63,649 nt of DNA, filler included, from Folioceros fuciformis (GCA_049999805.1; 26 parts of 26 records of this genome joined end to end with filler, not necessarily neighbours in it); one strand, 5' to 3'. Numbered from the whole stretch's first letter, positions 1 to 63,649 are shown. The notes: generated by a model from the sequence alone, not told the origin. A program made the numbers and translations.

Positions 1-191
1 GCTAGGATAGTGATATTCCAGGTTCCTTTTGCTTACTGAGGAGAAGGATAAGAGTTGCAGCGTGTGAGTGTTTAGGAATTTTGCGTTTCACATTGATTCT
101 GTGGGTGGGGTTTTTTCTTTCTCGGAGGCTGCCTTGCAGCACTTGCTTACCTTGCTGGTGGCTGATCTCTGGCGTGCTGTCTACATGGGCA

Positions 192-1841
192 ATGCCCTCT
201 GACGAGGAGGGAGGTAGTCCACGCTATCGACTGAGGACAAGGGACGTGCCAGCCAGGGTCTTTGCAAGGAGGAGGCGACCAGCACAACGGCAACGGCTGT
301 CTCTAGGAGGAGACCCAACGGGTGCAGATCATGGTGCTGAGCAGCTACAACCTATTGCAGGCACAAGTTGGTCCTCTTTTGCTAACCGGGCCCCCGATCC
401 AGTTGCACCAGATTTTGGTGACTTGAGGCAGGATAGTGGAGGCCAGGGTGCTGACCATTCATTGGTGATTTCAACAGCACAAGGAGGACAGACTAAAGTT
501 GACCTCTCGGAGGGATCTGATACCATGGAGTCAGGACCATCAAGTAGGCACGAAAAATTCTCAGGCAGGCCTGGGACTATGTCGTTGAGAGATTACCGCC
601 TACGTGTGAGTGAGGCAATCAGCCGGGTGAAGTTCAAGCACGTTGTGTTGTACAATCACCTGCACATGGTCGAATAGCTGTCTGCCTGCATGGCTAATGA
701 GGCATTGGATTTGTACGAGGCTCACCAAGCGGATTTGACTGCCACGGTGCAAACCTTGAACCCTTTGCACTAAGGGGCGGTGCATCTAGCCTACAATGAC
801 AAGTTGCAGGCTGCCATTACAGCTCATTGACAGGCCATTGCTAATGGCACTGTTGCTGCCACTGTGCAGCCTCCTACAGTGGTGAGACCCCTCACCCTAG
901 CGGAGAGGACAACAGCAACGCAGGGAATTGATGAGTTCATCCAGACTCCCAAGCATGCTAACCCCGTGGAGGAGTTTCTGAAGATTTTGGAAAAGGCCTT
1001 TCCCCTCAAAACTCCGGAGAAAATCGCTGAGTTGGCTACTTTTGCGAGGAAGAAAGGGAAGACAGTCCAGATGTGCTTCTGTAGGCTGCAAAAGCTACGT
1101 GAGGGTACTGGCATGTTGACGGATCAGGAGGCAGCGGAGAAGTTCTTAGTTGCCCTGGAGGGTGATTCTCTTTTTCACTTCTAGCTTGTGTCCTCCTTGG
1201 TGGACAAATATGGTGATAACTACACCTTGGAGCAAGTGCATGAAGAGGCGGAGAAGAAGGAGATTGCCTACTCGGTCTTCTCCTCCAAGCATGCCAAGTC
1301 CTTCCATCACTGCAAGTCCATGTTCACCAACAAGGGGTCAACCACACATGGGGGAGCTTCCTCAAGGGCAGGACCAGCTAAGCCAGCCAAGGCAGGGGCA
1401 GTAGCTATTACAGCAGCAGCACCTACGGCAGCCTTATGCAATTACTGTGGCAGTCCAGAGCACTTGTCCACTGCATGCAAGTGTCCATCGGAGGGTTTGT
1501 TCTACACTCACTGCCAAAAGAACGGCCATGTTGTCACGGTCTGCTTCCAGAAACATTTGGAGAGACGTTATCAGAAGGCAAAGGCTGAAGCTGGTGGGAC
1601 AGCAGTGGCACTTACAGCTGCTGCAGCTGGAACAATAGGGCCTTCACGGAGCAAACAGCAACGTGACAAGGCCAAGGCCAAGAATACTACCAATGCTGAG
1701 AAGGTTGCAACTTTGAAGGCACAACTGGCAGCATTGGCCACGCAGGTGGCCAATCTCTCTAGTGCTGGAGGAGCCAAACCGGCTACAGTAGTAGAACTTG
1801 TTGCAGTACCTGAAGGAGAGGACTACGTCCTGCCACATTAG
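192..1841 (+). pseudogene. gag: gag with two CCHC zinc knuckles (interrupted by stops)
   Basis: ORF pieces 81-677, 864-1184 and 1188-1841 lie in one frame. CNYCGSPEHLSTAC is CX2CX4HX4C; YTHCQKNGHVVTVC is a degenerate second knuckle. Confidence 0.8.
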
Positions 1842-2237
1842 GTCTGCACAGCGGATAAGGCACCAAGTGATAGCCAAGAGGGACGTGTTGTGATGCCGAC
1901 CAGCTGGGTGGGGCATGTGCTCCCAAATACCACGCTGGACATTACATCAGCAGCTATTGGACCTGTCACTAGGCAACGAGGGGCGAGGGCACTGATGCCT
2001 CAATCCTATGTGCCATTGCCGCCAAGTTCTGCCATTCCAATCAGGGGGTAGAGCCATTCTTCATCCGGGTCAGAGCCAAGTGGATTAGCCCCTCAAAGGG
2101 GGCAAGACATATCACGTGCGGAAAAATTGTACTTGCTTCCACAGGCTGTCACTGCTGAACATGTGGCTAAGAGGCTCACGGAGATCCCCCTCTTCACTCT
2201 CCAGGAGCTTGGACTTACACCCAGCCGGCTGTAGCAA

Positions 2238-3227
2238 ATGATGCAGACACTAGAAGCTGTGGCCACATGCAATGAGCCCGATCCTATGGTTGCTCATGCC
2301 CGATTGTGGGAACTCCCACCAGATAGATCGTCACGTTGTGACAGCAGCCTTCAACCCATGGAGCAGCCACGAATGCATTCCGGCTTGCTGGAAGGAGTCT
2401 GCAGTGTACAGGTGGCAGGCCAAGTTGGTGACAGACCACGAGTACAGCCCACCAACAGGCTCAACACTCAGGTTAGCAACGCTGTTGTTGTTAATCGAGC
2501 AGGGCACGTGACAGTGAATGGTTACGCACCTAGGGTGGTGCTGCTTGACACACGTGCACAGCCAGTCATAATCGGCAGGGTGTTGGCAGCCAGGCTACAT
2601 CGGAAGGGTGATGCTCTTCGCACATCACCCTGGAACATCACGATTGCTTCCGGGGCAATTGAGCCAGTGTGTGGGGAAACCATCCGACCGGTGGATATTA
2701 CCCTTAACCCGGGCACGCCAGATGAGATGAACTTGTCATTGCCCTATCTTGTGACCACAGCCACCAACTATGATGTCTTGTTGGGTCAAGAATTTTTGTA
2801 CCCACCATGCATTGGCATGGACAACTGGACGGAACAGGCCTTTTACAGGCCTGATTGGAGACAGGGGGGGCTCCGTGTGGCGCATCTGCCACTGCACCTT
2901 CATGGTAAAACAGTTGCTGATGTGGTCTCGCTTGTAGCTTGCCAAATGGTTTGTGACATTCAGTCTTGCAACCTGGGCGAGCTAGTGAGGGACACTGCCC
3001 ATGTAGAACGGCAGTTGGAGTCTGCAGGTGATGAGGACACACCTGGCAATGGTAGCACTTTGTCTCAAGCCATGGCTCATCCAGACTACCCTACTGAGGT
3101 GGCTACATGTTTGCAGAATGCTAAGGCTCAATTGCAGCGTGTCCAGAGCCTTGTGGCTACAGGGTTGGTGCATCCCACACAGGACAAGCTGCTGAACTGC
3201 ACTGTGATCACGTGGGCACCCTCTTAG
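2238..3227 (+). pseudogene. pol N-terminal part containing a retropepsin-type aspartic protease
   Basis: VVLLDTRAQPVIIG (degenerate D-T-G-A active site) and NYDVLLGQEFL (C-terminal LLG motif). Confidence 0.8.
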
Positions 3228-4200
3228 CCTGAACTAATGGTGGTAGAGCTGTTTGGGGTATCTGCACCGGGCTGGAGGCTTTGCTAATGACGGGGCTCAC
3301 TATCCGGCGTTATGTCTATTGTGACAAGGACCCAATAGCCAGGGACATTGTAGCCTTCAGACTGCTTGGGTTGCAACAACCCTTTCCACAGCAACTACCC
3401 CCAGAGGCCACTCACAACGTTTTTACGGCCTACCCACAGGATGTGCAGTACATCCAACAAGCCCACATCCATGCTTTGGGACCTGTGGACATGGTCATCG
3501 CTGGCTGGGAATGCCAGGGGTTTTCCAGGGCAGGCCGTGGCCAAGGCTTAGAAGATGCACGTTCAGGCCTCTTTCGGGACTTGCACTAGGTGCTCGCATG
3601 GGCTGAGCAAGATAATCCACACTGTGCTTATCTCTTGGAAAACACACCTGCTCAGCTAGACTCACGCCTACATGTGCAACAGGACATGGTGATTGTGCAG
3701 CATTATGTGGTCTCCCCATTCCTTATGGATGCTGCCCAGGTGGGTAGCTATGCCCATATGCTACACAATTATTGGACAAACCTTGTCTCGCTTTCGGTTG
3801 CGAAGCTAGCCTTACGAGGCACCACCAGGGATCCCCACTTGCACCTGCAGCTGGTCTTGGAACCACATCATCAGCCCAAGCTAGTCACTGCTAGTGAGCG
3901 TGCACCTTGGTTCCCTACCAATGTGCCAGGGCAGCCGAGACAGACGTTGCCCACGCTCGTGAGTTTTCCATGCTCTTTTGCATACAGAGCTCAAGGCAAT
4001 GGCATGCTCCTTAACACTACCACTCAGCAATGGGAGGAACCTGGAGTAGAGGAGCGAGAGTGCCTGATGGGTTTCCAGACAGGCTCTACAATAGCACCTC
4101 AAGTCACTCGACCCCAGCGTGCTGCAGCCATAGGTAGAGCCATGGACCTTCACGCCATTACTTGGCTGGTCGGCCTCTGTCTCGCCTTTCAATTGCACGC
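3228..4200 (+). pseudogene. C5-cytosine DNA methyltransferase domain within the retrotransposon pol
   Basis: Motif I VVELFG(G)ICTG, broken by a 1-bp loss in the G run at 3255-3258. Motif IV VDMVIAGWECQGFS with the catalytic Cys at 3512-3514. Also GLEDARSGLF, motif VI LLENT (3638), motif VIII DAAQVGSYAHMLHNYWTN, motif IX EERECLMGF and motif X QRAAAIGRAMD. Internal TAG at 3587-3589. Confidence 0.9.
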
Positions 4201-4422
4201 CAAGTTTGCAGTTGTAGCCCTCCCTAGCTTGCTGGCCAGTATGTGCCCAGCAGATGCTGTCCATTTTCCCTTTCCTGGCTACACTCATCTGCCCTTTTGG
4301 CTGGATGCTGGGGGGGTGGAGCAGCCTACATGGGGAAACAGGTCCGTTTTTTCCGCATCTGACCACAAGGGAAGTGAGCATGGAGCATCAACTAAGGTCA
4401 CAGTGATAATTTCCCTTGGAAG

Positions 4423-5084
4423 ATGGGGGATGAGCTCACAGACCTACAGAAGCAGAGGATTTACGTGCTACTGCTGAAGTATCGAGACTGCTTCGCCTTC
4501 TCAATGAAGGAGCTGAAGAGGTGCAATGTGTTGACCTTTAGGATCAACCTTACCACCTCAGAGCCCATCTACAGGAGAAGGTACCATCTCAGCAAGACAA
4601 AATGGGACGCCCGTTGCAGGGAATTGCTGGCAGCAGGGTTGATCAGGCCCTCCAGCAGTGACTATGCTGCTGCCACCATGATGCCGCCCAAGAAGGATAG
4701 CCAAGGGCTGTGAACTGAGAAGAGGATGTGCGGGGACTATCATCCCATAAATGCAGCAAGAGCACAAGATCGGTACCCAATGCCGACCCCTGAAGAATTT
4801 TTTTACCGCATTGGGCAGTCAGTCTTCTTCTCCACACTTGACCTACGCTAAGGATTCAACCAGGTGAGGAGGATATCAAGAAGACCGCCTTCCATGGATC
4901 TCAGCAGCTGTGGGAGCAGCTGGTGATGCCTTTTGGATTTAAAAATGCACCAGTCACCTTCCAGAGGGTAATGGATCTTGTGCTAGTAGGTGCAGCATAT
5001 TTGATGTGCTACATTGACGATGTCCTTGTGCACAACGAGGATTTTGAGCAGCACTTGGCACATCTAGAGGATCTGTTCCTTAGG
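4423..5084 (+). pseudogene. Ty3/Gypsy reverse transcriptase (partial, disrupted)
   Basis: LLAAGLIRPSSS, RMCGDYHPIN, DRYPMP, FSTLDL, MPFGFKNAPVTFQRVMD and CYIDDVLV. Confidence 0.93.
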
Positions 5085-5184
5085 NNNNNNNNNNNNNNNN
5101 NNNNNNNNNNNNNNNNNNNNNNNNNNNNTTAATTAATTAANNNNNNNNNNNNNNNNNNNNNNNNNNNNNNNNNNNNNNNNNNNN
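5085..5184. other. Artificial contig linker (44 N + TTAATTAATTAA + 44 N); first of 25
   Basis: Identical 100-bp spacer with a stop in all six frames. Others start at 8607, 16169, 19901, 22613, 26195, 28204, 30813, 34311, 35603, 37281, 38873, 40106, 41404, 44174, 46145, 48866, 50315, 53261, 54578, 56584, 57766, 59783, 60999 and 62337. Confidence 0.99.
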
Positions 5185-6216
5185 CTGCAGCCAGGTTGCA
5201 AAGTTCAAATGGGTTCAAGTTGAGCGACATGGTTTTGTATTCAGGAACTTGGGCATAACAGGGGCTACAACGTAAAGCTTGGAGTGTGGAATCTGCAGCG
5301 TTAAGAATGGCTGTTACAATCAGATTAGGCATGATCTATATATGCCATGTTCATAATGATTTCCGTTTGGAGCAAGGAGCACGTTTCACGGTTTTATTAG
5401 TAAGACAACGTTTTTTTTTGTTCTTCGAAAGTTTTCCCCTTCTGATTATTGCAACGAAGAGGGAGTAAAGGAATTAATATTAATTTACATTTAGTTTAAA
5501 TACATTTTAGTAGTTTTATGATTAGTTATAACAGACAACTCAACTCTTGTATATATGTACCATTTTTGCTGAATTTAGATAACCGTTTTTTCCTTTTCCT
5601 TTGCGCTCACGCTCATCGCCATCCCACGCGCTTATGCCCCTTGCATTTCTGGATTGCGTTAAAAATGAGGTGACTAAGAAGACTAGCAACAACTGACAAT
5701 TGCAACTAAGTGGGGGTGCAAAGTAAAGCATAGAAATAGTCTAGCGTGAGCAATCAATAGTTAAGTCAAGTTGATTAAGTTAGCGCTAGGGTTAATTAGT
5801 CCATTATGAAAAGACACACAAGTATTGAAAACCTAACTGCCATTGTATATGGCATACACATAGACTTTGTAAGTGTGCATATTTTTTTCAACGTAGTATG
5901 CTTCTTCCAACTTTGCATTTAGACGGAGTGGCGAGAGAGAGAGGGAGGGGCGTTGGGGCGTAAGGGTCGGCGTGTGCCAACATAAGAGTTTACGCTACCA
6001 TCGCTGGCATGCTTGAAACCGTTCAAAGACAGTTACGTTGGCTTCTCTTCAGGATGACAAGGGCAAGCAAATTCGGGATGATCATGGCATGTGTAAATCC
6101 ATTCGCCAAGTGGCCCCCATAGGTCCGACATGCCTTCTACTCCGAAGAACTTAGGCTTACCGGAATAAACTATTATTACCCAAAAAACAACAACAAATAT
6201 CCCATCCACTCCATTT

Positions 6217-6468
6217 ATGAGTTTGACAGGCGACCGAAGGGCTACTTCGATCATTATTTTTGGGGCTGACAATTCCCCTCTCCCACCTATACCTGTAATA
6301 CCACAGCCCACTTACAATATTAAATTTAAGGAGCGGGGCTACCTCAATGGCACGAAGTTCGAAAGTTGGCAGGTGCGGATGATAGCTGCCCTGCAAGCTC
6401 AACATGTTTGGGGCATTGTTGGTGGTACAATTCCAAAGCTCAATGCAATGGCCACACAAGAAGAATGA
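6217..6468 (+). pseudogene. Ty1/Copia gag N-terminal fragment
   Basis: LNGTKFESWQVRMIAALQAQHVWGIVGG matches the typical Copia gag N-terminus (L.G.N+..W..RM...L....LW.+V.G). Confidence 0.7.
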
Positions 6469-7895
6469 ATGTTGAGCAATGAATTCATAGTCCTACTCAA
6501 ATTCATGTCGAGCAATGAATTCACAGTCATGCTTCGCTGGTATCAGTCTTTACGTGTGAGAACCAGCTGAGACTTCAGCCATGAACTGCAAGTGCTTGGT
6601 CTCCTCCTGCTCTATGCCTCAAAACTCCGCAGTATAGTGCTTGTTGGAGCGTGCCCAATAGAAACCTCTTGAAAACAGGTGTGCAGCACTCATTCTCCTC
6701 TTGTTCACTCTTAGCATTATTTTGAGAGAGCAACTGGAGAGACCAAGATGTCGTCCTCTGAGGATGTAAAGGCGACTCGGTGCTATGTGAGGGATACCTT
6801 GGGCCGCTTTGCCCGTGCAAAGGGAGCTCCTAAGACAACTGCCTCAAGTCTTGGCGGGAGGTTTGAAGCCGGAACAAGTTCTCCCCTGCCAAAGGAAGAC
6901 CTCAGGCATCCAAGGGTCTCCTTCAACACTTTGCCTAATGTGAAGACAGGATTGTTGAGGATATGGGAGCCCGCACACGTCCTCCATCAGCTGCAAGACA
7001 CAGAGCTGCAAGCAAGCGACTGACTGAACATAAGCTTCCTGTTTTTACTGATTCAGGTCCAATCGCGATGTGGGAGGAAGGCAAGGGAAGGCCTCTTGTT
7101 CCCCTCAGGTTCACAAGAGGTAGCCTCAAGCGGGATACCAGAATCATTGGTCTGGGAACTATTATGACACCAAACTCTCCCCTTTGGTATAGGTGCACTT
7201 TGTCCACAATTGTGATGGAGAGGATTAGGGTGTGCAAGAGTGACAAATTTCTGGGCCATGTGATCAGCTACTATCGTAAGTCCAACCTTCCATGTGTGTT
7301 TCCCGCTCTCTACTCCCACTGGTTCTTAAAGGGGTTTGCTATCGACATGTTACTCACACTACAGGTTCTGTGCACAAGATCATGGAAGACAGAGTGCTCA
7401 ATGAGGACTACATCCAGCTGTCCTCCAGTACTAATAATGACTCTGACAACCCGAAGAAAACCTCAGAAGTAGTGTATGTGTCTGACAGTGAATATGACAA
7501 TGAGTATTAGGTGGGTCTTGTAAGCAGCATAGTTTAGGTTGGATCAGCTAGGAAAGCTTCTAAATCCCCTAGTCCAAGACCCTTTACGTGTTTTTCATGT
7601 AGCTCTTGTCCAAGAGCTTTGGTTAAAACATCTACTGGATTGTCTTGTGTGGAAATATATTAGAGTTCGATTGTTCTTGCTGATACTAACTCACGAATGT
7701 AGTGATATTTGACTTCCACATGTTTCATCATTGAGTGGAAGACTAGATTCTTAGCAAGAGCAATCGAGCCTTGGTTGTTTGTGTTTATAGTTGTGCAAGT
7801 TGGAATGTCGATCCCCATTTTTGAAAACAGGAGCTTGCACCAAACTATTTCCTTAGCTGCTGCTGTCAGTACTCAATATTCAGCTTCAGTGCTGG

Positions 7896-8606
7896 TGTGG
7901 AGGCAAAACCCCGGGCACTCATTGCCGGCGGGTTCCACCTTTAGTGGCCACACTTATCCCACTGTCGTTGAGACATTGGGTTTCGTTCCCACGAAGGAGC
8001 GATGGGGTTCCTTGCTGCTGTGGATGGAGGGTCGGACTTGATCGACTCGATGATGGATTCGAGGGCTCCCCTCCAGCTCCGATCAGGCGTAGGACAGGCC
8101 TCGTTGTCCGGCGATCAGCTGCACCTCTCTCGGTGCCCACAAACTCACTCCAGTCACTACAACGACCCTAACCTCTCAGATCTGCGTCTTCCCTCACACA
8201 CTTCACTCACTCTCTCACTCCAGCACAAACACCAGCAACTACCAGCAACCAGCAACGACACCACTACCTTCTACACTTCCCTACTGACTCCTCCTACCCG
8301 GCAAGAGTCACTAGACTAACCCCAAAGACAAGAAAGAAGGGAACACACTCCCCTCTTGGGTATCTCCTCCCCACAACCTTACCAGACGCCATGAGACATG
8401 GCCGGCCTACATCACTTGTCCAAACAAGGAACAAGAGTGGACAGGTCGAGAGAAAGACACATCCTTTACAATCAAGAGCTAGGTGCAAGCCCCTTCACCC
8501 TGGTCATTACACCTCGTGATCCTACCAGACACTGTACAGCCGGCAACACGCTGCCCGCCATCCTACCAGACACTGTACAGCCGGCAACACGCGGCTTGCG
8601 ATCCTA
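7896..8606. mobile_element. Repeat family C (probable LTR end beginning TGTGGAGGCAAAACC), copy 1
   Basis: Near-identical copies begin at the same TG terminus at 7896, 21760, 29460 and 53206, each with unrelated flanking sequence. Confidence 0.85.
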
Positions 8607-10128
8607 NNNNNNNNNNNNNNNNNNNNNNNNNNNNNNNNNNNNNNNNNNNNTTAATTAATTAANNNNNNNNNNNNNNNNNNNNNNNNNNNNNNNNNNNNNN
8701 NNNNNNTAGTAAATCCTATTACAATTTGGGTGTGGTAACATGCTCCTTCCCAAGCCATGTGAAAGTATAAAAAAAACTGGATAGGATTTCAACTGCCAAG
8801 ATAGATAGTTATAGGATTTCGGGGGCTTAAGACCATCATAATATAAGAAAAAATAATAAATATTAAACCAAGTTAAAAAGAAAATATGAAAAATATTTTT
8901 TTACTTCATACACTCCTATATACATAAATATGTATGTACTTATAGCATTATAAAACGCCCTATCCACTCTGACACGCTCCCTTCTTCTTGCTCTCTTGGT
9001 CCTTTCCTTCTTGCGCCTTGCTTCCTCTTGCTCTCTCCTTCCACCCTCCTTGCTCTCTCCTTCTACACTTCCTTCCTTTCTCCTTTCTCTCTCCTTCTAC
9101 CCCTCGTCCTTGCTTCTTCTTCTTGCTCCTTGCTCTTTCATTCCATCCTTCCTCCCTTGCTTCTTCTTGCTCCTTGCTCGTTCCTTCCACCTTTGCTTTG
9201 AGCCCCCTTGCTCCCTCCTCTTTTTCTTGCTTTGGGCCCATCTAAGTCATGCATTATGATTGGATAAGTTAGATATTTATATTATTTATGCTATTTTAAC
9301 CATAATATATATAATTAAAAATAATATTTATAGAAAAATAACATTTAGTCTTCCTCCCAACAACTAGGGAGTACCTAAATCTCTAACATTTATATAGGTA
9401 TAACATTTAGGGAGGTCACATTTATATAAGGTTGACTATAGGTACATATATAAATAAATATTAATACATATTTTAATATATTTTATTTATTATGTATGAA
9501 GAATATATGTTCGTATTACAAAATCAAATAAGAATGAAAATTATCATATCTATAAACCCAACTGTCAGAATATGAAAGAATATCATCATATTTTATTTAA
9601 AATGAATAAATTATAATTTTATAAAAATTATATTAAAAATTATTTAACGTTATCATGTAAAAAATCCAAGAATCCCATTATATTGAGTGAGAAAAAAGAT
9701 CACCATACTATTTTGACATAATCAATTGAGGAGTCGCACGAAATAGATGGTGCCATAATGTCTATCTTGTGCTTCCCCAAAATACTCCCTTGTATGAAAA
9801 GATCCAGTGGATTGCCTACAATTTATTACTGACAAGTTACCACTTAATCGGGCAATTGTGCTTGCATGGATATGCATGCATGGTAAGGGAGCAAAACCAC
9901 AGACAACGGCACACCGGCAGTATGGGTGGCCCGATGGCCATGCTGGCATGGAACCAATTTGCAGGCTGGCAGCCTCGCCAAAGATGTCGGACGAATCGTC
10001 AAATGCGGGAACAGCACCTGGTCCGTATTGCGTCGCCAAATTTCAGCTGTCAGCGACAGCCAACCAAGTCCTTTGAAAGTTAGCACAGCGGATGGTCGAT
10101 AATCAGCCGTCTACACCGTTTTACGTAA

Positions 10129-10200
10129 TCCGTAATAGTCTAGTGGTTAGGATACCTGGCTCTCACCCAGGCGACTTGGGTTCGAGCCCCGGTTACGGAA
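10129..10200 (+). tRNA. tRNA-Glu(CTC)
   Basis: 72-nt cloverleaf: acceptor TCCGTAA/TTACGGA, anticodon arm CCTGG-CT-CTC-AC-CCAGG, T loop TTCGAGC. The T stem has two G-U pairs. Confidence 0.88.
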
Positions 10201-10344
10201 TTGTCACATAAGCTCTCCCTCTTAGCTGCTGAGGGACAAGCCTACGCTGGACGGAAATTGTCTAGCCAATGTGATAGGCAGGTGTATACATACATGTCAC
10301 CACTGACTGCTGTGCCCTTTGAACTTCCGGATTTTGGTTGGGTC

Positions 10345-10872
10345 TAGGCGACTCAGCATGGTGTTGTATATGCAGCCGGAATGCCATGCCGCGCCCCCAG
10401 TATTGGACCATTTCCAACAATCACGTTTCTTCCTCGCTCTGCTGGGAATGAATGTCACCTGGCCTGGAATTCAATGTCTTTCCTTGTCAGGGTCTGTCAC
10501 GTCCGGGCCCTCACCGTGCCTTCTGTGAGTGAGACTCCGTGCAAAGTCTCTCGATTCTCCGAACTCAACCTTGAGAGCGTGTGCGAGGTGCGAGGGCGCC
10601 AGATGAGATGAGCCCAGCTGAATATCACAGGCCGGCATTTCTGTCCAGAGTCAGGTGCAGTGTCACAAAACTAATGCTCAGCAGCAGCAAACACTTCGTC
10701 GTCATAGCCACTGCCGCCCATGCCGGCCGCGGGATATCGATCAATCTGTGAGATCAGATCCAAGCTGATGCAGGCCCGTGACTCGGCAGTCCCCGACCCC
10801 ACGCCTCCAAGCCTCCATGGGTTCCATCGAGGACACACTTTCACCCGTCTGCGGCTGAAGACATCAACACAG
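10345..10872 (+). repeat. Diverged local duplicate of about 13210-13762
   Basis: Collinear matches, e.g. AGGCGACTCAGCA.GGTGT.GTATATGCAGCC, CCTCGCTCTGCTGGGAATGAATGTCACCTGGCCTGGAA, and CAGCAAACACTTCGTC. Confidence 0.85.
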
Positions 10873-10980
10873 TGTGCAGAGCGCACTCAAAGACATGATG
10901 ATCACAGGATTGAAACTCCATCGTGGAGCAGCGTCCTCCAAAAGCGGCCATGGTATCGGAATACGCAGGGCACAGCCCAT
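10873..10980 (-). pseudogene. Degenerate fragment of translocator exon 6
   Basis: GTGCAGAGCGCACTCAAAGACATGATGATCACAGGATTGAAACTCCATCGTGGAGCAGCGTCC aligns to about 14470-14582. Confidence 0.8.
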
Positions 10981-11269
10981 TCCCACGACACATAAAATTA
11001 GTGGTCCATGCAAAAAACTACTCTGCATGGGCATTAAGGATGCAATACTAGTGCGCCGGCCGTGGTGGCAGTATCGCTGGCCTACAGCGCAATGCCATGC
11101 TGGGATTAACGTGTTTAGTGGACCAGCTTGCATCGCCAACGTTGGCTGTCTAACAAATGACGATGTGGGCACATCACCAAATTGATCGGGGACAACCACC
11201 CAAGTGCTTCCATGCACAGTAAATTAACTTTGAGAGAGAGTTTCCTTAATCGAGCAAATTACTGCGTAA

Positions 11270-11341
11270 TCCGTAATAGTCTAGTGGTTAGGATACCTGG
11301 CTTTCACCCAGGCGACTCGGGTTCGAACCCCGGTTACGGAA
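11270..11341 (+). tRNA. tRNA-Glu(TTC)
   Basis: 72-nt cloverleaf with anticodon TTC; differs from the next two copies by one C>T change in the T stem. Confidence 0.93.
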
Positions 11342-11721
11342 CGGACCGAACCTGCCTTTCAAACGTGCAGTACATGCAAAACTCCTGGCGGTAGTGCAAT
11401 AAAAAATCATCCCACGCTTCCCACCTCTCGTGGTTTTCCACTTGAAAAGTCTTTTTGCATGGGTTTACTACCTATTCTATAGTAACAACCTCTTCTAACA
11501 GACGACCGAAAGGCTCCTAATAAAAATTGGAAGCGCGAGCCCTGACACACAAAGTCTGTACCTTAACCTGGTGAGGAAGGGTGTACAAGGTATAACCTGC
11601 CCCACAAACGACGATGTGGGGCAGTCCGCTAAATTCATAGGGGACAACCAATCAAGTGCTTCCTTGTACAGTAAATTACGTTTGGCGCCGATTTTGCTTA
11701 ATCAAATAGATTATTGTGTAA

Positions 11722-11793
11722 TCCGTAATAGTCTAGTGGTTAGGATACCTGGCTTTCACCCAGGCGACCCGGGTTCGAACCCCGGTTACGGAA
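11722..11793 (+). tRNA. tRNA-Glu(TTC)
   Basis: TCCGTAATAGTCTAGTGGTTAGGATACCTGGCTTTCACCCAGGCGACCCGGGTTCGAACCCCGGTTACGGAA, with intact stems and A/B boxes. Confidence 0.95.
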
Positions 11794-12173
11794 TGGAGCA
11801 GGCCAGCTGCTCGATCATAAACTACATTCACAACTCCTGGCGGTAATGCTTTAGAATATCCTCCTACGCCTTCCACCTCACCTCTCGTGGGTTTCCACTT
11901 GAAAAATCGTTTTGCTTGGGTTTATTATCGATTCTAGAGTAACAACCTCTTCTAACATACGAAAGGCTCCTAACAGAAATTTGAAACGGATCCAAGCGCG
12001 AGCCCTGACACACAAAGTTTGTACCTTTACCTCGTGCACAAGTATAACCTGCCCCACAAACAACGGTGTGGGGCACTCCACTAAATACATAGGGAACAAC
12101 CAATCAAGTGCTTCCATGTACAGTAAATTAAGTTTCGCCCCAATTTTCCTTAATCACAAGAGGAGGTATGTAA

Positions 12174-12245
12174 TCCGTAATAGTCTAGTGGTTAGGATAC
12201 CTGGCTTTCACCCAGGCGACCCGGGTTCGAACCCCGGTTACGGAA
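12174..12245 (+). tRNA. tRNA-Glu(TTC)
   Basis: Identical to 11722-11793; copies start 452 bp apart. Confidence 0.95.
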
Positions 12246-13939
12246 CGGTGCAAAATTGCTCCCAAACCAGACACAATAGTCGAACTCATAGCCTACCTAC
12301 ACTTTGAGGCCGTGTATTATGTTATATAATTTTCTTTCAGTTATTTTGAAATAAAATGAATAGTAGCAGTTCTAGTATGTAGTACTAATAGTTCTTCCAT
12401 CTTCATCTCTGCCTCCGAGAGACCAGCCTGGACAGCAGATGTCGCTTGTAAAGGATAGGCAGGCGGGTGTTGCCACTCACTGCAGTGCCTTTGAAGTTAT
12501 GGCCTCCTAAAATCAAAGAGTCATGGTGTTTTATGCACTGGAATGAATTTTGGGAGCTACATATCTTCAGCAGATTACCATTATCATCTGATGCGCAAGC
12601 CATGTCTACGACCGGCACTGGACACTGGATTCGCATCACAGTGCTCTGAGCACAGGCTCCCGATTATCCCACCTTATCCCAACTTCCGCAGCATAAGCAG
12701 ATCAGACTGCAGAGAATTGAGGGAAGCATGTCACACATGTACGCACAGCGTAGCCAACGTCGAGATTCTTGCGGACCGGACGCGCGCACTTATCCACAGC
12801 TTCATTTCACACGTGCACAGAACGCCATTGGAGCGTTAACGTTTTTTCTGAGCCTCAACCATCCACACTTGATCCAGCAATTGGCTCTCAATGACTCAAA
12901 ATTAAGACACTGGCCTCCTTCCGTGGATTGACAAGTGCCACAATCCATCAGGATGGCGTTGTCAGGATCCGGGCCTGACGTTAATGTTGCCACGAAACAC
13001 CAACTTGAAGGCTGGACTGCCACTCAATTACCTGCTCCTGAACGGTCAATCCATGAAGTGGAGGTGGATGATCGGCCTGTATGACATGGGTGCATGCGCT
13101 AATGCAGCCATGTGACAATGTGTATACAGCCACACTGCAACCTGGTGCTGTGCCCATTGTTGAACTGATTCAAACCAGCATCCGCTGTGCAGCATCAGAA
13201 CTAGAGGTCGAGGCGACTCAGCACGGTGTCGTATATGCAGCCCGAATGCCGTCTGGACCGCGCCTCCAGTGTTGGACCATGTCCAGCAATCATATTTCTC
13301 CCTCGCTCTGCTGGGAATGAATGTCACCTGGCCTGGAACTCAATCTTCTTTATTATCAGGATCTACCATGTCCACGCCCTCACCGTGCCTCATGTGGGTG
13401 AGACTCCGTGCGAAGTCTCTCGATTCCCTTAGATCTCAACAACGTACACCTAAACTTTGAGAGAGTGTGAGTGGTGCGAGAGCGCTCGACGCAATGAGCA
13501 CAGCTGAATCTCACAGCCTCGCATATCTGTCCAGAGTCATGAGCAGGGTTACAATATTAATGCTCCGAAACAGCAAACACTTCGTCATCATATCCACTGC
13601 CGCCCATGCCGACCGCGGGATGACGATCAATCTGCAAAAATCACTTCCACGCTGCTGCAGACGCGTGACTCGGCAGCCCCCGACTCCACGCACACCAAGC
13701 CTCTATGGGTTCCGTCGAAGACACTCGTTCGCTGTCTGTGGCTGCAGACACCAACACAGTCTGACACATTTTTAGGTCATGACATTAGACGCTGGTAGCC
13801 GGGGACAAGCATAGCAGACAGGACTGACCAGTAGTCTGTCATTTGTGAATTAGCAAGGTCGTGAGTGAGAGTGGTGGAATCGCTCTTCACACCGCTATCC
13901 CCCGCCCTTGATGGATTGCGGACTTTCATGCTTTAACTG

Positions 13940-15767
13940 TTACCCACCGAAAGGCTGCCTGATTAGAAAGTGGAAACGGATCCAAGCGCCGTATGTGAAG
14001 GAAAAAGCTACGCGCCCAGACACACGAGCCTGTACCTGTACCTCGTGAGGAAGGGTGTAAGGAGGATCATCATGCTGGTCCTTCAGCTCCACTGCATTGG
14101 AAGTTGTTGCCTTTGCCTTTACCTTTGCTGAGGCTTCCTTCAGTCTCTGTCGATTGTAGAGGACGACCCCAAGGATGGCTGCCGGTGGGCAAGAAATTAA
14201 CAAAATTGTTAAACATAGCTGGAGGTAAAATCTCGAGTGAGTGCGAGTCACCGACAACATGACAGTCTGAGCAAGTGATTATTGAGAGTCGGGTACTTTG
14301 GGTGATACCAACGCAGTAGCCACACATGTTGATGACCGTGAGCTTCGTGTCTGAAAACAGTGCTGCTGATACCAATACAACCATAAAATCCTTCACAACA
14401 CCAGCTACTCGGACTGTCAGTGCACTCGTGCGTGAAACCACCAGGAAGAGAGATACGTTCAACGCAAAAGTGCAAAGCGCATTCAAAGACATGATCACAG
14501 GGTCGAAACTCCATTGTGCAGCAGCGTCCATCTTGGGCTTCTCCAAAAACAGCCATGGTATGAGAAGACACAGCGCACTGCCAATTACAAGCGAACATTA
14601 CTGAGCTCGAAAGAAAAATAAATGATTATCAACAAAGCTGCACTCAAGACATCGAATTAGGTATCAAAGAATGAAGTGGAACCTGCATGGGCTGACGTAG
14701 TACATCATGGTAATAGGGTTCAAATTCAAGCCGTTACGTTTCAAAAGAATCTCTATAAGAATAAGCCTTGCCGATTCCGCTACCACGCCACCCATCTGAT
14801 ATGTTACACCAGCCCAGCTGAAGTCTATCTCTCCATAGGATGCCACGAACACCCCGGTACTGATCAGGACCATCAAAGTCAGCGTCTTCAGACTTAGCAC
14901 CTCAAGACCCACGGCAGCACCAAGAAGGAGCACCACCACAGGCACTGCAAATAGAAACAACGCCGATATGTTTGTGTAGTCTGAGCACCAATTAGGAAGC
15001 AAATGTTGCAACACAGTGTAAGTGTAGAAGAGCGGGGCATCCTTGAAAACATGTACTTATTCAAACTTACTAATTGCCTTCAGCATTTGTGCAAAAGCCA
15101 CAGAAATGTACAAGTATGCTGAGTTCCCCAGCCACAGAGTCATGGAAAACATTCCACCAATGGGAACGATCGATGTGAAGTATCTGCCAAAGCACAACTC
15201 CAACTGTTACTCCACAAACACTTGATCGCATCACGACGCCTGGAGACAAGACGTGTCTCAGCAAACAGCTGATGGCTCACATATGATGTGTCATTCCCTC
15301 TTCATGCTGAACAAACTGTGAGACAAACAGACAAGGCACAGCATACTATCATTCAAGAGCACGTAAGGGAGATCCAACTGGTCCATATCCAACTTCAGAT
15401 ACGAAAGATTGAGCAAAGTCTGATGCAGCATGACGTACCTTGAACACCTTGATGACAAGAAAGCATAAGATTGACGCGAACACCATGTGCATCAGCGTGA
15501 GGCCAAGTGGATATGGGAAGTTCAAATGCTTGGACGAAAGTACCCACTGTTACGTGCAACAACAATCGACAACAGATTCTATCAATCAGCCAAAGTGAGA
15601 GTTTCCCATTGAGATCCAAAATCCATTCCTGCAAGCTCATCACTAACTTTGTTGAAAAGGATCTGGCCGCTGGAAAGAAGAATGTACAGGAGGAGGCAAC
15701 TCGAAGTGACAGCCAAAGGATGCCACTCCCGTTTCCCAGCTCTTGGAGCAGAGGCTGAAGAAACCAT
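13940..15767 (-). CDS. Sugar-phosphate/phosphate translocator (TPT/nucleotide-sugar transporter family, Arabidopsis At3g14410-like), 7 exons
   Basis: Exons 15767-15648, 15546-15439, 15315-15281, 15183-15071, 14944-14683, 14577-14309 and 14178-13940, all GT-AG and phase-compatible. Peptides include [57 protein letters not shown] and [14 protein letters not shown]. Confidence 0.95.
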
Positions 15768-16054
15768 TGCTCTACTGCCAGATGACGCCTAGCTTCATGT
15801 TTCAAAACCCACGTCACCTGCTGCTGACGCTGTTTTCTCTTCAGAAACAAGGTAGCCCATTCCACACCTCGGTGGAAGTCAACAACCTCAGGTTGCCGAT
15901 GTCTTGTTTAGGTCATCTTCCGCGGAATTGAGGAGTGGCAACTGATGCACGGACTTGCACATCTTTCCGTAGTCTTGTGAAATCAAGGTGCGTTTCTCGC
16001 GGAGCTTTGGGAAATCGAGGTGATTTTCATCAATTCATGCACACCATACTATTC

Positions 16055-16113
16055 AGTCTGGTATTCGAACCCGGGCGACCTGGATAATAAGGTGGTATCC
16101 TAACTCTAGGATT
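16055..16113 (-). pseudogene. Degenerate tRNA-Glu-like sequence
   Basis: Minus strand CTAGAGTTAGGATACC...CCAGGTCGCCCGGGTTCGAATACC resembles the local tRNA-Glu (CTAGTGGTTAGGATACC...CCAGGCGACCCGGGTTCGAACCCC). The anticodon and acceptor stems are lost. Confidence 0.6.
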
Positions 16114-16268
16114 GTTCAATCAATCAATTTTAGTTATGTCCACATTGCATTACGAAACATATGTAAATNNNNNNNNNNNNNNNNNNNNNNNNNNNNNNNN
16201 NNNNNNNNNNNNTTAATTAATTAANNNNNNNNNNNNNNNNNNNNNNNNNNNNNNNNNNNNNNNNNNNN

Positions 16269-19200
16269 CACAAAACCGCCTCACTCACGTCAGGAACAAG
16301 CGCACGCACACATGAACAGCAGCAATCTGTTGGACGCCTTCCACCCGCGTGATCTCACACCTTAGATACACCCCCTGCGGTCTCAATTCAGCTTCTTCAC
16401 AGCCTCTCCAGTCTCATCGCGACTAGTCACACATACACACCACGTCTCGTTGCACCCCACACACATTACTCACCTCGCCTCCAGGGTTTCCCCGGCTTTG
16501 TTCTCTCTTACCCCACTCACCAGTTCTCTGTATACATTCTGCCCATCTTAACAGTCGTCGAATCACTTCCACTCCGCTTCACTTCCTGCTTCCACTCCTT
16601 TTCGCTTCCTTTTCGCATTCGCTCTTACCCACTACTCGCCCACTCGCTCCTCCTCCTTCTCACACGCGCACTCTCGCGCTCTCCTTTCTCCGGTTCTTCA
16701 GTCTTCTTTCTCAGCGATGCCCCTCCTGGGCTCCTATTAACGTTGAGGAATAGTAAGGTACCGGGGCTAAGGGAAGAGGAGTCCCTTCCACTCCGAACAC
16801 GCGGATTCGGCTCCGACACCCACACCACCCCACGTGACCACCTCGAGGATAGTTGGGGAGCTTCTCTCCCACTCGGCGAGGCTCCTCCTCCCGATTCGTC
16901 TCCGGACCTGATCACGGAGCGCCCACCACCTACACCCGCACCCCAGGTTGCTACGTGCGCTCGCTTGCCTGGACCTCCCGTCCAGCAACGGCCATCGCTA
17001 GGTCCCTGCAAGGTTGACCTGTTCGGCTGATTCTTGCTGATCTCTCAGGCCTTCAAACCGGCCTCTTGTACACGGTGATGGCGGTTTTTTCCGCCATAAA
17101 GTCTGTCAGGCAGGGGAGTTGCGCTCTTAAATTCTGAGCGACTTAGGTCCAAATAAAGCACGCTAAAAAAATCCTATTCTAGCCTGTATTTGCTATCGCC
17201 CTTTCCCACGCCGCTGGCGGCCTCCTCCTGGCCTTTGCGCGTCACCCCTTGCTGCTCCTCCTCTCGCTCTTCTGCCCCTCCGTTGGTCCGGCAGATCTTC
17301 CCAGAGGATCTCCACATCACTGCTGCTACTGCTGGACCTGGCTGGCGGCATAGGTGGGTCCCACCCTTGTGGTCCACCACTCCTCCTTCTCTGGTTGCTG
17401 AGGACAGCCACAGGCCCCCGTTCTACCCAGCGCTGGGCCTCCTCTTCCGTCAGTTCCTCCAGAACTGCCTCCGCATAGCAGTGGGACAGTCCTGTCACCC
17501 ACCAACTATAGTGGTAAAGTCCCTGGCGCGTCCTCAACTGCAGGCCGTAGCCTCGCGTCCCTCCTGAAGGTTCTCTGCCTGCCCAGCTATTGCTTCCTCC
17601 GGCTCTGTCCTCCTGGTACGGGTCACCCTCCTGGAGCGCCTAGGGGTAGGCGCCCCTACTGCTTCCTCCTTTGTTTCCAGGGTTGGTTCTTCAGCTATCA
17701 TGAGCCTTGCTGGGCCACCGGTAGCCCCGTCGGCTACCCGACTACCGGTAGTCCCGTGGACTATCGGGCTATCAGTAGTTCCGTGGACTACCGAACTACC
17801 AGTAGTCCCCTCGACTACCATTCCCCTGGTTCGGCTACCGGTAGCCCCTTCTGCTACCGGGGTCGCCGACTGACTCGGACGCCCAGCCTTGCCCTTCCCC
17901 TTCACTCTCTCTCTGGCCTCATCCCGCTCCCGCTTGTATCTGTCAGCCAACTTCTGAGCATGCTCTACAGCGGCTATCTCCATCTCCTGTGCCTTGGCCA
18001 TTTCCTGTTGCATCTCCAGGTTAGTCTCGTGAGCCTCTCTCACCTGAGCTACCAGGGTCCCTTGTTGCTCTTTCAACGCCTGCACTTTAGCCCTCGCCTC
18101 GCGCGCCTCTTCCTTGGCTTGAGCCTTCTCCCTGTCCAGGACCCGGTGGTTCTCCTCCAGCAGTTGCCGCGCCGTCTCCGACTCCGTCAGTTGCCTCCTT
18201 GCTTCAGCCTCTCGCTCACGAGCCTTCTCCTCCTTTCCCCGAGCCTCGGCCTCTCACTCCGCTTGTACACTTAACCAGGTCAGGGCCCTAGCAGCTTGAT
18301 CCAGGAGGTCTGCTTGGGCTTGCACCATCGCAGCAGCCAGCCCGGGTAGGCCTTCCTCCTGCACCCGTCCGGTGCCCATTCCTCTCGCCGTGATTTGTCT
18401 GCCCAGGAATTCTCGCAACTTGTGTAGGTCCCCCACCTGCAACTTGTCTCTCTGAGGCCTGCACCTTAAAATGTCCTTCCACCTTGAGAAACCCTCCTGT
18501 GCTAAAACGTGCCCTAACTTATCCTCCTGTCTGGAGAAAACTGTGTCGGCTGCCATCACCTGATCCTGTGGCTCCTCGGGTCTTGTCTCACCCTGACCTT
18601 GCTCCTCCAACCTTCGGTCCTTGATTCTCTGGACAGCTAGTTCTCGTTCTGCCTCCTGCTGGCCCGTCTACTCCAGGGCTGTCCCCCCTTCCTCCTAATC
18701 AGCCTCCATGCTCACACTTTGTCCTCTGGTGCTTTTCCTCTTGGCAGGAGTCTTCTTTTGTGGCGCCATCCTCTTCCTGGACTTGACTGGGGTTTCCTCC
18801 TGCGAGCGATTCCCATTGTCAGCTTCCCAACTGCTGGAGGCAGCCCTTGCTGGCTTAGTGGGCTTCCACTTCACATCGCGAACTGGCTTCCACAGGTGCA
18901 GCGAGGCCAGCATTTCTAGCTCAATGACCAGGTTAGCGTAACTGTACACATGGATTAGAAACGGGGAAATCAGAGAAGGTTCAGGGGTGGGTTGGATCAG
19001 GTTTTGCCTCTCCTCATCCATTCGGGCGTATAAAATCCTCCCCCAGTCGATCCTGGTGCCCTTCACTACTTCATGCACAAACAAGAGCATCTGGTTGGAC
19101 AAATAATCTTGTTTGCGTACCTGGAAGAAGCTCAGGAACCACCTGGCCAATCCCAACAGCTGGGGACTTGCCATGTCGCGCACCAGCCACCCGTTCGCTT

Positions 19201-19900
19201 CCTTTCTCGTGCCTGCCTTGAGCAGCGTTTCCGCGGCTCCCGTTCCGTCACGCTTCTTCAGGGACTCCAACACCAGTCCCCCTTCCTCCTGTTGGTCGCG
19301 CCCGTAAACCCTCCTGATCAACTCCAGGTTCCATTCCTGGGGTCTGCCTCTGATCCCCTCCTTGCGTACAGGCTCTATCACCCTCAGGGTGCACTCCCTG
19401 ACCAGCTGGGGTGCTGCATGGTTCCACTTCTGGGTCATAAAGTTCAGACCCAGCTCTGCCACCAACTTTCCTGCCCTAACCCTCCAGTGCTCCATATTGG
19501 GCCAGTGGAGTAGGTCGATTCGGGGGACAGGAGGTCCCCCCTCTTGTCTAGAGGTTGCTGCTCCAAGGATCAGTTCAGGCCGCGACCTCATCCTGCCTGT
19601 CCTCCTCCCCTCACGCCCTGCGCCGTCTGCCCCGTCGTCCTGGCGCTTTCTCCTCCTTTAGCCGCTTCACGCTTCAAGTTACTCCCACTCCCCGCTCTTT
19701 CGGATGCTGGACAGAGCTCCCCTTTCTCTAGGGTTTTTATGCCCTGCCGGCTTTCTCTCCTTACCACCCGTCGGGCTACCACCAGTCGTCCCTCCGGCGA
19801 CAGTTGCCCTGCCGGCTACCGTCGCCCCATCACCTCGGGCCCTTACTTTTGCCTAAGTCCACAACTAGCCTGTTCCCTAATCATTTCTATTTCCTTATTT
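16269..19900 (-). mobile_element. Repeat family A internal region: long accessory ORF (DWG domain + coiled coil + GTTG repeats) and 3' non-coding region
   Basis: Highly similar to 26295-28203 (+), 30913-34310 (-) and 62437-63649 (+). ORF pieces 19591-18695, 18610-18254 and 18085-17534 are one frame broken by stops. Confidence 0.85.
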
Positions 19901-20640
19901 NNNNNNNNNNNNNNNNNNNNNNNNNNNNNNNNNNNNNNNNNNNNTTAATTAATTAANNNNNNNNNNNNNNNNNNNNNNNNNNNNNNNNNNNNNNNNNNNN
20001 TGGATTCGTCCCCCTCACTTTCAGTTGTGGAGCAAAAATCCTCAACCCCCCCCTAGGAGCGTCTCGCACTCACTGCCTCACCCAGACCTCTCTACTCCCG
20101 CCATGGACAGCGCAATGGATCTCAACCGGGAAGAGTCTCAAACATTTGCTAATCAGAGAGGCACCAACAGACCCCTTTTGTACAGAGTTTCCAAGAGCGG
20201 GAGCCACAGACCGTCATAAAGTTTAGCTCTAAATAGTCAACTTTAAAAAAGGTGCTCTTAATGGCAGGCGGCACCAGGTCAAGATAGCATCTTATCAAAT
20301 CTTTCGCGATTTGGTCGCATTCCGCCAAATCAGGCTTCGGGTCATTTTCTGCGTCATTTTCCGCGGCACATATCTAGAAATCATGCTATTTGGTGTGGAT
20401 TACCCCCAAATCTACGAAAAAACGGTCACGCCAAACTTTCTATTCTTCATGTTTCCTCATAAACTAGCCAAAATTGCGGGTTACCAATAGTAAACCTTTT
20501 TTTATCTTATCCAGTTCCATGGTTGGTCTAACACTCCCGCCTGCAAGTAGACAGAATGATATATTTTGAAATCGAAATTACTTTAAACTGTCAAATGTTA
20601 AAGCTTTTTCAATAACGCTCATTCAACCCTGGCCGGTAGG

Positions 20641-20851
20641 AGTGCGCAGGTTTACCAGCGCGAAGACAGGAGAAGTGCGCCGGTCTACCGGCGCGAAGAC
20701 AGGAGAAGTGCGCAGGTCTACCGGCACGAAGACAGGAGAAGTGCGCCGGTCTACCGGCGCGAAGACAGGAGAAGTGCGCCGGTCTACCGGCGCGAAGACA
20801 AGAGAAGTGCGCCGGTCTACTGGCGCACTTAAGCAAGGACCGGCGCACTCC
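20641..20851. repeat. 33-bp tandem repeat (6 units) with internal palindrome GCGCCGGT-CT-ACCGGCGC
   Basis: Units start at 20641, 20674, 20707, 20740, 20773 and 20806. Consensus AGTGCGCCGGTCTACCGGCGCGAAGACAGGAGA. Confidence 0.95.
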
Positions 20852-21080
20852 TTCCGGTCAAACGATGAGTAGCTGGTGAACACCCAGATCGGGTCTGGGG
20901 AAAGTGCACCACAACTATTCAAAATGAGTTAGGGTTAGGTCAGCGCACAATTAGGCCGAGGTAGTCGCTCTCTATGAGCACCCCCACAAGGGTGCTTATG
21001 AATAGCCAACCACAGCTCTTTGCAAACAGTGTTCATATATATGAAGTAAGGTATACATGAAAGTACTTAACCGGTATAGT

Positions 21081-21217
21081 CTAAGTTTCTGCAAGGTCGT
21101 CATCAAGTTCATCAGCACGGTTTTCTTCATCTCGCCTAAGCACGTACAAGTTCTTTCTGATAAGGTTTCGAGTGCGAGCGTGCAGATGTTTTTGACGAGT
21201 CAACTCAAATCCATACG
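21081..21217 (-). other. Putative terminal exon of an unknown gene
   Basis: Pyrimidine-rich acceptor TTTTATTTTAG at 21228-21218, followed by YGFELTRQKHLHARTRNL...DDDLAET-stop. Confidence 0.4.
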
Positions 21218-21295
21218 CTAAAATAAAAGTGTTCGCGACATATATTGAGTCAATATGCTTCCGAAGTCTTCTTCTTGGCCGTCGCTTACGCCCTC

Positions 21296-21759
21296 TGTGG
21301 AGTGGAACTTGCACCCAAGAACCACCAAGGGCCACACTTCCCCCTATTATCGTCGTAGTACTAGGATTCGCTCCCAAGGGAGTGAACTAGTGTCAAGGTT
21401 CCCCACAATCTTCCCCACATTGCCCAAATGTAATCCTATCTATCAGCCAGCTCCTAGACCTAACCACACTACAGCAAAAAGATCAGAACCCCAGTTGAAT
21501 GAGGACTCAGCATCATCCTTAGCTCTCCCTTCCAGCTCCTAGTATCAGCCGCCTCAACAGCTAAGAGGAGGCCCTAGCCCTGGCCTCGACCTCCACTCTC
21601 AGCCCTAAATGCCAACCACCTCAGCAGCTGATTAAGAACTTAAGTCCCAGCACAACAACGCTACACTGTAGACCTCAAGTCTCTACTCCAGCACTTGAAG
21701 TCTCTACTCCAGCACTTCAAATCTCTGCCCCAGCACTTCAACTCTTTAACCCTTCGCCT
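21296..21759. mobile_element. Repeat family D (probable LTR end beginning TGTGGAGTG), interrupted by family C
   Basis: The same terminus occurs at 21296, 49563, 59014 (+) and 58514 (-). Confidence 0.85.
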
Positions 21760-22612
21760 TGTGGAGGCAAAACCTCGGGCACTGATTGCCAATGGGTTCC
21801 ACCTTTAGTGCCCACACTTATCCCACTGTCGTTGAGACATTGGGTTTCGTTCCCACAAAGGAGCGATGGGGTTCCGTGCTGCTGTGGATGGAGGGTCGGA
21901 CTTGATCGACTCGATGATGGATTCGAGGGCTCCCCTCCAGCTCCGATCAGGCGTAGGACAGGCCTCGCTGTCCGGCGGTCAGCTGCACCTCTCTCGGTGC
22001 CCACAAACTCATTCCAGTCACTACAATGACTCTAACCTCTCAGATCTGCTACTTCCCTCACACACTTCACTCACTCTCTCGCTCCAGCACCAACACCAAC
22101 AACTACCAGCAACCAGCAACGACACCACTACCTTCTACACTTCCCTACGGACTCCTCCTACCCGGCAAGAGTCACTAGACTAACCCCAAACAAAAGGAAG
22201 AGGGGAACACACTCCCCTCTTGGGTATCTCCTCCCCACAACCTTACCAGACGCCATGAGACATGGCCGGCCTACAGCACTTGACCAAGCAAGGAACAAGA
22301 GTGGACAGGTTGAGAGAAAGACACACCCTTTACAATCAAGAGCTAGGGGCAAGCCCCTACACCCTGGTCATTACACCTTGTGATCCTACCAGACACTATA
22401 AAACCGGCAACACGCTGCCCGCGATCCTACCAAACACTGTACAGCCGGCAACACACGGCTTGCGATCCTACCAGACGTTGCACAGCCGGCAACACACTGC
22501 AAGTCCTAAACCAAGCAGGGACAGACCACAAGAGCTCAAGAAGAGAGGACCTCCAAGAGCTCACTAAGAGATAGACTGACTCCCAAAGTGAATGACTCCC
22601 TCCTCCTACAGG
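21760..22612. mobile_element. Repeat family C copy 2
   Basis: Near-identical to 7896-8606. Confidence 0.88.
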
Positions 22613-22779
22613 NNNNNNNNNNNNNNNNNNNNNNNNNNNNNNNNNNNNNNNNNNNNTTAATTAATTAANNNNNNNNNNNNNNNNNNNNNNNNNNNNNNNN
22701 NNNNNNNNNNNNATTCTATTCCTTGCGACAATCGGAGCGCCCATCTCTACTTCTTCTCCTCAACTTTCCGAACACAATA

Positions 22780-24300
22780 CTCCCCGATCATGTCGCCCGA
22801 ACACTTTCTTGAAGTTAGGTATACGTGGCAGCTCAAGGCGAAACAGATACAGACGCGGGCCTATCCTAATTTTGTGCCATGGGTAGCCGCAACGGGGGAC
22901 CTGATGGAATAGTGGGAACCGGGAATTTTCCAGTTCCCATGGGCTATCAACTCTACAGCTATCTTGGAGTTTGCGCGGACTATACTGTAGTGCACACGAA
23001 GCAAGGCAGCATCAAGGAAAGTACGAGACAACCCCACCTTGTGGACGGTGCAGATGATGTGGGGGGTGTACCAATGACCAGCCAAGGAGCGGGGTGGACT
23101 CTACCTCAACTCACAGAGGAACAAGGAGTTGGTGAAGGAAGTAGCAGCTGCCCTCCTAACAGCAGACTCCACCAAGACCACCAACAGGTGGTTAATTCAT
23201 GATTTGAAGGACCCCCGGATCCAAGTAGTGGCTCGGCTGATTATCAATTGGCTATTGGTGACCAAGACGAACCACATAGCCGACAGAGCTCTATTACTCC
23301 TTTTCGGGTTGGCACAAAGCACCCCAATGGATTGGGGAAAGGTCATGGCACATCGAAAACATTTTTGGAAACATAGGCAGGAGAAGCCCCCAGCCTCACG
23401 ACTTGCTCCTTTCCTTTTTCATATTTAGGACCACTATAAGGTCTTGACAGATTTGGAGAAGGCATCTCTTGCCCAGCTCGCTCCAACCCCCCTCCCCTTC
23501 CCCCGCAGCCCCAACCTCGGCTGTGAGGAAGAAAGCTTTGCCACTGGCAACTCAGCCAAAGGCCCTCCCCACATCAATAGTTCTCCTACCGATATCGGAT
23601 CCTTTGGAGGATCGCAGACAGGCAGAACTGGCAGCACCATCCATGGTCTCTACCCCCAACTCACCCCTCCGAAGCAGAGGATCGGAGCTCCTCTGGTTGG
23701 AACCGGGCCTTAGACGATGAAAAGGAGGGTTCTCGTAAGCTGGCTGAGGCTATCCGATAGTTGGAAGAGATGCGAGGCAGGCTCCGAGGGGTCAAAGAGA
23801 AAGCGGCCCAACAAGAGGTCCGAACTCTGAACAAGGCCTGAGAGCATGCAGACCCACGGCAATCTGTGGGATGGGGAGCGGAAGGCGCTTCTGAAGAAGT
23901 CTGAAGACTTGCGCGCCAAGGTCGGAGACCTGGAGGCACAACTAGTGGATTTCAAACCTCGGGAAGAGCACCGAGAGGTAGCACTCCTTCAGGTGCAGAC
24001 GATGGCAGTGGCCAACCTCCGGGTATGCGAGTCCACCACAGTCACCTCTGTGGCTCTCGAAGAATTGCGACATGATGTGGCAATGGCAACAATGCAACAC
24101 GCCGACCTCCTGGAGGCAAGGTGGCCCGTCGGAGTACCAGACTCTCCAGAGAATGGTGGTGGATGTCATCCAGCAATTGGATGACAGCCACACATGCTTC
24201 CACAATGAGGTGCTCCAGGTCCTAACCGAGACCATGAAGTACGTGGTCGTGGTGACAGCACCGGACCTGTACTCTGATGAGCGGACTACCCCAAGTAGCC
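22780..24300 (+). pseudogene. Degenerate DWG-domain/coiled-coil accessory ORF (diverged relative of the family A ORF)
   Basis: WLIHDLKDPRIQVVARLIINWLLVTKTNHIA...PMDWGKVM...SRLAPFLFHI parallels GWLVRDMASPQLLGLARWFLSFFQVRKQDYLS...IDWGRILY...SLISPFLIHV. Confidence 0.65.
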
Positions 24301-24510
24301 CAACACTCAAGCCCTCGGCCCATCTTTCCCGAACCCTGACCTACAGGTTCTGGTCCAATCTCCCCAGATGGGCTCCGCTGACCTGACAATCCTGATTGGT
24401 GGAGCAGAATCTTCTATGGGCCCCACTTCTCCCATAGGATCCACGGATGCAATACCTTCGCCGGACCCCATCCCGCCCCCACCATCAGAATTAAGATGCC
24501 TCTTACTAGC

Positions 24511-24792
24511 TGAAGGATTTCTAGAGGAGCTACATGGTGAAGGAGGAGAGGAGGAGGAGGCAAGGAGGAGAGGAGAAAAAGACTTCACACTCTCACAACA
24601 AGTCTCAATAGCAAGGGAGCTCAAGGGGGTATTTATACCCTTTAGAAGAGCTCCCTAGGAAGCTTCACAAGAAGCGCACAAGAAGCTTCCTATAGATTAG
24701 CTTAAGCTAATCTAAACTAATGGTACTTAACTAGACACTAATCTTAGACTAAACACATTAGTCTAAGCACATTGGGCTTTATTAATCCTACA
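24511..24792 (-). mobile_element. Solo LTR of Copia family B with a 5-bp target-site duplication
   Basis: Minus strand TGTAGG...ATCCTTCA matches the LTRs at 43494 and 57138. Flanked by CTAGC at 24506-24510 and 24793-24797. Confidence 0.93.
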
Positions 24793-25436
24793 CTAGCACC
24801 GAGGCACTAGAATCCTAGAATAGGACTTAGTTTTTTTCTGCATTAATGAACCCTAGAGGTTCAGCCTTATATAAATGTTCGACAGCTTAATACATAGGTG
24901 GCCTCGAGGTACCATTGCTCCGATTAACCTTGCTATTTCTCCTTCCTTCCCACCCGTTCATGCCCTTGCTTCTACTTCTTCCAGGCGGTCGAGCACACTT
25001 AATGATTTCCATTCAGAGCTGAACCTCGAATGGACCCTACGGGGCATTCTGGAGTATCTTTAGGACCCTTGAGCCCTTACCCTAAAGAAGTCAAAGAACC
25101 ACGGTGTTTTGGAAGGAAAACCGGTAACACTCAGCTACAACAACCCCTCAAACGGATCCTCTCAAGGTAAGTGACTCGTGTAACAACGGAGCATGTCGCC
25201 GTTGACCAATTATTTTTATTCTTCTCTTTTTCGTGCTTGAATTAAGATAGTGCTACGACACATGTAAACTTGTAATCCAAGGACACATGTAAGTTGAAGG
25301 AAACTCGATTCATTCATATTATAAAGTTACAATAGTGGTTAAAAGCCCAACATCCTTGGGAGCCTGTATGGTCTAGGGAAACCATTTGCGAAGCATCTTT
25401 AGTAGGCTGAACTATATGACTCTTGCGATGGGTTGA

Positions 25437-26194
25437 TGTGGGGTTAAAATATGGTACCCGGGGGTACCGCGAGGTCCACACAAGCCCTCTATGTCGTTGT
25501 AGCTCTGGGATTCGATCCCAAGGGAATGATTCGTGTTAAACTACACAGGTTAGCTTCTAAAGTCAATTAGCACCTACACTGGACTGACCCACGCACACAC
25601 GTCCAGTGCTCAGTCCTTACCCAGCCCCCTTACTTCTCCCACCGGACGACCCTCCTACCACCCAGTCGCTCCAGGGACTACCCCCCCTAAACTACTCTTG
25701 GTTGCCCACTGGCCTACCCTTCGTTCCCCAGTGGACTACTACCGTTGTCTTTCGACTACCGATAGCCGTTTCGGCTACCTCCGTGGTCTGTCAACTGCCG
25801 ATAGCCGCTTCGGCTACCTCCGTGGTCTGTCAACTACGGGTAGCCGCTTCGGCTACCTCCGTGGTGGGTCCCACCCCAAACCCTAACTAATTATTTCCGG
25901 CGCAGGCGCCGCCACGGGTTTCCAGCCATGGGTTTCTGCCTTAGACCTTCCAGACTCACAGAGCTGGGTTATTCCATGCTTCCCCACACATGCAAGGGCT
26001 GATCCTTGGGGAACAAAGCCTTGCGGATCAGCCACACCTCCCCACTCACTCATGCAACACTCCACACACATACAAAACACACATAAGGGCTCTGGATCAC
26101 AATTATTCTCGCAGGCTTGCCCCCAAGGGCTTCAATCTTCAGCAATGCCACCAATCTCCAACAAATCCTTCACAACTCCCCACAATCCCTCACA
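25437..26194. mobile_element. Repeat family E (probable LTR end beginning TGTGGGG), including a 39-bp tandem repeat at about 25750-25865
   Basis: The terminus matches 60545-60420 on the minus strand. Repeat unit TTCGGCTACCTCCGTGGTCTGTCAACT.C.G.TAGCCG., about 3 copies. Confidence 0.75.
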
Positions 26195-26294
26195 NNNNNN
26201 NNNNNNNNNNNNNNNNNNNNNNNNNNNNNNNNNNNNNNTTAATTAATTAANNNNNNNNNNNNNNNNNNNNNNNNNNNNNNNNNNNNNNNNNNNN

Positions 26295-28203
26295 AAGCCC
26301 GCTGAGCCAGCAAGGGCTGCCTCCAGCAGTTGGGAAGCTGATAGTGGGAATAGCTCGCAGGAGGAAACCCCATTCAAGCCCAGGAAGAGGATGGCGCCAC
26401 AAAAGAAGACTCATGCCAAGAGGAAAAGGACCAGAGGACAAAGTGTGAGCATGGGGGCTGATCAGGAGGAAGGGGGGACAGCCATGGAGCAGACGGGCCA
26501 GCAGGAGGCAGAACGAGAACCAGCTATCCAGGGAATCAAGGACTGAAGGTTGGAGGAGCAAGGTCAGGGTGAGATAAGACCCGAGGAGCCACAGGATCAG
26601 GTGATGGCAGCCGACACAGTTTCCTCCAGACAGGAGGATAAGTTAGGGCACGTTTCAGCACAGGAGGGTTTCTCAAGGTGGAAGGACATTTTCAGGTGCA
26701 GGCCTCAGAGAGACAGGTTGCAAGTGGGGAACCTGGACAAGTTGCGAGAATTCCTGGGCAGACAAATCACGGCGAGAGGAATGGGCACCGGAGGGGTGCA
26801 GGAGGTGGACCTACCCGGGCTGACTACTGTGATGGTGCAAGCCCAAGCAAACCTCCTGGATCAGGCTGCTAGGGCCCTGACCTGGTTAAGTGTACAAGCG
26901 GAGTGAGAGGCCGAGGCTCGGAGAAAGGAGGAGAAGGCTCGTTAGCGAGAGGCTGAAGCAAGGAGGCAACTGGCGGAGTCGGAGACGACGTGGCAACTGC
27001 TGGAGGAGAAGCAGTGGGTCTAGGACAAGGAGAAGGCTCAACCCGAGGAAGAGGCACGCGAGGCGAGGGCTGAAGTGCAGGCGCTGAAAGAGCAACAGGG
27101 GATCCTGTTAGCTCAGGTGAGGGAGGCTCACGAGACTAACCTGGAGATGCAACAGGAAATGGCTAAGGCACAAGAGATGGGAGATAGCCGCTGTGGAGCA
27201 GGCTCAAAAGTTGGCTAACAGATACAAGCGGGAGCGGGATTAGGCCAGAGAGAGAGTGAAGGGGAAGGGCAAGGCTGGGCGTCCGAGTTAGTCGGCGACC
27301 CCGGTACCAGAAGGGGCTACCGGTAGCCGAACCAGGGGAACGGTAGTCGAGGGGACTACCGGTAGTGTGGTAGTCCACAGGACTACCGATAGCCCGATAG
27401 TCCACGGGACTACTGGTAGTCGGGTAGCCGACGGGGCTACCGGTGGCCCAGCAAGGCCCAGGATAGCTGAAGAACCAACCCTGGAAACGAAGGAGGAAGC
27501 AGTAGGGGCACCTGCCCCTAGGCGCTCCAGGAGGGTGACCCGTACCAGGACGACAGAGCTGGAGGAGGCAACAGCTGGGCAGGCAGAGAACCTTCATTGA
27601 AGAACCGGAGAAAGGAGAGCGCGAGAGTGCGCGTGTGTGAGAAGGAGGAGGAGTGAGTGGCCGAGTAGTGGGTAAGAGCGAATGCGAAAAGGAAGCCAGA
27701 AGGAGTGGAAGCAGGAAGTGAAGCGGAGTGGAAGTGATTCGACGATTGTTAAGACGGGCAGAATGTATACAGAGAACTGGTGAGTGGGGTAAGAGAGAAC
27801 AAAGCCGGGGAAACCCTGGAGGCAAGGTGAGTAATGTGTGTGGGGTGCAACGAGACGTGGTGTGTATGTGTGACTGGTCGCGATGAGACTAGAGAGGCTG
27901 TGAAGAAGATGAATTGAGACCGCAGGGGGTGTATCTAAGGTGTGAGATCACGCGGGTCGAAGGCGTCCAATAGATTGTTGTTGTTCATGTGTGCGTGCGC
28001 TTGTTCCTTAGGTGAGTGAGGCGGTTTTGTGGTGAACCAAGGCAGGGAAGTGCAAAAGGGGATGTGCGGGCAGGAGGTAATCAGTCGGGTAGGAACAACC
28101 CGGTGGGAGAGAGGAAACCCTAGGGAGAGAAAACCCTAGAGAGTGGGAACTGAGAGAGAGAGAGAGAGAGAGTGGGACCCACGAGTGATAGACCATTAGG
28201 CGA
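26295..28203 (+). mobile_element. Repeat family A copy with an internal deletion at 27596/27597
   Basis: Reverse complement of contig 16269-19900 sequence. Jumps from GAGAACCTTCA directly to TGAAGAACCGGAGAAAGG. Confidence 0.88.
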
Positions 28204-29459
28204 NNNNNNNNNNNNNNNNNNNNNNNNNNNNNNNNNNNNNNNNNNNNTTAATTAATTAANNNNNNNNNNNNNNNNNNNNNNNNNNNNNNNNNNNNNNNNN
28301 NNNGCAACCCCTGCCTCTAGCTCTAGCTAGGGCATGGCCTCCACAGTCGTTCATGCCAGCCAAGCAATCAGCCAGCCTATCGTCAGACCCTGACCCCTGA
28401 CACTGACACACCCAGATACCCCTTCCTATGTTCAAACCATTATTATATTATTTTTATTATTTTATTATTATTTAATCATTTACTAATTATATATCTTTAA
28501 TTAATATTAAACTAATCACCCAACCCTATGGCCTGGTACCGAACCTAAACCTTCCCAGCTCTGGGACCAAACCTATACCCACTCTTATAACCAAACCAAC
28601 TATTTCCTGGTCAATTAACCTAATTAACACACAGAAAAATAGGAAAAATGACCAGAAAATCAAGGAAAATTAGGGAAAATAAGTTGAAAAAGAAAACCAA
28701 ACCATACCACTATTAACCCTTTTTCAACCAAAACAAACTATTACCCCAAACTTTGGAGGTTCACACACATCCTTGACTCCTCCAGTTCCCTCTTCAGCTC
28801 ACTCTCTTGCTGCTCCACCTTGTTTACCCAGTCCTCCTAGTATCTGTTCATGCAGCGGCTCTCTTGTCTGCACATGTGAAGCCACTTGGGTGTTCGCCCG
28901 TGCTAAGATAGTGTGGCGGACGCTCAGGGCAGATGCACATAGCTCAATTTTCTTCCAGAGTTGGATATCTTGGAGCAGGAACTGGCAAAGGATACTCGCA
29001 AAACTTGTTAGAGGCAGTGGGAGCAGCACCCATGTCTTCAACCTGACTTCCCTCCGACTCCAAGTGTCTCACATCAAGGAGCTGGATCTGTTGGTTGAAG
29101 AGAGCTGCTTCAAAGTCGCTAGTCTCTGAGTCTGAGATTTGAATCGGGACGCTTATGGTCGCTCCTACTCCACCTCTGTTCGCCATAGCTGATTCTTTTG
29201 GCTACAGGGTTCTGAGGTTGGAGATGCAAGCTTCACGGAGCATCCTGGTACTTGAAGACTCTGTCGGTGCAACTGCAGGAGTGAAGGAGCTCCTCTGAGA
29301 AACCCTATGTAGACTCGGGGTTTAGGGTTCCAGATGGTTGTTAATTCGATTCACTTGTAAATGCCTACACCTCACTAAGCTGGTTAGCAATGAGTGAGAG
29401 TGTTAAAAGTATTATTTAGACCTAAGTAAACATTGCTACCACTTAGGGTTAGTGATGGT

Positions 29460-29870
29460 TGTGGAGGCAAAACCCCGGGTACTGATTGCCAACGGGTTCC
29501 ACCTTTAGTGGCCACACTTATCCCATTGTCGTTAAGACATTGGGTTTCGTTCCCACGAAGGAGAGATGGGGTTCCTTGCTGCTGTGGATGGAGGGTCGGA
29601 CTTGATCGACTCGATGATGGATTCGAGGGCTCCTCTAGCTCCGATCAGGCGAGGACAGGCCTTGCTGTCCAGCGGTCAGCTGCACCTCTCTCGGTGCCCA
29701 CAAACTCACTCTAGTCACTACAACGACCCTAACCTCTTAGATCTGCGACTTCCCTCACTCACTTCACTCACTCTCTCACTTCAGCACCAACACCAGCAAC
29801 TAACAATGACACCACTACCTTCTACACTTCCCTACTGACTCCTCCTACCCGGCAAGCGTCACTAGACTAA
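29460..29870. mobile_element. Repeat family C copy 3 (truncated)
   Basis: Starts TGTGGAGGCAAAACCCCGGG; similarity ends after CACTAGACTAA. Confidence 0.88.
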
Positions 29871-30210
29871 TGTGAGCTCTCGATCTTTGGGGACCAGGGT
29901 GGTCTATGGAGGTGGTTGTTGTGGAGACGGTGATGAAAGGTTAGGAAAAGGCGAAATGAAGGGGAGCGCGCTCGGAGGCTGAGCTTGTATTTGTTCTTGG
30001 AAAATAAACGGAGGCAAGGGCGGAGGTAAAATTTGTTGACGTGCAGGGCAGGAGTTGGTGATTGCCGAAGAAGGTGGTGACGGATGGCAGCCCCTGACGC
30101 CCGGGAGCCGCCGCTGGCCGCATTCTGGGGTCGCCGTGCTGCCTCTCGTCGACCTCCCGGCCCAGCAGCCTACGACATGATGGCGCCACGCCAGGAGGGC
30201 GAGAGCGGGA

Positions 30211-30357
30211 TCCTCCAATTACGGCATTCCATGACACCACATCTCTCACGGCCAGAGAATCGAACACTTTTCGTGCATCTCCGAAGCTCCCGCATCTGGT
30301 TGGGTTGCACACCCTTGTCTCGCAAACGTAATCCGCAACCGCAGTGCTGAGCTACAC
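30211..30357 (-). pseudogene. PLS-class pentatricopeptide repeat (PPR) fragment
   Basis: RCGSFGDARKVFDSLAVRDVVSWNAVIGG, preceded in another frame by VAQH...LRDKGVQPNQ. Confidence 0.8.
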
Positions 30358-30912
30358 TACGGGCTTCCAAAAACGCAATCCTGCCAAACCTCAGATCCCA
30401 TCTTCCGCCACTATGGCTCAATCCACCTTGGTGGCGGGGACACCACGCACAGCAGCATTTTGTCCTGACGGCGGAAGGGCCGCATCAGGCCTCTTCTTGA
30501 AGCGGGGGTAGAAGGCCCTTTCTTTGCGGTTTTCTGGAGATGGAGGAGAGGCTTCTTCCAGGAAGGTTCTGGTAGCCCGTTCTTGCAGGCAACGCAAGCG
30601 AGGAGGAGTATGGTTCACAGCTGCTAGGCCTGCGCGATGCAGGGGAGCTGGGATTGGTCAGGGAGCTGCGGATGCGCATTCCATGCTGCAAGGCTACTGC
30701 GGCGTACGAGGCTGTAGATTAGTTGATTGATTGCTCTTGGGATCGTGATGGAGGAGGATGGGAAGGAGAGCGTGGCTCCTCCCGCGAGAGAATGGGTTGG
30801 GAAAAACAGGTANNNNNNNNNNNNNNNNNNNNNNNNNNNNNNNNNNNNNNNNNNNNTTAATTAATTAANNNNNNNNNNNNNNNNNNNNNNNNNNNNNNNN
30901 NNNNNNNNNNNN

Positions 30913-33900
30913 TCTTACCCACTACTCGGCCACTCGCTCCTCCTCCTTCTCACACACGCGCACTCCCGCGCTCTCCTTTCTCCGGTTCTTCTGTCTTCTT
31001 TCTCAGCGATGCCCCTCCTGGGCTCCTATTAACGTTGAGGAATGGTGAGGTATTGGGGCTAAGGGAAGAGGAGTCCCTTTCACTCCGCACTCACGGATTC
31101 GGCTCCAACACCCGCACCACCCCACGTGACCACCTCAAGGATAGCTGGGGAGCTTCTCTCCCACTCGGCAAGGCTCCTCCTCCCGATTCATCCCCGGACT
31201 TGATTACGGAGCACCCACCACCTACACCCGCGCCCCAGGTTGCTACGTGCGCTCGCTTGTCTGGACCTCTTGTCCAGCAACGGCCATCGCTAGGTCCCTG
31301 CAAGGTCGACTGTTCGGCTGGTTCTTGTTGATTTCTTAGGCCTTCAAATCGGCCTCTTGTACACGGTGATGGCGGTTCTTTCCGCCATAAAGTCTGTTAG
31401 GCAGGGGAGCTGCGCTCTTAAATTCTAAGCGACTTAGGTCCAAATAAAGCACGCTAAAAAAATCCTATTCTAGCCTGCATTTACTATCGCTCTTTCCCAC
31501 GCCGCTGGCAGCTTCCTCCTGGCCTTCGCGTGTCACCCCTTGCTGCCCCTCCTCTCGCTCTTCTGCCCCTCCGTTGGTCCGGCGGATCCTCCCAGAGGAT
31601 CTCCACATCACTGCTGCTGCTGCTGGACCTGGCTTGCGGCGCAGGTGGGTCCCGCCGCTGTGGTCCACCACTCCTCCTCCTTCTCTGGTTGCTGAGGATA
31701 GCCACAGGCCCCCGTTCTACCCAGCGCTGGGCCTCCTCTTCTGTCAGTTCCTCCAAAACTGCCTCCGCATAGCAGTGGGGCAGTCCTGTCACCCACCAGC
31801 TGTAGTGGTAGAGTCCCAGGCGCATCCTCAACTGTAGGTCGTAGCCCCGCGTCCCTCCTGTGCCCATACATACAGAAACAGCTTCAGAACTCTGGCCCCT
31901 TCTACATACAGGCCTGGCACATAGGAGGCCTCCTCCTCATACTACAGCACAATCCGACCTTCTGTCATAACAAAGGTGCTTACCCCGTCCTCCCTTCGGC
32001 TACCTCGGGTTGCCTGCTCCCCCTCCTGCAGGGGTACCTGAAGGTTCTCTGCCTGCCCAGCTGTTGCCTCTTCCGGCTCTATCCTCCTGGTACGGGTCAC
32101 CCTCCTGGAGCGCCTAGGGGCAGGCGCCCCTACTGCTTGCTCCTTCGTTTCCAGGGTTGGTTCTTCAGCTATCCTTGGCCTTGCTGGGCCACCGGTAGCC
32201 CCGTCGGCTACCCGACTACCGGTAGTCCCCTTGACTACCGTTCCCCTGGTTTGGCTGCCGGTAGCCCCTTCTGCTACCGGGGTTGCCGACTGACTCGGAC
32301 TTCCAGCCTTGCTCTTCCCCTTCACTCTCTCTCTGGCCTCATCCCACTCCCGCTTGTATCTGTCAGCCAACTTCTGAGCCTGCTCCACGGCGGCTATCTC
32401 CATCTCCTGTGCCCTGGCCATTTCCTGTTGCATCTCTAGGTTAGTCTCGTGAGCCTTTCTCACCTGAGCTAGCAGGGTCCCCTGTTGCTCTTTCAGCGCC
32501 TGCACTTCAGCCCTCGCCTCGCACACCTCTTCCTTGGCTTGAGCCTTCTCCCTGTCCAGGACCCGTTGCTTTTCCTCCAGTAGTTGCCGCGCCGTCTCCG
32601 ACTCCGCCAGTTGCCTCCTTGCTTCAGCCTCTCGCTCACGAGCCTTCTCCTCCTTTCCCCAAGCCTCGACCTCTCGCTCCGCTTGTACACTTAACCAAGT
32701 CAGGGCCCTAGCAGCCTGATCTAGGAGGTCTGCTTGGGCCTGCACCATCTCAGCAATCAGCCCGGGTAGGTCCACCTCTTGCACCCCTCTTGTGCCCATT
32801 CCTCTCGCCGTGATTTGTTTGCCCAGGAATTCTCGCAACTTGTCCAGGCCCCCCACCTGCAACCTGTCTCTCTGAGGCCTGCACCTGAAAATGTTCTTCC
32901 ACCTTGAGGAACCCTCCTGTGCTGAAACGTGCCCTAACTTATCCTCCTGTCTGGAGGAAACTGTGCCGGCTGCCATCACCTGATCCGGTGGCTCCTCGGG
33001 TCTTGTCCCACCCTGACCTTGCTCCTCCATCCTTCGGTCCTTGATTCCCTGGACAGTTGGTTCTCGTTTTGCCTCCTGCTGACCCGTCTGCTCCAGGGCT
33101 GTCCCCCCTTCCTCCTGATTAGACCCCATGCTCACACTTTGTCCTCTGGTCCTTTTCCTCCTGGAAGGAGTCTTCTTTTGTGGCGCCATCCTCTTCTTGG
33201 GCTTGACTGGGGTTTCCTCCTGCAAGCTATTCCCATTGTCAGCTTCCCAACTACTAGAGGCAGCCCTTGCTGGCTCAGCGGGCTTCCACTTCACATCGCG
33301 AATTGGCTTCCATAGGTGCAGCGAGGCCAGCCTTTCTAGCTCAGTTTTTCAGGTTAGCGTGACTGTACACATGGATTAGAAACGGGGAAATCATAGACGG
33401 TTCAGGGGTGGGTTGGATCAGGTTCTGCCTCTCCTCATCCATCCGGGTGTATAAAATCCTCCCCTAGTCGATCCTGGTGCCCTTCACTACTTCATGCACA
33501 AACAAGAGCATCTGATCGGACAGATAATCCTGTTTGCGTACCTGGAAGAAGCTCAGGAACCACCTGGCCAATCCCAACAGCTGGGGACTTGCCATGTCGT
33601 GCACGAGCCACCCGTTCCCTTCCTTTCTCGTGCCTGCCTTGAGCAGCGTTTCCGCGGCTCCCGTTCCGCCATGCCTTTTCAGGGACTACAACACCAGTCC
33701 CACTTCCTCCTGTTGGTCCCGCCAGTAGACCCTCCTGATCAACTCCAGGTTCCATTCCTGGGGTCTGCCTCTGATCCCCTTCTCGCGTACAGGCTCTATC
33801 AGCCTCAGGGCGCACTCCCTGACTAGCTGGGGTGCTGCATGGTTCCACTTCTGGGTCATAAAAGTCAGACGCATCTCTGCCACCAACTTTCTTGCCCTGA

Positions 33901-34310
33901 CCCTGCAGTGCTCCATATTGGGCCACAGGAGTAGGTCGATTCGAGGGACAGGAGGTCCCCACTCCTGTCTAGAGGCTGCTGTTCCAGGGATCAGCTCAGG
34001 CCGCGACCTCATCCTGCCTATCCCCCTCCCCTCACGCTCGGGCTCGGAACTCTTCTGTCCTGGTCACGCTCTGGCTCTTCCTCTATTCGCCCAGCTCTCT
34101 CCACCGCTCGCGCATTGGAGGTCTTCCACCCCCATGTGCTTGCTCAACCCTTACGCCCTGCGCCGTCTGTCCCGTCGTCCTGGCTCTTTCTCCTCCTTCA
34201 GCCGCTTCACGCTTCAAGTTACTCCTGCTCCCCGCGCTTTCGGATGTTGGACAAAGCTCCCCCTTCTCTAGGGTTTTTATGCCCTGCTTGCTTTCTCTCC
34301 TTACCGCCCG
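30913..34310 (-). mobile_element. Repeat family A, most complete accessory ORF (about 34012-31484, disrupted)
   Basis: The 450-aa ORF at 33294-31942 bridges pieces that are split in other copies. It retains the 180-bp segment 31858-32037. Confidence 0.88.
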
Positions 34311-34619
34311 NNNNNNNNNNNNNNNNNNNNNNNNNNNNNNNNNNNNNNNNNNNNTTAATTAATTAANNNNNNNNNNNNNNNNNNNNNNNNNNNNNNNNNN
34401 NNNNNNNNNNTTCTTATGAAGCTGGGCTCTCTTTGTCCCCTTGTCCTTGCGTTTTGCTTACTTTGAAGGCTTTTTTCGTGAGCATTGCGGAGAGGGCTTC
34501 TCCCTACAACTCGCTAGGGCCTAAGACCTTCCAAGGCAAGGTCTACCCTACTACCCTTCTCCTCGTTTGCTAAGAATGGCCTTTGGGGCCTAGTTGAGAG
34601 ACATTATGGGCACGTGCGG

Positions 34620-35200
34620 TTCGGTCTTCTCTTGGACTCCACAATTCCTAAGCCCATTTGGGCTCAACTTTGCTCTTACTTAGGGAAGGGAGCTGGAGCT
34701 TGGCTTTTGACTTTTGGCTTTAGCATTCAAGCATTTCGCATTGCACCAACAACGTTTTCCACCGTTTTTACTTAACTTGAAGCTGTTTTCAATGAGCTAA
34801 ACCCTAAACCCTTTTCAATGACTCTAGAACACACTTGCCTCAATGTCCTATGGGTAGGCAATGTATTCTTTTGCACAATGCCGTCGACATGATGTTCTCC
34901 ATTGTTAGGAAAGATAGATTGTAAACCCTTTGATGAGCTCCCTACACCTTACTTAATGGGGTTCACTTTAAGCTGACCTATTTCTAACTTGGGGGGATTA
35001 GGTTTTTGTTAGAAGTGTGGTTGTTATAGATTCAACTCAAGACACCACTTGTGAACATATTATTTTAAACCCCCTAGAATGGGCGGTAGAAGACTACGCA
35101 ACGGCTAAGGCTCATAAATACTCTCATGTGCAAGATGGCTACACATTCATCCCCTTAGCCATCGAGACTCATGGGGCTATAGACTCATAGGGCTATAGAC
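34620..35200 (+). mobile_element. Degenerate 3' part of a CRE-like non-LTR retrotransposon (restriction-like endonuclease)
   Basis: Ordered motifs: GKGAGAWL (about 34683), HLPQCPMG...LHNAV (34832), ADLF (about 34973) and AKAHKY...GYTFIPLAIETHGAID (about 35104-35185). Confidence 0.7.
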
Positions 35201-35702
35201 AAGGGTTTCTCCAATTTGTAAATGTTGAGATGAAGTCTCCGCCATGCTTGGATAGCGTTAGAACTAGGTTAGAAAACCAAGATGCAGAATCTCAAATTAC
35301 GAGCGCTTACACAAGGCTCTAAAACAAAATAAATTGGGGAACTCAAAAGCTCTCAAAACAAGAGCATAATACAAGTAACGAGGGTGGGGGTTAGACCACA
35401 CAAACTAGGTTGGTTCATTCCTCCTTTTATGGACCTAAGGGTGGCACTCTTATTTCATGCCCAATATGGGATAAATGCTCCCAACCCTAAAACACCCTAA
35501 ATGCTAATCACTCTTAGCACACTAATTAAGCAAACTCAATAAGCTGGATTATCAATAATTACTCTCAGCACTAATCACTCTTAACACTCCCACTCAGCGC
35601 ACNNNNNNNNNNNNNNNNNNNNNNNNNNNNNNNNNNNNNNNNNNNNTTAATTAATTAANNNNNNNNNNNNNNNNNNNNNNNNNNNNNNNNNNNNNNNNNN
35701 NN

Positions 35703-36823
35703 GCCGGATGGAAGGGAGAGGATGTGGGCAACGGGGGAGCAGATTCCCCAGTGCTGGCCGAGCTGCACGAAGGGGAGGCAGGAGGACATTTTGCTGCGCA
35801 TATCACGTGCAGGAAAATCTTGGAAACTGGGTACTGGTGGCCGAATATGCATCGAGACACCAGAGAGTTTGTCAAGCGATGTGATGCTTGCCAGAGGGTG
35901 AGCAAGCCAACGGCCACCACTCAATGGCATTTGGTTCCAATCCTGGCCTTGGCCCCGTTTGAGAAATGGGGAATCGACTTTGTAGGGCCTATCCAACCTA
36001 AGACAAGAACCCGTCAGATTCAGTATATTCTTGTGGCCATTGATTACTACACACGCATGGTGGAGGCGCAAGCTCTTCAAGTGGACACAGCTCACGTGGT
36101 GGCCAAATTTCTGGACGAGCAGGTGATTGCCCGTTATGAGTGTCCCTTAGAGTTCGTAAGCGACCGAGATACGTACTTTGTGAATGAAGTCATTTCTTAC
36201 CTAACTGAGTACTTCATTTCTTACCTAACTGAACTACCCCCTATAATCCAAAGGCCAACGGCTTGACAGAGAAGGTGAATGGGCTCATGTGCTAGATCCT
36301 TAATAAGCTAACGGTAGAATATGCCTATGACTGGGACCTAAAGCTCCATTCCGCACTCTGGGCATTCAGGACTGTGGAAAGGATCACGACTCAGAAGACA
36401 CCTTACTACCTTACTTACGGACACCACCCGGTAATGCCAATTGAGTTTGAAGTTCCCACTTTACGTATCCAAGAGCCGAATTGCATGTCTGCAAAAGAAA
36501 GTCAATTGGAATGGCTAGCCAGCTTTATGAGGCACACCAAGGACAGGGAGCGGGCGCTGGATGCCATGCAAGAGGTACAGGCAAAGCGGAAGGAATGGCA
36601 TGACAACAAGTTGCGGAAACAGGAATGGGAAAAACCAAGAGACTTGGCCCTGCTGTATGAGAACAAATATATGCATTTTCCAGGTAAACTTCATCTAAGA
36701 TGGATGGGGCCGTACCGAGTGGTCGAAGTCTTTGCAAACGGGTCCATCCAATCGCAACAGCTGGACGGGCAGCCATTGCCAACCAGAGTCAATGGTTGGC
36801 GAATGAAGAAGTACTACACCTAA
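35703..36823 (+). pseudogene. Ty3/Gypsy integrase (Athila/Tat-like non-chromovirus), frameshifted
   Basis: HHCC domain LHEGEAGGHF...CDACQR; core PFEKWGIDFVGP...VSDR; C-terminal RWMGPYRV...VNGWRMKKYY; no chromodomain. Confidence 0.92.
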
Positions 36824-37380
36824 GTTGGCGAGGGCGCTAACAAATGAGAAGAGGAGTATATAGACGAAAAAATGTTTAGAAATCCCCTCACCAAGTGCAA
36901 GATTTGGTGTTTTTTTTGTTTTTTGGTAAGATGGATGCAACAACGGTTTAGGTTGGGAATAGGCCGGGGTATTTATACTCAAGACCTCCTTGGGTCTCGA
37001 AGTTTTGAGGTAGGCGCAGGGTTGACCAATAACTGGTCCGTGGACTAGGTCGTGGAGGTTGCTACTTGGTCCTTGGGCTTCGATGTTTGAACAAGTTCTA
37101 GGAAGCCTATATAAGGCCCCCCCCTCCCTACATCTATAAAGGGAGGAGTGATCGGCCAAGGAGGAAGGAGTTGTGGACTTAGGCTAAAAGAAGAGGTAGA
37201 TGTGACTCAGCAACCGTAGGGGAAGACGGACCACCGTTGTGGAGAGTGGAATTGGTAGTAAAGCCCCCTGGATGGTAGTGNNNNNNNNNNNNNNNNNNNN
37301 NNNNNNNNNNNNNNNNNNNNNNNNTTAATTAATTAANNNNNNNNNNNNNNNNNNNNNNNNNNNNNNNNNNNNNNNNNNNN

Positions 37381-38872
37381 GAGGAGAGAGTGCAACCAGC
37401 TCCGGTCGAGGCGCCATTGCTTCGTAGGTCAGGAAGGATCTCATGTCCTGCTGACAGGTATGTTGCATCTCTTGATTATGTCATGCTGACGGATTGTGGG
37501 GAGCCCTCTTGTTACCAAGAGGCCATGTCAGTGACTGACAAAAACAAGTGGAAGAAGGCGATGCAGTCGCAGATGGATTCGCTCCATAAGAACCAAACTT
37601 GGGAGTTGGTTCGGTTGCCTAAGGGCAAGAAGGCGTTGCCATGCAAATGGGTGTATAAGATGAAGGACATACCCCATTATGGCAAACCCAAGTACAAGGC
37701 ACGATTGGTTGCTAAAGGTTTTAAGCAACAGCAAGGTATTGACTTTGATGAGATTTTCTCACCAGTTGTCAAAATGACTACCTTGAGATGTGTTCTTGGT
37801 CTGGTTGCGAGGAACGACATGGAACTTGTCCAGATGGATGTGAAGTCGGCATTTCTGCATGATGATCTCCAGGAAGAGGTATACATGCAGCAACCAGAGG
37901 ATTTCATTGAGAAGGGCAAAGAGAGTCTGGTGTGCAAGTTAAAGAAGAGCCTTTATGGTTTGAAGCAGGCACCTAGGGAGTGGTATTTCAAGTTCCACTC
38001 ATTTATGCTTTCTCAAGGCTACAAGCGTAGCGATATGGATCATTGCCTCTATACGAAGCAAGCTAAGGATGGAAGCTTGCTCATTCTAGTCCTCTATGTG
38101 GATGATATGCTAATTGCTGGGACTAACAGTGATGAGATTTCAGCGTTGCAGTCAAAGTTGAATGGTCGCTTTGACATGACAGACTTGGGGGAGGCAAGCC
38201 ATATTCTTGGCATGCGTATTCGTCGAGGCAGACAGAAACGTTTGATGTACTTGTCTCAGACAGAATACATTAACAAGGTGCTTCAACGTTTCAATATGGA
38301 GAAGGGGAAGGTCTTAAGTACTCCGTTGCCTCCATATGTGAAACTTTCGAGCAAGGATTGCCCAAGTTCTGTGGAGGATAAAGCTGAAATGGAGAAGGTT
38401 CCATACTCATCAGTTGTAGGGAGTTTGATGTATGCAATGATTGCTACACGTCCTGACATTGCTTTTGCAGTGGGAGTGGTTAGCAGGTTCATGTCAAACC
38501 CTGGCAGGAAGCATTAGGGGGCAGTGAAAGGAGTTATGAGGTATTTGAATGGTACAAAAGCTTTGTGCTTATGTTTTGGTAGTGAAGATGCATCTGTAGT
38601 GGGATATACGGATGCTGATTATGCAGGGGATATGGACAAAAGGAGGTCCACATCAGGTTATGTCTTCATGTGCACTGGAGAGGCAGTCTCATGGCGATCT
38701 CGTTTGCAATCGTGCATAACGCTATCTACCACAGAGGCCGAGTATGTTGCAGCGACTGAGGCTTGCAAGGAAGCCATGTGGCTTGCTCGTTTAGTGGGAG
38801 ATTTGGGGATCAAGGGTGAGCTACCAGTGTTGCATTGTGATAGCCAGAGTGCTATCCAGTTGGCGAAGAATC
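37381..38872 (+). pseudogene. Ty1/Copia RT-RNase H (family B, Tnt1-like)
   Basis: YKARLVAKGF, QMDVKSAFL, SLYGLKQAPR, LYVDDML, YTDADYAGD...RRSTSGY and STTEAEY; one internal TAG. Confidence 0.95.
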
Positions 38873-38972
38873 NNNNNNNNNNNNNNNNNNNNNNNNNNNN
38901 NNNNNNNNNNNNNNNNTTAATTAATTAANNNNNNNNNNNNNNNNNNNNNNNNNNNNNNNNNNNNNNNNNNNN

Positions 38973-39554
38973 TCTGGTGGCTGTCACTAAGGAGGTGCCA
39001 TTGACCACCTGGAAAGATTGCGTTAGTGCATTCCAAACTGCCTTGGTTGACTCCGCATCTTGAGTGTAGTACATCATGGATCCATCCAAGGCTGACTGGA
39101 TGACTCCAAGTGCACGCAAATCCTGCTTTACCCAAGCATCTCTGTCAGTGACAGATGCTGTAGCTGCAGGTTTAGGCAATGTGCTAGTTACAACATCCCA
39201 CAAATCGTGCAACCGAAGAATGGTCTTCACACGAAGGGCCCAAATATCGAATTGTGAGCCAGAAAAACAATCCCTTTCTTTGAAATCTATTCTCAAATTA
39301 TTCACTGTGGTGTTTTTCATTGTACCCCCTATAGGATTTGCCATTGTGTGCACTATGTGAGTGGCAAGAGTGTTTCTTATTGCATGAGATGCTAGTGCAA
39401 TTTGTGCTGCTAACCTAGCTTGTTCAGCTGCATGGGCTTGAGTTAATCTTGCGCGATGTGCAGCACGTGCTGACGCAGAGGTGGATGAACTTGACTGTGA
39501 GAAGGCAAGAGGATCAAAGGATGCTGAAGTGTTCAGTTCTTCTGAAGCATTCAT
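38973..39554 (-). pseudogene. Ty1/Copia gag N-terminal region
   Basis: FSGSQFDIWALRVKTILRLHDLWDVV...WVKQDLRALGVIQSAL...TKAVWNAL. Confidence 0.85.
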
Positions 39555-39622
39555 AGAGTTGTGACCTCGTCCAGTTGATCTGCCTCCACCCCTTCCAGCT
39601 GGGTTTGGTCTAGTAATGGCGG

Positions 39623-40075
39623 TTGTTCACTAAGGTGGTTCTTGGATTGGTGAACTATCAATGCACCTCATATTTTAGAAATGCTTTCCTCCACTTCCTT
39701 TGGAGAGTGACTCAAGAAGCTAAGCCAGACTGGGGGTTAATTATGTATGAGGCGTATACCTACCACAGGGAGAAGTTGCTCAAGCCGAATGGTAGGGAGG
39801 GGGGGAGTGCACGTCCTTGCTACCTCTCAACTTACTTGGTGCACTTATGGAAGACAGAAGGGTTGTTAACACAAGAGGAGTTGGAGGAGGTGGAACAACC
39901 TTTTGTAGTTGTCCTGTTGCAGGGGGAGGCTTTTATTTCCGGTGGAGTGTTGACCCCTCTTACGGATGAGGAGCCCCCACTTGATTATGAATCAGCCATG
40001 GCAGCCTATGATGAGTCTAATGAAGATGACACCCCGTTGATATGGAGACTTGGAGAGCTCGCAATGGGAACCTGA
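39623..40075 (+). pseudogene. Third variant of the DWG-domain accessory ORF
   Basis: FLHFLWRVTQEAKPDWGLIMYEA...RPCYLSTYLVHLWKTEGLLTQEE. Confidence 0.55.
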
Positions 40076-40205
40076 GGAGCTGCTATGGGCTAGGAAGAGC
40101 ACGCANNNNNNNNNNNNNNNNNNNNNNNNNNNNNNNNNNNNNNNNNNNNTTAATTAATTAANNNNNNNNNNNNNNNNNNNNNNNNNNNNNNNNNNNNNNN
40201 NNNNN

Positions 40206-41403
40206 TATATATATAGATACTTAAGTTCTATTCTTTATTTCTTTAAAGTTATATTCTTTACTATTCTTACGCTCGAAAATCGACGCATTTAAAACCTAAT
40301 ATATAGATAATCTATTTAAAAAATTATAGAGACTTATAGGCTAGAAGAAGATAGAATTATATAAATATTTAATAGTAAGGTTTTAGTAGAGATATTCTAC
40401 TTAACTCTAATAGATATTAATAAGAATACCTAGGTAGAGTTACTTAGAATTACTTTATTCTATATTCCTATTAGAGATAGAGTAGTAGTATAGAAGTATA
40501 ATAGAATCCTTAGAGAAGAATAAATAACTTCTAGTCTAGAGATATACTAATTACTATCTTAAAAGCTACTTTAACTAAGATAGAGTTATAGTAGGCTATT
40601 ATATAACTCTAATAGTTATTAGATAGCCTTTTAGAAGAGCTCTAGTACTAGAAATATAAATAAGAGTCTATAATAACCGGATAGAAGCGAATAAAAAGCC
40701 TATACTCGTTATAACTATAAAAGAGGTAGTATAATAAAAATAGTAGATACTATAGAAGGTTATAGAGAAAGAGATAGTATATTATAATAGACTATAAAGT
40801 TATATTATAATCTATTTACTCTCTAAGCTTAGTATAAAGCTACTATAGTATATACTACTACTTATACTAGATAAGGAGAAGCTAGTAGTAGCTAAGTACT
40901 AGCTAATTTTACTAGAGCTATAGACGTAGGCCTAACTAGCTTTAGCGTAGATATTAGTTAGAGTTAGAGAGAGGAGTTATAAGTATCTTTATATATAATT
41001 AATATACTAGTTATAAGAAGTACTAAGTATACTATAATATACTATTATAGAATAATTAAGATTCTATCTATAGTAATAATAAGTCTATCTTAAGTACTAG
41101 TAGAGAGTAGCTTACTATTAGTAGAGATAGTAGTTCTATTTTAATACTAATATATAGTTACTAGTTATAAGCCTTAGGTATTTATATATTTAATCTCTAT
41201 AGATATTATAGTAACTATAAGTATTAAAGTAAGACCTAGTATAAAAGCTATCTAAAGACTTATAATAGCTTATTACCTATATTATTCTACACGTTCTATA
41301 ACTCTTTATAGTAGGCTTTTTCTTAGCGCGGCTTAAGAACCTATTTACCTTACTTCTATATTTACTATAGATAGATACCTACTATAGTTTAAATAATTCT
41401 AAT
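40206..41403. other. RIP-mutated AT-rich DNA, probably ascomycete fungal
   Basis: By my reading only about 2 CpA and no TpG in 1.2 kb, with a large TpA excess and CpG retained. Confidence 0.85.
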
Positions 41404-41503
41404 NNNNNNNNNNNNNNNNNNNNNNNNNNNNNNNNNNNNNNNNNNNNTTAATTAATTAANNNNNNNNNNNNNNNNNNNNNNNNNNNNNNNNNNNNNNNNN
41501 NNN

Positions 41504-43761
41504 CTATCATGTTCCGAAGGAGTTTCGGGACAAATTGGCTCCTAAGTCAAGAAAATGTATTTTTCTTGGCTATGGTGAATCTGGTGAGATGGGATACCAT
41601 CTATGGGATTTATAGGCCAAAAGGATGGTTCGCAGCAATGACGTGTTCTTCAATGAGACCAAGATGTACAAAAAGCTTACTCCAACTGTGGAGGTGCGAC
41701 GGGTGGTTTTTCAAGAAGATGGATTTGACCGTCCTGCGCAGGTTGAACGTCATGATGTGCAGGAACAAGTTCCTCCCCTTGTAGAAGAGGAGAGAGTGCA
41801 ACCAACTTCGGTCGAGGCGCCAGTGCTTCGTAGGTCAGGAAGGATCTCATGTCCTCCTGACTGGTATGTTGCATCTCTTGATTATGTCATGCTGACGGAT
41901 TGTGGGGAACCCTCTTGTTATCAAGAGACCATGTCAGTGATTGACAAGGACAAATGGGAGAAGGCGATGCAGTCGCAGATGGAATCGCTCCATAAGAGTT
42001 GGTTCGCTTTCCTAGGGGCAAGAAGGTGTTGCCATGCAAATGGGTGTATAAGATGAGGGACATACCCCATTATAGCAAACCCAAGTACAAGGCATGATTG
42101 GTTGCTAACGGTATTAAGCAATAGCAAGGTATTGACTTTGATGAGATTTTCTCACTAATTGTCAAAATGACCACCTTGCGATGTGTTCTTGGTTTGGTTG
42201 CGAGGCACGACATGGAACTTATCCAGATGGATGTGAAGTCGGCATTTTTGCATGGTGATCTCAAGGAAGAGGTATACATGCAGCAACCAGAGGGTTTCAT
42301 TGAGAAGGGTAAAGAGAGTCTGGTGTGCAGGTTAAAGAAGAGCCTCTATGGTTGGAAGCAGGCACCCAGGGAGTGGTATTTCAAGTTCCACTCATTTATG
42401 CTTTCTCAAGGCTACAAGCGTAGCGATCAGGATCATTGCCTCTATACGAAGCATGCTAAGGATGGAAGCTTGCTCAATCTGGTCCTCTATGTGGATGATA
42501 TGCTGATTGCTCGGACTAATAGTGATGAGATTTCAGCGTTGAAGTCAAAGTTGAATGCTCACTTTGACATGATAGACTTAGGAGAGGCAAGCCATATTCT
42601 TGGCATGCGTATTCATCGAGACAGATAGAAGCGTCTGCTTTACTTGTCTCAAACTAAGTACATTAACAAGGTGCTTCAATGTTTCAATATGGAGAAGGGG
42701 AAGGTATTGAGTACTCCATTGCCTCCATATGTTTAATTGTCGAGCAAGGATTGCCCAAATTCTGTGGAGGACAAAGCTGAAATGAAGAAGGTTCCATATT
42801 CATCAGCTATAGGGAGTTTGATGTATGCAATGATTGCTACACGTCCTGACATTGCCTTTGCAATGGGAGTGGTTAGCAGGCTTATGTCAAACCCTGGCAG
42901 GAAGCATTGGGAGGCATGCCGTCAAAGGAGTTATGAGGTACTTGAATGGTACGAAAGCTCTGTGCTTATGTTTTGGTAAGTGAAGATGCATCTGTCGTGG
43001 GATATACGGATGTTGATTATGCAGGGGATATGGACAAAAGGAGGTCCACATCAGGTTATGTCTTCATGTGCACTGGAGGGGCAGTCTCATGGCGATCTCA
43101 TTTGCAATCGTGCATAACGCTATCTACCACGGAGGCCAAGTATGTTGCAGCGACTGAGGCGTGCAAGGAAGCCATTTGGCTTGCTCGTTTAGTGGGAGAT
43201 TTGGGGATCAAGGTTGAGCTGCCAGTGTTGCATTGTGATAGCTAGAGTGCTATCCAATTGGCGAAGAATCCAGTGTTTCATGCGAAGACCAAACATGTGG
43301 AGTGAAGTATCACTTCATTCGATAGGTGTTGGAAGACAAGAGGGTACATCTTATCAAAGTTCACACCAGTCAGAACCCTGCAGATGTTCTTACCAAGGGG
43401 CTCTCTTCGGAGCAATTCGCACAAGCTCAGACACTCATGGGCATGAGGTAGACCGCTCTCCTATGAAGGTAAATTGGCCTTTAAGGGGGAGGTTGTAGGG
43501 TTATTAAAGCCCAATGTGCTTAGACTAATGTGTTTAGTCTAAGATTAGTGTCTAGTTAAGTACCATTAGTTTAGATTAGCTTAAGCTAATCTGTAGGAAG
43601 CTTCTTGCGCAGCTTCCTAGGGAGCTCTTCTAGAGGGTATAAATACTCCCTTGAGCTCCCTTGCTGTTGAGACTCTGTGTGAGAGTGTGACCTCTTTTCT
43701 CCTGTCCTCCTTGCCTCCTCCTCTCCTCTTTCACCATGTAGCTCCTTCTAGCGATCCTTCC
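41504..43761 (+). mobile_element. Degenerate Copia family B: integrase tail, RT, RNase H, PPT (43483-43492) and 3' LTR (43494-43761)
   Basis: Closely similar to 37381-38872 but with many stops. Ends AAGGGGGAGG-T-TGTAGGG...ATCCTTC. Confidence 0.93.
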
Positions 43762-44173
43762 CCACCTGCGCCGCCGCCAGCAAGAGCTAGGAGCAGCAGC
43801 AGTGAAGTAGAGGTCCCGTGGGAGGACCTACCTGACCAACGGCGGGGTAGGAGGGCCAGAGGTAGACCATTAGGGGGAGGAGCGCGACGGCTAGGAGGAA
43901 GGCGCCAGCGGCCAAGAGAAAGGCGATAGTAATTACAATCTAGACTAGTTTATTTTCAGATTGTTTTGCTTGGACCTAAACCGCTCAGAATTTAAGAGCG
44001 CTGCCTGAACCCTGACAAACTTTATGGCGGAAAGACCACCACTACCGTGTACAAGAGGCCAGTTTGGGGCCTCGGAAAAATGAGCAAGAAACCAGCCCAA
44101 CATTCCAACCTTGCGGAAGCCTAGCAATGGCCGTTGCTGGACAGGGGGTCCAAGCAAGCGAGCGCACGTAGTG
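43762..44173 (+). mobile_element. Diverged family A-like sequence (insertion target of the Copia element)
   Basis: SSSSEVEVPWEDLPDQRRGRRARG matches the family A C-terminus, and the downstream non-coding sequence is also similar. Confidence 0.75.
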
Positions 44174-44693
44174 NNNNNNNNNNNNNNNNNNNNNNNNNNN
44201 NNNNNNNNNNNNNNNNNTTAATTAATTAANNNNNNNNNNNNNNNNNNNNNNNNNNNNNNNNNNNNNNNNNNNNACTAGAACGAGATCATGAGAAACACAC
44301 ATACTGAATATTTTCATTTTCCAAGGCAAGTACAAAGACATCAGAGGCCTTGGAAGCTTTACTATCCATCTCAATTGTAGAATGAAGATGAGCTATAAGT
44401 GGCTAATTAAAGAACTCAAAATTTCCAAAATTTTAGCAATTCAGAAGTCAACCCCAAGTTCTCATCCCATAAAATATGGATGTTTGAAACATTTCCTATT
44501 TATTAACCAAAACTATAATAACTTATAAAATTTTTTAACTTATGAGATGATTGTTTATTTACTAAACTCTAAATAACCTCAAACTAGAGACACTAGGCCA
44601 TGTATTAGGTACTAAAGAAAGATTCACACAAATAGCTAGAGATGGAAACTCTTTTACTCATAAAGGAAAGGGAACAAACATAGCGAAGAGCAA

Positions 44694-44725
44694 CCCTAAA
44701 CCCTAAACCCTAAACCCTAAACCCT
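44694..44725 (+). repeat. Interstitial plant-type telomeric repeat (CCCTAAA)4
   Basis: CCCTAAA x4 followed by CCCT. Confidence 0.85.
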
Positions 44726-45439
44726 GAGGGAGACTAGTCCCTATGATCACCTTGCCAAAATTACCAAGGACCTAGCTAGAGAACTTCATGGTTAGGGATG
44801 TGAAATGGTCTACCCACTAGGGGAATTGAAGAAATTGGTAACCATCTTAACCATTTTAATTAATCTTAAACCATCATATCTCTAAATTGTGTTCTCCAAG
44901 TTGATGCACTCTAGTTCAAACACTTTTGATCCTAAGCACTAAAGGATATTGGGCCAACGGGGGCTAAAGAAGTCTTTTATCCTTCAATCTTACTCGAAGA
45001 TTTAAAATAATAATTTATATAGTATACTTATTTTAATAAAAAAATGATAACATCTAAAGCATTTTTCTTTAGTTTAAGAGGGTTAGTCCCTAGTGTCTCT
45101 ATCATAGTTTATCTCCCTATATATTATTCGTTAGAAAATGGTTTATGGGGAATGGTAATGATGCTCCTGGTAATGGACCTGCCGATCATTCAGGCTCTTT
45201 TGGAGAAATGAGTTTGCAATCCATACAAAGTATAGTAAGATACTTTGAGAAAGGTTGTCTCCAATTCTCACAAGCTATTGTGAGATACATTCTCCATAGA
45301 CTAAACTCAATACCACCGATTGCTATGGTGAATCAAAGCAGCTCTAGGAATAGTTGGAGATGATGAACTAGACCCACAACAGTTCATGCAGTAGCAGCCC
45401 TAGCAGTAGACACAGGTAGTTTGATGGTAAGCAAGATCG

Positions 45440-45690
45440 CAGTGGGTGAAGACACAACTAGTTCAGTGGGTGAAGACAGGGTGAAGACACAACTAGTTCA
45501 GTGGGTGAAGACATAGCTAGTTCAGCGGGTGAAGACACAACTTGAAGACATAGCTAGTTCAGTGGGTGAAGACATAGATAGTTCAGTGGGTGAAGACACA
45601 CCTTGAAGACATGGTGAAGACATAGCTAGTTCAATGGGTGAAGACATAGCTAGTTCGATGGTAAGCAAGGTCGTAGTGCGTGAAGCCAGG
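45440..45690. repeat. Irregular tandem repeat, about 24-bp unit GTGGGTGAAGACAYARCTAGTTCA
   Basis: TGAAGACA core recurs more than 10 times. Confidence 0.85.
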
Positions 45691-45709
45691 GCATGGGGTA
45701 TACCTCTCG

Positions 45710-46144
45710 TTCACTCACCCACATACTAACCCACCCGAAAAACCCACCATTCCAGTTGTTCACTCACCCACACACTAACCCACCTTCACTCACCCACATA
45801 CTAACCCACCCGAAAAACCCACCATTCCAGTTGTTCACTCACCCACACACTAACCCACCTTCACTCACCCACATACTAACCCACCCGAAAAACCCACCAT
45901 TCCAGTTGTTCACTCACCCACACACTAACCCACCTTCACTCACCCACATACTAACCCACCCGAAAAACCCACCATTCCAGTTGTTCACTCACCCACACAC
46001 TAACCCACCTTCACTCACCCGGGCACAAGCCAGGGCATGTTCACTCACCCACACACTAACCCACCCGCAAAAGCCAGGGCATGGGGTATACCTCTCATTC
46101 ACTCACCCACATACTAACCCACCCGAAAAACCCACCATTCCAGT
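45710..46144. repeat. 75-bp minisatellite built from a 26-bp subunit TTCACTCACCCACAYACTAACCCACC
   Basis: Four perfect 75-bp units followed by partial units. Confidence 0.92.
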
Positions 46145-46799
46145 NNNNNNNNNNNNNNNNNNNNNNNNNNNNNNNNNNNNNNNNNNNNTTAATTAATTAA
46201 NNNNNNNNNNNNNNNNNNNNNNNNNNNNNNNNNNNNNNNNNNNNTTCCGATCCCTGTACCCTGGTGCCCTCTCAACGGTTGGGATGTATTTGATTTAAGT
46301 AAAACATATTTTTATAATATATTATTTACGATGAACCTCAAAAGACTTGGAATCCATACCTACAATGTCTTCTTATAATACCCATAAGCCATTGCTTACA
46401 TTAGAGGTGATGAAAGGTAGAGAGAGATATTCTTTCCTAGAATTGATGTTGAATGTCTTTGGCAAGTCACTAGTTGGTGTAGATACAATATTGTTATGGA
46501 CTTTATGTTGCTTTACCTTACTAAGAAGGGGTTCTACTTGTTGTAGTTTTGATGTGGACTCTACTTGTGTTGCTATCCTTGCAAGCATTCTACTTTATAG
46601 ATCATGGTTGTTGTGTTTTGAACAACTCATAACAATTTTGTTGTGGACTCTACTTGTGCTGCTATCCTTGCAAGCATTCTACTTTATAGATCAGGGTTGT
46701 TGTGGTTTGAACAACTCATAACAATTTTGTTGTGGACTCTACTTGTGTTGTTTCCCATACAGTGATTCTATTATGCAAATCATAGTTGTTGTGGTCTAA

Positions 46800-47430
46800 A
46801 GAACTCAAAACCTCAGAATAGCTCAAGATCCAACTCGAAACCTCTGAACAACTTGAAATCTCCAAAGAGCTCAAAACCTCTGAAAAGCTCAACACCCAAC
46901 TCGAAACCTCTGAACAACTTGAAACCTCCAAAGAGCTCAAAACCTGTGAACAGCTCAAAACCCAACTCGAAACCTATAAAGAGCTCAAAACCTCTGAACA
47001 GCTCAAAACCCAACTCCAAACCTCTGAACAACTTGAAACCTCTAAAAAGCTCAAAACCTCTGAACAGCTCAAAACCCAACTCGAAACCTCTGAACAACTT
47101 GAAACCTCTAAATAGCTCAAAACCCAACTCCAAACCTCTGAACAACTTGAAACCTCTAAAGAGCTCAAAACCTCTGAACAGCTCAAAACTCAACTCAAAA
47201 CCTCTAAACAACTTGAAACCTCTAAAGAGCTCAAAACCTCTAAACAGCTCAAAACCTCTGAACAGCTCAAAACCTCTAAACAACTTGAAACCTCTAAAGA
47301 GCTCAAAACCTTTGAACATCTTGAAACCTCCAAAGAGCTCAAAACTTCTGAATAGCTCAAAACCCAACTCGAATCCTCTGAACAAGTTGAAACCTATAAA
47401 GAGCTCAAAACCTTTGAACAGCTCAAAACG
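46800..47430. repeat. Minisatellite of 18-bp and 12-bp units (AGCTCAAAACCTCTGAAC / AACTTGAAACCTCTAAAG / CCCAACTCGAAA)
   Basis: About 630 bp of in-phase repeats. A separate unit of about 90 bp is repeated upstream at about 46550-46790. Confidence 0.92.
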
Positions 47431-47974
47431 TCCTGCAGCATGTCATAAGTAGGCTTGGCTTTGATACAAGCCAAGCCAAGCAAGGCTTAGCATGTTGTTG
47501 ATAACAAGGATCCGAGGTGCCAAGAAAAGCCTATGACGTTGTGACAGCATAGAGGAATCCCTACATGTGAGGCATGTATAAAGAATTGTGAGTACATGGG
47601 AGAGACAAAGCCTGCACAAAAGTTTTTGTCTTGTGTAATACAATGGACAGACTAAAGGAAAGGTGCAGAAAAAGGCAAAGGTGTGAGAAAGAAACTAATT
47701 TGTGTATAATTGGTAGCCATAGAATACATGTATGTGCGCATATTCCCATCGGACAGAGCCCCACGGATGTGAGGTGATGAGTTCGGTATTTTACGGTGCC
47801 TAGAGACGAAGCATCCCACGATGTCTAGAGACAAAACAGTAGGTACTAGGGTCCATGATAAGAAGGAGGAGAATTGTATCTATTAAGGAAGAGAAAAGCC
47901 CCGAACGAGGTGTGGGCAAGCGGGTGTGGTACCCCTACCAGGCACTCGCTCACATGTATCGTGGCCACATCAAT

Positions 47975-48146
47975 CCCACGGTCGTTGTAGGCTTCCCTGG
48001 AATCGCTCCCCTCTAAGCCTGGTCAGCTACGTCTATCGTTCCCCTACAATATGCAACCCTCCCACGGTCGTTGTAGGCTTCCCCGGAATCGCTCCCCTCT
48101 AAGCCTGGTCAGCTACGTCTATCGTTCCCCTACAATATGCAACCCT
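47975..48146. repeat. 86-bp direct tandem duplication
   Basis: CCCACGGTCGTTGTAGGCTTCCC...ATATGCAACCCT occurs twice. Confidence 0.9.
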
Positions 48147-48968
48147 CCCAACCACGTACCTACCAGTCCTGTAACACGTCCCGTCAGTAGGTAGGCACCA
48201 TTCCTTTACTTGGAAGGGCCCCAATACCTCCCCTACCGATTTCTACCTCCCTACACTCAATACCTTTTCCTCACAAAGCTCCCTACAACACTTCCTCACA
48301 TCCAGTCAGTAGGTAGGCACCATTCCTTCACTTGGAAGGGCCCCATTACCTGTGAAAACCAATCAGAGAGTAGGCTAGGGAGTAGTCCACTTGTTGTTAT
48401 GAAGCAATAAGACAATTAATTAAACTTATGTACAAAAACATCTTTAATACCCACTGGCACACCGTTTCGACCACCTACCCAACGGCCTTATGACTAATGC
48501 GTCGCTTCGTATTTATGTTTATTTATATGCCTATATACGGCTGTATACGGGAATATACGCAAACACCCCCTCTTAAACTAAAGACGGGCGACGGGGAAAA
48601 AAAGGACAGAACACTCGTGGCCACACGACGCGCGCGGGATCGGTATGGCTGCGTTTCTGGTCGGGTCGATGTGCGCTAAGCTGGAGGCTTTGTGATCCGG
48701 GGTTGTGGGTGTCCAGTGCGGCATGGAACGAAGATCAGGCGCTATCGTCCGTCGACGTAGAGCCCGTGCCTGCAGCCAAGACAGCCCAGCACCACTGTCC
48801 TCTTTTTTTTTTTTTTTTTTTCACACAGCATGCATGGCCCGTGTGTCTGAAGGTGCTAGTTGGCGNNNNNNNNNNNNNNNNNNNNNNNNNNNNNNNNNNN
48901 NNNNNNNNNTTAATTAATTAANNNNNNNNNNNNNNNNNNNNNNNNNNNNNNNNNNNNNNNNNNNNTAG

Positions 48969-49422
48969 GTGTTCTGTGGGACAACGTGGATAGGATCTTT
49001 AGAATGTGGGAATAGGGTGAGCTCCCAGAGCAGAAGAGCATGGTAATAGCTGGGACAACGAAGAGGGCAAGGTGAAAAGGAAGACAAGAGATTCTGCCCT
49101 GCAAAGTTCTGTTACCCAGGTGACCGAAGATAGCAGTAGGAGGCCAGGAGCTATGCAGGGCAGGCCATGGAGAGCATTTCAAGGCGTCCCAACAGGTGTG
49201 AAGGGAGAGGAGATGCTCATAGTGGTGACGCAGAAGGTCATCCAGGGGAAGCTTCATTTACGAGACATGGACACTGAAGTGGGGAAGAAGAAGATACACC
49301 TGATCCAACATGCCTTCCGACTGGCAATGAAGTGCGAGACATTTGAGGAGGCCGAAGAGATGTACCCGAAGCACACAGAAGACGGTCATCTCCTAAAGTT
49401 CCAGACTGCCTTCCCCAAAGTG
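48969..49422 (+). pseudogene. Degenerate internal exon of an unknown protein
   Basis: VLWDNVDRIFRMWE*GELPEQK, then a frameshift, then PWRAFQG...IQHAFRLAMKCETFEEAEEMYPKHT...FPKV. Ends at a strong donor GTG|GTAAGT (phase 0). Confidence 0.5.
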
Positions 49423-49562
49423 GTAAGTTTTTCCGTTCTTTTCTCTTGTTACTAATCTAGTTCATTGAGCAGGAGTGCGCCAGGCTATTGGCGCACTTGG
49501 CCCCGAGTCGGACCGAGTGCGCCGGTAGACCGGCGCACTGCAGCAGCTGGAGGCAAGAGTGC

Positions 49563-49775
49563 TGTGGAGTGGTTTCTTGCACCCAAGAACCACCAAAGGG
49601 CCACACTTTCCCGTATTGTCGTTGCAGCCTTATAATTCGCTCCCAAGGGAGTGAATCAGTGTCAAGGAAACACCTACAGCTATCCACTCACACAACTCGC
49701 ACTCCAGATCTTCAATCCTTCAGCTCCTCATGCTTCCCACTTCAGTCCTTCCTTCCTCACTTCAGCTCCTCATGC
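49563..49775. mobile_element. Repeat family D copy, interrupted by a Copia LTR
   Basis: TGTGGAGTGGTTTCTTGCACCCAAGAACCACC terminus. Confidence 0.85.
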
Positions 49776-50165
49776 TGTCAATAGGATCGACTCCAGTCTA
49801 CGTGCAAGTGTAGGAGAGGAGAGGAGAGAAGAGAGGGTGGTATTGGTGATCACAACCATGAAAACAATACACATCACCACTGTCTTACTATGGAGGTCCG
49901 AGGTCTCCATTTAAGTAGTACATTTAGGGCTACACAACTTCCAGGTTCAATATGGGATAATCTACACTATCCTAAGTTCACTAATAACTAGAACTAGTCT
50001 AGTATGAACCCAACTGGGATAACTAACACCACAAGAGTTTAGCTCATATAGAGCTCGATAACTCAACACTCCCCCTCGAGCTCAACATAGCATTTGTACG
50101 CCTAACATAGCTCGGAATTTCTTCAGCTTCTCTGCTCCCATTGGCTTAGTAAATATATCAAGCTA
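49776..50165 (-). mobile_element. Copia 3' end: RNase H tail, PPT and LTR (50068-49776)
   Basis: Minus strand DIFTKPMGAEKLKKFRAMLGV, PPT GAGGGGGAG, LTR TGTTGAG...TTGACA. Shares ACTTAGGATAGTGTAGATTATCCCATATT with the LTR at 57063. Confidence 0.85.
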
Positions 50166-51282
50166 CCCACAATCTTCCTGTACATTGTTGGATCTTCAAG
50201 TGCTTCACCATCATGAGCACTGAGCTTTAGATTTTGATCCAAAGGAATCGAGATTGGCTTGCACTCAACCATACCATACTTAGTTAGTACATCCGACGCA
50301 TACTTCCGCTGTGANNNNNNNNNNNNNNNNNNNNNNNNNNNNNNNNNNNNNNNNNNNNTTAATTAATTAANNNNNNNNNNNNNNNNNNNNNNNNNNNNNN
50401 NNNNNNNNNNNNNNACCACCCTTGACAGCAACCCAAGCCCTGTCCCCCGGCTTGAACCCGGTGGCGTCAACACCTCTGAAACCTGCAAACCTAGCCGTTG
50501 CGGAAAATCCTCTGATGGTGCTCCAGTCTTGTTGTCCGATAGGAAGGGTCTACTAGTAATCAGCTCCTCCTCTTCCAAGCTCTTGTCAGCAGGCGACTGT
50601 TTGACCCCTCCCCTGTCGGCGTCTGCACACACTTCTACGGTGTCATCTTCCTTGGATGTGGCAGGGGAATATTTGTCCTCAAGTACCTCCCTTCCCTGGG
50701 AGGCTCCAGCCAGGAGTCCCCTACCCCCGCAAACCTATTGACCTACCTCCTCTGGACACCAACCCAGGCCCTCACCCACTATCCTTAAGAAATCTCCAGC
50801 CTCCAGCTCCTGCCGGGAAAAAGGAGAAGGCACCGCCCCCGCACCAGGAAGCCTGATCATCTGGGAATATGGCCCCATTGGTGCATCAGTGGTATTGCCC
50901 TCCTTTGCCCTAGAACACCTAGAACTGAAGTTGGAGCACATGTAGTGGGTTCGCCCAATTCGCCAACCTCGATAGCCGGGCCTGGATTAGGTGTTGCGTT
51001 CCTGGCTGGGAGGCCTCCAGTCGCCGCTACCACTCCACTCTGACCAGTCCCCTCCAGGGGTGCTTTGTCCCTGAAGGACAGTTTCGTACTCAACACTCTT
51101 ATCATCCCCAAGGCTTCACCACCTTCAGCGCGTGAATCCTCCTGCACTAGCTCCTTGCTCGAGGGCGAAGTCGGCGCAACCTCCTCGCCTTGCATGCACA
51201 CACCGTGGGAGGGTCGCCCTATTCTTTCAGGTAGTCCAATGGCCAGATCTTTCTGCTTGACAATGTCCTTTTCGTACCTGAC

Positions 51283-53205
51283 ATGGCAAAGCACCTAATT
51301 TCAGTTAGCCAATTAATGCAACTCAAGCGCTTAGAACTTAAGTTCACTGCAAACGGATACACACTTAGCAGTTCTCAACCTTCCTTTGTTGTTGCACAGG
51401 GCTTACTTGTGCTGGATCTCTACAGGCTAGACATGCAGTGCCTTCCTGCTAAAAGTGTACATCTTGTTGCTAGATCTCAAGCTGCTCTAGCTCAACTCTG
51501 GCATGCTCATCTTGGTCATGCTAATAAGGAAAAGTTGATTAAGATGTCCAATTTAGAGTGTTATCGGGAGCCCCTCCCCAAATGCTTCAGAGATCTTCCC
51601 CTTTGTGATGCATGCATAGTAGCCAAGCAAAAAGAGTTACCCTTTCCTGCTACTTTGGCTCATAGGTCTTCCTCCATTCTCAATTTAGTACATGCAGACA
51701 TCTTTGGGAAGCTCCATGTTCCTTCTTTGGGAGGTTCTCTTTACTATCTCACACTTACCGACGATTTTAGTCGGTATTCATGGACATACCCACTCAAGCG
51801 TAAATCTGATACTTTCCTGCTATTCAAAGAGTGGCTTACTATGATACAGAGACAAACAGGGACTCACCTTCGCTGTTTAAGATCAGACAACGGTACCGAG
51901 TTTGTGAATGATGCCTTCGATGAATATCTCGCAACTCAGGGTGCAGTCCGCCAGCTCAGTATCCCATATACCCAGCAGCAAAATGGGGTAGCAGAACGCC
52001 GGAACCAGACTTTACTCAACATGACACGGAGCATGTTGGCCTGGTCAGGGCTCAACAAACCCTACTGGGTAGAGGCCGTTGTTACTGCTACCTATATTCT
52101 CAACAGGCTTCTCACTTCTGTTGTTCCTGACCGGACTCCTTTCGAGATGATTTGGAAACGCAAACCTAGTTTGCTTCATCTTCGAGTATTCGGCTCCCCT
52201 GCCTATGCGTATATCCATGATGAACAGCGCAAGAAGCTTGAGGATAGGGCTAGACCCCTTGTGTTTGTGGGTTATGGTGAGGAGACTAAAGCTTATAAGC
52301 TTTACGACCCTCACTCCCGGTCTTCCATCTTTGCCCGTAGTGTAACTTTTAAGGAATTGCTGGCTCCTACTTCTTCAGCTACCCCTCCTTCAGTACCCTC
52401 TTTCCTGGATGTTGATGACTTCGATGAGTTCCCTTCTGAATATCCCTCAGATGCTGCTTATGAACCGTCTCTTGCTTCACAGGCTGCCGGTTCAGGGGGT
52501 GATTATGCAGCCACTTAGTCGTCATCACAATCTGTCTCAGTGCCTGAACGGCTTGCCTCTATGCCTGTACAGGCAATACAACCTGTATTGCCTGTAGTAT
52601 TTGCACAGTTTACACCACAGGATCAGAATCATGAACTTCCAATTCCTGATGCTGAGGTGGTGGACTCCCTACTAGCTGAAGAACATCGATCTGAGCATAG
52701 CTCACATTCACATCAAGACCCTTCGCTTTCACCCCTTGATACTCAAGACGATACTGATGAGTTGGAATCTGCTCAGCAAACAACTTTTGAATCTCACGAG
52801 CTAGATATTGCTGAGGAGCCAGCCGCAGAGCTAGAACGAGTTGTTGAGGAGCGAAGGTATCCCAGCAGATCCCATCCATCAAGGGAAAACTGGAACAGTA
52901 GACCCTATGAGCCTGAAGATTTCAGGATCCCTCGATCAGCTCGACTCTGTGAAGCCCTCTCCACTAATACCCCTTCTCCAGCAGAACCTCGCACATATCA
53001 AGAGGCTATAAATGGTTTGGACAAGCATCATTGGATCCCTTCAATTCAAGACGAGTATAATTCATTGATTAAGAACGGGACATGGCAGCTCTGCCCCTTA
53101 CCTGCTGGGAGGAAAATAGTGAGCTGCAAATGGGTATTCAAACACAAGCTAAATGCTCAGGGAGAAATAGCACGATACAAATCACAATTAGTTGCTCGAG
53201 GCTTC
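51283..53205 (+). pseudogene. Ty1/Copia pol: GAG-pre-integrase, integrase and start of RT, cut by a family C insertion at 53206
   Basis: LWHAHLGH...CDAC, LVHADIFG, LRSDNGTEF, QQNGVAERRNQT, CKWVFKHK and YKSQLVARGF followed directly by TGTGGAGG. Confidence 0.93.
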
Positions 53206-53360
53206 TGTGGAGGCAAAACCCCGGGCACTGATTGCCGACGGATTCCACCTTTAGTGGCCANNNNNNNNNNNNNNNNNNNNNNNNNNNNNNNNNNNNNNNN
53301 NNNNTTAATTAATTAANNNNNNNNNNNNNNNNNNNNNNNNNNNNNNNNNNNNNNNNNNNN

Positions 53361-54577
53361 TAGTAGTACTATCTATAGTTATATTATTACTTAGAGCTTC
53401 TTTAAGTACTTTAAAATATTTAGTAGTAGTTATTATAACTAAAGTTTATTTAATAAATTACTATATTAAAATTAATCTCTAGTACTTACTCTACTAATCT
53501 ACTCTTTCTTAGTAGTTTATAATAATAGAAGAGTATATACTATACTTTCTAAGATAGCCTTTTATATTTTTATAGCTAGTTCTACCTATATAGATATATC
53601 TATATTCTATATACTAGAGTAAGTCTTAGTAGATTTTTAGCCCTAGAATAGCTAGATATAGTTAGAAAAAGATTAAAATAGTATCTAGACTAGTATATAG
53701 CTTACTAAGTCTACTATTTATATATATCTATATTAATTACTATATATTAAGTATTATAATATTAGTATATTTTATATTAAAATATAAGAATATATTCTTA
53801 AGTTAGAGATAGTACTAATAGTATATATATATAATAATACTATAGCTTAAAAGAAAATTAATTTAGATATATTTAGAATAGTTTATATTAAAGAGGTTAA
53901 TAATTAGTAATATAATATAAAGTAATACTATATAAGAAGTAACTAATAGAAACTAAGGCTATAATATAATAATCTAAAGTTAATATTAGAGTAGCTAAGA
54001 AACTAGTCTACTTTAGAACTAGTACTTTAAGTACTCTACGTATACTTAAAACGCGCCGAATTACCTATATATAGGTAATAAGTATTATTCTATTCTATAT
54101 AGGTATAGATAGTTACTAAATCTATTAAGCTATCTCTTTACTATTTACTATAGCGTAAAGTAAATACTATTATCTAAAGTTATATCTTATAAGTAAACTC
54201 TAGTCTAATATAGTTAGAAATTTATAGTTAAGTTAATAATTATAATTTAAAACTAAAATAAATAAAAAAACTTACTAGATTATATTTTTTATTTTAGAAA
54301 ATATAATAAATATACTTTTTAAAAGTATTTAAAATAAAACTAAACTCTATTTTTTTATTATATACTAGTATATAAACTACTTAAAAGTAATAAACTTAAA
54401 AGGCTTCTAGAAAGGCTCTAGAGAAGTAGTAAATAGGTATTATATATATATATATTTATATATATATAAAGTATAGTATTTATAATAATTAGTAATAATT
54501 AAAGTAAAATAGATTAATTTTAATATACTAAAGAAATTTAAATTAGAGCTAAGAAAAAAAAGAATTAAGTTAAAGAA
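53361..54577. other. RIP-mutated AT-rich DNA, probably ascomycete fungal
   Basis: I found no CpA or TpG in 1217 bp. TpA is extremely frequent, and the CpG cluster ACGCGCCG survives. Confidence 0.88.
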
Positions 54578-54783
54578 NNNNNNNNNNNNNNNNNNNNNNN
54601 NNNNNNNNNNNNNNNNNNNNNTTAATTAATTAANNNNNNNNNNNNNNNNNNNNNNNNNNNNNNNNNNNNNNNNNNNNTCTTATTCACAAGCTAAGCCGTT
54701 TCACTCGCACTTCCACAAAAAAAATCAAAATCCATCAAATCTGTCACTCAAAAAGGGGTTTGCAAATATTTTTTTCCTCTACA

Positions 54784-55096
54784 GTTATTAAAACCCAATG
54801 TGCTTAGACTAATGTGTTTAATCTAAGATTAGTGTCTAGTTAAGTACCATTAGTTTAGATTAGCTTAAGCTAATCTGTAGGAAGCTTCTTGCGCAGCTTC
54901 CTATGTGCTTCTTGTGAAGCTTCCTATGTGCTTCTTGTGAAGCTTCCTAGGGAGCTCTTCTAGAGGGTATAAATACCCCCTTAAGCTCCCTTGCTATGTA
55001 GACTCTATTGTGAGAGTGTGACCTCTCTTTCTCCTCTCCTCCTTGCCTCCTCCTCTCCTCTCCTCTCCTTCATCATGCTCCTCTAGCAATCCTACA
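54784..55096 (+). mobile_element. Copia family B LTR (5' end eroded, internal 23-bp duplication)
   Basis: Matches 57138-57417 and ends ATCCTACA. Confidence 0.88.
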
Positions 55097-55473
55097 ATCC
55101 TGACCCCACTGACCGGTGCACCGGTACATTGTATACAGTTTTGAGGCCAACCAGGATTACCCAGTTTTTATGTGAGACTTAACTTGAACTTGTCCTTTAC
55201 TAGAACATGAAGTATTTTGAATAGCTTATGCGCCGGTTGACTGGGCACACCATCTGTTTCAATTGTTAAATATCAAGTTTCGCGTAGAAGACTCACAATG
55301 TTTATTGCATTTATTTTGGTTTTATTGACATTTGGTGAATAAATAATATACGCATACATGTCGGTGGCCTTATTGTTTGTGAAAAGAGATCAAAGGTAGA
55401 TATGGGGCGCGGATCAAGACAAATTTAAAAAGCGCAAAACAGGCTTTGTGGAATCCGCCCGTCTGGGTTAGAC

Positions 55474-55980
55474 CTTGTTATACTCATCAGTCTCTACTGC
55501 GCTTGCATTAGGAGGTATGTTAGCCTTCTCCCACACTAAGGTCTGAATGGTTCCCTTCTTGCACCATGGCCGAAGTGCTTCCCTAGCCTGTGTAATCAGA
55601 TCCACACCATGCATGAGAACCAACGTATACACATTACTGCTGGTGCATTCTGAAAACCCTCGAATCATGTCCTTAAGCTCTTCGCTTGTCAGCTGCCTAT
55701 CGTATTCATGTCGTTGCAGTCCGCGAGGCAAATCTGCGAATAAGAGAGTATACGGTCGTTTTACCAGAAATGCTTTCATCTCCAGAACATTTCGATGGAT
55801 AACTTGATACTTAGTCTTATTGTTATCGTTTGGGACTCTGAACTCCGATAATCCTGCATCCATATCTGCATCTGCGAGTCTCTACTTTTCTTCTTCCATG
55901 CGCTTCCAATTTCTAGCAGAGTGAACATAATCTTGAAAAGGCTTCGGCAATGCTTCAAGGTTTGTGAGGTTCACTGGTTT
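55474..55980 (-). pseudogene. Exon encoding an N4/N6 DNA amino-methyltransferase-like (beta-class) domain; one internal TAG
   Basis: Acceptor TTTTTGGCAG then AAA (phase 0). YQVIHRNVLEM...YTLLFADLPRG...YD...TLVWEKAN resembles IHGD.LE..DL(I/V)FADPPY...IIW.K.N. The catalytic tetrad is non-canonical (DLPR). Confidence 0.5.
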
Positions 55981-56839
55981 CTGCCAAAAAGCATTTCGTT
56001 AAGAAAAACCACACAAAAAGCAGAATCACAAATCATGAACTACGTCACTCCAGCCTAAGTAAGTAAAAAATCACTTCTAATGACTAGAGTGTGCCGGTCC
56101 CTCCCCAATCTATACAGAAGTCCTTCAAGTTGGCCGGAGTGCGTCGGTCTTCCAGCCATTTTTACGGAAAGCGTCGAAAAACCGCCCATTCGGGACATAG
56201 TAGCTGGGTGTGCCAGTCTATTGGCGCACCCCCTCCGTAATGTATAACGCATTATGGAAAAATGGCCGGTGTGCTCTAGTCTACCGGGGACAGTGCATTC
56301 CAAAGAAATCAGCTGGAGTGCGCCGGCCTTCCAGCGCACTCCACAAAACTAAGAGAAGTGATGAGAATAGGGTGTTAATACATTAGGTTTCGTTTGGTGA
56401 ATGCGTTCATAGCTACTATAAGTCTAGGTGCCCGTTCATTTGGGTTACGTCCTTTATGAAAGGGTGTCTCTATTCACCCTACCTAGCTTAAGTTCAGTCG
56501 TTTGTCTATGCTGTATATAATTCTTGTTTAATCAATATAATAATGTAATTGTTTTATAGCAATTGGTCTACACCAATTTCCATNNNNNNNNNNNNNNNNN
56601 NNNNNNNNNNNNNNNNNNNNNNNNNNNTTAATTAATTAANNNNNNNNNNNNNNNNNNNNNNNNNNNNNNNNNNNNNNNNNNNNTCCCGATACCGCTCCCT
56701 CCCCTTGCCCCAAGTAAGGTGTTTTTTAGGGATCGTATACGGTTCGTATATGTACACCCCCTATATTTTATACGATTTAGATACGTATTTAATACGTACT
56801 GATACGTATACCCGTAATCAACTGTGACAACATGAGTAG

Positions 56840-57137
56840 CATGAGGTTGGCTACTAATATTGTGTTTCATGCTCGTTCGAAGCACATAGAAGTACGTTAT
56901 CATTTTATCAGGGAAGTGGTATTACTGAGAAGATAGATCTTCGGCACGTGAAGACCAAAGACAAGGTAGCAGATATCTTTACTAAGTTGCTAGATAGAGA
57001 TAAGTTCTTACACTTTCGTGAATTACTTGGAGTGTTACAAAGAGTCTGAGCTTGAGGGGGGGTGTTAGAAATCAAGCTCTAATTGAATTCTTATTAAGAG
57101 CATACAACACTTAGGATAGTGTAGATTATCCCATATT
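56840..57137 (+). mobile_element. Copia RNase H C-terminus, PPT and start of 3' LTR (57063)
   Basis: FHARSKHIEVRYHFIRE...VADIFTKLL; GAGGGGGGG followed by TGTTAG. Confidence 0.88.
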
Positions 57138-57417
57138 TGTAGGGTAATTAAAGCCCAATGTGCTTAGACTAATGTGTTTAGTCTAAGATTAGTGTCTAGT
57201 TAAGTATCATTAGTTTAGATTAGCTTAAGCTAATCTGTAGGAAGCTTCTTGCACAGCTTCCTGTGCGCTTCTTAGGGAGCTCTTCTAGAGGGTATAAAAA
57301 CTCCCTTGAGCTCCCTTGCTATTGAGAGACTCTCTGTGAGAGTGTGACCTCTCTTTCTCCTCTCCTCCTTGCCTCCTCCTCTCCTCTCCTTCACCATGCT
57401 CCTCTAGTGATCCTTCA
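57138..57417 (+). mobile_element. Copia family B 5' LTR (280 bp), nested in another LTR
   Basis: TGTAGGG...ATCCTTCA with TATAAA, followed by a primer-binding site. Confidence 0.93.
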
Positions 57418-57419
57418 AG

Positions 57420-57431
57420 TGGTATCAGAGC
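57420..57431 (+). promoter_or_regulatory. Primer-binding site complementary to tRNA-iMet
   Basis: TGGTATCAGAGC, 2 nt after the LTR end. Confidence 0.93.
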
Positions 57432-57865
57432 TAAGTTGCAGAGCAAGATGATGTCCGTGGGTGATGCGGACAGAGGCTCAAGGCTATGAGGGAGGCTCCG
57501 GAATGAGGTGCGAGGGTCTCCAACCCCGCCGTGCAAGGAGTGGCAGCACGGAGCAGGAGTGATCTTCGGCTGTGTGCAACATCTGGGTTGCTTCAAGATC
57601 GCCAGGAACACCAAGAGCACCCATGCATGGGGCGCTCAGCCACGAGCGCACAAGACGCCTCGGCCGCAGCGAGCGGACAGGGCTACCCGGCCGCAAAAGG
57701 CGCACAGGGCGCCCCAGCCGCGTGCGGGCTGCCAGCTTTGGTGCGAGGTAGGCGCCGTGCGGGCTNNNNNNNNNNNNNNNNNNNNNNNNNNNNNNNNNNN
57801 NNNNNNNNNTTAATTAATTAANNNNNNNNNNNNNNNNNNNNNNNNNNNNNNNNNNNNNNNNNNNN

Positions 57866-58514
57866 GAGGCTACCCAGCCCTAGGCCTCGCCTCTGCCTTG
57901 AAGGGAAGGCTGCAAGAGGGAAGGCTGTTGTGTTCCAAATTGCAGGAGAGAAGGGTTGAGTTGCAGATTTTGGAAGTGGAAGTGTTGAAGTGAGGAGTTG
58001 AGCTGAAGTGAGGGGCTGGAGGGTAAAGTGAAGTGCTAAAGTGAAGAACTAAAGTGCTGAAGTGAAGGACTAAATGCTGGGGTGAAGTGCTGAAGTGGTG
58101 GAATGAAGTGTTGAAGCTGGAGTGAGGAGCTAGCTGAAGTTGAGGTTCTCGTTTAGCTGCGGAGGTAGCTAGCACTAGGTGCTGAGAGTTGGAGGCCAGA
58201 CTTGGGGCTGGAGCCTCCTCTCAGCACTGAAGTGATTGATACTTGGAGCTAGAAATGAAGGCTGAAGACAATGCTGGAGTTCTCATTTTGTTGAGGCTGG
58301 GGTTGGTGTTGTGGTAGGAGCCGAAGACAGGACCGAGAATTCTGACCTATTGCTGTAGCACTTGGTATATGCTGATAGATAGGGTGAGATTAGGGAGATG
58401 TAGGTAACCTTGACATTAGTTCACTCCCTTGGGAGCGAATCATAAGACTGCAACCATAATAAGGGGAAGTGTGGCCCCTTGGTGGTTCTTGGGTGTGCAA
58501 GAAATCACTCCACA
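57866..58514. mobile_element. Repeat family D copy, inverted relative to the copy at 59014
   Basis: Ends ...CAAGAAATCACTCCACA, the reverse complement of the D terminus. Confidence 0.82.
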
Positions 58515-59013
58515 CATGCTTTTGGTGAACTTCAGAACATGCCTAACATCCTTCAATATGAATGAAGATTTGTTGTCAAACTTCAGCTGCACATCACCAA
58601 CGCTTGCAATCTCGTATGCGTAGTTATTTCCAAGCCGAACACATCCTTTTCTAGCAGCATCATAAGTGCTAAACCACTCCCCATGCGGAGTAACATGGAA
58701 AAATGCTCCAGAGTCAATTATCCAATTAGAGAATAAGTCACTCTCCATGGCCGTCAATTGTGCAGAATCGAAGGAAGAAGAGGTAAGAACATCTCCATCA
58801 TCAATAGAGTTCACCTTGTCACGCTTGACACTCCGACTTGCCTTGTCGCTCTGGTTCTTGTCCTTTCCTTTGTCCTTCTTGAACTTCTCGCAGTCCCTTC
58901 TGATGTGACCCTTCTTGTGACAATTGTCACACTCAACATTGTTACGACTATGAGACTTACTACGGGAAAGACTTCGCTCCTTGTACTTCCCCTTTGAAGT
59001 GGACCTGCCTCTC
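58515..59013 (-). pseudogene. Copia gag zinc knuckle and protease fragment
   Basis: CDNCHKKGHIRRDC; WIIDSGAFFHVT...LKDVRHV. Confidence 0.92.
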
Positions 59014-59490
59014 TGTGGAGTGATTTCTTGCACCCAAGAACCACCAAAGGGCCACACATTCCCTTATTATCGTTGCAGTACTATGATTCGCTCCCAAGGG
59101 AATGAACTAGAGTCAAGGTTTTCTACAATCTTCCCACATAGCCCTAATCTAACCCTATCTATCAGCCGGCTCTTAGCCCTAGCCTCACTAGGGCAAAAAA
59201 GATCACAATCCTTAGCCCTGTCTTCAATGCCAACCACAGCTCCAGCTGAATGAGAACTCTAGCATCATCTTCAGCTCCCACTTACAGCTCCAAGTATCAG
59301 CCACCTCAGCAACAGAGAGGAGGTCCCAGTTCTAGTCTTGGCCTCCACACTCAACCCTAAATGCTAGCCACCTCAGCAGATGATTGAGAACTTAAGCACC
59401 TAAGCTTCTCACCTCCGCACACCAACTCCACAGTCCAGCACTTCAAATCTCTATTCCAGCACTTCAGCTTTTCAACCCTTCATCCCTTCA
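59014..59490. mobile_element. Repeat family D copy
   Basis: Collinear with 21296-21759. Confidence 0.85.
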
Positions 59491-59882
59491 CCCTCACGGT
59501 TCACTCCTAGATTTTGGAACACAACAGCCCCTCACTTGCAGTCCTTGAGGCAGGGATGTGCACACCCAAGCTGCATAGCCTCCTTAGCTCACAGCCCTGC
59601 AATCCGTCGCCATGGAAACCCCTTAGGGACGTCAAGGTACCCCAACCACCCAACCAGCATGCAAGAAAGGTCAGCCCTTGCGGATCTGGCCACCCAGATC
59701 TCAGCAATTTTGGGAGCCGCCACGTTCCCCTAATAGCATGGGGAATCAAGGCCGAGGTGCATCTGCACACTGTATTAACCCTNNNNNNNNNNNNNNNNNN
59801 NNNNNNNNNNNNNNNNNNNNNNNNNNTTAATTAATTAANNNNNNNNNNNNNNNNNNNNNNNNNNNNNNNNNNNNNNNNNNNN

Positions 59883-60545
59883 ACATAGTTATGAGTGTAG
59901 TTAGTGAACTGGCAAGTTAGTCAAAGGGCACACCCCTTCTAAACTGCTACTTAAGGCCTACCTTTGTATCCACCTAATCAATTTGCTAATAGATCATTTT
60001 CAATGCATTTGCTTCCGAGTTAGCAATTCTAACTAGAAGTGTTCTCGGTGAGAGTGGCTGAACGATTGGGAAAGTCTGGGGTAGCGTGAGACCCTGCAGC
60101 GCCGTTTAGATCCTAAGCGAGATCAGGAGAGGTGAGTCGCCTAGAGTTAGAAAGAGAGAAGAGAGAGAGAGATCAAGTGTGGGGCCCGCCGAGGTAGTGG
60201 AGTCCACGACTATCGTGGAGTAATGACCGAGGTAGTCGAAGAGCTGAGGCAATAGAAGTACCCCTGGGGTAGTTGAAGAGACCCCCTCCCCCCCGGTAGT
60301 TGAGTGAGTCCGTAAGGTAGTATAGGGCCCGGGTAGCCGAGCCGCAACGGAGGTAGTGGTAGCTTATTGGCAGGTATAGGAGTGAAAGGTAGGTAAAGTC
60401 TAACCTTGGATAGTAACTGACTTTGTGAGAAAACCCGTGTTATTTAGCACAAATCATTCCTTTGGGATCGAATCCCTGAGCTGTAACGACAAAGAGGGTT
60501 TGTGTGGACCTTGCAGCACCCCCGGGTGTGATATTTTCCCCCACA
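59883..60545. mobile_element. Repeat family E end (...CCCCACA) inserted in a Copia RT
   Basis: 60420-60545 matches the reverse complement of 25437-25560; GGTAG-rich like the 25437 copy. Confidence 0.75.
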
Positions 60546-60998
60546 TGGTGTGCTACAAAGGCAAGAAGAATTCTAATGGAGGTCGACTTCACTATTGGAC
60601 TAAAAAGTCTGGTTTCCTCGTAGTCGAAGCCAAGGATCTGAGTGAAGCCTCTTGCAACAAGTCTGGCCTTATGTCTTGCTACTGTTCCGTCTAGATTGAG
60701 TTTGCGCCTGAATGTCCACTTGCAGGAGATAGGTTTTCTTCCTTTCGGTAAGTCCACCAACTTCCACACTTTGCTGCTCATTACGGAGTCGTACTCTGAT
60801 TGTACTGCAGCTGTCCATTCTCGTGAAGCAAGTGCCCCGTCTATGGATAGGAGTACTCCCTACATTTCAATGGCCGATAGTGCCTGGTGTGCAACATCTT
60901 CCAACTAGTCGGTGTGAGGTTGAGAGATGGAGGATGCCTGGCGCTCCATGGGACCTGTGAGGGTATCACCAGGAGTGTATGGTGGCTCTTTCCATTCA
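60546..60998 (-). pseudogene. Ty1/Copia RT N-terminal fragment
   Basis: [23 protein letters not shown]...[25 protein letters not shown]. Confidence 0.9.
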
Positions 60999-61592
60999 NN
61001 NNNNNNNNNNNNNNNNNNNNNNNNNNNNNNNNNNNNNNNNNNTTAATTAATTAANNNNNNNNNNNNNNNNNNNNNNNNNNNNNNNNNNNNNNNNNNNNTT
61101 GCCTCAGGGTCAGTAGGTTGGAGGGTAGCCGGGTGAGTAATGGACCGGCTGTTCGGCTAGCCACACGAGTCGGCTAACTTGGCCTGGGCGAGGCCAGGCA
61201 GCCGGCTGGTCAAGGGAGGAGTAGGCAGCAGCCAGGCAGGCGGCCTGGTTGCTGGCAGGCCGCATGGCCAGACCCAGGTCAGGGGCTGGGCCGGATCGGA
61301 CAGGTTGCCTAGCAAGCAGTCGTGTAGGCTAGGCGGGCAGTGGCGGAGCACAAGCAAGTAGCAGCCTGATGGGAGGTTCGCTAGAGCTAGATGGGCGGTT
61401 TGGCTGGTCATAGGTGAGAGCAGATGCCGGATCGGCGGCTACTGTGGAGCCTGGCCGCAGCCCAGCCTGGCCTAGCTACAGGCAGGCTGCGGGCCGGTCT
61501 GTTGGGCTAGCTTCTGGCCAGGTTTAGGAGGGCAGGAGGCTGGGAATGGCGGTGGCAGGCCAGCTGAAGGGTAAGCGGCCATCTCGGAGTCC

Positions 61593-61900
61593 GGGCTGGC
61601 TGGCCTGGCTGGGCGGATCCAAGCTGGTCGAGACCGGGGCTGGATCTGGAGGTTGGCAAGCGGTCAACAGCAGCCGGGTCTTGGTCGGCAGGGCGCTCCG
61701 AGGCTGCGGTAGTATCAGATTCAGGAGGTAGACCAGCCAGGCGCGGGCTGGCTGGCCTGGCTGGGCGGATCCAAGCTGGTCGAGACCGGGGCCGGATCTG
61801 GAGGTTGGCAAGCGATCAGCAGCAGCCGGGTCTTGGTCGGCAGGGAGCTCCGAGGCTGCGGTAGTATCAGATTCAGGAGGCAGACCAGCTAGGCGCGGGC
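61593..61900. repeat. 152-bp tandem duplication in a GC-rich, GGCTG/CAGCC-rich contig
   Basis: GGGCTGGCTGGCCTGGCTGGGCGGATCCAAGC starts at 61593 and again at 61745. Confidence 0.88.
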
Positions 61901-62436
61901 AATGGCATAAGGTCCTGGACAGGCTGGGTGGCGGCACCTCTCCAATGGCTGTAAAATCAACAACTGCAGGGCCCAAGTAGGCAGGCGGCCAGCCGGATTC
62001 AGGCTGGCTGGGCCGGTGGCCTGGCTGCAAGATCCCAAGCGGGCTGTCGGCCAGTCAGATCAGGGGGGACAGGTTGGCTGATCGGACTGCCGACCTGCCC
62101 GGGCAAATCGGCTAGCCGGAGTGCAGGAGGCCCGGCTGGGCGCCTAGGTTGGTTGTGGTTGGTCACGCCTGCAGACAGGCAGCCTAGTGTCGGCCAGGCG
62201 GGCTGTCGGCAGGGCGATCCGGGCTGGGGCGGGCCGGGATCCGGCTGACCGCAGGCTCAAGGAGCAGGTGGCCCGGGTCGTCAGCATGCAGGCAGCGGCC
62301 AGGGCCGGTCGGGCTGGCAGGTAGATCCGGCTGGGCNNNNNNNNNNNNNNNNNNNNNNNNNNNNNNNNNNNNNNNNNNNNTTAATTAATTAANNNNNNNN
62401 NNNNNNNNNNNNNNNNNNNNNNNNNNNNNNNNNNNN

Positions 62437-63649
62437 GCAGGAGGGGGAGCAGGCAACCTGAGGTAGCCCAAGGGAGGACGGGGTAAGCACCTCTGTTATG
62501 ACAGAAGGTCAGATTGTGCTGCAGTATGAGGAGGAGGCCTCCTATGTGCCAGGCCTGTATGTAGAAGGGGCCAGGGTTCTGAAGCTGTTTTGTATGTACG
62601 TATGGGCACAGGAGGGACGCGGGGCTACGGCCTACAGTTGAGGACGCGCTTGGGACTCTACCACTACAATTGGTGGGTGACAGGACTGCCCCACTGCTAT
62701 GCGGAGGCAATTCTGGAGGAACAGACGGAAGAGGAGGCCAAGCGCTGGGTAGAACGGGGGCCTGTGGTTGTCCTCAGTAACCAGAGAAGGAGGAGGAGTG
62801 GTGGATCACAGCGGCGGGACCCACCTGCGCCGCCAGCCAGGTCCAGCAATAGCAGCAGTGATGTGGAGATCCTCTGGGAGGATCTGCCGGACCAACGGAG
62901 GGGCAGAAGAGTGAGAGGAGGAGCAGCAAGGGGTGACGCGCAAAGGCCAGGAGGAAGCCGCCAGCGGCGTGGGAAAGGGAGATAGTAAATGCAGGCTAGA
63001 ATAGGATTTTTTTAGCGTGCTTTATTTGGACCTAAGTCTCTCAGAATTTAAGAGCGCAGCTCCCTTGCCTGATAGACTTTATGGCGGAAAAACCGCCATC
63101 ACCATGTACAAGAGGCCGGTTTGAAGGCCTAAGAAACCAGCAAGAACCAGCCGAGCAGTCGACCTTGCAAGGACCTAGCGATGGCCATTGCTGGACAGGA
63201 GGTCCAGGCAAGCGAGCGCACGTAGCAACCTGGGGTGTGAGTGTAGGTGGTGAGCGCTCCGTGATCAAGTCCGGGGACGAATCGGGAGGAGGAGCCTCGT
63301 CGAGTGGGAGAGAAGCTCCCCAGCTATCCTCGAGGTGGTCACGTGGGGTGGTGCGGGTGTCGGAGCCGAATCCGTGAGTTCGGAGTGGAAGGGACTCCTC
63401 TTCCCTTAGCCCCGGTACCTCACCATTCCTCAACGTTAATAGGAGCCCAGGAGGGGGCATCGCTGAGAAAGAAGACTGAAGAACCGGAGAAAATAGAGCG
63501 CGAGAGTGCGCGTGTGTGAGAAGGAGGATGAGCGAGTGGCCGAGTAATGGGTAAGAGCGAATACGAAAAGGAAGCCAGAAGGGGTGGAAGTAGGAAGTGA
63601 AGCGGAGTGGAAGTGATTCGACGATTGTTGAGAGGGGCAGAATGTATAC
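62437..63649 (+). mobile_element. Repeat family A copy (ORF C-terminus and 3' region)
   Basis: Collinear with the reverse complement of 30913-32030. Confidence 0.88.

Follow-up and report, generated by a model that had tools for sequence, protein, structure and literature searches.

Retrotransposons that carry a DNMT3-type cytosine methyltransferase inside Pol were described by de Mendoza et al. 2018 (PMC5890265). According to the main text of that report, KnitGypsy-Dnmt3 of the freshwater green alga Klebsormidium nitens, from which the kind was first known, combines an unrearranged domain of this type with Gypsy-type domains in one Pol frame, and the K. nitens members are monophyletic with DNMT3 in the tree. 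SymbioDIRS-Dnmt3 of Symbiodinium likewise holds a DNMT3-type domain in Pol, has repeats in the order A-coding-B-A-B, and was demonstrated to carry out de novo CG methylation in yeast. The K. nitens domain produced no methylation in yeast, a result that the authors call inconclusive, human DNMT3B having failed too. RNA methylation is raised there for another retrotransposon DNMT, and the SymbioDIRS and KnitGypsy methyltransferases are treated as independent acquisitions. Chromoviruses, as presented in the main text of the plant LTR-element survey of Neumann et al. 2019 (PMC6317226), bear a chromatin-reader module at the end of the integrase. The term "PHD" is absent from the main text of both papers, and "methyltransferase" from that of the survey. 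In the searched literature, Klebsormidium is the only green-plant host credited for the Gypsy-DNMT3 kind, with papers of 2025 and 2026 citing only the 2018 report. A land-plant element of this kind is not reported in the papers followed up on DNMT-bearing retrotransposons and bryophytes.

Here, we analysed positions 1-5084 of a 63,649-nucleotide stretch of DNA (the window) from an assembly named Folioceros fuciformis. The locus is very probably a decayed Gypsy-DNMT3 retrotransposon copy, truncated by the contig end, with a single gag-pol frame ordered gag(CCHC)-protease-DNMT3-like methyltransferase-RT. The element is a further member of the kind already described from K. nitens and, like KnitGypsy-Dnmt3, has a DNMT3-type unrearranged domain inside a Pol frame with Gypsy-type domains. 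The likeness to the Klebsormidium element noted in the first-pass annotation was upheld: K. nitens GAQ93235.1, laid out as CCHC then DNMT, was the second-best match of the family profile (515 bits) and aligned with the window's DNMT domain by BLASTP at an E-value of 3e-49 and 35% identity; GAQ80425.1 was also among the best profile matches. Apart from this 35% DNMT identity, differences to KnitGypsy-Dnmt3 lie in motif IV, with PC in K. nitens and EC in the clade of the window element, and in the hosts, which here include land plants. SymbioDIRS-Dnmt3 uses a tyrosine recombinase, whereas the integrase of the window family is of the DDE type (rve) and is accompanied by an H2C2 zinc domain and a PHD finger. 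The reader module at the integrase end is shared with chromoviruses, but is a PHD finger in place of their chromodomain.

Layout and decay of the element

A single unplaced contig makes up positions 1-5084. The window start truncates it on the left, where the contig extends further, and on the right it terminates inside the RT, followed by a 100-base assembly linker without strand (5085..5184; 44 N, TTAATTAATTAA, 44 N), which joins unplaced contigs and is not biology. Identical linkers occur 25 times in the window, which thus is a chain of 26 unplaced contigs, so that contig neighbours are uninformative on origin. The parts of the element described in the following lie on the plus strand.

Across 525-5084, regions for gag, the aspartic protease and a DNMT3-like C5 methyltransferase follow each other in colinear order, and the initial two thirds of an RT complete the series. 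Using the Calypogeia fissa polyprotein P0033 as query, tblastn yielded a colinear alignment over 531-4866 with an E-value of 0.0, which excludes chance; identity amounted to 30% in gag-PR, 48% in the DNMT and 59% in the RT. RT identity to P0021 was 69%. The alignment starts at window position 531 with residue 4 of P0033, and the ATG of gag lies at 525, leaving 1..524 as leader. This leader shows no recognisable terminal repeat or primer-binding site. An Rfam search of the window returned four tRNAs only (tRNA-Glu genes, n=4), and no primer-binding site matching these four genes was found.

The gag region assigned by tblastn against P0033 (525..1841) contains in-frame stops at 675, 771, 828, 1182 and 1839 and a zinc knuckle of the pattern C-x2-C-x4-H-x4-C at 1437-1478, to which Pfam zf-CCHC gave a weak match below cut-off (E 0.021). 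A linker in the same frame (1842..2234; stops at 2049 and 2232) leads to the retroviral-type aspartic protease region (2235..3227; stop at 3225). Here, the Pfam matches stayed below cut-off (gag-asp_proteas, E 8.4e-4; Asp_protease_2, E 2e-3), while the domain passes it in Calypogeia P0033; the active-site stretch at 2541-2561 reads DTR in the window versus DTG in Calypogeia. The methyltransferase occupies 3228..4200 and is separated from the RT by a linker (4201..4407), near whose end the frame changes (between 4363 and 4408), the tblastn segments lying in frames 2 and 1. The N-terminal two thirds or so of the RT (4408..5084) show a YIDD motif at 5010-5021, two in-frame stops (4711, 4849) and a frame change near 4866-4869, before the contig end truncates the domain. 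The first-pass annotation had proposed a retrotransposon with Gypsy-type pol domains and a C5-DNMT between protease and RT, which is supported by Pfam matches to DNA_methylase (26.6 bits, cut-off 22) and RVT_1 (4842-5084, E 7.1e-11). Terminal repeats, RNase H, integrase and PHD were not found on contig 1-5084; the protease stands before the RT there, and the relatives L003, Closterium P0058 and P0041 show the order RT-RNaseH-INT. An unrelated Gypsy integrase piece is present elsewhere in the window, at 35784-36439.

The copy is a dead, inert relic. Death by stops and a frameshift had been noted before, and the damage is heavier than this description implied: the reading frame is interrupted by 11 in-frame stops, eight being TAG, and changes at least three times, both motif VIII arginines are lost and the protease carries DTR. 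Contig 1-5084 has a CpG observed/expected ratio of 0.37, and its TpG+CpA ratio of 1.46 is the highest among the 26 contigs. In comparison to an organism-B contig, 126 of 161 transition differences show T/A in the window against C/G there. This excess of C-to-T type changes and the low CpG are compatible with a long stay as methylated DNA.

The methyltransferase domain and its Glu-Cys motif

Pfam PF00145 (DNA_methylase) matched 3233-4477, translated with X at the stop for the scan, at an E-value of 4.9e-6, so that the HMM check suggested for 3228-4200 gave a match above cut-off. The domains lie where the first-pass annotation had placed them, and all motifs that it names were located: motif I at 3246-3283, where the frame changes near 3254-3258 and splits it; motif IV, GWECQGFS, at 3503-3526 with its Cys at 3512-3514; motif VI, including Glu-Asn, at 3632-3649; motif VIII at 3743-3781; motif IX at 4049-4075 and motif X at 4130-4168. 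An in-frame stop interrupts the domain at 3587. The catalytic set of this copy is incomplete, as the motif IV Cys and Glu-Asn are kept and both family arginines of motif VIII are replaced. Alignment and motif coordinates give the order I to X, unrearranged, in contrast to the circularly permuted DRM enzymes such as plant DRM2.

Searched against the PDB, the family profile ranked DNMT3A on top (1.4e-23), followed by DNMT3B and DNMT3C. DRM2 and M.HhaI scored about 1e-10 and DNMT2 1e-10 or weaker; the DRM2 match was confined to its C-terminal half, with residues 225-352 aligned on profile positions 75-205. An AlphaFold model of the intact relative P0001 reached a pLDDT of 86.7 and a pTM of 0.84, and all 32 Foldseek hits among the matches listed were DNMT3A/B/C catalytic domains. 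Target TM scores for isolated DNMT3 domains ranged from 0.75 to 0.84, the structural alignments being about 20% identical. The PDB ranking and the predicted fold thus point toward a DNMT3-like affinity of the methyltransferase. Motifs I, IV, VI, VIII, IX and X are shared with cellular DNMT3A/3B/3C, including the DNMT3-like motif VIII "AHR.R..W.N"; unlike these enzymes, the element family lacks PWWP and ADD domains, mostly has EC for PC and is embedded in a polyprotein.

Replacement of Pro by Glu in the catalytic PC dipeptide is unusual. The EC of motif IV, which the first-pass annotation had pointed out in place of the usual PC, is indeed present, but 117 of the 186 family proteins with a readable motif, about two thirds, share it. 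Judged from these sequences, EC is a family trait and the commonest family state rather than a product of decay. P and E alternate repeatedly across the DNMT tree, K. nitens and Scenedesmus having PC, and from this pattern both dipeptides seem to be tolerated in one function. The motif IV Cys, the Glu of motif VI (ENV) and the motif VIII Arg were invariant in 50 of 50 sequences. Median dN/dS was 0.37 over 2000 pairs (64 of 80 metagenome copies) and 0.14 at dS>0.8.

Relatives, hosts and proposed mechanism

A search with the family profile among 1.84 billion representatives revealed 528 clusters at E<=1e-30. Twenty representatives were looked up, of which K. nitens (2) and Scenedesmus (1 cluster) were named; for the DNMT domain, 18 + 36 relatives were found. 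Altogether, two proteins of K. nitens, four Closterium strains, Scenedesmus, Calypogeia fissa and Marchantia make up the named members. In Calypogeia fissa, contigs 14.8 and 66.6 Mb long carry the closest named relatives, which are open reading frames of the order gag-PR-DNMT-RT; the window element also groups with Calypogeia in the DNMT tree, separate from the K. nitens group. In Marchantia polymorpha, Mp_8g15430 represents a remnant with gag, PR and DNMT; the searched literature holds no mention of "Mp8g15430". Because of these Calypogeia contigs and the Marchantia remnant, the Gypsy-DNMT3 kind reaches land plants irrespective of the origin of the window contig.

In relatives with a full element, the DNMT domain is 46-51% identical to that of the window. 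In the relative L003, a single frame of 2004 residues, interrupted by 4 stops, encodes gag-PR-DNMT-RT-RNaseH-INT-PHD. Two layouts occur in the family, PR-DNMT-RT and RT-RNaseH-DNMT-INT. An RT profile, which replaced a YxDD pattern that had left 138 of 172 rows unlabelled, assigned 11 rows to architecture A and 75 to B, with 136 rows lacking an RT. The terminal repeats of the relatives are not an ordinary LTR pair: five of six metagenome relatives examined have them split as A ... B-A-B, with A of about 290-300 nt and B of 164-185 nt in four loci, B being divided into two shorter pieces in L057. The repeats begin with TG; a CA end is present in three of the four copies whose ends were read, and no clear target-site duplications were seen around the metagenome copies. 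The same A-coding-B-A-B layout is called DIRS-like for its own elements in the main text of PMC5890265.

In intact relatives, RNase H follows in the same frame, as does a DDE integrase with a PHD finger at its end, and the window element would have been built likewise beyond the contig. In live members, the methyltransferase would be produced as part of Gag-Pol, be carried along with RT and integrase, and add de novo methylation to newly made cDNA or to the copy just after its integration; we infer such self-methylation of element cDNA. By analogy to the chromodomains of chromoviruses, the PHD finger may read histone tails and thereby steer integration.

A broader reading, which we hold only tentatively and at somewhat below even chances, regards the window copy as a relic of an old clade spread across green plants and combining a DDE integrase-PHD, split A...B-A-B repeats and a DNMT3-type methyltransferase with EC in about two thirds. 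The methyltransferase would have moved once within pol, between PR-DNMT-RT and RT-RNaseH-DNMT-INT, and the clade would survive in land plants, namely in liverworts and the window host; a second, related species has a copy that is far less decayed and may still be active.

Origin of the contig and role of the enzyme

The proposal that the lineage extends into a land plant holds for Calypogeia fissa and Marchantia, but the contig is not established as land-plant host DNA. It may be foreign to the named plant and stem from another green organism in the sample, an alga or bryophyte on or with the plant, which we consider rather unlikely; the element would still be real, but uninformative on the named host. 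Such an origin is suggested by the nature of the contig, a 5-kb unplaced piece within a chain of 26, by the restriction of the family to this one contig of the window (blastn detected no copies in the others), and by the closest named relatives, a liverwort and Closterium. In addition, contigs 14 and 20 (~1.2 kb each) have 2 and 0 CpA, respectively, and no TpG, a saturated fungal RIP-like composition which indicates that the bin holds foreign DNA. However, in two DNA runs labelled organism A, 184 and 203 contig pieces match the element at 90-100% identity, falling into bands of 99+, 95-99 and 90-95%, and runs with a second species label contain one copy ~96% identical to the window. Many diverged copies and the ~96% copy are more readily explained by a multicopy family resident in related hosts than by a contaminant present in traces, and the GC content of 0.53 and the CpG depletion of contig 1-5084 are within the range of the other window contigs. 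Other contigs look streptophyte from two sequences: the best named match of a transporter exon on contig 3 is Physcomitrium (76%), followed by angiosperms at ~70%, in a search covering proteins of 96-307 residues and leaving out full-length algal proteins, and the nearest clusters of a Copia integrase in the window are Streptophyta, at phylum level only.

As to function, the family DNMT could be a non-catalytic DNA- or chromatin-binding module like DNMT3L or an RNA-acting enzyme, with the E-for-P exchange marking the shift. We consider this improbable. The EC at 117 of 186 sites would fit it, as would, within the main text of PMC5890265, the inactivity of the K. nitens domain in yeast and the RNA methylation raised for another retrotransposon DNMT; yet the yeast result is inconclusive in view of the failure of human DNMT3B. 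A dead module would not keep the catalytic residues of motifs IV, VI and VIII (Cys, Glu and Arg) invariant, and the repeated P/E swaps with PC in K. nitens and Scenedesmus, a dN/dS well below 1 and the DNMT3 catalytic fold predicted for P0001 likewise speak against such a module. It is hardly credible that a complete or partial host DNMT3 gene merely sits beside or inside a Gypsy element here, or was fused to one through an assembly error. At either border of the DNMT, a frame change (near 3254; between 4363 and 4408) could be read as a junction, but motif I runs on across the one near 3254, and L003 has the whole order in a single frame with 4 stops. The recurrence of gag-PR-DNMT-RT in Calypogeia, Closterium, a partial K. 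nitens protein and metagenome copies, and a 7751-base contig from another run that covers the entire stretch, contradict a host DNMT3 gene adjoining a transposon, which we rejected.

DNA methylation is the main route by which plants silence transposons, and a transposon with its own de novo methyltransferase would reverse the usual roles in silencing. If true, the reading of the Gypsy-DNMT3 copy as part of a green-plant-wide clade gives a self-methylating retrotransposon in an embryophyte. Our analysis adds that the kind is large (528 clusters), extends from Scenedesmus to liverwort chromosomes, comes in two layouts and mostly bears a Glu-Cys motif, so that natural EC and PC variants are available for testing how such enzymes act. 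One may also ask whether part of the methylation in land plants is deposited by transposon enzymes.

Domain content and family of the contig 1 element

Contig 1 (1-5084), which is cut at its left end by the window and whose right end is the contig end within the reverse transcriptase (RT), was analyzed by Pfam scans and tblastn. With X placed at stops, positions 3233-4477 match DNA_methylase at 26.6 bits against a curated cut-off of 22. RVT_1 matches at 4842-5084 (E 7.1e-11), and 2235-3227 matches retroviral aspartic protease models with scores below their cut-offs. A Calypogeia fissa polyprotein of 1549 residues is colinear with 531-4866 at identities of 30% in gag and protease, 48% in the methyltransferase and 59% in RT; a metagenome protein carries the RT match on to 5084 at 69%. 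Motif I (ELFGG...) spans one of the frame changes, near 3254-3258; motif IV (GWECQGFS) lies at 3503-3526, and motifs VI, VIII, IX and X come after it in the ordinary order. Domain matches, colinearity and motif positions thus confirm the statement of the first-pass annotation that a DNMT motif set sits in pol between protease and RT, and both models it had proposed for an HMM check were found.

A word-indexed search returned 18 relatives of comparable length and another 36 of greater length. At thresholds of E<=0.001, 1e-10 and 1e-30, an exhaustive profile search yielded 17,301, 3,002 and 528 representatives, respectively; every one of the best 150 scored >278 bits, and many exceed 1,000 residues, reaching up to 3,456. 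Named members are Klebsormidium nitens GAQ93235.1, the second-best match of the family profile, and GAQ80425.1, four strains of Closterium, the 'pol' of Scenedesmus sp. PABB004, two proteins of Calypogeia fissa, located on contigs 66.6 and 14.8 Mb long, and, by BLASTP, Marchantia polymorpha Mp_8g15430, a gag-protease-DNMT remnant truncated within the methyltransferase. The window element is therefore of the KnitGypsy-Dnmt3 kind, a DNMT3-carrying Gypsy kind that is already known and that occurs in the nuclear genomes of liverworts. Mp_8g15430, an annotated gene in a model liverwort, is a remnant of this kind of transposon; its identifier did not occur in the literature searched.

A family profile built from 13 sequences matched DNMT3A (1.4e-23), DNMT3B and DNMT3C first, followed by DRM2 and M.HhaI at about 1e-10. 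DRM2 aligns through its C-terminal half only, as expected if the motifs of the family are not rearranged. In addition, an intact relative was modelled with AlphaFold (alignment of 50; pLDDT 86.7, pTM 0.84) and submitted to Foldseek, and all 32 matches listed were DNMT3A/B/C catalytic domains. Profile ranking and Foldseek, together with the assignment of the K. nitens members by de Mendoza et al. (PMC5890265), are the grounds for calling the methyltransferase DNMT3-like.

Layouts, terminal repeats and the EC motif

Pfam scans revealed two domain layouts within the family. Layout A, gag-PR-DNMT-RT-RNaseH-INT, is found in the window as far as the contig reaches, in Calypogeia, in Closterium and in the metagenome locus L003 (a single frame, 2004 residues long and containing 4 stops); over their length, the remnant from Marchantia and a partial K. 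nitens protein, in which CCHC is followed by DNMT, are consistent with it. Layout B, RT-RNaseH-DNMT-INT, has the DNMT after RNase H and ahead of the integrase and is found in Scenedesmus and the majority of long metagenome proteins; P0053, P0043, P0184, P0155, P0162, P0164, P0213 and P0179 show it. The two Scenedesmus 'pol' proteins of this layout comprise 3225 and 4177 residues. A PHD finger is present at the integrase end of L003 and of the layout-B proteins scanned; the Pfam scan found none in Closterium P0058. In a tree of 60 DNMT domains (IQ-TREE, quick search, SH-aLRT), a split with support 97 separates 39 rows, including every layout-B protein in the tree, from all layout-A rows, which fits a single move of the DNMT domain within pol. 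With support 99, the window element groups as sister to Calypogeia and five metagenome sequences.

Contig 1 itself, with its left end cut and its right end within RT, carries no terminal repeats. Five of the six metagenome relatives examined (L003:5597-14921, L017, L041, L057 and L004) show split direct repeats in the order A - coding - B - A - B, where repeat A measures ~290-300 nt and repeat B 164-185 nt in four loci and two shorter pieces in L057. The repeat pairs are 88-94% identical and the elements span 8.6-10.1 kb; they start with TG, and three of the four copies whose ends were read end with CA. These are split A ... B-A-B repeats rather than two plain LTRs, despite an encoded DDE integrase and TG/CA-type ends. 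Several of these relatives also have leader tandem repeats of 14-28 nt. An A-coding-B-A layout of this sort is termed DIRS-like by de Mendoza et al. (PMC5890265), who state that the K. nitens elements have it too.

The first-pass annotation had also pointed out EC in place of the usual PC in motif IV. Among 222 family proteins, some of them near-duplicates, the motif was readable in 186: 117 have EC, 62 have PC and 7 carry other residues, with P and E alternating over the DNMT tree. The Calypogeia fissa copy is of the EC type, K. nitens and Scenedesmus of the PC type. An alignment of 50 sequences shows no variation at the catalytic Cys, the ENV Glu or the first Arg of motif VIII. Of 80 metagenome copies, the 64 that matched over the full length without gaps gave a median dN/dS of 0.37 over 2000 pairs and 0.14 at dS>0.8; just 2 of the 80 are stop-free. 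EC is thus present as annotated, and its frequency, the invariant catalytic residues and the low dN/dS mark it as a conserved family trait under selection rather than a product of decay.

Host of contig 1

The window (63,649 bases) consists of 26 small contigs of 1.1-7.5 kb joined by 25 identical 100-base linkers (5085-5184, 8607-8706 and 23 further), each made of 44 N, TTAATTAATTAA and 44 N. It is a bin of unplaced contigs (a pseudo-chromosome) and not a single locus; neighboring sequence is therefore uninformative on linkage, and features on either side of a linker are neighbors only by construction. Contig 3 carries an exon of the triose-phosphate transporter family (At3g14410-like; 14073-14597, minus strand), whose best named match is from Physcomitrium patens, 76% over about half of the ORF. 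Other contigs hold Copia RT, integrase and Pol beta-barrel pieces (41616-42625, 51235-52515, 58443-59063 and 60443-60859), and a Copia integrase is nearest to Streptophyta clusters. Judged by the exon and the integrase, the assembly appears to be streptophyte and probably comes from a land plant. The bin further contains an unrelated Gypsy integrase piece (35784-36439) and, on contig 3, four tRNA-Glu genes (10129-12246; one CTC and three TTC), of which the final three form a tandem array with a period of 452.

We consider it likely that contig 1 belongs to the host genome. Derivation from a co-sampled green organism is less likely, although foreign DNA does occur in the bin: contig 14 (40206-41403; GC 0.25, CpA 2, TpG none, TpA/ApT 1.77) and contig 20 (53361-54577; GC 0.18, CpA 0, TpG none, TpA/ApT 1.64) have a saturated composition like that left by fungal repeat-induced point mutation, and ascomycete-like DNA is probably included. 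Against such a derivation stands the occurrence of the family in sequencing runs. Two DNA runs of one organism (organism A) contain 60-62% of the words of contig 1, and 184 and 203 of their contig pieces match it with identities of 90-100%, so that organism A has multiple copies of the family. In runs of a second organism there is a copy ~96% identical, which is far less decayed. The suggested reach of the lineage into land plants holds for the kind, through the liverwort nuclear genomes, and likely for contig 1 as host DNA.

Decay of the window copy and proposed role of the methyltransferase

As annotated, the window copy is dead, and it belongs to a kind already known; 'stops and a frameshift' understates its decay. 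It contains 11 in-frame stops (675, 771, 828, 1182, 1839, 2049, 2232, 3225, 3587, 4711 and 4849), eight of them TAG, and its reading frame changes at no fewer than three points (near 3254, in the interval 4363-4408, and around 4866). Its motif VIII lacks both arginines kept by the family, and its protease reads DTR versus DTG in Calypogeia. Contig 1 has a CpG o/e of 0.37 and a TpG+CpA o/e of 1.46, the latter being the top value among the 26 contigs. A 7751-base contig from a run of the second organism covers the whole of 1-5084, and the alignment has 214 mismatched letters and 24 gaps; in 126 of 161 transition differences the window has T/A where that contig has C/G. This substitution pattern is that expected from methylated-cytosine deamination in an inert copy. 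Among the differences listed, other copies are unbroken at some sites where the window copy is broken.

No report of this kind in a land plant was found in the literature searched, and the EC motif, the two layouts and the PHD finger were not found mentioned in the main texts examined. For the dinoflagellate elements, de Mendoza et al. (PMC5890265) demonstrated de novo CG methylation; the K. nitens domain gave no methylation signal, a result the authors call inconclusive. For the present family, domain order, fold, conserved catalytic residues and purifying selection have been established. The methyltransferase would be made as part of Gag-Pol and, following the proposal of de Mendoza et al. 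(PMC5890265), may act on new cDNA or a new insertion, while the PHD finger of the integrase probably steers integration via histone tails.
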